From Macrostomum lignano (Eukaryota): a DNA stretch of 64,000 nucleotides. The DNA lies in assembly GCA_002269645.1 (NCBI GenBank), contig NIVC01000486.1, forward strand, positions 372,001 to 436,000, given 5' to 3'. The notes beneath the pieces are model-generated. The model worked only from the letters and a program-made list of their open reading frames with translations. It was not told the origin of the DNA and ran no database searches. Positions within the stretch are counted from its first letter, which is position 1; each line of letters begins with the position of its first letter. A program made the position numbers and the translations under genes. Below, in pieces: positions 1 through 64,000 of the stretch.

Positions 1-705
1 GTGTAGGTGGCCGGGTCAGCTGACACCTGGTGGGATCGTGGGAGGCGTTGCGGCGACTTTTAGTGAGTTGTGTGGATTGTGAAGAATCGGTAACAGCATG
101 GGAAGAATCTGTGAATCAGGAAGAATCTGTGAATCAGGAAGAACATGTGAATCAGGAAGAATCTGTGAATCAGAAAGAATCTGTGAATCTGAAAAAATAT
201 GTGAATAAGGAAGAATCTAAATCAGATTTCAGCACAGCAAGGCCAGCCTCACCGCTTGCGCAATGGCCTGTCGCATTGGGGCGGCAGAGTCCAGATCAAC
301 CGCAGCCCGATTGGACACGCAGAAGTCGATAGCCAGAAACAGGCAAGAGTTATTAGCCGGGATGGTCTGCACGGAGAGAAACCCGGCTCCGGACTCAACT
401 TGGCTGCTCAGAACCGAGTCCAATTGAGCAGCTTTCTCTTGCTGCCACTGAGTGCTCCGTTTAGCTTCGACAATGAGGGCCTCGCCACTGGTGAGGCCGA
501 GGCTGGACAGGGTGCTGGCTGGCTGGCTCAGGTCCAGAGGCTTGGGCGGGTAGCCGAACTTCACGTGCAACTCGTGATCGCGGCCGATCTTGGCCGCTGA
601 GTAGATTGCTTCGGCTAAGTCGCCGGCCGAACTGCCGGACGTCAGGCTGTCCAGCGTCACCTGGCCGCCTGTGCTGATGCGACAACGAAGGCGCAGAGCC
701 GCCAT
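1..705 (-). CDS. YOD1: OTU1/YOD1-type deubiquitinase, 5' part (exon 253-705, intron 27-252, next exon 1-26 running off the window)
   Basis: ATG at 705 (MAALRLRCRIST). UBX-like N-domain (VKFGYPPKPL) and OTU motif IPANNSCLF. A GT donor at 252 and AG acceptor at 27-28 join QAIAQA|VSADPATYT, matching the YOD1-type IAQIVASDP..Y. Confidence 0.9.
110..205 (+). repeat. 18-bp tandem repeat (GAAGAATCTGTGAATCAG) in the OTU1 intron
   Basis: About 5 degenerate copies visible. Confidence 0.85.
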
Positions 706-757
706 TAAGGTGTGGCTGTCGATTGCTGAAACACGGGTGGAAAAGGTCAAAAGGGGC

Positions 758-1620
758 AGGCAGTTCACTGAATGGTCAGATGAGGCTGGCAGTTCACTGA
801 ATGGTCAGAGGAGGCTGGCAGTTCACTGAATGGTCAGAGACTGGCAGTTCACTGAATGGTCAGATGAGGCTGGCAGTTCACTGAATGGTCAGAGGAGGCT
901 GGCAGTTCACTGAATGGTCAGGAGACTGGCAGTTCACTGAATGGTCAGAGGAGACTGGCAGTTCACTGAATGGTCAGAGGAGGCTGGCAGTTCACTGAAT
1001 GGTCAGAGGAGGCTGGCAGTTCACTGAATGGTCAGAGGAGGCTGGCAGTTCACTGAATGGTCAGAGGAGACTGGAAGTTCACTGAATGGTCAGAGGAGGC
1101 TGGCAGTTCACTGAATGGTTAGAGGCTGGCAGTTCACTGAATGTTCAGAGGAGACTGAAAGTTCACTGAATGGTCAGAGGAGACTGAAAGTTCACTGAAG
1201 AATCAGAGGAGACTGAAAGTTCACTGAATGTTCAGAGGAGACTGAAAGTTCACTGAATGGTCAGAGGAGACTGAAAGTTCACTGAAGGGTCAGAGGAGAC
1301 TGGAAGTTCATTGAAGGGTCAGAGGAGACTGGAAGTTCACTGAAGGGTCAGAGGAGACTGAAAGTTCACTGAAGGGTCAGAGGAGACTAGAAGTTCACTG
1401 AATGGTCAGAGGAGACTGGAAGTTCACTGAAGGGTCAGAGGAGACTAGAAGTTCACTGAAGGGTCAGAGGAGACTGGAAGTTCACTGAGTGGTCAGAGGA
1501 GACTAGAAGTTCAATGAGTGGTCAGAGGAGACTAGAAGTTCACTGAAGGGTCTGAGGAGACTGGAAGTTCACTGAGTGGTCAGAGGAGACTAGAGGTTCA
1601 CTGAAGGGTCAGAGGAGACT
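758..1620 (+). repeat. ~29-bp minisatellite (GGCAGTTCACTGAATGGTCAGAGGAGACT) just upstream of OTU1
   Basis: About 29 near-identical tandem units with a sequence gradient along the array. Confidence 0.95.
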
Positions 1621-2044
1621 TGTGGCATAAAAGTGAAAAATTTAGCACTCAATTTAACGTTTGGCTTGTATGGTTGTCAAGGAGGCGAGCTGAGTAATGT
1701 GAATCCCTTAATAAAATATATATTTGAGTTCACTAAGTATCTCATTGATTATAACAAACTCAGGATACGCATTAAGGAGAAACAGGTTCGAATACCTGTT
1801 TATCAGGTATTCGAACCTGTTAGAGACAGGTGTTAGATGTCCGACTTTAGTCACAGGCATCCCAGAGTCCCTATTTAGTGAGACAAGAAGCAACAGGTAA
1901 AAAAGCCCATTTGCTATACTACTACTATAAGTAACTTAAGTAGAAAAGCATAGCAAAGTCACGCAAAGCTAGGTAAGTCTGTCCCATATTTAGCCTTAAA
2001 CTGAATAGCTCGTAATTATAATAATTAATAAAGCAATAAATCAA

Positions 2045-3070
2045 TTAATAATCGTCGTCGTCTGAGTCGATGGCAGCCCTGCGCCGGTCGAACTTGACAT
2101 TCACAGACTTGCTGGAACCGGAGCCGCCGGCCGATTCAAGTATCTGCTTCAGCTGCTCCTCGGACACTTTGTCCGCTATTTGGCCAGACCGAGCCATGGC
2201 TATTAGACGCTGTTCCACCTGAGTAGGCAGTTGTGAGCATTATTTGCTCAATGTTTTGTTAGCATGGATACCTAAAATAACTAGATGTCAGGCACACAAA
2301 AATTCGCTTAACTACTCCTCAGTAGAAAAATTTGCGTTTTTACGATCTGTATGAAAATGATATAGTAAAATTAAAAATCTATTTTTACTTTCTAAAACAC
2401 AGTTTTTAAAGTTGAAAAAATCGCCTCTGGCTTTCTGTCTTCTTGCTTTCCGTTCTCTATCTTCAACCTGTTTGAAGCTGCACCCAAATCCAGTGCGTGG
2501 GCAAAACGAGCAACCCCCCCTTAGCCAGGCCAATAAACAGTTTCGCTTTCCTCTTGCTGGCTTGTGCCCTATACTGCAGCTCTCCCATTGGCTGAGTTAT
2601 ATTGGGCCTGCCCCCTTAGGCTGAGTTTCGTGCGTCTGATTTCGACCTCTCCTTACTGCTCTCTTATTGGCTGAGCCAGATTCGGTCTGCCCCATAGGTT
2701 GTTTCGATCGTACGATTTTGACCTCTCTCCTTACTGCTCTCTCATTGGCTGAGCCAGATTAGGCCTGCCCCCTAGGCTGAGTTTCGATCGTCTCATTTTG
2801 ACTTCTCTTCTTACTGCTCTCTCATTGGCTAGGACATCTGTATTCAGTACTCAGTCTGTAGGCAATTTTAACGTGTATTCTCACCAATGCAGCCTTCTCA
2901 GGCTTAGTCATAGCCAAAGTATTCAATCTTGCCCTGGCCGCCTGATCTAGGATTTGGCTCAGCATCACATTCTTCATCTCAGCCCGCTGTTTCTCCTCTT
3001 CCTGACGCTGGCGCTGCTGCTCAGCCTGCTGGGCCAGCTGCTGCTGCTGCTGTTGGGAACTGTTTGATGC
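2045..3070 (-). CDS. PDCD5: Programmed cell death protein 5 (exons 2885-3070 and 2045-2218; first coding exon not located)
   Basis: Manual splice gives ..RAEMKNVMLSQILDQAARARLNTLAMTKPEKAAL|VEQRLIAMARSGQIADKVSEEQLKQILE..VKFDRRRAAIDSDDDDY*, which matches PDCD5. Canonical GT/AG sites, phase 0. Confidence 0.93.
2575..2835 (+). repeat. ~73-bp tandem repeat (3-4 copies) in the PDCD5 intron
   Basis: Recurring CTCTCATTGGCTGAG..GCCCC..GTTTCGATCGT..TTACTGCT units. Confidence 0.8.
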
Positions 3071-5090
3071 CTGGAAATTAGCGATATAAAATTTAGGATC
3101 ATTCTATCATGTTGATTTTTTAAAACCAATTCCATTGGAACTACAAGAGGCTACTCTGTAGCCCCTGGTTAGTTGCAGTCAGGTCATGGCACAGCATAGT
3201 GCAGTACAGCAAGAAAAGTTAGAGATAATAATTGAAGATTTCAGAATTCCCCAGAATATTTTATATAGTATAACAAGTTTTATTACTGTAATAGTTTGCA
3301 ACAAGTTGATAACACTTAAAAATATGAAGTTATTTAAAAACATCAATTTTACTTTTTAATGGCATATACACATTGTATAAAAGTCAAATAATTTTTTTTA
3401 GAAAACATGGTAGTTTTTTTTCATAGAGTACATTTTTTGTTTTGTACACTTTTTAGAGCTAAGTTTTTGGCTTGACACAATTTTAAGCAGAAAGCTTTTT
3501 GTAAATATCTGAGCAGTTTGTGCAAAAATTCTAATAGGGGTTTTTCTATTTTTAGAACTAGTTCTAAAACTGTGATCCAATTCTAGAATTCAGTTAGAGA
3601 AATTTTCTCCATTTGTTGTCATATTTTTATGGAAACAACAGGAGGAATTTGCAATAACATTTTTAAAATTTCAAAAAGAGTACTGAAAACTCAAAAATAT
3701 AACCCATATTTTATATAACAATATTTTTATCTTTTGAGAAGTAATATAGGTAGAAGAATTAGAAAAAATTGATAATTTTCATTTTCCTACTGATTCTGGT
3801 TCTGGAATTAGAATTATTCTGGTTCTGGAACTGATCCTTGTGAAAAGTTTAATATCTATGGTATATGGTATAGATAGATAGGCTTACTAGACTTTAATTT
3901 TTTTAAAGTATACTAACTGTAATTGCCTTGCAATATTGTTTATTGATTTGTTCTAACAAAGTGAGTGAGTTAGTTATATTCTATCATAAATATACATCTA
4001 GGGTTGTATGATTTATGTACATCTTATTGATATTGTTTGCTTGACACTTAGAACTTCCTATGTATATTTTGCTAACTTGGCCAGTTTGGGCCTCACATAT
4101 TTTTCTTGCTCAGCTTAAATTGCAGCCTTCAGACTTTATAGTGGCATTACAAGCAAGCCCACTTCGGCCATCTACTCATGGCTCAATTCATCTCACCTCT
4201 ACCCCAGAGCAATTCAATACTAGTGCAGATCAACAGAATGCCAGTAAATGCAAGAACACATGGTCCAATCATTTTTGCGACTTTATTGAAGTATCAAGCA
4301 TCAAAGATGAAACTCTGATGAAACTCTAATACAAAAAGATGAAAAAAGATAAAAAGTAAAATTCAGAATGGCATGCCATAGCTAAAATATTTGTGCATCT
4401 TGGCTGATTGCTATATTTGAAAATTTAGGCCTATTTCAATTCAATAAGGCTAGAGCTAGAGTCATTAGACTATGGTCTATAGTTGCATCATTTTTCTAAA
4501 TGTAAGTAAATTAATTTCTGAATTAATATAGGCTCTAATGTAAATTTTGAGCTAAAATCTAAATTTCCAGACCTAAAATTTTAGTTAAAATTTGGCATAG
4601 TATTGCAATTTTGTTCTGGTATACATGATCATGATACATATCATATGCAATATTTTTTCTGGTATAAACTTGAATTAATGGCATAGAGGGTCATTTTTCT
4701 GATATACCATGTAACAGGTTTGGGAGCGTGGCCAAGATGTAATGTATAGAACTATTACCAATTTTGTACCTGACAAGATTAATTTAAGAAATATATTAGG
4801 CCTAGCCACCTAGGCTATATAAATCCTGAACATATTTAGCCCTAAATAAAGAAGACATGGCATAGGTCCATTAGAGCTAAATTAAGGTAATAAAGTATTA
4901 TGGCAACTCATAGCACTTAATAGGTAAGTATTTTTCTTATTTAATAATAGCCCATTTTGGATTTTGACAATTGTGGCGTTTTGATTGTTAGAAATCCTAG
5001 AGACCTAGCTAGGCCTTAGAACCAAAAATGGCTAAGATATTGGTAATTTCTGGTGCAACACAATAGAATATTGTGCATTTTTCAAGTTTT

Positions 5091-5202
5091 GGCATTCTTC
5101 AAGTTTCGTTCGTTTAATTCCAACACCCACCCCCCACCACCCTTGAATAGAGGGCGAAAATAATTCCGGAAATAATTAAACGAACGAAACTTGAAGATTG
5201 CC
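5091..5202. mobile_element. Small MITE-like inverted repeat (~112 bp)
   Basis: GGCATTCTTCAAGTTTCGTTCGTTTAATT ... AATTAAACGAACGAAACTTGAAGATTGCC. Flanks CAAGTTTT / AAAGTTTT resemble an 8-bp TSD with one mismatch. Confidence 0.55.
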
Positions 5203-5702
5203 AAAGTTTTGTATTATTATTATTACATTAAATCATACTAGTACGCCACTGTTGAGTGTTGACACAGAAAAAGTATTAAACAACAATATAACATGCCGCA
5301 CTGCACATGCGCAGGTACGCCATTGCAAATTTGTTTCCTATAAATAGTTAGAAGGCCTAGTTAAAATTGTGAATGCAAAATTATAATAAATATTTATTCT
5401 GAGTCGACCTAAGTTTATATAAAAGCTTGTACTTCACTAAAAAATTCTTTCAAGACATATTATAAAACTTACAAGCAGTTATTCTTGCTGATTGACATTC
5501 GGTATCAATAGTAAACTAAAAAAACTCGAATCGACGAGGAAGCTTGCTGATTTCCAGAATTCAGTATTAGCTCATTTTAGCTCTTTGAAGCTCTTTGCTT
5601 TATATAAGCACACAAGTACAGACAAAACATAAAAATCCAGATTAGAGCATTAGAAATAGCTACCATTGATTGCATCTTTGCGTTAATAAACTCTTCTCAG
5701 TT

Positions 5703-6230
5703 ATGGCTTCAATAGGCCTATCGCTACCAAGTCCTGTTCTTCGCATAGTTGAAGCACTCGGTCTTCAACCATTACCAATGGAAGGAGGATTCTACAAGGA
5801 AATGTTCCGAAGTCATAATACTGTGTCTTTCGCTGATTCTATCCATGCTACAAGCACAAACATCTACTATCTAATAACCAGCTCGCAATTTAGCCGTTGG
5901 CACAAGCTGCTTCAGGACGAAACCTGGTCCTATCTTGGAGGCACTTCAACAGCTACAATGGATTTGATTTCACCTGATGGAAACCATAGTCAAGTCTTTT
6001 TTGGTGAATTGAATCGAGTGGCTCACAATAACAGTGGCACACGGCAGTATACTTTATGTTTTACTGTGCCTGCAAAAACTTGGTTTACTGTACATTGTGA
6101 TTCTGCTGCTGAAGACGCCTATGCACTCTTTTCATGTGTTTGTGCACCTGGTTTTGAGTTCTCAGATGCTGAGTACTCTGACTCAGCTGCTTTGAGTAGA
6201 ATTTTTCCAAACTGCAGCGATATTCATTAA
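5703..6230 (+). CDS. Cupin_5 / DUF985 family protein, intronless
   Basis: Motifs LGLQPLPMEGGFYKEMFRS, STNIYYL, SRWHKL..DETW, TVPAKTW, ALFSCVCAPGFEFSD. ATG at 5703. Confidence 0.85.
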   Translation: MASIGLSLPSPVLRIVEALGLQPLPMEGGFYKEMFRSHNTVSFADSIHATSTNIYYLITSSQFSRWHKLLQDETWSYLGGTSTATMDLISPDGNHSQVFFGELNRVAHNNSGTRQYTLCFTVPAKTWFTVHCDSAAEDAYALFSCVCAPGFEFSDAEYSDSAALSRIFPNCSDIH

Positions 6231-7497
6231 TTTTTACTGGACTTTAATGCTGCTTTCTGGTTTAACTTTTTTACTTAAGTTACAGTTAGCTAGCCTAACT
6301 GTTAGAGTTTTGACTTTTAACCATGTTTTTAAAGCTCTGTAAGTAAAGAACAATCATCAGCTGAAACATTAAAATAGGCATATTGCTTTTCTTTTACTCC
6401 CATTCTCATAATAATTTTTCCATCTTTTATCCTATTTACACAAATTTCATCCAATATTTTTAGAGTCTCCTGTTTTATAAGGACTTTTTTAATTCTCTAT
6501 ATTCATTAAAGTTCTATCCTAAATAATAGGCCTATAATACATTAGTTCAAATAGAAAAATCTTAGTCATTGACTTTTTAGATGTTTTAACCCACATCAAC
6601 TTGAAATGCAAAATGCAAATAATTTGGCTTTATAATTTAACATTGTACTTAATTTAAATTACTTGTAAATATAAATGTTGCTAAATGTATATAAAGCCAG
6701 CAGCAATGTTACCAGCAATGACAATAGAAATATCCTATCAAATCTTATAAACAGCTTCACATAGTCCATCTAAGACCTTTGAGCTTTAGTCTTAGTCCAA
6801 TTAGTGCTCCAACTTCTAGTTCCTTCATTGGTTTACGAGTACTAATGTCATATTGAGTCAATCTGGCACTGAAGTTGTCACATTGAAATAATAGGCCTAG
6901 GTTTAACTTGATATAGCTATACCTTATATATACCTGATATAGCCAGCATATCCTTCTCCAGTAGTTGTATGACTGGGGCTAGATTCAATTGAGCCTCATG
7001 GTCCTTTATTGTTGCATGGGGGATCGTCTTTCCAATATTTCAGTTTGCCCTTGTGTTGCCCTGCTCAGGCAACACACATACGCTCACTTTGCTGCTCTCT
7101 CTTCTTGCTTGGTTCTGCATGCAGCTGTTGACCGCGGAGTGAATCACAGCTCTCTAACCCTGATAACTAACTAGAGGTAGCAGTCCATTTGCTTGGAAAG
7201 TTGGAATGCTTGATTAGCTACTAATTGTTAATTATCGCTTTATTGAGATTTGCAACTGCTAATAGCAATATTGTTTGACTGCCGCGTGTCACATGGCAAG
7301 CATCAACATATACAACATACATGTACGTAATCACGCGCACCCAGTTTAACCATTCGCGTGTGTAGGTTTCCCCAGAACGAAATAAACATCAATTCTCACC
7401 TTGGCAAGAACTACAGCGGCGATGCATTAGACGGAGAGCAACAGTTACATTATCGAACTAAATAATTGTCCAACTTATCAAACAATTAAGCGCCAAA

Positions 7498-7650
7498 ATG
7501 TGGACGCTGACAGCTACTCTAGAGCTACAGCTGGACTCGGTGCACTCAGGGCTGCTCCGTGCGGCCTTTCGAGCTGACGAGAGCGTCCGCGCTGGCCTGC
7601 CACGTCCAAGCGATCCACTGCGCCGTCGGCGACTCCAGCTCACAGGCCAT
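7498..7650 (+). CDS. Host gene 5' fragment, possibly Pcc1/LAGE3 (KEOPS)-like, truncated at the viral junction
   Basis: AAAATG start and GC-rich codons (MWTLTATLELQLDSVHSGLLRAAFRADE..RRRRLQLTG). The resemblance to the Pcc1 N-terminus is weak. Confidence 0.3.
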
Positions 7651-7781
7651 AACCATATTATTCATAAACCATATTATTCACACAATTCAGCAAAAGAAGA
7701 TTGGACTGTCAGGTGCAGATAACAAGAGATTCATTTTTGATGACAACATTAACAGTCTACCGTTCCGGCAATGGAGAATAG
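7651..7781 (+). pseudogene. Extreme C-terminus of protein-primed DNA polymerase B
   Basis: HIIHTIQQKKIGLSGADNKRFIFDDNINSLPF(G)NGE* matches the Polinton pPolB terminal motif K..LS..DxKR.I..D.I.TL..G. Confidence 0.7.
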
Positions 7782-7895
7782 GTTTAGGAGGTGGAAGTTG
7801 GGTTTAGGAGGTGGAAGTTGGGTTTAGGAGGTGGAGATTAGGTTCGGGCACTGGAGTTTAGGTTTAGGTGGAGTTTAGGTTTAGGTTTAAGAGAA
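7782..7895 (+). repeat. GGTTTAGG-containing short tandem repeats between PolB and protease
   Basis: (GGTTTAGGAGGTGGAAGTTG)x3 followed by TTTAGG variants. Confidence 0.7.
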
Positions 7896-7927
7896 AGTTT
7901 AATAAACCTCATAAAAATGGCATAAAA

Positions 7928-8326
7928 ATGACGATAAATAACTTTCTTGAAGATTTGGCTAATGAACTGGATATCCCAAACTTTAGAGGAATATTTATGA
8001 GGGACACTGCCTGATTTTCCTCTAAGAAAAGAATGCGGCATCATGAACTTCGACACCACCGATAAGCCAGGATCTCATTGGGTTTGCTGGGTGATTGATC
8101 CCGATCGCAAGCACAAGTGTTATTACTTCGATAGCTATGGGACGGCAGTACCAGAAGAGCTAAGAAATTATATGAAGGGCAAAAGTAATAAAAAAATTTA
8201 CCACTCAGACTTATTCTCCAAGGTCTTAGCAGTGATATTTGCGGTGAGCTGTGCATGACTGTTTTGTATGCAATGACCAAAACACGAAAGACCTACAAGG
8301 AAATTATTCTAGGCTGTGTTTCATAA
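7928..8326 (+). pseudogene. Adenain-like (C5) maturation cysteine protease, two frameshifts
   Basis: Joined frames: MTINNFLEDLANELDIPNFRGIFMRD / LPDFPLRKECGIMNFDTTDKPGSHWVCW..YYFDSYG.. / ILQGLSSDICGELC. Catalytic His, Asp, Gln and Cys motifs are present. Confidence 0.88.
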
Positions 8327-8330
8327 GGGT

Positions 8331-9050
8331 TCATTGTGCATTTCTCGTCGTCCTTGCCGAATTTCTCGTCGTCCTTCTTTCCGCATAATGTTGAAGAACG
8401 TTCTCGAGTTCATTTCTCAGCTGACTCATGTCATCAGTACCAACCATGTTCAAGTTCATTCGAATTGATTGTTCATAAAGATCCTGAATGGTTTTGAACT
8501 CATCCTCTGAAATGAACTTATCGTCTATTGCCCTTGAAATGTACCCTATGATTGATGTGTGCACCCTTTTCTCTTTTACTTGCTTCTGTAGCTGCTTTAG
8601 TTTTTTTCGCCTGTTTCGCGCTAATGCTCCAGTAATTGCTGAAATAAGTCCACATGCTGCACCTACTGAGCCGAGCGGGATTGCGATTGGAATTGTAATG
8701 GCCGGCAACACTGAGACAGCTGCAGCAGACCCAGTTAGAACAGACACAGATCCGAGAGTAATATTACTGTAATCAAAATATCTACAGTGAGCATTGTAGC
8801 GCTTAATTTTCTTTGTGTTGTGAAAAATCTGTTTTTCAAGATCATCTCGCATTTTTTTAATCTCTACCAGTCGAAACTGCTGAGAGTTACATGAAATGAT
8901 GGGGTAGAGTTTTTGCTGCTCATATTGAGGTGCACTAGGTGCTGTGGGAGCATTCGGTGCCATTGGGTTTGGTGCTGTTGGGTTTGGTGCTGTCGGTATT
9001 TTAGGTTCAGCGTATTGAGACTGATCGTATAGAGAATTTTGTTGGGCCAT
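8331..9050 (-). CDS. Polinton/adintovirus membrane-hairpin protein (resembles the GasderminX-type accessory ORF)
   Basis: LYPII..QQFRL..I, central hydrophobic hairpin (ITLGSVSVLTGSAAAVSVLPAITIPIAIPLGSVGAACGLISAIT), basic stretch and ISRAIDDKFISEDEF. The ORF is open; the family name is from recall. Confidence 0.65.
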   Translation of the reverse strand: MAQQNSLYDQSQYAEPKIPTAPNPTAPNPMAPNAPTAPSAPQYEQQKLYPIISCNSQQFRLVEIKKMRDDLEKQIFHNTKKIKRYNAHCRYFDYSNITLGSVSVLTGSAAAVSVLPAITIPIAIPLGSVGAACGLISAITGALARNRRKKLKQLQKQVKEKRVHTSIIGYISRAIDDKFISEDEFKTIQDLYEQSIRMNLNMVGTDDMSQLRNELENVLQHYAERRTTRNSARTTRNAQ

Positions 9051-9077
9051 TTTTTTCTCTAGAAAAAAAATAAAAAA

Positions 9078-9840
9078 TTACAAAACTACCCGGTTGAAAG
9101 ATCTGTTGTTTTGAAAAAGATCTGTTTTCTTTTTGATAATTTCATCTGCAGTAATGACCGGACGAGCAGTAGATTCTGCTTCATCAATAGCAATATCACG
9201 AAGATTGAGTGCTCTCTCCAGGCGATTAAGCCTCCTTATTATTTTACCCCAAGAGCTATACATTCCATTTAGATAGCTACTGTGTGATACATCGTTTCTC
9301 TCTAATGCTTCAAGTCTCTTTTAATTCTATCATGCAACGCTGTTGACTGGTTCATGAACTCTTCTAAATTATTGACTTTAACTGTGTTGGTTGCGACGTT
9401 TTCTTTAATTCTATCATGCAACGCTGTTGACTGGTTCATGAACTCTTCTAAATTCCTCACTTTAACTGTGTTTGTGAAAACTCCTTCTTCAAGAATACTC
9501 ATCCGTCTATCAGTGGAATTTCCCAGAAGATTAACTGTCGATGCTAACCCATTGATTTGCGAGACTGCCGAAGTTATTTCTGACCTTAGTTCATTAGTGC
9601 TGTGATCAAACTGCACATAAAGCTTATCACTTTCAAACTTCTGCCTAGCTACTTTAAGCCTGAGATCTTCCATGTTTATTTGCAACTGGTGCATGGAGCG
9701 CTCTAGGGCCTTCAGTCTGTTTTGATTCAGTTTGATCTCTGGGATCTCTTCGTCGCTGTTGATATATATCGCCTGTCAAGGAAGGAAGTTGTGAGAGTGC
9801 TGTTGCCTGTAGTTGACTCACCTGCAAAATTTACTGACAT
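9078..9840 (-). pseudogene. Fragmented viral coiled-coil protein (includes ORF 9302-9694 with an 87-bp internal duplication)
   Basis: An A-rich ATG at 9840 (MSVNFAGES) is followed by broken frames. The TNTVKV.NLEEFMNQSTALHDRIK unit occurs twice. Confidence 0.45.
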
Positions 9841-9856
9841 TTTTTTGAATGAAAAA

Positions 9857-10667
9857 TTAAAGTAAAATTCTTTTCTCCTTATTAATCATGACAAACTGAT
9901 AGGGTTGGTTCTACTTTTCATAGCATATGTTAACAAATTCCTCCTCTGATATTGTTCTGTTAGAATTCTTAGCTGGATATGTAATGTGAGCTGAGCTGGG
10001 GCAATGACCTCATTATAAAATCGTGTCAGTCGATCCTGGCCTGTGGTATGGTTGGGAAAAGGAGAATCAAATTACAGTTACCTCTAATTGTTTTATTTGG
10101 CAGTTCAAACCAGTTTTGGGCAATGTAAATAACATTGCAGTTATTGTGTCTACCCCGGGTAAAATAATTTTCTATCTGTTTCTGGGGACCGGTCATGCAG
10201 TCATCGAAGACAATCAGGTGCTTTCTCCCCTTTTCTAGTTCATCAGGTTGAGGTAAGAGTTTAGTTTTAGGATCTATCTGTGGATCTCCATAAGTGAAAA
10301 CTTTAATGTTTTGCCATTTTTCATTGTCTGGGATGTGCTTTGCGTATTCAGTGGCTACAACTTCCGGGTTGCTGTTGAGGTCTTTTTGATATCTAAAACA
10401 TTGAATAATATCTTCCTTGTTGAGTTTGTTCTGTAGGCCCGCTACTAGCATTTTATACTCATCTTGATACAGAGTGGGTGAATAGATATGTAGTGTGTCA
10501 TAATCGAGGAATCCAGGTCTGAGGAGCATGTTAAAAACTCTGAAGGTTTTCCCTGACCCAGATGAGCCAACAACAATGCATCGGAAGTGCCCTGGAATTA
10601 TCTCGTTGTGAGCAAATTTTATCTGATTGCGTGTCCAGTGGGGATGAAAGTCGTTTGTAAAGTCCAT
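9857..10667 (-). pseudogene. A32-like (FtsK-HerA) genome packaging ATPase
   Basis: Walker A GSSGSGKT, Walker B LIVFDD, FTRGRHNNCNVIYIAQ motif. The C-terminus continues after a frameshift (ISEEEFVNICYEK*NQPYQFVMI), with a TAG at 9911-9913. Confidence 0.92.
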
Positions 10668-10706
10668 TTTTTAAGTAAAAAAAAACTTTTTCTTCAAACT
10701 TGTGTA

Positions 10707-11668
10707 CTTCGGGTGTGTCCAAAGTTATGTCACTGACGTGAAAACAGACGAACTTGCAATCGCAGATGAACAAAACAGTGCCACTCAACAATATAGTCCC
10801 CCAATATCAATCACTCTCTGGCAGTGCTCATACAGCTTGTCCACCTCAGCCTGCAGGTGTTTTTAATCCAACAGCCATAACCAGTGCAACGCGGCCTGTT
10901 TGACCTCTTCATGATTTGCGAAACTCTTCTTGGAAAAGTCAGCCTTTAGCCATTTGAACAGAAATCTGTCGCACAAGTTGAGGTCCGGGCTGTAGGGACT
11001 GTCAGAGCAGATTCACTCGCCGTGCAGGTAGAAAATCCGAAACAGGCTTACAGGTGTGCGACCGTGCGGTGTCCACCTGCCATAGAACCTCGTCCAGGAG
11101 ACATGGATTCGACCGAAGAGTGCGCCAAAGGACCCTAGTGTGCCGGGCAAAAGCGAATAAAAACTACTGACAATCGAACTTGACGTTTGACCCTCGATGA
11201 GACATCTTTGTTTGGCGTAAAGGCCACCAGTGCAGCATGGTCTTCTTGTCCGAGACGGACCTCGTGGTTACGGTCGGCAGCAGACCCCAGCTCCCAGCCA
11301 GCAGCGATTGTCTGCCTTGCTGCCCTTGCCATCCAGGTGGAGCCAGCTTTCATCCTCAGCAACCAGGCAGTTTAGGATGTCATTCAAGCCCCGGCTACTG
11401 AACACCTTGCGGATCTGCTTGGTGCAGGCGTCTTGTCGAGATTCATGGTTATTTTTGTTCGCTGCATAGACGAGTTTTCATCGCGTTGCACTTGCTAAAT
11501 CTGCTTGGCGTATTCTTGCGATAGCTTGGGCCATAAACAACCTATGCACGTCTCAAATGCACTGGTATTGCTTCACTAAGTATTCTTTGCAGCTACACTA
11601 CCCACAAGTCCATGTGCCTACATATTTTAGAAGAGGCCTGCAGTGACATTACTTATGACATCCCGAAG
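10707..11668 (-). mobile_element. Degenerate mariner (DD34D) transposon, 962 bp, TA TSD
   Basis: Imperfect ~29-bp TIRs (CTTCGGGTGTGTCCAAAGTTATGTCACTG / CAGTGACATTACTTATGACATCCCGAAG) flanked by TA. Remnant motifs VAEDESWLH, WQVDTARSH, SPYSPDLNLCDRFLFKWLK. Confidence 0.85.
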
Positions 11669-12297
11669 TATTTAGGACGCGTGTGTCTTTTTTCAGTATG
11701 TGTATGTGTGTGTCTCTTTGCGGGATGTGTGTGTCTTTCGGGTTGTGTGTGTGTCTTTTTCGACTAGTCCTACATCCGACTAGTCCTACACCCTCACACC
11801 TCTTCTACCGTCAGGGTGCACCAAATTAGTCAAATTTAAAACCGCCTCTTTTCTTATATTCAGCTCTCATCTTCGCGTAGATGGCTGGATCGACACTATC
11901 TGCACTCGGTGCAATGGGTTTAATATCTGGTATTGATTTCTGGGTTTCATGAACCGTATCTTTAATCTTCTTGGCTGCTGTGACTACACTGCCAGCCGCT
12001 TCGGCAACGTTCTTGATGTTCTCTTTGTTCTCTCCAATGACCTTGTTGTATCGTGACTTGACTTGAAGTGCGCAGTGTGGGGCTGCACCCCAATTGTTAT
12101 TGGCGCTGAGTTTAGGACTGCTTGCTCTCTCCCCGCCTGCTCTGTCTGTCAATGTACGCTTATGCCTAACCGTCTAATCTATTAGCTGATGCTTTACTCG
12201 TATCTGCATGTACATCTATGTGCAATGCCAACTACAATAAATAACAACCTCTCGCCCATTTGCGGCTCAAGTTTGGCTAGCCAGCCACGACACGACA

Positions 12298-14007
12298 ATG
12301 GCGTCGCAAGCAGCCAGTGAATTACCTCTCAATGATCCAGCCATGGCTGAGGCCTGGCTGCAAAGTTTTGAAGCACTGTGCAGGCACAAAAAACTGCAAG
12401 ATACAAACGAAGAGAAGCAGGTGACAGACCTCTTCCTTGCTCGAGCAGGAATCAATGCAGTCCGATCCGTCTCTATCATGGCAAAGCCGAAAAACATTGA
12501 GGATATGACCTTCAAGGACATCAAGAAAATGATCATTGGGCGACTCCAGCCCAAAAAGAAACTGGTGATTGCAGAGCGCACAAGGTTCATGTCCCAGCGG
12601 CAGCTGTCAACAGAGTCGGCCCAGCAGTTCGCGGAGCGCTTGAGAGACGCGGCAAAGCACTGTGAGTTTGACAAGCTCAACGAAAAAGACTGCAAACAGT
12701 CAGCCGAGGATGACTTGATCCAAACACTGCTGATCAGCGGCTTGTGCGACCACAGCCAGCGGACTAAAACCCTTGAGCACATTCAGAGCTCTGAGAATCC
12801 AGTGACTCTGGACACGTGTCTGCAGTACATCCAGCAGTTAGAGCTCAACCAGAGCTACAGCTCAAGCGACCGATCTGCTGAAGCCCGAGAGCCTAGCAGA
12901 AGCTCCGAGACGGCTGAGAGTTCGACACCAGTTGCCAGCATCGACAGGAACCGCAATAGCGGTGCTCAGTGCAGGTCGTGTGGTCTGCAGCACCAGCCAG
13001 GCAAATGCCCTGCATTCGGGAAGACCTGTAACAAGTGCCACCGCAGGAACCACTTTGCTGCAGTCTGCAGGAGCAGCGCCAAGTCCAAGTCGGTTGCACC
13101 TGCCCATGAAATCGACACGAGTGAGTGTGAGCAGGCAGGCATCTACACCATCGTCGGCAACGAGAGCGGAAGCGGCAGCATAAAAACTGTGCTCATTGAA
13201 GGCAAGCCGTTCAAAATGCAGCTCGACTCTGGATCCGGTGCGAGCATCATTCCGATAAACTTCTGGAGGAGCCTCGGTGAGCCCAAGCTACGAAAGTCCA
13301 AGCTGAGACTGCGACAATTTGACGGAACGGTCATCAGAACTAGAGGATGCTTCACGGCGCTCATCGAAGTCGGGAGACAAATCGCCTGTGCGGATGTGAC
13401 GGTCACCGAATGCACAAAGGAGCACGGCCTCATCGGAACAGACGTGCTGGACTTCAAGCTGGACACAGCGACTGTCAATCAAGTGGAGCGCAGCAGCAAA
13501 CCGCTAGGCAAGCTCAAAGGTTTCCGTGCTCGGGTCCTGCTCAGGGAGAACGCTCAGCCCAGCTTCTTCGATGCCCGGCCGCTCCCGATTCATCTCAAGC
13601 CGCTGGTGGTGGCTAAGCTGCGGACGATGATCGACGCCGGGATCCTCGAGCCCGTGCCGCCAGGCGGCAGCAGTTGGGCATCGCCCATTGTGGTGGTGCG
13701 CAAGGCCGACGGAGACCTGAGAATCTGCTCCGACTACAAGGTCGGGGTGAACCCGAAGATCTGCTCTGACGCCTACCCACTGCCCAACATCGAGCAAGCC
13801 TTCAGTGCCCTGGCAGGTATGAAGCACTTCGCAATTGTAGACTTAACAAATGCCTACAACCAGATTGAGCTAGACGAGGCCTCCAGAGAAATACTCACCA
13901 TCAACACGCCCCTAGGCCTGCTCAGATGGACGCGCATGCCATACGGGGTGAAGACGGCCAGGCTGCCATGGAGGCAACGGTCGGCGGTGCGGTCAGCAAC
14001 CTGGTGA
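12298..14007 (+). CDS. Gypsy gag-protease-RT(N) polyprotein
   Basis: Paired Zn knuckles CRSCGLQH..CPAFGKTCNKCHRRNHFAAVC, protease LDSGSG, RT motifs WASPIVVV, RICSDYK and TRMPYGVKTA. The frame is broken near 13960 by a short deletion. Confidence 0.92.
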   Translation: MASQAASELPLNDPAMAEAWLQSFEALCRHKKLQDTNEEKQVTDLFLARAGINAVRSVSIMAKPKNIEDMTFKDIKKMIIGRLQPKKKLVIAERTRFMSQRQLSTESAQQFAERLRDAAKHCEFDKLNEKDCKQSAEDDLIQTLLISGLCDHSQRTKTLEHIQSSENPVTLDTCLQYIQQLELNQSYSSSDRSAEAREPSRSSETAESSTPVASIDRNRNSGAQCRSCGLQHQPGKCPAFGKTCNKCHRRNHFAAVCRSSAKSKSVAPAHEIDTSECEQAGIYTIVGNESGSGSIKTVLIEGKPFKMQLDSGSGASIIPINFWRSLGEPKLRKSKLRLRQFDGTVIRTRGCFTALIEVGRQIACADVTVTECTKEHGLIGTDVLDFKLDTATVNQVERSSKPLGKLKGFRARVLLRENAQPSFFDARPLPIHLKPLVVAKLRTMIDAGILEPVPPGGSSWASPIVVVRKADGDLRICSDYKVGVNPKICSDAYPLPNIEQAFSALAGMKHFAIVDLTNAYNQIELDEASREILTINTPLGLLRWTRMPYGVKTARLPWRQRSAVRSATW

Positions 14008-16157
14008 TCTACCAAGACGACATGTGCGTTGGCGCCACCACAGCGGACGAATTGGACAGCAAAGTCCGGGACCTGCTGAGAGCGCTTTCTGATGCCGGCA
14101 TGTCAATCAACGAAAAAAAGTGCGTTTTCCGCAGCACGGAAATCAGTTTCCTTGGCTACCGCATCGCGGCTGACGGCGTGCGCCCTGATCGGAAGCTGGT
14201 GGAGAAAATCCTCGGCGTGAGCACCCCGGCGAGCAAAAAGGAACTCGAATCGTTTCTAGGAATGACGGTGTACTACTCGCGCTACATCAAGTCCTACTCG
14301 GAGAAGACCGAGCCGCTGACCGAGCTGCGGAGCAAGAAAGTCGCGTTCCATTGGGGACCTCGGCAGCAGAAAGCGTTTGACGAGCTCAAGCAGGCGCTTG
14401 CAGCTTCCCCAGTGGTCCGAATCTTCGATGCAAGAAAGCGCACAACTCTGACTACTGACGCCAGCGAAAAGGCCATAGCAGCAATCCTCTCTCAGGACGA
14501 GCACCCAGTGATGTACCTGTCAAGACGGCTGACACCGGCTGAGAGAAATTACTCGAATATCGAGCGAGAGGCCCTGGCTGTGGTGTGGGCCACTCAGAGA
14601 GCCAGACACTTTCTTCTCGGCAGCAAGTTTGTGCTCCAGTGCGATCATCAACCATTGGAGTTCATTTTTAGTCCGTCTCGGGAGCTTCCAAAAGTCACAT
14701 CGGCTAGGATCATGCGCTGGGCGTTGCAGCTGTCGGCCTTCGACTACGAAATCTCGTACATCAAGGGCAGCTGCATCCCGCATGTCGACGCGCTGTCTCG
14801 AATTGAATTCAAGGAGGAAGGCGATGGAGACGATTGCCAGGAAAGCTTCGTTCACTGGACAGAGACGGAGGTGCTCAAGCTGGAGCAGATCAGAGACGCC
14901 ACTGACAATGACCCGGTGCTCGCCAGCGTCAAGTGCAGGATCCGCAGCAATGCGTGGAACAACTGCTCGGCAGCGGAGCGACCGTATAAAGCCGTCCGCC
15001 AGCAGCTCTCAGTGGAGAATGGCGTCGTCTGCCTGAGAGACCTGGTGGTCCCGCCTAGCCGGCTGCGGCAAGACGTGCTGCGAGCGGCTCACGGCGACTC
15101 GCACTGCGGTGCCCTAGCGACAAGAAATCGACTCAAGCTGGAAGCCTGGTGGCCGGGTCACTGCGAGGACGTCGAAAACTTCGTCAAGCAATGCCAGCGA
15201 TGCGCGGAGATCCGTCCAATGCCTGCCAGAACGTGCCACACCTGGCCGGCTGAAGATGGTCCCTGGAGACGCGTGCACATGGACCATGCTCACGTTCCCG
15301 GCTTCGGCCTGCTGCTCATTGTGGTGGACGCCTTCTCCGGCTGGCCGGAAGCGGTGCCTGTTGCCGACAAGAGCGCGACGACGGTCATCAAGGTACTCCG
15401 CCTGATTTTCTCCCGCCTGGGTGTGCCGCATACCTTGGTGGCGGACAATGCTCCGGAGTTCCGTGACCAGCAGCTGCACGAGTGGCTCAAGAAGATCGGC
15501 TGCTCGCCGATGCACTCGCCGCCGTATCATCCGCAGTCAAACGGGTGCGCCGAGCGCATGGTCCAGACCGTCAAGAAGGGGCTGCGGGCCTTCGCCGTGC
15601 ACCAGGGCCGGTTCGACGCGTACCTCGCCAAGCTGCTGCTTAACTACCGGGCCACTCCGCGGGGCGACGGGCGTGGCAGTCCATCTGCGCTTATGGGGCG
15701 ACAGCTGCGAAGTCCGCTGACCCTCCAATTCGACACCGATGCGCCGCTCGTCTACCAGTCGCGACCGGGGGGGGGGCTGGCTGAGACCGTCCGCTTTGTG
15801 GTACAGGCCGGCCACAACACGGCCGTGGTCACCCGGGACAAGGATGACAGGCCTGTGCTGGCACACCGGGATCAGCTGCGCTTGCGTCCGAGTCCAAGCC
15901 GGGCGGAAGTTACGGACAACACTGACGACAGCGGCCGGGACCCTGACGATGCCGGCCGGAGCCCTGACGACGGCGACCGGAACCCTGACGAAGGCGGCCG
16001 GAACCCTGACGAAGGCGGCCGGAACCCGGAACCTGATAGCCAGCGGCCAGACGCAGCGGCACCACCGCAGCAGGCCGCTGAAGCTACACCGGAGCCCCGA
16101 CGAAGCTGCAGGTCGACCAAAGGGGTCGCCCCAGACCGACTGTCTCCTCGTTGGTGA
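13926..16157 (+). CDS. Gypsy RT(C)-RNase H-integrase
   Basis: YQDD, TDAS, NYSNIEREALAV, DHQPL, H..H/C..C Zn finger, and DDE core (HMD, ADNAPEF, NGCAERMVQT). Confidence 0.92.
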   Translation: MDAHAIRGEDGQAAMEATVGGAVSNLVIYQDDMCVGATTADELDSKVRDLLRALSDAGMSINEKKCVFRSTEISFLGYRIAADGVRPDRKLVEKILGVSTPASKKELESFLGMTVYYSRYIKSYSEKTEPLTELRSKKVAFHWGPRQQKAFDELKQALAASPVVRIFDARKRTTLTTDASEKAIAAILSQDEHPVMYLSRRLTPAERNYSNIEREALAVVWATQRARHFLLGSKFVLQCDHQPLEFIFSPSRELPKVTSARIMRWALQLSAFDYEISYIKGSCIPHVDALSRIEFKEEGDGDDCQESFVHWTETEVLKLEQIRDATDNDPVLASVKCRIRSNAWNNCSAAERPYKAVRQQLSVENGVVCLRDLVVPPSRLRQDVLRAAHGDSHCGALATRNRLKLEAWWPGHCEDVENFVKQCQRCAEIRPMPARTCHTWPAEDGPWRRVHMDHAHVPGFGLLLIVVDAFSGWPEAVPVADKSATTVIKVLRLIFSRLGVPHTLVADNAPEFRDQQLHEWLKKIGCSPMHSPPYHPQSNGCAERMVQTVKKGLRAFAVHQGRFDAYLAKLLLNYRATPRGDGRGSPSALMGRQLRSPLTLQFDTDAPLVYQSRPGGGLAETVRFVVQAGHNTAVVTRDKDDRPVLAHRDQLRLRPSPSRAEVTDNTDDSGRDPDDAGRSPDDGDRNPDEGGRNPDEGGRNPEPDSQRPDAAAPPQQAAEATPEPRRSCRSTKGVAPDRLSPRW

Positions 16158-16603
16158 TGAGGGGATGTTGTATCGTGACTTGACTTGAAGTGCGCAGTGT
16201 GGGGCTGCACCCCAATTGTTATTGGCGCTGAGTTTAGGACTGCTTGCTCTCTCCCCGCCTGCTCTGTCTGTCAATGTACGCTTATGCCTAACCGTCTAAT
16301 CTATTAGCTGATGCTTTACTCGTATCTGCATGTACATCTATGTGCAATGCCAACTACAATAAATAACAACCTCTCGCCCATTTGCGGCTCAAGTTTGGCT
16401 AGCCAGCCACGACACGACAGACCTTAAAAATCTTGGCCCCCTGAGCGATCAAATCGGCAAGACCGTTCCCTGAGCGCTCTTTCCTTGGATAGTGGCCTGC
16501 AGGGAAAAGTCCAGATCCGCGTTTAATAAGATTAAGTTCCTCTTTGTCATAGTATTTGTCCACGTCTTTCTCAAAAATAATCGGCATTTTTTTTAATAGA
16601 AAT

Positions 16604-17814
16604 TTATTTTTTGTTAAACCGTGAAAGCAAAAGCTCTCTCGCCCTCTTATCGATGTATTTTCTCTCAAGCATTTTGTCTAGGATGTGAACAAACTCTTTT
16701 CTATTCTCATCTTTCATTCCAGTCTTTGCCGCTCCTAGAAGAACAGCTAACCGCATGTAGAATTCAGGCATGCCTTTTCCAGTTGAAGGTGGTTGGTCTT
16801 GGGGTTGTGGAGTTGGTTGGGCTTGAAGCTGCTGGGGAGGTGATGCAAAAGACTGCTCACTTTCAGAGATGGAACTGTCATGTGGCGCTTGTCTTTGTTG
16901 AGGTGTGAAAACTCTTTGATTGATTTTATTCATTCGATCTGGAGAGTGTTGTTCTAAGTGTTGCCAGTCTGTTGGGTTTTGTTTCTTATATTCAGCTACT
17001 TTCAAAGGGTGTAAGTCTAACTGCTCGAGTTGCCTGAGTACTTGTTCTTCTGTGGAATGTTGCTGCTGTTGTGGCGGTTGCTGTTGTTGTTCTAGATATT
17101 TTATGACTTCCGCCTGATCTGGCAAATCGAACCATTGTTTAAAGTGTTTGTACTTTTTGAATCTAGTTAAGGTTGACACCGTTATCATACATAAGTCTCA
17201 GGACTTCTGGGGCCTTTAGTATTTCTATATCTCTAGCAAGAGCAAAAGTCACTAGATCTCTATAGTTCTTTAGCTGTTTGTCCGAGATTCTCTCTTGGTT
17301 CTTGGTCATAAAATTCAGTAAGGTTTCTGTGAAAGGAATGCTCTTAGTTTCTGAGCCTTTGACAACAGCAATATGTTTCTTATTTATGTCGATATAATAT
17401 TCCACCGGTTCATTATAAATATTTTTCTCCACATACTTATTCCAAATACATTTTCCCATCATGTTCTACACGCTTTACTGGTCCAAAAATGTTATCTGTC
17501 ACTTTTAGTTGCTGTTGTTGTGGTTGTAATTGCTGTAATTGCAGTTGTTGATGTGATTGCGGCTGTATCTGCGGTGCTTCTGGAATTTTGCCCAAAGCCT
17601 TTTGCACCTGGGTTTCCTGTATGTCGTCGATAGTTTCTTTAACCTGATCAATATTTTTCTTAGCTTCTCCATACCCAGGTTTGTGAAACTCTGTGGCTGC
17701 TTGGACAAACTCATTGTAGAATTGTTGCTCCTTATTTATTAGCCCGGTAACTCGTTTCTCTGCTTGTGCTAGCTTCTCCAATTCAGATATCTGCTGTGTA
17801 CTTTTTCGCTTCAT
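16604..17814 (-). pseudogene. Conserved Polinton-type protein broken into three frames (17437-17814, 17163-17462, 16604-17188)
   Basis: Overlapping consecutive ORFs. The C-terminal motif GKG..MRLAVLLGAAKTG..NRKEFVHILDKML resembles the RL.LL.G...AGN..E...I..L signature of Polinton ORFs. Confidence 0.6.
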
Positions 17815-17845
17815 TTCTTATTTTATTTTATTTTTAGTTAAAAAA

Positions 17846-19449
17846 ATGAGCAACCCGCTGACACCAGTTTTCTACAAAATTAACAAGCCTATTTTGAGTG
17901 ATGATAGCACAATCAAAGCGACTCAGGTAAGAATTCCCAGTCAGGAAAATCAGAATGAAACTAATCTTGGTCCTGGTCAAACATTGACATTTAACATACA
18001 ATGGATGTTCGTCTTTGGTTAGTGTGCACAGTCTTAAGAGCGGCTTCCATATGACATTTCAATTCAAGACAAAGGGTGGTGCGGATGCGGCTCGTGCTAA
18101 CGTTGACAAGCATGATGCGGATGTGGCTCTGATCAGTAACTTTTGGGCGTACATGTTCAAGGAGTTTAGTGTATCAAATGGGAGCACAGAGTTGGAGCGA
18201 ATCGCCAACTTTGGAATTGTCTATGACGCTCATTGTTTGATCGAGAATCCTGATTTTATTCAGTTGGGAAGTGGTGCGGGTTTTATTGCAGATGAAAAAG
18301 AAGGAGACATCAATGACAGTGGCTATAAAAAGAGGAAGAAGAGATACAACTATGCATTGCAAGGTGTTGATGATGCTGCTAAGAACCCGCTGTATCGGTC
18401 TGTTGATGTATTTGTACCACTGAGATTCATGAGTGGATTCTGTAATACATTTAATCGATTGACTAGTAACTTTAGCTACACCTTTAGGATGACTAGAGAT
18501 GATCGCAGTAGAGTGTTGTGGACTGGGGCGGACCACACAAGGATGGAGGTGAAGCTAACCGGAATCGAGCTGTATTTGGAAGTCATTGAGCCAAAGACTG
18601 CACTAAAAGCTGATTATCTCAAGGCAATAGAGAAGGACATTGATGTTGCATACACGGCCTACATGTGTCGAGATGAGCGAAACGAAACTAGAACAAACAT
18701 CTGCATTAAACATCTGCATTAAAGAGGGATCATGCAGCAATCCAAGGTATATTATTATTAACATGAGAAACCCAAATAGCATTATACGCTACATGCATGG
18801 AGACGTGCGGTCCATTCAGCATGAAATCAGTGATAATCTTTTACCCTGTGTGGTGTCTCAACAGACTAACACAGGAAACACGAGTACGTGGCAGGTAAGA
18901 CTTGCCGGAAAAAAGGTACGAGCTCCACTTAGGGCAACCCGCGCTTATATTTGATATTTAGGAGTAAATTGTTACACGATCGATAAATTCAACCGCCAAA
19001 ATGTCACGTGGTTAAAAATACGTTTCACAATACAATATACGAATAATTTATTAACTGCACTACTTGAAGTAGAGTAGTAAGAAAAAGTAAGAAAAGGTTA
19101 GTTAGACGAACGGCCCTTTTACGGGCTCCTAGTCACGACACAACACCCTGCACTGCCACAAAATGGAGATTTCAGTCAGAACAAGATTAGCAAATTTTAC
19201 AGCGAGTTGGTCGACTTGGCTGTGAAAGAGAACAATGGAATTGCTATCACTGCTCTTCAATATGGAACTCTATATCCGATGTTTGGCGCTGATGTGTCTG
19301 CCAGACAAATGCCTACTGATAATAGCCCTGTGAATATCGTGACTAACATTGAGAGGACTACCGCAACACCCGTGGACCTGTACATTATCTATGCATTTGA
19401 GAGGAAGGTGAAGCTTAACATGATCAACAATTCATCCAGTAAAGTTTAA
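17846..19449 (+). pseudogene. Double-jelly-roll major capsid protein
   Basis: Joined frames: ..DVALISNFWAYMFKEF..ELERIANFG..VFVPLRFMSGFC..FRMTRDD..NPRYIII..DNLYPALP..LYPMFGADVSARQ..LYIIYAFER. Disrupted by a frameshift near 18000, a 13-bp duplication at 18697-18722 and a solo LTR. Confidence 0.88.
18849..19145. mobile_element. Solo LTR (297 bp) inserted in the capsid gene
   Basis: Termini TGTGGTGTC...GACACAACA (inverted, one mismatch) with 5-bp TSD CCCTG at 18844-18848 and 19146-19150. Confidence 0.8.
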
Positions 19450-19468
19450 ATATTTTTTAGGACAAAAA

Positions 19469-20381
19469 ATGGAAGCTATAGCCGAAAGACTAAACAACAT
19501 TGTTTCACACTCTAAGGAGAGCATTCCTATTACAATAACCGGGCGAATTAATGACTCAAACGGGATGTTTGTTGAAAAATTAGAGCAGGCGATTCGCCTG
19601 GATCCAGGCGCTAATTACCATGTCTATCTTAACGACTTCACTGGTTGGTCAAACGTTCCCAATGTGACGGCAGCAAATAATAAGTTTCATTACAAATGGA
19701 AAGGTGCAGCAGCAGACCCTGTGGTATTCCCTGTGAGCACGCAGTGTGGATACCTACAATTACTTTCTAGAAAACGTCTTTACTAAAAGAGGCCATTTTG
19801 AGACACCTGATGCGAGTAAGCCAGAGAAGAAACTGTTCCCTGTCAAACTAACCTATGATCTCACTGTAATGAGAGTGGTCATGCAAGTTCACAAAGATGC
19901 GGAGGTTGAGTTTAAAGATGACACTTGGTATAGGGAACTGGAATTCGAGAAGAAAGTTTATAAGGCAGAATCCACGGCGCGGACCCAACCCCATCTCCCA
20001 CCTCAGATCCGTATCCCACCTGAGCTTCATTTCCCACCCGCCACTCAAGCAACGGGGGCCGTTAGAATGGCCCGGGAAAGTGTAAGCGGTTTGTTCTTAG
20101 CACCCAATATTGCAGACATTGTAAAGGGTTTGAATATTATAATCAGAACTAATCTCAGTCTTGATTGGGTATTTAAGGGAAAGCGAACGAATATTTTGTA
20201 CAACATCTCCAACTCGGTTGCTGGAGGACAGACGGTGGTAGAGAAACCAAATCCAGTGAAAAGAGTTGTATTGAGTAATAAGGAGATTCACGAGATTGTG
20301 CTACAGTTTGAGACTGAAGATGGGGTGGGTGTTGATTTCAATGAAGAGTTTGTATTGACGTTGATCATTGAGAGAATGTGA
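19469..20381 (+). pseudogene. Minor capsid (penton) protein, one frameshift near 19745
   Basis: IRLDPGANYHVYLNDFTGWSNVPNVTAANNKFHY, APNIADIVKG..IIRTNL, ILYNISNSVAGGQTVVEKPNP, EDGVGVDFN.EFVLTLIIER follow the Polinton penton pattern. Confidence 0.85.
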
Positions 20382-20419
20382 GAAAATGCGTTCCCTTTTA
20401 AGTATGCTTACCGAGAATA

Positions 20420-20690
20420 GAGTATAGAGTGGTATGAAAAAATGCGCTCATGTGTACCCCAGTCTGAGAGGTTGTGGGCGCGGGCGTCGCGTGTGTGGGG
20501 GAGAGGGGAGTGTATGTGTGTGGGCGCAGCGTGCGTGGGGGAGAGAGATTTTCACTTTAACTGAGCCCAGCCGAGGAAGAATTCCGTCTCGAGGGAAGGC
20601 CAGAATGCAAACGATTTCGGCCTCGGGCGAGGCCAAAATGAAAACGATTTTGGCCTTTCAGTTTTTTGGCTGCATACTATTAATTATAAG
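20420..20690. other. Candidate Polinton right terminal repeat region
   Basis: GC-rich non-coding tract after the penton, with hairpin GGCCTCGGGCGAGGCC and a repeated AATG.AAACGATTT.GGCC. No partner TIR is in the window. Confidence 0.35.
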
Positions 20691-21408
20691 TCCTGTAACT
20701 TAAGTGAGAATACCGCTACTTTTCGCCCTTAGATTATGTTGATTTTTTTGCTGTCCTAGGGAGGGGTGGGGGTGGTAGACTGATGTTATCCCCCTTAGAT
20801 GAGTGGTTGTAAGTATTGCATTGGGATAGCTAATTTTAAATGTAAGAGCATTATGTATAGATAGATTTTACTAGATGTTGATCTATGGGGGATTTAATCT
20901 CTAATGTCCCAGAACTTCCCTCATGACAACTACTGAGTTTCGACTTGAGATTTTTAGCGCAATTGCCTAATGATTTCTGCAAAGTATAGTAGCTGTCGTA
21001 ATCTTTTACGTAGGTTACTCCATACTTATGAAACTAGTGTCTTTGGAGAGCTAGATTAATATTAGGGACATTGATATCAACGCCGGGCCAATATTTTCTC
21101 ATGTACTCGCTGCATTCAAGTTTGCATTGGTACTTGGATTTGTACAATGGATTAGGCTGAGTATAATAAGAACCTGGAGAGACAGCTGGAAACATTTTTA
21201 GAGAAAATTTAGATTTTTTTCAAAGGGTAAGGACCCTGCGCTGATAATTTAAAGTCTTAGGGATCTGGTTTCGCCGCTTCGGATTGAATATGGGGAGAAG
21301 AATGCAGATTCTCTTCTGATTGTTTCGAAGATGTTATGGGTGGATGCCAGTGGATTATTTCAGTGTCAGTGAGCATAACAGGTGTTAGCACAGATACTCG
21401 TACTAAAA

Positions 21409-32799: not shown

Positions 32800-33776
32800 C
32801 GATTTCACTTCTTGGCTGTAGCGAGCAAAGCTGTCTGAAATGATGCAGAATAAAGCATGGAGCTCATTAGAAATCGGATGTCTATGAGAGCCATGCTCGC
32901 AGCTGCACTGACTCACCCTGATCGCACTGACTACCACCCCGGGGAACAATGCCGCAGGCGGTGGCCCAGCACTGGCACTCAGCTGCGCCGGGTAACCTGC
33001 CTGCTGCACACATTGCGAATTTGACGCGAAATTCTGCGCAACACGCGGCTGCGTCAGGCTTGCCGCAGAGCTTTAAAATAAAAATACAGATTACAAATTA
33101 GCAGCCATTAACTGATTCAGTCAGCACAATAGCAAGAAATCTAGTAGCTACCTTCTCAGACAGCAGATCATCACTGAACGATACTAACTTGATCGAATCC
33201 GCTTGCGCCAGGTACTTTAAACAGGTGGGCGACAGATAGCGATTGCCTTTAGGTGTTTTTCAAGCAATGCTTTGATTATGAAGACGCAGGTTGATAGTTA
33301 GGAAGTTTCTGAACATTTCTTCCTCCAGGTAAGTACTAAATATTTACTACCTGCCAGTTAAACAATGGTGAGTGGCGCTCATACCGCCTATTAGCCGCAA
33401 TGACTGGCACAAGCGGGTGCTGGTCCCACAGCCGGACACCGCGAATTGACACCCTGCGCAGCCAGCGCATCAGCGGCAGAACCAGCAGCAGCCGGTTGCA
33501 CAGAGGTGAGCCCGGCTCCACCTGAATGAAGTCCAAGCACAGACAGGTGCAAAAACTGTCGCTAAACGCCTGGTCCATGAGCCGACAGACGCTAACTAAC
33601 CGATCATCAGGGTCGCAGCTCCTATTCTCAAGCTGCTCAACTGCAGTCGCACTGCAGAAGCGTTGCAGCATGTCCAAGCCCAGGTGCTCGGGCACGAATG
33701 CCAGCGAATCAACTTGGTGCAGATGAGGACCGATGAATCTGCAGCAGATGGCGGTCAGGCTCTCGGGCTGGTGCAT
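32800..33776 (-). CDS. LRRC42: LRRC42-like protein (main exon ~33385-33776; downstream exons uncertain)
   Basis: SLTAICCRFIGPHLHQVDSLAFVPE..AF....CLCL..LRRVSIRGVRLWDQHPLV resembles LRRC42 (VESL.GFPE / SLCL / L.GCRLGD.H). The assignment is from recall. Confidence 0.5.
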
Positions 33777-33916
33777 CGCAGACTGGCTGCAGTGGAAATT
33801 TGAATTCCTCTGTAATAATGGCCTCCTTTGTATGCAATCATAATCAAGAGTGAGGCTACAATATTCTAAGGGAATTAAAGGACACTTAGTAGTCACTGCA
33901 CAGCCATCTGGTATAA

Positions 33917-34500
33917 ACACACCCGTCCACTATAAACACACCCGTCCACTATAAACACACCTATCCACTATAAACACACCCGTCCACTATAAACACACCC
34001 GTCCACTATAAACACACACCGTCCACTATAAACACACTCGTCCACTATAAACACACCTATCCACTATAAACACACCCGTCCACTATAAACACACACCGTC
34101 TACTATAAACACATACGTCTACTATAAACACACCCGTCCACTATAAACACACTCGTCCACTATAAACACACCCGTCCACTATAAACACACCCACCCACTA
34201 TAAACACACCCGTCCACTATAAACACACCCATCCACTATAAACACACCCATCCACTATAAACACACCCGTCCACTATAAACACACCCATCCATTATAAAC
34301 ACACCCGTCTACTATAAACACACCCGTCCACTATAAACACACACATCCACTATAAACACACCCGTCCACTATAAACACACCCATCCATTATAAACACACC
34401 CGTCCACTATAAACACACCCATCCACTATAAACACACCCATCCACTATAAACACACCCGTCCACTATAAACACACCCATGCACTATAAACACACCCGTCT
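33917..34500 (+). repeat. 20-bp minisatellite (ACACCCGTCCACTATAAAC)
   Basis: About 29 tandem units. Confidence 0.95.
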
Positions 34501-34923
34501 ACCTACAGAAACTATAGGAACTTATAGAAAGTCAAAATGATCAAGCTAGCTTTAGCCACATTTTGTTAAAAAAGAAAAATAGCAATCGACTGAACTAAAT
34601 AATAAAAAATACACGCAAAAAGCTGTGTATTTTGGTAGCAATAATATTTAAAACATTTTCAAACAAAAAAAACAAATGGCAATAACGTGTTGGAACTAGA
34701 AGCAAAATAAATAATAACAAAACTGCAGATACATAAAAAACAGCAAATGCTTAAAACTTGAGTTTAAATACTAATTCAACCTTCTTGAAAGAGAGGCGCA
34801 AAATACCCTGGACAGCTGAAGTAGCAAGACTTTACGCTCGCACACTCGACTTGATCCTTCTGCATCGGCTGTCTTCTCTTCTGGGGTCCGGGCGGATTTG
34901 CTGGCCAGCTGCAAATCCCCAGA

Positions 34924-35707
34924 TCAGCGAAGCCGCTTCTCCTCCAGCAGCCGTTTCAACAGCGCCCTGGCCAGCTCTTCCGCGTTGGCCAGCATGCAGC
35001 GAAATTTATAGTCGAAGGTGTCTCTCTCGCCGCGGGTGCAGCCGCTGGGCAGCTTCAGCAGCTGACAGAATTTATAGAACTGCGCCAAAGGTGGCGGCGA
35101 CCCAGATGGCTTGATGAGGCACACAGATTCTGACTGGGGGCACAGGATCAGTTTGCTGTGGTCAGACAGGTTGTTCACCTGTCGAGTGGGCGGTTCAATG
35201 GCGTTAATTAATTAATTAGTTGGTTAGTCAGTTAGTTAGTTACATTTAGTTAGTTAGTTGGTTAGTCAGTTAGTTAGTTACATTTAGTTAGTTAGTTGGT
35301 CAGTCAGTTAGTTAGTTACATTTAGTTAGTTAGTTGGTTAGTCAGTTAGTTAGTTACATTTAGTTAGTTAGTTGGTCAGTCAGTTAGTTAGTTACATTTA
35401 GTTAGTTAGTTGGTTAGTCAGTTAGTTAGTTAGTAAGTTAGTTGGCCAGTTAGATAGTTAGTCAGTCAGTCAGTCAGTCAGTCAGTCAGTCAGTCAGTCA
35501 GTCAGTCAGTCAGTCAGTCAGTCAGTTAGTTAGATAGCTAGTTAGTTAGTTAGTTAGTTAGTTTGTTAGTTAGTTAGTTAGTTAGTTAGCTAGTTAGTTA
35601 GTTAGTTAGTTAGCTAGTTAGTTAGTTAGTCAGTTAGTTAGTTTATCAGTCAGTCAGTCAGTCAGTCAGTCAGTCAGTCAGTCAGTCAGTCAGTCAGTCA
35701 GTCAGTC

Positions 35708-35744
<37 letters not shown>

Positions 35745-38700
35745 CTTAGTTAGTTAGTGAGTGAGCTACATATCTATCATCTACCTGCATCCGCCCTGCT
35801 ACATGTAAATCAATCAATCTCGATCAAGGTACCCATCAACTTATCAACCTACTCCCACGACAGCCTACCTGCAGCACGCCGTCGCTCATGCAGAATGCCA
35901 CGTAGCGTCGAGTCCGCATCCAGGCCGTCACCAGAATCGGCGCTCTGTCTCGCGTCGAACCGCCGACATCCAACAATTCGTTCCGACAGTTTTCTCTTCC
36001 GCTGGCGCTGTCGACTTCGCTGCTTAGAGCGTCAGCAGCGGATGCCAGGTTCTGCTCCAGGTAGCTTCTAAACAGGCCCAGCAATTTGAGTCGCTTGGCT
36101 TCGACCTTGTCCTCGACTTTTACAGCGCTCCAACTGTACAAGACGTCAGGAGACGAGCAGCGCTGAAGCGCTCGACAGCCGTCGTTGAAGACGGCGCCAA
36201 CCGAGCCATCTGGCAGCTGGTAGCCCAGCCCGATGCCGGCCGTGACGCAGTCAACCCAGCGGCACACCCAGGCTGGCGGGGTCAGCGTCATTGGCTGCAG
36301 CTCTGTTGGGTCAAATATGCCGTCTAGTGGTCTGGCGGGCGGGCCTGGAATGGCGATGCTATGGCGATTGGAGGGCGATGCTATGGCGATTGGAGGGCGA
36401 TGCTATGGCGATTGGAGGGCGATGCTATAGCGATTGGAGGGCGATGCTATGGCGATTGGAGGGCGATGCTATGGGGATTGGAGGGCGATGCTATGGCGAT
36501 TGGAGGGCGATGCTATAGCGATTGGAAGGCGATGTTATAGCGATTGGAGGGCGATGCTATGGGGATTGGAGCTCGATGCTATAGCGATTGAAAGGCGATG
36601 CTATGGCGATTGAAAGGCGATGCTATGGCGATTAAAGGGTGATGCTATAGCGATTGGAGCTCGATGCTATAGCGATTGAAAGGCGATGCTATGGCGATTG
36701 AAAGGCGATGCTATGGCGATTGGAGGGCGATGCTATAGCGATTGAAAGGCGATGCTATGGCGATTGGAGGGCGATGCTATGGCGATTGGAGGGCGATGCT
36801 ATGGCGATTGGAGGGCGATGCTATAGCGATTGGAAGGCGATGTTATAGCGATTGGAGGGCGATGCTATAGCGATTGGAGGGCGATTTATAATTATATATT
36901 GAGCACATGGTCACTCCTTAGTGAATGGGCCGTTGATAATTGATTACACCTGCCTCAATTGGGCCAGATGTGCAACCGATAGCTCAGCCGCAGCTATTTG
37001 CGCGGCGCATCTGAAGGCTGCGTACGGCTGTTCCGTCCAAGGACTGGGGGGTCGCCACACACACCCTAAATTACCCCAGCTAATGCTGGCATCCATTTTA
37101 CAGCTGGGTGTCCTGCTCAAGGTCACAAATTGTTTCGAGGGGGTCAAGAATCGAACCCCTGACCTTTCAATCGTGAGTCCACATGCTTTCAGACAATGAG
37201 GATTAAATAAGTTTGAGCTCAAAAGCGTATTAATCATTGTTCCAAAAACAAAATGAAAATCAAGATCCCATTCACCAGCCAGTCGCTTGCCCTTCCTCTT
37301 CAACGACAGCTCGGCCTCCTCTGCAGCGTCCGCCCCGTCCACCAGGTTCTGCAGCAGGCGGGACAGGCTCCGACAGCTGGCGATGGACACGTCGAGATCA
37401 TCGAGGGCGCCGCGACAGCTGCTGGAGAACAGCGGCGGGCTGCTGAATGCAGAATCGGGCAGGCAGCGCAGCTGGAGCCGTGCGGCGCCCAGGTAGGCGG
37501 CCGAGTCGGTGTCCGCCAGGTTGGCAACGTCGGCTGCCGATGGCCGAGCCGAGGGCGACGCGGACAGCAGGCGGGTGATGAAATTGGCGGCCGCAGGCGG
37601 GAAGTGGCGCCGCTGGAGGCTGAGGCGGCCAGCGCGGATGAGGCGGCAGGTCTTGATGAAGGAGGGAGAGGGAGAGGGAGATACGAGCCTGTAGATCTGA
37701 ATACAGAATCCTGAATTTGAGACCATCGATGTGCGACTGGGACATGGAATCTGGATCTAAAATATATTTGTAGGACCGTATTGGGATCTGGGATCAGGAA
37801 TGTAGGATTAGGCATCTGGAATCGGGAATGTAGGATTAGGCATCTGGAATCGGGAATATAGGATTAGGCATCTGGAATCGGGAATGTAGGATTAGGCATC
37901 TGGAATCGGGAATATAGGATTAGGCATCTGGAATCGGGAATGCAGGATTAGGCATCTGGAATCGGGAATGCAGAATTAGGCATCTGGAATAAGGAATGCA
38001 GAATTAGGCATCTGGAATCGGGAATGTAGGATTAGGCATCTGGAATCGGGAATATAGGGTTAGGCATCTGGAATCGGGAATATAGAATTAGGCATCTGGA
38101 ATCGGGAATGTAGGATTAGGCATCTGGAATCGGGAATGTAGGATTAGGCATCTGGAATCGGGAATGTAGGATTAGGCATCTGGAATCGGGAATGTAGGAT
38201 TAGGCATCTGGAATCGGGAATGCAGGATTAGGCATCTGGAATCGGGAATGCAGGACTAGGCATCTGGAATCGGGTATGTAGGATTAGGCATCTGGAATCG
38301 GGTATGTAGGATTAGGCATCTGGAATCGGGTATGTAGGATTAGGCATCTGGAATCGGGAATGTAGGATTAGGCATCTGGAATCGGGAATGTAGGATTAGG
38401 CATCTGGAATCGGGAATGTAGGATTAGGCATCTGGAATCGGGTATGTAGGATTAGGCATCTGGAATCGGGAATGTAGGATTAGGCATCTGGAATCGGGTA
38501 TGTAGGATTAGGCATCTGGAATCGGGAATGTAGGATTAGGCATCTGGAATCGGGAATGTAGGATTAGGCATCTGGAATCGGGAATGTAGGATTAGGCATC
38601 TGGAATCGGGAATGTAGGATTAGGCATCTGGAATCGGGAATGTAGGATTAGGCATCTGGAATCGGGTATGTAGGATTAGGCATCTGGAATCGGGAATGTA

Positions 38701-40562
38701 GGATTAGGCATCTGGAATCGGGAATGTAGGATTAGGCATCTGGAATCGGGAATGTAGGATTAGGCATCTGGAATCGGGAATGTAGGATTAGGCATCTGGA
38801 ATCGGGAATGTAGGATTAGGCATCTGGAATCGGGTATGTAGGATTAGGCATCTGGAATCGGGTATGTAGGATTAGGCATCTGGAATCGGGTATGTAGGAT
38901 TAGGCATCTGGAATCGGGTATGTAGGATTAGGCATCTGGAATCGGGTATGTAGGATTAGGCATCTGGAATCGGGAATGTAGGATTAGGCATCTGGAATCG
39001 GGAATGTAGGATTAGGCATCTGGAATCGGGAATGTAGGATTAGGCATCTCGAATCCAGGATCGGATAATAATAATAATTCATTCTGAAAGTGTTAGCAAA
39101 GAACTGAAATTCTCCACCGCTCACCTCCAACGCATTCGCTCCCTTGAATGGCAAGTCGCCAGCCAGCATAACGTGCATAATGCAACCAATGGCCCAGATA
39201 TCCGCGGCGAAGTAGCAGCAGCAGGCGAAGTTCGAACTCCTCGGCGAGCCGATAGCGCCGAGCAGCTCCGGCGCCATGTAGGCGAGGGTGCCGCAGACGG
39301 GCTGCCGGCTGCCGGACTCCTCGGCTGGCCGGCAGGCGAACCCGAAATCGGCGATGCGCAGCAGCATCCGCTCGGTGAGCACCAGGTTGCTGGGCTTCAG
39401 GTCGCGGTGGGCAACGCCGCAACGGCGGTGCAAATGCTGGCAGCCGTCGAATAGTTGGCGAAGATAGAACTGCGCCTCCGGCTGCGAGACCGCGCCGCGA
39501 AGGCTGATCACGTCCTGCGGGGGAGGGAGGAATGGCGATAATGTCAAATCATGTCAAATGATTATCATGTCAAATGATGATTATGTCAAATAATGATCAT
39601 GTCAAATGATGACCCTGTCAAATGATGATCATGTCAAATAATTATTATGTCAAATGATGATCATGTCAAATAATGATCATGTCAAATGATGACCCTGTCA
39701 AATGATGATTATGTCAAATAATGATTATGTCAAATGATGATCATGTCAAATAATGATCATGTCAAATGATGACCCTGTCAAATGATGATTATGTCAAATA
39801 ATGATTATGTCAAATGATGATCATGTTAAATGATGATGATGCCAAATGATGATCATGTCAAATAATGATCATGTCAAATGATGACCATGTCAAATGATGA
39901 TCATGTCAAATGATGACCATGTCAAATGATGATCATGTTAAATGATGATGATGCCAAATGATGATGATGCCAAATGATATTCATGTCAAATGATAATCAT
40001 GACAAATGATAATCATGTCAAATGATAATCATGCCAAATGATAATCATGACAAATGGTTATCATGTCAAATGATTATTATTATTAAATGATGATGATTAT
40101 TATTTTAAATGATGATGATGATGTCAAATAATGATGATGTCAAATAATGATGTGACAAATGATGATCATGACATATCTGTCAAATAATAAATCATACAAT
40201 GCACCAATCACCTGTAAAGTCTGCCTAGTGCACAGCTCAGTCAGCAGGTAGACACCAACGGAGTCCTCAAACCAGTCAATCAGTTGCAGCACATGCCGAT
40301 GCTTAGGCAGACTGGAATGCAGGCGAATCTCTCTGGCCAATCGCTGCTGAGCAGCCGGGCTGTCAATCAGTCGGCATTTTGGCAAAGCTTTGCAGGCGAG
40401 GCACTGCAGTCTGGCAGTTCTAGTTGTAGGCAGAAGTGACAGCACAGCGAAACAGCTTGACGTGGCACCCCGGCCAAGCAGGCAGAGTCGGCGATATGTG
40501 GTGCCATTGCGCTTGTTGGTCAGCTGCAGACTGGGCGTGAACTCTATGGGGGCCTGGAGCAT
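34924..40562 (-). CDS. Divergent Polo-like kinase; exons 40212-40562, 39125-39514, 37276-37696, 36950-37065, ~35869-36330, 34924-35178
   Basis: Kinase motifs LGRGATSSC, ACK, REI, HRDLKPSN, DFG, CGTLAYMAPE, DIWAIGC. Polo boxes WVCRWVD..GLGYQL.DGSVGAVFND and WMRTR..SDGVLQ|VNNLSDHSKLILCP. GT/AG sites found; one acceptor is uncertain. Confidence 0.88.
35215..35760 (+). repeat. (TTAG)n/(TCAG)n microsatellite, intronic
   Basis: Direct reading of the sequence. Confidence 0.95.
36352..36886 (+). repeat. 22-bp minisatellite (GGCGATTGGAGGGCGATGCTAT), intronic
   Basis: About 24 tandem units. Confidence 0.95.
37797..39055 (+). repeat. 28-bp minisatellite (GGAATCGGGAATGTAGGATTAGGCATCT), intronic
   Basis: About 45 highly homogeneous units. 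Confidence 0.97.
39540..40175 (+). repeat. ~15-bp minisatellite (ATGTCAAATGATGATC), intronic
   Basis: About 40 degenerate units. Confidence 0.92.
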
Positions 40563-43192
40563 ACATTATATAATTATTTTAAATACCATTCTTAAAACTA
40601 TTTTTACTACTTTAGCTGAAAACAATAATTACTACTACATGTAGTAGCATATACAAAAAATTACACATTATTAATAGTAAAAATTTACATACTTCCTCAT
40701 ATTTCAATGTAAAATGCCAGTAAAAGTGTATTATTATCAATTTTTATAAGAATATATGTATACTAAAAGAACACAAGTAACAAGAGAATGGTAGGTATTT
40801 GTATAATATTTATATTTTTTGATAGTACAGTTTTTTCCAGACAATATTATTTTGGGGCAATCCAGCTGAGTCAAGCCTAGAGGCTATGTATATGTTTATA
40901 TTAATATATATATAAACACTGAAGCATCTATGGTTTTGCTCACTAAGCTTAACTAAAAATTCAAGGCTTGTTCTTTTGTACAACATATACAGTACTCAAG
41001 GAATTAGGACTATTTAGCAGTTCTATCAAGATCAGACAACAATAGACTAGATTATAGACATTTATCAACTTTAATTCCAAAATGAAAGAGCTTTTAAAGA
41101 TTTTTAACCTATCCTAGCAAATAATACACACCAAACAAGATAGGAAATTGAAAAGGAAATATCTAGGCTGGGAAAAATTATAGAAAAGATATATAACTTG
41201 ATTAGTTTAGATTAGATTAGTTTGTTTCTATTTATATCTATGTCTACAACTAACCTAAGACTTATTACATATTTTTTCTCAAAAGACAAAAAGAAGTAAT
41301 TTTATAGAAAATTTTATAAAGAATTTCTTAGGCCTATTAGTTCTTGGTATTTTCCAGTGTTAGGCACCCTTAATTAAAATCTTAACTTCCATTAATGGCA
41401 AAAAGTAGCATTAAAACAAAAATCTTAATTTTAAAAATCTAAACTCTAAAAATCTTAACTCTAATTTCATTAAGTTAATTGAAAGTTAACTGATTAATCT
41501 GTTAATGTTAAAATTTTAATAATCAACATAGAAAATATAGAAATCATACACTTTTTTCAAAACAGACTTCCATAATGCATTGTCTTTGCTTTTTTACCTT
41601 TATAGCAAAACACAGGTCATCTAAGGGATCTACAAGCAAAAAAGTAATAAATAATAATTTAAAAAGCTTTTATATATAATACTACTAAAATTAAGCATAT
41701 GGTAAAATAAGTAACTCATTTATTTGAAACTTGAAAGCTAATTAGATATTAATAAAATACAACTAGGAAGGTTGTTTCAGTAGCATTAGCAGGCATAGCA
41801 GAAAGTTACAAAAGATTGGGAAAGAAGTGAATCAAAATGATCCATGCTTATGTGCAAGCAATAAAGTTCATAATTTGAATTCATTATTAAAGTTCATTAA
41901 TGCAAATTTGTTGCATTAATCTTTAATTGCATTAATTAAACAAAAAAATCTTGATGATAGTCAATTAACATTAATGAAAAATCTTAATGCTTATAAATGC
42001 TTATTAATAGATTAACATTTATTAATGGACTGGTGCCCAACACTGGTATTTTCAGACATTTAAAAAATCTTTAAAAGCATGCGATGGCAGTCAATATGTT
42101 GTATTTAATATCTTGACAAGATTTGAGACAATATATAAAACTATGATAGACTTCTAAAAGATGTCAAATAATTTTAATCTATCAAAAACTTATACAAAAT
42201 TTAATTTAACTAAGTATGACTAGTAGTGCAAGCTAGGCTTACTGTCTAGCCTACACAAAAGCTATTTTTCATCTTTTATTTATATTTTTTGATATTAAGC
42301 TCATTTATTTAAGGCTAAATTAGATAGAAAACTTTTCCCAAAATGGATATAACTAGAGATTAAAAATGAAGTTTAGAAAAATCACAAACTGTTAAACACA
42401 AAACACCCCTGGATAGGTTAAATTATAGTGATCTATGTGCTAAAAAATCATAGGTCTAAATGTTAAAAAGAATATAAAATCATATCAATGAATGAATTAG
42501 GTTTATTAATCAGCACAAAAACTTTTGATGCAACGAAAACTAACAATGTACTTGTAAATCACAAAAAAGTGCTAGTGGTCAAATATTCAGCATTGTGATA
42601 TGTGGGAATGATGATAACATGCAAATATGCTTTATTCCATGCAATGCAAGGACTTTATATTTAAAGGGCCTGAAATCTTCACTGGTTCTACAGTGAATAA
42701 AATATCTAATAATTTATTTTGAAGAGCCCCTAGCGATTTCTTTATTGCTGCAGTATAATGATACTGACAAGTGACAACTACAGCTAGGCGACTTAATTCA
42801 AATCAGTTGTCAAAGTGGCGCAGCCTGGCGGGAGCGCAAAAGTAGTAGTAGTAAGTTGGCTCAGGCAAGAAGCCTGTTTGGCCAGTATATTTCTGTGTAT
42901 TTAAGTTATTTTAGCATTAGTTGTTTAATTACGATTAAGTTCAAAAGGTTAAATTTGTTCAAAAGGTTAAATTTTTACACGAGTTACGATGCGAGTTACG
43001 ATATTTGTAAAATTATTAAGGTATTTGAAAGAGCGTTTTTTGTAAAAAGATGTAGTATTTTGCAAGTGCGCAATATTTCAAAGCGTGAAAAACGAACGAA
43101 AAATGAACAAAAACGAACTTCGAAAGAACTTTAACGTTAAACGAATAGCGACGATTTAAATAGCGATGGCAATTCGAGCATGCGATGGCAAT

Positions 43193-43496
43193 GGGTCTCC
43201 CTAAAACACGCACCGCCCCGCCCCGAACCGCTACACATTATAACATTTTTTGTCAACGCAGTATTTGATTGCAAAGAAAACTATTTGTTGTACAAGTAAT
43301 GGAATAAATATCTTTAAACAATATTATAAATATCACTTATTATTCACCGAATTTTATATTTCATAGTAAAAAACTTAATTTAATAAAAACTTTGAAGCTT
43401 AACAGAAAACGCATTTTGAAGTGTCTTCAGTTATAGTCCAATTTGTTTTAATGTGTAGCGCTGCAGGGCGGTGCGGGGCGTGTTTTAGGGAGACCC
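43193..43496. mobile_element. 304-bp MITE with GGG..CCC termini and 8-bp TSD
   Basis: ~50-bp imperfect TIRs starting GGGTCTCCCTAAAACACGC. TSD ATGGCAAT at 43185-43192 and 43497-43504. Confidence 0.85.
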
Positions 43497-44983
43497 ATGG
43501 CAATTCGAAAATCGTTTGATGATGTGGGTTAAAACAAAAGCGTTGAAAAATAGACCTATTAAGACTGATAAAGTAGCTTCTGTAATAATTTTTTCTCACT
43601 TTTAAGCAATCTCGCAACTGTTGGTTAAGAATATAATTTCGCGAAAACTGTTGCAGATTTTTTGCCAATTTTCGCGAGCATGCAGTGGTAAGGGAATCAG
43701 TCAAACTATGAGAATAGTTTCACTGAGTTTTCACTGAGTTCCTCTGAATAGTTTCACATAGTTTCTCCTAGTTTCTCAAACTATGAGAAACTATGAGATT
43801 TTTAGTTTGACGGTGCACATGTACAAATTTACGTAAGTATTGTACAAATACAAATTTACAAATTATACAAATTTACGTAGTAGTAGTACATGTACTACTA
43901 CTACGTCTCAAAAAATTTTCCTGTGTATATAGCTACTTAGGAGAGCAAAACATTATTTTTTAGACTTGAAGGGCCAGAAAAATCACATAGAAGGGAAATA
44001 TAAGGCTAAATAAAGGTGTTTAAGTGCTTTCTCACGTACGAGAACAGCCGCGATAACTGCCTGCATGGCTAAAAAATCATTAAATACTATCAGTTCATCT
44101 GACTGCATGCAGCTTTGAACTATAGTTTATATCTGATTTTAAGGACCTATAAGTTTTCGAGCTGGCATGGGAACCGCTAAGCTATATGACTGTACTAAAT
44201 CGAACAAAAATTGGCAGTTCTTTTAATTGCAGGGCCGGCCATGAACATGTGATCGAACGCTTAGAATAGAATAGAACATTCACAGAATGGGAGTATTTGT
44301 CTATGTTGCGGATTATAAGGTCGTTTGAATTAAGTCTTACTCACCAGAGGAATTTTTCGAGATTGAGCAAATTCGATTTTTTCATACGGCCTATCACATT
44401 GTACATGTATAGTCGCTAAAGTGCGCATATTATAAGCTTCTTATATACGAGTTATATGATTCCCAGGATTCGAAAATTCGGCTCTAAGTTACTCAACGAT
44501 ACTCCCTTGTTACTCACTGATTCACTAAGTTACTCAATGATCTCCAAAGTTACTCAATGATTCCCAGATTTACTCAGTATCTCAAGAACTGCCTTAGATG
44601 TACTGTAGACGTGTGGTTTTTGTAGGCACCTGCTGCCCAGGGGCCCGTGCTATAGAATACTCTTAACTCCTAAATCCTTAAGAGAGTCCTAACTCCTAGC
44701 TCCTAGCTGGCTTTTCTGTGCTATAGAATCAAGAGTAAATTTTAAGAGCTAGGAGGCTCCTTAAGGACGTTAGGAGACTCCTGGGTGAATTTAGGAGAAC
44801 TCATTTTAAAGGTCCGTGGCATGCTATAGAATTAGGAGAGGAAGTCTAGGAGCTAGGAGTTGGCTTTTAGGAGTGATTCTAGGAGCGTGTGTCCTATAGA
44901 ATGAGAAAATTTCGCTCCTAACTCTTGACTCCTAAGCCAGAGTTCAAGGGCCAATTTTCACTCTTAGACAAGCTAGGATTATA

Positions 44984-45160
44984 ATGTTTTCGGACATCGA
45001 ATCGGATTCTGATGAGGAAGGAGTCAATGATAGACGCCGTCGACAATTTAAGACAAGAATTACTTTTTTTGAAGAAGATCCAGCCGAGAGTGCTATGCAT
45101 TTTAGACTTAACGAGATCCAGCTTTCAAGCCTAACAGATAGAATTCGACACAGAATCGAA
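44984..45160 (+). pseudogene. Harbinger transposase N-terminal remnant
   Basis: RRRRQFKTR....AMHFRLNEIQLSSL..RIRHRIEH resembles the Harbinger/HARBI1 N-terminus. There is no DDE core. Confidence 0.55.
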
Positions 45161-45936
45161 CATCTTTGTACCAAACTTTTCACGGCATTCCAATATCACG
45201 TCTTGCCACATAGCAATCTTCGCATTCTTAGTTATGGTTGTACTAAACGCACCAAAGAGAACCTCTTTGCATGCAGCGACGGCTCTCACAAAAGATATTT
45301 TTTAGAAATTTGCATTTCCTATATACTAAAAATGAAAATCTTGCTTGCTTGCTTGCTTGTAATCGATTAGAGAAAAAATGGCTTAACCGATTTTCATGAG
45401 ACTTGCACTGTTCGATCAGAAATTTTCCCGTGACTGTACATGCATCGTGGCTAAGAAATTTCTCGATGCTAAAGGCATTAAATATTCGAAAAACATGCTT
45501 TTTTGCAAAGGTCAAGCAAACTTTTCGACTTGAAATGCATTGTAAGAATGCTAGAGAAAAAACTGACTGGTTGAATTCTGATTCTGAAATAGATTGCATC
45601 ATAACTGAATTGTAACTCCGACTTGAATTGCGTCACAGTATTGAAAATGCAGTGTGGAAGCGTAGCACCAGACTTGATTTAGATTGCGTAACCATATTGT
45701 CAACTTTAATTGAGACTGATACTGACTTGCCTGGGAAATTGATTATGTCATAACTGCTTCGTGAGTGAGTGTTAAATTTTATATAAGTGCTACAATATTT
45801 CATTAATAAATTCGATAAGAGCTTGCCTAGATGTGAACAGACTGGACTGCCAATGCAGCGACCTGGGTTCGAATCTTAGTAGAGAAATGTTTTTTTTATT
45901 GAAAGCTTTTATTAAAGGACTAATTAAAGGACTAAA

Positions 45937-48555
45937 GGCGTCATGTAAAAACCATAGAAGCGTCATGTAAACAATCGTAGAAGCGTCATGTAAAAAATCG
46001 TAGAAGCGTCATGTAAAGAATCGTAGAAGCGTCATGTAAAAAATCGTAGAAGCGTCATGCAAAGAATCGTAGAAGCGTCATGAAAAATCATAGAAGCGTC
46101 ATGTAAACAATCGTAGAAGCGTCATTTAAACAATCATAGAAGCGTCATGTAAACAATCATAGAAGCGTCATGTAAACAATCATAGAAGCGTCATGTAAAC
46201 AATCATAGAAGCGTCATGAAAAATCACAGAAGCGTCATGTAAAAGTCATAGAAGCGTCATGTAAACAATCATAGAAGCGTCATGTAAACAATCATAGAAG
46301 CATCATGTAAACAATCATAGAAGCGTCATGAAAAATCATAGAAGCGTCATGTAAACAATCATAGAAGCGTCATGTAAACAATCATAGAAGCGTCATACAA
46401 AAAATCATAGAAGCGTCATGTAAAAATCATAGAAGCGTCATGTAAAAATCATAGAAGCGTCATGTAAAAAATCATAGAAGCGTCATGTAAAAAAATCATA
46501 GAAGCGTCATGTAAAAAATCATAGAAGCGTCATATAAAAAATCATAGAAGCGTCATGTAAAAATCATAGATGCGTCATGTAAAAATCATAGAAGCGTCAT
46601 GTAAAAATCATAGAAGTGTCACGTAAAAAATCATAGAAGCGTCATGTAAAAGTCATAGAAGCGTCATGTAAACAATCATAGAAGCGTCATGTAAACAATC
46701 GTAGAAGCGTCATTTAAACAATCATAGAAGCGTCATGTAAACAATCATAGAAGCGTCATGTAAACAATCGTAGAAGCGTCATGTAAACAATCGTAGAAGC
46801 GTCATGTAAACAATCGTAGAAGCGTCCTACAAAAAATCATAGAAGCGTCATGTAAACAATCATAGAAGCGTCATGAAAAATCACAGAAGCGTCATGTAAA
46901 AGTCATAGAAGCGTCATGTAAACAGTCATAGAAGCGTCATGTAAACAATCATAGAAGCGTCATACAAAAAATCATAGAAGCGTCATGTAAACAATCATAG
47001 AAGCGTCATGAAAAATCATAGAAGCGTCATGTAAACAATCATAGAAGCGTAATGTAAACAATCATAGAAGCGTCATACAAAAAATCATAGAAGCGTCATG
47101 TAAAAATCATAGAAGCGTCATGTAAAAATCATAGAAGCGTCATGTAAAAAAATCATAGAAGCGTCATGTAAACAATCATAAAAGCGTCATGTAAACAATC
47201 ATAGAAGCGTCATGTAAACAATCATAAAAGCGTCATGTAAGAAATCGTAGAAGCGTCATTAAAAATCATAGAAGCGTCATGTAAACAATCATAAAAGCGT
47301 CATGTAAACAATCATACAAGCGTCATGTAAAAAAATCAGAGAAGCGTCATGTAAACAATCATAAAAGCGTCATTTAAAAATCATAGAAGCGTCATGTAAA
47401 AATCATAGAAGCGTCATGTAAAAAATTATAGAAGCGTCATGTAAACAATCATAGAAGCGTTATGTAAACAATCATAGAAGCGTCATGTAAACAATCATAG
47501 AAGTGTCATGTGAAAAATCGTAGAAGCGTCATTTTAAAATCATGGAAGCGTCATTTAAAAAATCATAGAAGCGTCATGTAAACAATCATAGAAGCGTCAT
47601 GTAAACAATCATAGAAGCGTCATGAAAAATCACAGAAGCGTCATGTAAAAGTCATAGAAGCGTCATGTAAACAATCATAGAAGCGTCATGTAAACAATCA
47701 TAGAAGCATCATGTAAACAATCATAGAAGCGTCATGAAAAATCATAGAAGCGTCATGTAAACAATCATAGAAGCGTCATGTAAACAATCATAGAAGCGTC
47801 ATACAAAAAATCATAGAAGCGTCATGTAAAAATCATAGAAGCGTCATGTAAAAATCATAGAAGCGTCATGTAAAAAATCATAGAAGCGTCATGTAAAAAA
47901 ATCATAGAAGCGTCATGTAAAAAATTATAGAAGCGTCATGTAAACAATCATAGAAGCGTTATGTAAACAATCATAGAAGCGTCATGTAAACAATCATAGA
48001 AGTGTCATGTGAAAAATCGTAGAAGCGTCATTTTAAAATCATGGAAGCGTCATTTAAAAAATCATAGAAGCGTCATGTAAAAAATCATAGAAGCGTCATG
48101 TAAAAAATCATAGGAGCGTCATGTAAACAATCATAGAAGCGTTATGTAAACAATCATAAAAGCGTCATGTAAACAATCATAGAAGCGTCATGTAAAAAAT
48201 CATAGAAGCGTCATGTAAACAATCATAAAAGCGTCATGTAAACAATCATACAAGCGTCATTTAAAAAATCGTAGAAGCGTCATATAAAAATCATAGAAGC
48301 GTCATGTAAAAATCATAGAAGCGTCATGTAAAAAATTATAGAAGCGTCATGTAAAAATCATAGAAGCGTCATGTAAAAATCATAGAAGCGTCATGTAAAC
48401 AATCATAGAAGCGTCATGTAAACAATCATAGAAGCGTCATATAAAAATCATAGAAGCGTCAAGAAAAAATCATTGAAGCCTCATTTAAAATCTAATGAAA
48501 GTGTCATTTAAAAAATTAAGAAGCATCATGGTAGAATAAAAGAAGCGTCATGTCA
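45937..48555 (+). repeat. 21-bp satellite (ATCATAGAAGCGTCATGTAAA), about 125 units, inside Helitron copy 1
   Basis: Direct reading; only about 6 units sit at the homologous site in copy 2 (50344-50470). Confidence 0.97.
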
Positions 48556-49393
48556 GACATGAAGGGTGTCATGTAAAAATTAAATGCAGCTATAATGCTG
48601 TGCTGGGGAGAAAAACTGAGACGTAAAGGCTCTCAGAGAATAACTGACATTACGGGGGGGGGTTCTGAGATGTCAAAGCAAAAGTCAGAAGCTACTTCAA
48701 AGTTCATGTACTTTACTCAATTTTTTTATTGCATTCTTTGTTGGCTCGCCACGGGGGGGGTCGCTGATAGAAGAAGAGTCATGTAAAAAATAAAAGTAGC
48801 ACTATGTATACATAAAGGAAAAGTCATGTCGAAGTTAAAAGATTCATTTGGGAATTGCTACGATGTCAAAGCTTGGTGGAAATCGTTATAGTGCTGTGAT
48901 TCTTAAAGAAGGAATCACTAAAATTTCAAGGCTTAGGGGAGAAGAATTGCTGAGATTTCAAGGCTTTAGGTTGGGTTAAAGTTAGGTTTAGGTCAGGTGT
49001 GGGTTGAGGGTTATATTTTATCGGGTTTCAAGGTTAACAGAATAACAGAAGATTTTTTAGATTTCAAGGTTTATGGGGGCCATCGCTGACATGTTAAGGC
49101 TTACGGGGGGAATAGCTGAGATGTCAAGGCTCACGGGGGTATAAATGAGATTTCAAGGCTAAAGCCAGAAGCTACATGTAGTTTATTGAAAACTTTTTAT
49201 TACATTATTTGATGCCTCCTCAGGGGAGGGATCGCTGATAAAAAAAGCGTAATGTAAAAAATAAAAGAAGCTTCATGTCGAAGTTAAGAGATTCATTTGG
49301 GAATCCCTACGATGTCGAGGCTTGCAGGGAATCGCTATAATGCTGTAATAGTGCTATAATGACTCTTAGAGAGAATTACTGAAATTTCAATGT

Positions 49394-49502
49394 TAGGTTA
49401 GGGTTAGGGTTAGGGTTAGGGCTAGGGTTAGGGTTAGGGTTAGGGTTAGGGTTAGGGTTAGGGCTAGGGTTAGGGTTAGGGTTAGGCTAGGGTTAGGGTT
49501 AG
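49394..49502 (+). repeat. Interstitial (TTAGGG)n tract inside the Helitron (shorter copy at 51322-51380)
   Basis: Direct reading of the sequence. Confidence 0.92.
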
Positions 49503-49723
49503 AAGGTTGACAGTTTTTAGATTTCCAAGGCTTTTTGGGGGCATTGCTGTGATGTCAAGGGGGGAAGTTGATAAGTTAAAGCTTGTGGGGGGTAAATTAC
49601 TGACATGTCAAGGCTTACAAGGTTTGACAGGAGATTTTTTAAGATTTCAAGGATACATGTAGCTTATTAAAAAAACGTGTATTGCATTTCTTTGGCTCCC
49701 CAACGGGGGGCGTAGATTGCTAG

Positions 49724-51603
49724 TCCTATATACTAAAAATGAAAATCTTGCTTGCTTGCTTGTAATCGATTACAGAAAAAATGGCTTAACCGATTTTCAT
49801 AAGACTTGCACTGTTCGATCAGAAATTTTCCCGTGACTGTACATGCATCGTGGCTAAGAAATTGCTCGATGCTAAAGGCATTAAATATTCGAAAAACATG
49901 CTTTTTTGCAAAGGTCAAGACAACTTTTCGACTTGAAATGCATTGTAAGAATGCTAGAGAAAAAACTGACTGGTTGAATTCTGATTCTGAAATAGATTGC
50001 ATCATAACTGAATTGTAACTCCGACTTGAATTGAAAATGCAGTGTGGAAGCGTAGCACCAGACTTGATTTAAATTGCGTAACCATATTGTTAACTGATAC
50101 TGACTGACTGAGAAACTGATTATGTCATAACTGCTTTGTGTGATTTACTCTATGCTTGGATTTTAAAGTGTTGAATTATATAAGTGCAAAATTTGATGTT
50201 ATCAAAACGATGAGAGCTAGCCTAGAGGTGTACAAACTGAACTGCTAAATGCAGTTTGGTTCGAATTGGTTCGAATTTTCATAAAGTATAATTTTTTTAA
50301 TTAAAGCTTTTCAACGTCAGGAAAACTAAAAGACTTTTTAAAAAGAAGCGTCATGTAAACAATCATAGAAGCGTCATGTAAAAAATCATAGAAATGCCAT
50401 GTAAAAAATCATAGAAGCGTCATGTAAAAAATCATAGAAGCGTCATGTAAAAAATCATAGAAGCGTCATGTCAGACATGAAGGGTGTCATGTAAAAAATT
50501 AAATGCAGCTATAATGCTGTGCTGGGAAGAAAAACTGAGACGTAAAGGCTCTCAGAGAATAACTGAGATTACGGGGGGGGGGGTTTCTGAGATGTCAAAG
50601 CAAAAGTCAGAAGCTACTTCAAAGTTCATGTACTTTACTCAATTTTTTTATTACATTTGTTGGCTCGCCACCGGGGGCGCTGATAGAAGAAGAGTCATGT
50701 AAAAAATAAAAGTAGCACTATGTATACATAAAAGAAAAGTCATGTCGAAGTTAAAAGATTCATTTGGGAATTGCTACGATGTCAAAGCTTGGTGGAAATC
50801 GTTATAATGCTGTGATTCTTAAAGAAGGAATCACTAAAATGTCAAGGCTTAGGGGAGAAGAATTGCTGAGATTTCAAGGCTTTAGGTTGGGTTAAAGTTA
50901 GGTTTAGGTCAGGTTTGGGTTGAGGGTTATATTTTATCGGGTTTCAAGGTTAACAGAATAACGGGATTTTTTAGATTTCAAGGTTTATGGGGGCCATCGC
51001 TGACATGTCAAGGCTTACGGGGGGAATAGCTGAGATGTCAAGGCTCACGGGGGTATAAATGAGATTTCAAGGCTAAAGTCAGAAGCTACATGTAGTTTAT
51101 TGAAAACTTTTTATTACATTATTTGATGCCTCCTCAGGGGAGGGATCGCTGATAAAAAAGCGTAATGTAAAAAATAAAAGAAGCTTCATGTCGAAGTTAA
51201 GAGATTCATTTGGGAATCCCTACGATGTCAAGGCTTGCAGGGAATCGCTATAATGCTGTAGTAGTGCTATAATGACTCTTAGAGAGAATTACTGAAATTT
51301 CAATGCTTTATTTCAATGCTTTAGGGTTAGGTTAGGGTAGGGTTAGGGTAGGGTTAGGGTTAGGCTAGGGTTAGGGTTAGAAAGTTGACAGATATTTTTA
51401 GATTTCCAAGGCTTATTGGGGGCATTGCTGAGATGTCAAGGGGGGAAGTTGATATGTTAAAGCTTGTGGGGGGGGAATTACTTACATGTCAAGGCTTACA
51501 AGGTTTGACAGGAGATTTTTTAAGATTTCAAGGATACATGTAGCTTATTAAAAAACGTGTATTGCATTTCTTTGGCTCCCCAACGGGGGGCGTAGATTGC
51601 TAG
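49724..51603 (+). mobile_element. Non-autonomous Helitron, copy 2, head-to-tail with copy 1
   Basis: Junction ...GATTGCTAG|TCCTATATAC. Same 3' hairpin + CTAG followed by T. Confidence 0.82.
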
Positions 51604-52108
51604 TTGACTCCTGAGATTCAATCCTTAAGGACCGTAAAGTTAGGATTGTGATATAGCACACAATTCTCTATCATCCTTAAACGATGGCGCAACACTCCTT
51701 GAACACACCCCCACTCCTAGGCTGCACTCCTTGCGAGAACTCCTAGCTCCTAGCTCCTAACTCCTGAAATCTATAGCACACAAAATTCAATCACTCCTTG
51801 TCAAGAGTACTCTTGAGTCCTAGCTCCTAACTCCTAACTCCTGATTCTATAGCACGGGCCCCAGTGCTTGCATAATAAGTGATTTTAGTCCTGGTGTGCA
51901 TTTCCGATGTACATCCAATATTCTTGGCTTTCTGTTTTTAATGTACGCAGTCTCAACTGCAGGGTCGCTGCTAAATATATAAATCGATCGCACAGAGCCT
52001 ACAGTGGATTGAGGCTTTATTCGGCTACACACAACACATAGCTTTCTCTCTCTCGGCTTCGCTCTCTACAGTGGCGTCGCAAGCCGCCTACCGCGTGGTA
52101 AACAAATC

Positions 52109-53467
52109 ATGGCAGCCAACTTTCTCTCACTGCCCCCACCTGAGCCATTTTCAGTATCAGCAGACCCACACAACGCGGGCAAGCGCTGGAGTCAATGGGC
52201 AGACCGCTTTGAAGACTTCATCGATGCATCAGGCATCACCAACGAGAAGCAAAAGTGCAAACTACTCAGCTACACAGCAGGCAAGGAAATCGCCGACATC
52301 ATCCGCGAGGAGGCCAAGCCTGCAGCGGCCACAGAGGACGGCCAAGTCACCCTCAAGCAGACGCTGGAAGCTTTGAAGACATTCTTCAACGGAAGAAAGA
52401 ACATAGTATTCGCCAGATATCAGTTCCGCCTATGCACCCAGGCCACCGGGGAGTCCATCGAGTCCTGGTACGCCAGACTGCGCACTGCGGCAGAGCCGAG
52501 CGACTTCGAGCAGCTGAAGGACTCGCTCATCAGAGACCAGCTCGTGGCAACCTGCAGCTCTGACAAGCTGCGCAGGCGGCTGCTTCAGGAGGTGAACATC
52601 AGCCTGGAAGAGGCCTTGCGAAAGGCGAGGGCATTCGAGGCTGCTGAGGAACAAGCCACCGAGATGGAGAAGACAGACTCGCACGTGGCCAGCGTTGCCA
52701 AGGGCGACAAGGTGAGAACAAACAGGTGTGGCCCGGCTCAGACGACCAGCAGGCCCGGCGACCAGCAGCAGCGCACCTGCTACCGCTGCGGCGAGAAAGG
52801 CCACGCTACCTGCGACGCTGCCAAGGGCAAGATCTGCCACAACTGCGGCAAGCCCAACCACCTCGCTCTTGCCTGCCGTCAGCCTCGGCAGTCAAACAGC
52901 AGCCGGATCCCACAGCAGCAAATCAGCACCAATGCTGTATTCACAGCTGCCGACGGCTCCGTCAACGAGGATGTGTTCGCGCTGTACAACCGCGACAAAT
53001 ACCCATCCGACGTCTCACTGACTGTGCAGGTGGCAAACCGGCAGCTTCCCATGATGATTGACAGCGGAGCCAGCTGCAGCATCATGAGTCTCGGCACCTT
53101 CAGAGCGCTCAGCCTGCCAAGCCCACGCCCAACAAGAGCCGAAGTTCGCGCCTACGGGGTACCGACACCTCTCAGGATTGTGGGTACCGCCGATCTTGAC
53201 ATCCAAGTGGGATCTGCCAGAACAACCGCGACCTTCCACATCATGGACGGCGACGGGCTGACGATACTAGGGCGTCAGCCCGCATTCAAGCTAGGAGTGC
53301 TGAAGATCCAGCGACCTGAAGCTACCAAGCCGCAAAACATAAACGCCATCGCCGACACCACACCCTCCGAGCAGTGTAGCGACCCCCAGCTCAAGGCCAT
53401 CCTGCAGAGGCACAAAGAAGTCTTCAACGGACGAGCTCAAGGCTTTGGAGGAGCAAGGCATCATTGA
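52109..53467 (+). CDS. Gypsy-2 gag-protease
   Basis: LPPPEPF..W..W...F, paired CCHC knuckles CYRCGEKGH..CHNCGKPNHLALAC, and protease IDSGASCS. Confidence 0.92.
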   Translation: MAANFLSLPPPEPFSVSADPHNAGKRWSQWADRFEDFIDASGITNEKQKCKLLSYTAGKEIADIIREEAKPAAATEDGQVTLKQTLEALKTFFNGRKNIVFARYQFRLCTQATGESIESWYARLRTAAEPSDFEQLKDSLIRDQLVATCSSDKLRRRLLQEVNISLEEALRKARAFEAAEEQATEMEKTDSHVASVAKGDKVRTNRCGPAQTTSRPGDQQQRTCYRCGEKGHATCDAAKGKICHNCGKPNHLALACRQPRQSNSSRIPQQQISTNAVFTAADGSVNEDVFALYNRDKYPSDVSLTVQVANRQLPMMIDSGASCSIMSLGTFRALSLPSPRPTRAEVRAYGVPTPLRIVGTADLDIQVGSARTTATFHIMDGDGLTILGRQPAFKLGVLKIQRPEATKPQNINAIADTTPSEQCSDPQLKAILQRHKEVFNGRAQGFGGARHH

Positions 53468-56400
53468 GGCAGTCAAAGGTCCTAGCGCCTGGGTGTCACG
53501 CATGGTGGTGGTGCCCAAGGGCGACGGTGGCGTTCGAATCTGCCAGGACCTCCGTGATCTCAACGCTTTCGTCATCCCAGAGAAGCAGCAAATCCCCACG
53601 CTGGACGAAATCACCGAGGAAATAGCAGACGCCAAGCTGTTCAGCGAACTCGATATCCGGAAGGCTTTTTATCAGATCCCAGTCCACGAGAGCAGCCGTC
53701 ACCTCTTCACCTTCAGCACGCCCCTCGGACTGATGCGGCTCAAGAGGTTCAGCATGGGGTTCACAAATGCCTCGGAAATCCTTCAACGAGTCATGCTTGG
53801 CATCCTCAGCGGCATCGACGGCGTCCGGTGGGCGCACGACGACGTGGTGGTATACGCCTCCGACCTGAAGCAGCACCATGAGAGGCTGGACGCCTGCCTT
53901 CAGCGCCTCCGAGAGTTCGGGATCACCATCAATCAGGACAAGTGCAGGTTCGCCCGACCGACTGTCGAGTTTCTCGGGATGCGCCTGACCGCCCGGGGCA
54001 TGCAACCGGCCACCGAGAAAATTGACGCCATGCAGAACTTCCGAGAGCCCTCCAACGTGGCCGACGCCCGCTCTTTCCTGGCAAAGTCATCCCAAACTTC
54101 GCTGACCTCGCGGCCCCACTCCGGCAGCTAACGAAGAAGGGCCAGGCCTGGGAGTGGACAGAAAAACACAAAGCGGCGTTCAACGGCATCAAGAAGGCAT
54201 TCTCAGACGCGGACACGCTGGCCTTTTTCGACCGCAGGCTGCACACGGAGCTCCTGGTGGACGCATCGCCGATCGGCCTCGGCGCCATCCTCACGCAGCG
54301 GCAGCCAGACGGCAACAGCAGACCCGTCGCCTACGCCAGCAGAGCCCTCTCGCCGGTGGAGCAGCGGTACGCGCAGATCGAGCGGGAGGCGTTGGCCATC
54401 AAATTTGGGTGTCTCAAGTTTGAGCACTATCTGGCTGGCGACCCAGACTTCACCGTGGTGACGGACCACCGACCGCTCGTGCCGCTTTTCAAGCCTGGCT
54501 CCCGTCCGCCACCGCGGATTGAGCGTATGGCACTGCGCATTCAGCATCTCCGCTTCAACCTGCTCTACCGGCCAGGCTCGACCAACCTGGCTGACCTGCT
54601 GAGTCGGCAGCCACTGCCAGAGCGGCGTCGGAATGTCGGTGAAGAGCTCGACGCCGCCTTCATCAACGCCGCGTCGACCGGGGCCGTGCCGAAGGGCTTC
54701 AGTCTCGACCAGGTTCGGGAAGCATCGCTCACCGACAGGGACGTCCAGGCGGCGCTGAACGCGATTCGAACCGGCCGCTGGGACATGCGAGCGGCGGCCC
54801 AGCGCTCCTTCAAGTCCATCAGCAGCGAACTGTCGGAAAGCGACGGAGTATTACTCCGCGGTGACCTCATCGTCATCCCCGAGTCGCTGCGCAGGCCGAT
54901 CCTTCAACTGGCGCACACCGGTCATCTGAGCGCCGACCGCACCCTTAAACGCCTGCAGACGAAGGTGTGGTGGCCTCGGATGCGCAGCGACTGCGAGCTC
55001 TTCGTCCAGTGCTGCACACTGTGCCAGGCTGCGGCCACCGGATTGCGACAGACACCATTGAGGCCGACAGATATTCCGGACGGTGCCTGGCTGCTGCTAG
55101 GTATGGATTTCTACGGCCCAGTGCAGGGCCAGATGCTCCTGGTCACCACCGACTTGTATTCAAAATACCCAGAAGTCAATTTTCTCAACTCGACGACGGC
55201 GGAGAGCGTGATCCCCCACCTGCGGAGGCTGTTCGGCAGATACGGCGTCCCGATTGAGGTGGTCACCGACAACGGCCCGCCATTCAGCTCGGCAGCTTTC
55301 CGCAGCTAATTCCTCGCTTCGTACGGCATTCAACACCGCCTCATCTGCCCGCTGCACCCAGAATCCAACGGAGCGACGGAGCGAGTCAACCGCAGCATCG
55401 GGAAAGTGATTCAGACGGCAGTGGCCGAAGGTCGTAACTGGCGGGAGGCTATCGAGGACTGGCTGTTGGCGTTCCGCACGACACCACATCGAGCGACCGG
55501 CCGCGCACCCGCTGAGCTACTCATGGGCAGGACGATGAACGACGGCATCCCGACCATCAAACCATCACAGCTCATCGACGTTAACCATGAAGAGGTGCAG
55601 AGCTGGCACAGAAACTATGTCCAAGACATGAAGGCGCGCTTCGATGATCGCAAGGGTGTCAAAGAGCACGGCGTCAGAGTCGGCAACAAAGTTCTGCGAA
55701 AGAAGCAACCACGTAACAAACTGCAGCTGCCGTTGGAGCCACATCCTTGGACAGTCAAGCAGGTCCAGGGAGACACGTGTGTCCTGCAACGCGGCGAACA
55801 GTCCTGCATGCGCCACGTCTCGCAGCTGCGGCCCCTGGTCGGAGACCCTGCCGGCCAACCTGCCGGAGAGCCTGCCGGCCAGCCTGCCGGCCAGCCTGCC
55901 GGCCAGCCTGCCGGCCAGCCTGCCGGCCAGCCTGCCGGCCAGCCTGCCGGCCAACCTGCCGGAGAGCCTGCCGGAGAGCCTGCCGGCCAACCTGCAGGAG
56001 AGCCTGCCGGCCAGCCTGCCGGAGAGCCTGCCGGCCAACCTGCCGGCCAGCCTGCCGGAGAGCCTGCCGGCCAGCCTGCCGGCCAACCTGCCGGAGAGCC
56101 TGCCGGCCAACCTGCAGGAGAGCCTGCCGGCCAGCCTGCCGGAGAGCCTGCCGGCCAGCCTGCCGGCCAGCCTGCCGGCCAGCCTGCCGGCCAGCCTGCC
56201 GGCCAGCCTGCCGGCCAACCTGCCGGAGAGCCTGCCGGCCAACCTGCCGGCCAGCCTGCCGGCCAACCTGCAGGAGAGCCTGCCGGCCAGCCTGCCGGCC
56301 AACCTGCCGGAGAGCCTGCCGGCCAGCCTGCCGGAGAGCCTGCCGGCCAGCCTGCCGGCCAACCTGCCGGAGAGCCTGCCGGCCAACCTGCAGGAGAGCC

Positions 56401-58858
56401 TGCCGGCCAGCCTGCCGGCCAACCTGCAGGAGAGCCTGCCGGCCAGCCTGCAGGAGAGCCTGCCGGCCAGCCTGCCGGCCAACCTGCCGGAGAGCCTGCC
56501 GGCCAGCCTGCCGGCCAGCCTGCCGGAGAGCCTGCCGGCCAACCTGCCGGCCAACCTGCCGGAGAGCCTGCCGGCCAACCTGCAGGAGAGCCTGCCGGCC
56601 AGCCTGCCGGCCAACCTGCCGGAGAGCCTGCCGGCCAACCTGCAGGAGAGCCTGCCGGCCAACCTGCCGGCCAGCCTGCCGGCCAACCTGCAGGAGAGCC
56701 TGCCGGCCAGCCTGCCGGAGAGCCTGCCGGCCAACCTGCAGGAGAGCCTGCCGGCCAGCCTGCCGGCCAACCTGCAGGAGAGCCTGCCGGCCAGCCTGCC
56801 GGAGAGCCTGCCGGCCAACCTGCCGGCCAGCCTGCCGGAGAGCCTGCCGGCCAACCTGCCGGCCAACCTGCCGGAGAGCCTGCCGGCCAACCTGCAGGAG
56901 AGCCTGCCGGCCAGCCTGCCGGAGAGCCTGCCGGCCAGCCTGCCGGCCAGCCTGCCGGAGAGCCTGCCGGCCAGCCTGCCGGCCAGCCTGCCGGCCAGCC
57001 TGCCGGCCAGCCTGCCGGCCAGCCTGCCGGCCAACCTGCCGGAGAGCCTGCCGGCCAACCTGCCGGCCAGCCTGCCGGCCAACCTGCAGGAGAGCCTGCC
57101 GGCCAGCCTGCCGGCCAACCTGCCGGAGAGCCTGCCGGCCAGCCTGCCGGAGAGCCTGCCGGCCAGCCTGCCGGCCAACCTGCCGGAGAGCCTGCCGGCC
57201 AACCTGCAGGAGAGCCTGCCGGCCAGCCTGCCGGCCAACCTGCAGGAGAGCCTGCCGGCCAGCCTGCAGGAGAGCCTGCCGGCCAGCCTGCCGGCCAACC
57301 TGCCGGAGAGCCTGCCGGCCAGCCTGCCGGCCAGCCTGCCGGAGAGCCTGCCGGCCAACCTGCCGGCCAACCTGCCGGAGAGCCTGCCGGCCAACCTGCA
57401 GGAGAGCCTGCCGGCCAGCCTGCCGGCCAACCTGCCGGAGAGCCTGCCGGCCAACCTGCAGGAGAGCCTGCCGGCCAACCTGCCGGCCAGCCTGCCGGCC
57501 AACCTGCAGGAGAGCCTGCCGGCCAGCCTGCCGGAGAGCCTGCCGGCCAACCTGCAGGAGAGCCTGCCGGCCAGCCTGCCGGCCAACCTGCAGGAGAGCC
57601 TGCCGGCCAGCCTGCCGGAGAGCCTGCCGGCCAACCTGCCGGCCAGCCTGCCGGAGAGCCTGCCGGCCAACCTGCCGGCCAACCTGCCGGAGAGCCTGCC
57701 GGCCAACCTGCAGGAGAGCCTGCCGGCCAGCCTGCCGGAGAGCCTGCCGGCCAGCCTGCCGGCCAACCTGCCGGAGAGCCTGCCGGCCAACCTGCCGGCC
57801 AGCCTGCCGGAGAGCCTGCCGGCCAACCTGCAGGAGAGCCTGCCGGCCAGCCTGCCGGCCAACCTGCCGGAGAGCCTGCCGGCCAACCTGCCGGAGAGCC
57901 TGCCGGCCAACCTGCCGGCCAGCCTGCCGGCCAACCTGCAGGAGAGCCTGCCGGCCAGCCTGCCGGCCAACCTGCCGGAGAGCCTGCCGGCCAACCTGCC
58001 GGAGAGCCTGCCGGCCAGCCTGCCGGCCAACCTGCCGGAGAGCCTGCCGGCCAACCTGCAGGAGAGCCTGCCGGCCAGCCTGCCGGCCAACCTGCAGGAG
58101 AGCCTGCCGGCCAGCCTGCCGGCCAACCTGCCGGAGAGCCTGCCGGCCAGCCTGCCGGAGAGCCTGCCGGCCAACCTGCCGGCCAACATGCCGGAGAGCC
58201 TGCCGGCCAACCTGCAGGAGAGCCTGCCGGCCAACCTGCCGGAGAGCCTGCCGGCCAACCTGCAGGAGAGCCTGCCGGCCAACCTGCCGGCCAGCCTGCC
58301 GGCCAACCTGCAGGAGAGCCTGCCGGCCAGCCTGCCGGCCAACCTGCCGGAGAGCCTGCCGGCCAGCCTGCCGGCCAACCTGCCGGAGAGCCTGCCGGCC
58401 AACCTGCAGGAGAGCCTGCCGGCCAAACTGCCGGCCAGCCTGCCGGCCAACCTGCAGGAGAGCCTGCCGGCCAGCCTGCCGGCCAACCTGCAGGAGAGCC
58501 TGCCGGCCAGCCTGCCGGCCAACCTGCAGGAGAGCCTGCCGGCCAGCCTGCCGGCCAGCCTGCCGGCCAACCTGCCGGAGAGCCTGCCGGCCAGCCTGCC
58601 GGAGAGCCTGCCGGCCAGCCTGCCGGCCAGCCTGCCGGCCAACCTGCCGGAGAGCCTGCCGGCCAACCTGCCGGAGAGCCTGCCGGCCAACCTGCAGGAG
58701 AGCCTGCCGGCCAACCTGCCGGAGAGCCTGCCGGCCAACCTGCAGGAGAGCCTGCCGGCCAACCTACCGGTCAGCCCGCCGGTCTACCCAGCGGTAGCAT
58801 CGCCACGCGAGAACACCAAAGAGCTGCCCGTAACAGAGTGCTCAGCTACAAATTGTGA
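53420..58858 (+). pseudogene. Gypsy-2 RT-RNase H-integrase with PAG(Q/E) tail; deletions near 53430 and 54085, in-frame TAA at 55307
   Basis: WVSRMVVVPK, RICQDLR, AHDD, VDAS, YAQIEREALA, DHRPL, H..H/C..C, GMDF, TDNGPPF, SNGATER. Confidence 0.92.
55849..58770 (+). repeat. 12-bp tandem repeat (CCTGCCGGCCAG and variants), about 244 units, in frame with the integrase
   Basis: Four unit variants encoding PAGQ/PAGE. Confidence 0.97.
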
Positions 58859-59204
58859 TTGCTTTGGGGTTTGGGCTGGTAGTAACTGAGTAATTGAGCT
58901 CGTTTTTTTATCCCCTGCGATCTCTCTGGTTGGGGAGAATTGTAGGCACCTGCTGCCCAGTGCTTGCATAATAAGTGATTTTAGTCCTGGTGTGCATTTC
59001 CGATGTACATCCAATATTCTTGGCTTTCTGTTTTTAATGTACGCAGTCTCAACTGCAGGGTCGCTGCTAAATATATAAATCGATCGCACAGAGCCTACAG
59101 TGGATTGAGGCTTTATTTGGCTACACACAACACATAGCTTTCTCTCTCTCGGCTTCGCTCTCTACAGTTTTGTCACTCATTTTTTTAATATCTTCGGAAA
59201 CCAT

Positions 59205-59601
59205 AGATCGAGTAACTTGGGAACTCATTGAATAACTTTGGAAATTATTGATCGTAACTTGCGGAATCATTGAGTAACTTTGTGAATCATTGAGTAACTT
59301 TGGGAATCATTGAGTAACTTTAAGAATCATTGAGTAAGTTTGGGAATCATTGAGTAACTTTAAGACTCACTGAGTAACTTTGGGAATCCTTGTGTAACTT
59401 TGGGAATAAAATTGAGTAACTTTAAGAATTATTGAGTAACTTTGGGAATAATTGAGTAACTTTGGGAATCATTGAGTAACTTTGGAAATCATTGAGTAAC
59501 TTTGAGAAAAATTGTGTAACTTGCGGAATCATTGAGTAACTTTAAGAATCATTGAGTAACTTTGGGAAAAATTGTGTAACTTGCGGAATCATTGAGTAAC
59601 T
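59205..59601 (+). repeat. ~21-bp tandem repeat (GGGAATCATTGAGTAACTTT); inverted partner array at ~44490-44580
   Basis: The reverse-complement units AAGTTACTCAATGATTCCC occur left of the Gypsy-2 insertion. Confidence 0.85.
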
Positions 59602-60499
59602 AAGGAAATCATAGGAGAATTGAACAAACAAAAAAAATACCACCTGCAGGAAATTTCCGAGTTCGAATCTGCGTCACTCGGCAAGGATAATTCCGTGAGC
59701 TAATTAGCTGATCAAAGGCAGTTGCCAGCAGGCGATGAGCAAGTCAATTATTTAAGACAGCGACGACTCAATAAAAAATTCTTCTGAACAACCGAAAAAT
59801 GCGAATATTGCAGGCATCTCCTGGGAGCAGATTAATCTGGAGGCGTGTGCCGAACAGATAACAGGGCCAACCCTAATTAGCAATTTATTGGATTGACAGT
59901 GGCGGCTCGCTCACGGCAGCTCAAAATTATGACAAAAATTTTAATGAAATTTTAATGACTGACAAGTCGCCACGGGATCGCTGGGCGTTGCGTGTCGCTT
60001 CATTTTCCTTTGGGCCTGATCGCCATTTTAATCTGGTCGATCTGCTGACGCAAAGCGAGCAGCAGGTCGTCGCGGGGGTGCCGGTCTCGCCCCATGGCTG
60101 TAGGTTGCAGATATCCGGAATTGTCGCCGTGGGACCTCCGCGCTCAGGCAACCCACCGCCCCTGGGGCCCGGCGCCAGGGACCTCGTGAAAGCTTGAAAT
60201 TTGGAAACGAAACTCGAGCAGGGATTGACGGGGGTTTTTTGGCATGCAAAAATGCTTAATACCCGAAAAATGGTAACTTATTACCTCAGCAATGGTTACA
60301 AGTAGCCCCTCCCTGACCCACGCTGTCCCGCTGTAGCATATAAATCAAGCACTGTCATCGGTGACTCATTTGAGCGTGAATGAATTTAAAAAAGAATGGA
60401 AATGCCACACAATTGCAGTCACTTCATCAGGGGCGTCGCCAGGATCATTGAAGGAGCCTTTTTTCACAGGCGTTTTTTAACTTGGCAATTTTTTTATCG

Positions 60500-61878
60500 C
60501 ACTGGGCGCCACCTTTTATTTGACTGGGCGCCACTTTTTTATTTGACTGGGCGCCACACTTTTATTTGACTGGGCGCCACACTTTTAGTTGACTGGGCGC
60601 CATTAGAGCTGACTGGGCGCCATTAGAGCTGCCTGACCGCCATTAGAGATGACTGGGCGCCAGTATAGCTGCCTGGGCGCCAGTATAGCTGACTGGGCGC
60701 CATTAGAGCTGCCTGGGCGCATTAGAGCTGCCTGGGCGACAGTATAGCTGCCTGGGCGCCAGTATAGCTGACTGGGCGCCAGTATAGCTGACTGGGCGCC
60801 ATTAGAGCTGCCTGGGCGCCAGTATAGCTGCCTGGGCGCCAGTATAGCTGACTGGGCGCCAGTATAGCTGACTGGGCGCCAGTATAGCTGCCTGGGCGCC
60901 AGTATAGCTTCCTGGGCGACAGTATAGCTTACTGGGCGCATTAGAGCTGACTAGGCGCCATTAGAGCTGCCTGGCCGCCATTAGAGCTGACTGGGCGCCA
61001 TTAGAGCTGCCTGGCCGCCATTAGAGCTGACTGGGCGCCATTAGAGCTGCCTGGCCGCCATTAGAGCTGACTGGGCGCCATTAGAGCTGCCTGGGCGCCA
61101 TTAGAGTTGACTGGGCGCCAGTATAGCTGCCTGGGCGCCAGTATAGCTGACTGGGCGCCATTAGAGCTGCCTGGGCGCCATTAGAGCTGCCTGGGCGCCA
61201 GTATAGCTGCCTGGGCGCCAGTATAGCTGCCTGGGCGCCAGTATAGCTGACTGGGCGCCAGTATAGCTGACTGGGCGCCAGTATAGCTTCCTGGGCGCCA
61301 GTATAGCTGACTGGGCGCGTTAGAGCTGACTAGGCGCCATTAGAGCTGCCTGGCCGCCATTAGAGCTGCCTGGCCGCCATTAGAGCTGCCTGGCCGCCAT
61401 TAGAGCTGCCTGGGCGCCATTAGAGCTGCCTGGGCGCCAGTATAGCTGCCTGGGCGCCAGTATAGCTGCCTGGGCGCCAGTATAGCTGCCTGGGCGCCAG
61501 TATAGCTGCCTGGGCGCCAGTATAGCTTCCTGGGCGCCAGTATAGCTGACTGGGCGCATTAGAGCTGACTAGGCGCCATTAGAGCTGCCTGGCCGCCATT
61601 AGAGCTGCCTGGCCGCCATTAGAGCTGACTGGGCGCCATTAGAGCTGCCTGGGCGCCATTAGAGCTGACTGGGCGCCATTAGAGCTGCCTGGGCGCCAGT
61701 ATAGCTGCCTGGGCGCCAGTATAGCTGACTGGGCGCCATTAGAGCTGCCTGGGCGCATTAGAGCTGCCTGGGCGCCATTAGAGCTGCCTGGGCGCCAGTA
61801 TAGCTGCCTGGGCGCCAGTATAGCTGACTGGGCGCCATTAGAGCTGCCTGGGCGCATTAGAGCTGCCTGGGCGCCATT
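60500..61878 (+). repeat. 20-bp minisatellite (CTGGGCGCCATTAGAGCTGA / CTGGGCGCCAGTATAGCTGC)
   Basis: About 68 units of two interspersed variants. Confidence 0.97.
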
Positions 61879-62479
61879 GTTTAGCTTCGTCTCGAGGCGC
61901 GAGGTGACCGCGTGGAGTGCGAGAGGGCCTGTAAGAGGCTCCCCAAGTGTATTCCTCAATACAGCTGTTCCTATCGAGTTAGCAACAATAGCTATGTTTT
62001 GCATCATCACTGACGGTAGTGTTGAGTCTGATCATTTCTTGCTTTTTCTATGCTCGGTTTCTGCAAACTGCGGTATTTTGAATTAAATTAACAAGTCTCA
62101 CCTGCATATAAGTGAGGGCAAGCAAGGGGGCATTGCCATTGACTCTGTGGAAGGGTGCTGTTTAGCAACTAAAACCATGGTTTTTTAAGTAAAATTTTTC
62201 ACGTATTTATATGCTCTACGAGATTTTGGATAACCAGTTTAGCCACTAAATAATGAGAATACGATGCACAGGTAACATTGAGGAAAGTAGGAAAAATAAG
62301 ACTTTCTGCTGATCATTGTTACATTTGGAGGTTAAACCAGGTGGAAGGGACAACCAGTTTAATGGAGGGAGGCAATTACCAGATAGGGGGGCAAACCACT
62401 TGGGGATAAACCAGTTGGGGGGACACTAGTTGGGGGGGAATCTGTTGGGGGGAATCAGTTGGGGGACAGGTGGAGGGCA

Positions 62480-62640
62480 AACAAGGTGCAGGTGGGGACA
62501 AAGCAGGTGGGGGACAAAGCAGGTGGGGACAAAGCAGGTGGGTGACAAAGCAGGTGGGTGACAAAGCAGGTGGGGACAAAGCAGGTGGGGACAAAGCAGG
62601 TGGGGGACAAAGCAGGTGGGGACAAAGCAGGTGGAGACAA
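62480..62640 (+). repeat. 15-16-bp G-rich minisatellite (GGTGGGGACAAAGCA)
   Basis: About 10 units. Confidence 0.9.
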
Positions 62641-62800
62641 AACTTCGCAGCGAGGCCAGGTGGCCAATAGCAGCGAACGGTTTGGCGGCTTTCTACAAAA
62701 GAGCAGAAAAGCCAGCCCGAACTGGTGGAAGCCAATCAAATTCGCCGTCCAGATGCGCAGCCTCAGGGGTCCGTGGCTCGGGCACGGGCGGAGCGGTCTG

Positions 62801-62807
62801 TATAAAT
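62801..62807 (+). promoter_or_regulatory. TATA box of the neuropeptide gene
   Basis: TATAAAT lies ~25 bp upstream of an Inr-like GCAGTT and 114 bp upstream of the ATG. Confidence 0.6.
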
Positions 62808-62914
62808 GCACCCAACGCTGGCAGGCAGTTCGGTCGCGTCCCAGCTATCGAAGTCTCCCGCACAGCTCCGATCAGCAATCAAATCCAGTCAAATCAACTC
62901 AGAGCTCAACAACA

Positions 62915-63644
62915 ATGCGCGTCGGAGTCATCGGTCTCGTCCTCTGCGCCGTGCTGGTGCTGATGCAGTGCGCCTTCGCCCAGCAGTTCCACTTTAGCCA
63001 CGGTAACTGCAGTTCATATAATGGCCGTTTGTTACATTAAACTTGCTACAAACTTGCTATCTACAATGAATTGCTACCATTTCAGGAGTTAACGGTAAAA
63101 CTTCTCAGTAAATTACCTCTACATTACTTGTACCAATGTACATACCGGTATACCGATTATTATTTGCTTTGGCAACAAATCACTCGCTTGTATAGTTTGG
63201 TTAAGCATGGCAATATTCGCCTCTGTGCTTTATAACTAACAATCACTAATTCGATTGAGTACATAGCCTACTCAAGTTAGGTGCGACAACTACTTGTACT
63301 TAAACGTAACGTCGCAGGTTGGAAGCCCGGCAAGCGCGGCCTGGCCGAGGAGGGCCACGCTGGCCATCAGATCTTCCGGCTGAAGAAAGGCTACCACTTC
63401 TTCCGCCTGAAGAAGGACCAGGAGTGCGCCATCGGCGAGGAGGCCCGGGCGCTGCTGGCCGATATTGTGGTCAGTTTTTTGCTTCCGTTTAAAAACGCGC
63501 ATCAATACCAGCAAACCACTCTACTATAAGTAGAAAAATACGAATATTTGTATTTTTTCTCCGTTTGTACAGAAATCTACCCAGAGCGGCTCGCTGTGCC
63601 CGGCAGACAGGCAGGTGATTGCCGCGTTCGTGCAGAACCTCTGA
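62915..63644 (+). CDS. GnRH/corazonin-type neuropeptide precursor (103 aa); exons 62915-63002, 63318-63469, 63573-63644
   Basis: Spliced product MRVGVIGLVLCAVLVLMQCAFA-QQFHFSHGWKP-GKR-GLAEEGHAGHQIFRL-KK-GYHFFRL-KK-DQECAIG..SLCPAD..QNL*. Canonical GT/AG sites with consistent phases. Confidence 0.92.
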
Positions 63645-63747
63645 GAACGGCATCGGGACAGCTGATGGCAGCCGGATGACTTGTCAGCATCGGCAACAGC
63701 AAAACAACTGCACACTTTTTATTGTCTTAACTGTGACTGATATATGG

Positions 63748-63753
63748 AATAAA
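63748..63753 (+). terminator. Polyadenylation signal AATAAA of the neuropeptide gene
   Basis: AATAAA about 100 nt after the stop codon. Confidence 0.6.
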
Positions 63754-64000
63754 CAAATATACGAGGCATGCTTGTGAAGATGGAATGATTGAATATTCGC
63801 CATCGTTACAGCAATTTGACCTCATCTAACAGTGTTACTTACTACTTACTACTGACGGGGGGCGCAGGCGCCGCGAATAGGCCGCGAGGCCCCTATCGCA
63901 ACCCCAAGGTAAAAGAGCACAAGGATTAGCCTTGGGGGTGCGCCCAGTCCCCGCCAGTAGTCGGCAGGTCCGCAGTGGAGGCATCGGCGACCCTCATCCG

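What the first reader, a model, noticed from the sequence alone, without database searches (positions are those of the whole stretch)
7651..20690. Fossil Polinton/adintovirus genome with a complete virion-morphogenesis module
Seen: once three TSD-bounded insertions are removed (mariner, Gypsy, solo LTR), about 7.4 kb of AT-rich intronless ORFs remain. Their order is pPolB tail(+), adenain(+), membrane-hairpin ORF(-), coiled coil(-), A32 ATPase(-), amphipathic 126-aa protein(-), conserved ORF(-), then divergently major capsid(+) and penton(+). Established: protease + ATPase + DJR capsid + penton + pPolB define Polintons/adintoviruses. Inference: this is a divergent endogenous virus lineage of this host, possibly uncharacterised and largely reconstructable. 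Integrase and most of PolB are lost. A substitution stop and TE hits show real decay, not only assembly noise.
Basis: partly seen in the sequence, partly recalled or inferred. Interest (0 to 1): 0.82.

Follow-up and report, generated by a model that had tools for sequence, protein, structure and literature searches.

The report
Broken copy of young flatworm Polinton
This is a broken copy of a well-known kind of virus-like transposon (a Polinton) that sits in well over a hundred near-identical copies in what is very likely a flatworm genome; the more unusual part is that its sister copies carry interchangeable genes for a predicted DNA-binding protein, most followed by their own row of mirror-image DNA words that may be its binding sites.

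Summary
In detail: a pPolB tail, adenain, A32 ATPase, a double-jelly-roll capsid gene (fold tested on a sister copy) and a penton-like gene lie in the stated order, cut by mariner, Gypsy and solo-LTR insertions with target duplications. It is not a lone ancient relic. It is a left-truncated, decayed member of a young Polinton/Maverick family: 146 of 150 scored capsid matches in the genome are at least 95% identical. Sisters are 15-22 kb, add PLA2, integrase, protein X and full pPolB, and have terminal inverted repeats with 6-bp duplications (10 of 12). The window's copy ends at 23,402, not 20,690. Database names point to Macrostomum lignano. The element is a new member of a known kind. Side result: a slot beside the left repeat (lost in this copy) holds one of at least nine divergent helix-turn-helix genes (ParB/KorB-like fold, weak scores); 8 of 9 are followed by a type-specific palindrome array, but only 1 of 12 held-out homologues was. 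This scan had already noted single examples on other DNA of this genome; the gene-array pairing across types is what is added here. Binding is untested.

The parts
7656..7807 (+). 3' tail of the protein-primed DNA polymerase (pPolB); the element is truncated to the left
   Evidence: tblastn with a sister pPolB piece; nucleotide match to sisters starts at 7,656-7,666
7928..8326 (+). Adenain-type cysteine protease (133 aa in sisters), broken by frameshifts near 8,008 and 8,210
   Evidence: Peptidase_C5 E 1.6e-4, above cut-off, in a sister; His/Asp/Gln/Cys motifs; breaks
8331..9050 (-). ~235-aa protein with a hydrophobic hairpin; frame open in this copy; function not assigned
   Evidence: ORF list; 84% to a sister; no Pfam or NCBIfam family above cut-off
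9060..9840 (-). Coiled-coil protein, broken into several frames
   Evidence: only weak coiled-coil/SMC-like hits
9857..10667 (-). A32/FtsK-type packaging ATPase (266 aa in sisters); frameshifts near 9,980-10,030 and a stop near 9,912
   Evidence: Pox_A32 above cut-off; Walker A/B and RGRH motifs; breaks
10705..11670 (-). Inserted, internally deleted mariner-like transposon
   Evidence: TA-flanked inverted ends; YSPDL-type motif; empty-site joint in a short-read contig
11826..16587 (-). ~126-129-aa ORF, split by the Gypsy element
   Evidence: two tblastn halves either side of the Gypsy
12044..16419 (+). Inserted Gypsy LTR retrotransposon, very young
   Evidence: identical 254-bp LTRs and 5-bp duplication; RT, RNase H, rve; empty-site joints
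16604..17814 (-). ~400-aa conserved ORF of unknown function, in three frames here
   Evidence: no family above cut-off
17846..19449 (+). Major capsid protein (428 aa in sisters, double jelly roll); frameshifts near 17,993 and 18,710 plus the solo LTR
   Evidence: PF21738 E 3.3e-5 in a sister, below cut-off; fold searches; breaks
18849..19145 (.). Solo LTR inserted in the capsid gene
   Evidence: TG...CA ends and 5-bp duplication; empty-site joints in 4 of 4 runs
19469..20381 (+). Penton-like minor capsid protein (287 aa in sisters), frameshift near 19,742; identity inferred from position and size
   Evidence: Atlas feature score 0.98 to viral hypothetical clusters, recognition just under the tool's threshold; no Pfam or PDB hit
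20386..21388 (.). Inner part of the right terminal inverted repeat (a long-repeat subtype)
   Evidence: same sequence at left ends of sisters; 20,671-20,950 recurs in 10 full-length genome matches, including an inverted pair on one contig
21389..23121 (+). Fourth insertion, carrying a THAP-domain transposase fragment
   Evidence: THAP E 3e-12; absent from sisters; empty-site joints
23122..23402 (.). Outer terminal inverted repeat with ~83-bp internal repeats, ending in the family terminus (5'-AGTAG...CTACT-3')

Best explanation
The stretch 7,656-23,402 is a left-truncated, disabled copy of a young, high-copy Polinton/Maverick (adintovirus-type) family, very likely of the flatworm Macrostomum lignano. 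Shown: the gene set, the order, the terminal repeats, 6-bp duplications and the copy abundance. Inferred from what is established for Polintons: complete members copy themselves by protein-primed synthesis from the terminal repeats (pPolB), insert with the rve integrase, and would build non-enveloped DJR/penton particles that are filled by the A32 ATPase and matured by adenain, with PLA2 and protein X as likely entry and core proteins. This copy lost everything left of the pPolB tail and was then hit by four other transposons, so it cannot move or make particles on its own. In sisters, the lost left end holds an exchangeable cassette: a predicted helix-turn-helix gene, often behind a heat-shock-type element, usually followed by an array of ~14-18-bp palindromes of its own type. 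My working mechanism for it (inferred, about 0.45) is a type-specific repressor-operator switch that binds its own array and controls the element's early activity.
For: 150 of 493 capsid candidates scored; 146 of 150 at >=95% aa identity; 111 of 150 (hand count) with a 429- or 470-aa stop-free frame. Sister gene order and Pfam hits: PLA2 PF08398, rve, Adeno_PX, Peptidase_C5 and Pox_A32, all above cut-off. 6-bp duplications in 10 of 12 elements with both ends recovered, all different. Terminal repeats of 461-1,125 bp in 10 of 11 pairs compared. Capsid model (pLDDT 52) matches PBCV-1 Vp54 at E 5.9e-11, with all 26 listed PDB rows DJR capsids or scaffolds; VIA best hit faustovirus MCP Z 10.1, rmsd 6.3, 294 aligned. 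Nearest sisters are 97.5-99.3% identical in protease, ATPase and capsid. Two slot proteins are 96-97% identical to UniRef entries named M. lignano. Cassette: 14 of 31 informative left ends in the less biased sample carry a slot gene, in 7 types; types are mostly 20-35% identical, while integrase 5' ends of the same elements are 86-98% identical. Model pLDDT 90.8; top three fold hits KorB, KorB-operator and Spo0J, Z 6.8/6.2/6.1, 76-79 aligned, rmsd 3.0-3.7. An array lies within 1.5 kb downstream in 8 of 9 types, against 6 of 90 background tiles; related proteins carry related palindromes (E/F/G/H; A1/A2).
Against: The penton fold is untested and the capsid model is low-confidence. Only 3 of 145 scored pPolB matches lie in a stop-free frame over 1,200 aa, so most copies are broken, or the assembly has indel errors in repeats. 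Copy counts may include duplicated chromosomes (recalled for this species). Nothing shows particles or transcription. Cassette: fold Z under 8 may mean only a common helical arrangement, and there was no significant BFVD hit. Type C has no downstream array. Of 12 held-out homologues (3 types from this family, 8 loci elsewhere in the genome, 1 metagenomic contig), only 1 had an array by the same rule. 5 of 20 gene-less slots still carry E-type sites. Gene and array are physically linked, so their pairing within a type is expected in any case.
Confidence: 0.93

Rival explanations
1. The slot cassette is a partition or tethering module (ParB-parS/sopC or EBNA1-oriP logic): the protein binds its array to hold and segregate free element DNA, and the types act as incompatibility groups.
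For: 7 of the top 18 VIA rows are ParB-family DNA-binding domains (KorB, Spo0J, ParB, VirB, SopB). The arrays lie directly 3' of the gene in both gene orientations, with 3-10 sites of 14-18 bp in 47-119-bp units. In type D the arms stay constant over 10 sites while spacer and flanks change. A circular Maverick scaffold has been reported in a nematode (10.1101/2022.07.12.499685, passage).
Against: No ParA or ParB CTPase domain in the slot proteins. 17 of 31 informative left ends lack the gene. Most held-out homologues lack arrays. No free form is shown.
Confidence: 0.2
2. The palindrome arrays are not binding sites of the slot proteins; they are by-products of terminal-repeat recombination and slippage (or host-factor sites) that travel with whichever gene was captured.
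For: Held-out failure in 11 of 12. Arrays persist without a gene in 5 of 20 slots. B- and E-type units also contain an inverted copy of the element's terminal pentamer. The region is visibly recombinogenic: penton 3' halves sit at some left ends.
Against: Only 1 of about 71 tandem-repeat families outside the slot carries a recurring palindrome with 6-bp arms. None of 12 short gene-less slots has an array. Palindrome sequence follows protein relatedness.
Confidence: 0.35
3. The locus is an old, unique endogenous-virus relic, or host genes mistaken for viral ones.
For: Many breaks and four nested transposons in this copy.
Against: At least 146 copies at >=95%; identical Gypsy LTRs; intronless ORFs between terminal repeats with 6-bp duplications.
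Confidence: 0.02

Closest known systems
Polinton/Maverick elements of animals (vertebrate Mavericks, PMC8097293, passages)
   Same: pPolB, rve integrase, ATPase, protease, major and minor capsid genes, intronless ORFs, terminal inverted repeats, 6-bp duplications, 13-25 kb, accessory regions, most copies decayed
   Different: Terminus AGTAGA rather than the (AGT)2 or (AG)3 motifs given for vertebrates; different gene order (capsid pair diverges from the ATPase block); PZ/PW homology of the unknown ORFs not tested
Adintoviruses, Alpha and Beta (PMC8502044, sections 3.1-3.3 in part and passages)
   Same: Adenain, FtsK-type ATPase, hexon/penton, integrase, a PLA2 gene and a protein X domain
   Different: PLA2 and protein X are separate genes on either side of the integrase, not one PLA2X. 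PLA2 is described as an Alpha virion-module trait, while this polymerase gives no PF03175 hit (Beta-like); no gasdermin hit for the hairpin protein
Nematode Mavericks with cargo between the left repeat and the integrase (10.1101/2022.07.12.499685, passages)
   Same: A variable 1-5 kb region at the same place, exchanged between elements
   Different: Cargo there are intron-bearing WASP proteases and KRMA kinases; here they are intronless helix-turn-helix proteins of one very divergent family, with palindrome arrays
Plasmid ParB/KorB/SopB with parS/sopC arrays; EBNA1 with oriP (architecture recalled; fold rows)
   Same: A DNA-binding gene next to an array of ~16-bp palindromes; weak fold likeness of the HTH core to KorB/Spo0J
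   Different: No CTPase domain, no ParA, no sequence similarity; binding and function untested

Membership tests
Polinton/Maverick | Protein-primed B-family polymerase | tested here: met
   tail in the window; KxxxNxxYG and YxDTDS motifs in a sister piece; 526 relatives at E<=0.001
Polinton/Maverick | rve integrase | tested here: met
   met in sisters (PF00665 E 7.5e-9); deleted in the window's copy
Polinton/Maverick | Terminal inverted repeats with AG...CT ends | tested here: met
   right repeat in the window ends at 23,402; 461-1,125-bp repeats in 10 of 11 sister pairs
Polinton/Maverick | 6-bp target-site duplication | tested here: met
   10 of 12 sisters with both ends; not checkable for the window's copy, whose left end is lost
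Polinton/Maverick | A32/FtsK packaging ATPase and adenain protease | tested here: met
   Pox_A32 and Peptidase_C5 above cut-off in sisters; motifs
Polinton/Maverick | Double-jelly-roll major capsid protein | tested here: met
   Foldseek PDB E 5.9e-11, BFVD E 3.5e-11, VIA Z 10.1 on a pLDDT-52 model of a sister protein
Polinton/Maverick | Single-jelly-roll minor capsid (penton) | tested here: inconclusive
   position and size fit; Atlas 0.98 to viral hypotheticals; no Pfam or PDB sequence hit; not folded
Beta adintovirus | Divergent PolB, not of the pfam03175 type | tested here: inconclusive
   no PF03175 hit on two sister pieces, weak Endonuclease_7 below cut-off; but 32 of the 120 listed relatives carry a precomputed PF03175 mark; no reference sequences compared
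Beta adintovirus | GasderminX accessory gene | tested here: inconclusive
   hairpin ORF has no gasdermin hit in Pfam or NCBIfam; no profile-profile search or fold
Alpha adintovirus | PLA2X (PLA2 with C-terminal protein X) | tested here: inconclusive
   PLA2 (E 1.4e-13) and protein X (E 1.6e-7) are both present but as separate genes
Adintovirus (active virus) | Virions or free-ended genomes | not testable with these tools
   only assembled contigs were available
ParB/KorB-parS system (slot cassette) | ParB-type HTH DNA-binding core | tested here: inconclusive
   VIA Z 6.8, under the tool's trust level of 8
ParB/KorB-parS system (slot cassette) | N-terminal CTPase (ParBc) domain and a ParA partner | tested here: not met
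   no such Pfam domain in 8 slot-region ORFs from sisters or in 64 of 123 library relatives scanned; no ParA gene among the element's ORFs
ParB/KorB-parS system (slot cassette) | Specific binding to the adjacent palindrome array | not testable with these tools
   needs a binding assay

The most novel reading that the evidence does not exclude
An actively spreading animal Polinton family carries plug-in 'HTH protein plus cognate palindrome array' cassettes in at least nine specificities on a near-identical backbone. They act like plasmid incompatibility/partition modules or a phage immunity region: each element controls or tethers its own DNA, and variants escape repression by resident copies, with a heat-shock element coupling the switch to host stress.
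Probability: 0.3. Interest if true: 0.78.

Novelty: new member of a known kind. Interest (0 to 1): 0.42.

Why it matters
The window's copy is ordinary genomic debris of a known element class. The family matters more. It is young and abundant in a laboratory flatworm, and I found no paper on it, so it is a place to look for the Maverick particles that PMC8097293 says have not been observed. How Polintons decide between staying silent and spreading is open; a set of naturally swapped regulator-plus-array cassettes makes that question directly testable with a simple binding matrix.

Tried and rejected
Reads: the run search listed no holder on record as RNA, so expression is not addressed. At 100% likeness no short-read contig in 4 runs bridged 9,916-10,035, where this copy's private ATPase lesions lie; a hole proves nothing, so 'real decay or assembly error' stays open for those lesions. 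Contig depths were not used as copy numbers. Sequence searches of the PDB found nothing for the capsid, penton or slot alignments. Viral-contig scans found no relative of the capsid alignment or of one slot homologue. PHROGs gave no family shared by more than 2 of 54 slot homologues. Pfam gave no hit on the shared domain in 64 of 123 relatives scanned; one carried an unrelated RRM. My by-eye guess of DUF3102 was not supported by these scans. Atlas features for slot type A1 gave only unnamed or unrelated clusters. Rfam found no group I intron in 20 sister left-end loci or in window 5,000-30,000, so the intron noted by earlier findings was not seen in these copies. I first took 20,386-20,959 for a foreign insertion; it is a long-repeat subtype. 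Mononucleotide shuffles do not keep tandem repeats and were replaced by repeat-family and tile controls. No tree was built, because named adintovirus reference proteins were not among the hits. Literature: searches for Polinton+Maverick+flatworm, M. lignano+Polinton, Macrostomum+Maverick, Polinton+helix-turn-helix+palindrome and Maverick+cargo (listings and abstract starts only) showed no description of this family or cassette. 'Macrostomum' was absent from the one supplementary file held for each of PMC10748475 and PMC8502044. Their other tables, bioRxiv supplements and Repbase could not be seen and may list the family.
Full report
Observation. The three insertions are real: a TA-flanked mariner-like piece at 10,705-11,670, a Gypsy element at 12,044-16,419 with identical 254-bp LTRs and a 5-bp duplication, and a solo LTR at 18,849-19,145 with a 5-bp duplication. 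Short-read contigs show the empty site for each of them. On the window's own open frames Pfam gives Pox_A32 above cut-off, and Peptidase_C5 and the DJR-like domain below it. Integrase, protein X, PLA2 and most of pPolB are absent from the window. The element goes on past 20,690: its right terminal repeat spans about 20,386-23,402 and is split by a fourth, THAP-bearing insertion at 21,389-23,121.

Family. A search of the own genome with the largest open capsid piece scored 150 of 493 candidates; 146 of 150 are at least 95% identical, and 111 of 150 (hand count) lie in a stop-free 429- or 470-aa frame. A pPolB piece scored 145 of 1,016 candidates, but only 3 of 145 lie in a stop-free frame over 1,200 aa. 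Natural sister copies show the order: terminal repeat, variable slot, PLA2 (-), rve integrase, protein X, pPolB, adenain (+), hairpin protein, coiled coil, A32 ATPase, ~129-aa and ~400-aa ORFs (-), capsid 428 aa, penton-like 287 aa (+), terminal repeat. Of 12 elements with both ends recovered, 10 have a 6-bp duplication, each different; these ten are 15-22 kb long. Terminal repeats are 461-1,125 bp in 10 of 11 pairs compared. These are the features by which PMC8097293 defines Mavericks (passages). Two slot proteins are 96-97% identical to UniRef entries named Macrostomum lignano, so the host is very likely that flatworm.

Protein identity. A model of a sister's capsid protein (10 sequences, pLDDT 52) matches DJR capsids in three searches: PBCV-1 Vp54 E 5.9e-11, BFVD E 3.5e-11, faustovirus MCP Z 10.1, rmsd 6.3, 294 aligned. 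Its sequence relatives are few: 9 proteins, seven at 71-78% and two at 43-44%, none with an informative name; the penton-like protein has 13, all unnamed. These searches need shared words, so they bound closeness, not existence. The penton call rests on position, size and an Atlas feature match to viral hypotheticals; it was not folded. The polymerase has 526 relatives, those listed at about 38-46%, with names from a sea slug, a leafhopper and a coral. It lacks a PF03175 hit, which is the Beta trait in PMC8502044 (passages and part 2 of 6 of the text), yet 32 of 120 listed relatives carry that mark, and PLA2 is there called an Alpha trait. The element may be a mosaic; this was not settled.

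State of this copy. Nearest sisters are 97.5% (protease), 98.1% (ATPase) and 98.4-99.3% (capsid) identical by substitutions. Protease, ATPase, coiled-coil, ~400-aa, capsid and penton genes are broken by frameshifts, and the ATPase has a substitution stop near 9,912 where 12 of 12 sisters read through. With identical Gypsy LTRs, this is recent decay. The copy has no integrase, polymerase or left end, so it is inert on its own (inference). Whether each private lesion is real was not confirmed from reads.

How it likely works. Shown: gene set, ends, duplications, abundance. From established Polinton biology (recalled): protein-primed copying from the terminal repeats, integration by the rve integrase, and probable assembly of DJR/penton particles filled by the ATPase and matured by adenain. 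No particle or transcript is shown here, and PMC8097293 (abstract) states that Maverick particles have not been observed.

I asked for 40 left ends chosen from the pPolB hit list: 2 did not exist, 7 were uninformative, 14 of the remaining 31 carry a slot gene in 7 types, and 17 carry none. With the 13 ends of the first sample there are 9 types, and 3 more turned up later (K, L, M; L and M 85% alike). Most types are 20-35% identical, apart from E/F/G at 53-62% and K/L at 41%, while the integrase 5' ends of the same elements are 86-98% identical. A profile of six of them finds 123 library representatives, without a Pfam family for the shared domain in the 64 scanned. A model of type E (pLDDT 90.8) has a long helix and a helix-turn-helix; the best fold hits are KorB and Spo0J (Z 6.8, 6.2, 6.1) and 7 of the top 18 rows are ParB-family domains, all under the Z 8 trust level; BFVD gave nothing significant. 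A variable region at this place is known from nematode Mavericks, with other cargo (10.1101/2022.07.12.499685, passages).

Arrays. Earlier notes of this scan on other DNA of this genome (e1-9297849, e1-9034167, e1-9387326; unchecked AI notes) described one such gene with a palindrome array and a heat-shock element; that prompted my test across types. With a fixed rule (5-bp arms, gap up to 8, at least 3 exact copies in 1.5 kb), 8 of 9 types have an array just 3' of the gene, each of its own sequence; type C has one only upstream; background is 6 of 90 tiles. Related proteins carry related palindromes (E, G, H and F; A1 and A2), and in type D the arms are constant over 10 sites while the spacer changes. 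None of 12 short gene-less slots has such sites, but 5 of 8 long gene-less slots have E-type sites. Of 74 tandem-repeat families in all fetched DNA, 4 have a recurring 6-bp-arm palindrome, and 3 of these are slot arrays. A heat-shock-type element lies upstream of the gene in types A1, B, E (3 of 4 copies), G and H, and not in A2, C or D. Against: of 12 held-out homologues only type K passed the rule; L had two sites, and M, eight loci elsewhere in the genome (some beside a different pPolB) and one metagenomic contig had none. The rule was set after seeing the first nine types. So the pairing is a strong pattern within this family, not a general property of the protein family, and binding is untested. 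I put a type-specific repressor-operator switch at about 0.45, neutral hitch-hiking at 0.35 and a partition/tether role at 0.2.

Novelty. The element is a new member of a known kind. Searches of the held library (listings and abstract starts) and term searches in PMC10748475 (passages and one supplement), PMC8502044, 10.1101/2025.04.19.649669 (passages; it reports Orthopolintovirales-related insertions in Rhabditophora) and 10.64898/2026.10.13.758929 (passages) showed no description of this family or cassette. Unseen supplements and Repbase may hold the family. The likenesses to sopB-sopC and EBNA1-oriP are recalled, not tested.

Verdict. Interest 0.42: low for the broken copy, moderate for the young family and its exchangeable cassette.

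Noticed in passing
window 7,084-7,650: Another repeated sequence abuts the truncation point; contigs from several runs match it and then diverge at 7,587 and 7,650.
   Followed up: no
window 24,070-28,260: A DIRS/Ngaro-like retroelement by eye (gag-, RT- and tyrosine-recombinase-like ORFs, repeated ends) follows the element; the same sequence lies inside a sister's left end (L090).
   Followed up: no
L049:2879-3412, L052:772-1305, L077:2471-3004: Type A2 left ends carry the 3' half of a penton gene next to the terminal repeat, a sign of end-to-end recombination between elements.
   Followed up: partly
L023:5723-6442, L016:3608-3838, L110-L112: Slot genes (types D and K) also occur at the right end, after the penton gene, so both ends can hold the cassette.
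   Followed up: partly
L040, L060, L037 slot arrays: B- and E-type repeat units also contain an inverted pair of the element's terminal pentamer with a 3-base gap, like two joined ends.
   Followed up: no
L120-L123: Slot-family genes of types I and J lie a few kb upstream of a different pPolB (33-44% to this family's), i.e. in another Polinton family of the same genome, without arrays.
   Followed up: partly
L052:1682-1752: A tRNA-like match (Rfam 36 bits) inside a type A2 slot.
   Followed up: no
L012:3815-9907: A second element's left-end genes begin a few hundred bases after another copy's terminal repeat, i.e. one copy inserted into or beside another.
   Followed up: no
window 5,670-6,230: Cupin_5 (DUF985) ORF, E 4e-30, probably a host gene left of the element.
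   Followed up: no
window 55,685-58,800: Long GC-rich 12-bp tandem array, about 243 register copies.
   Followed up: no
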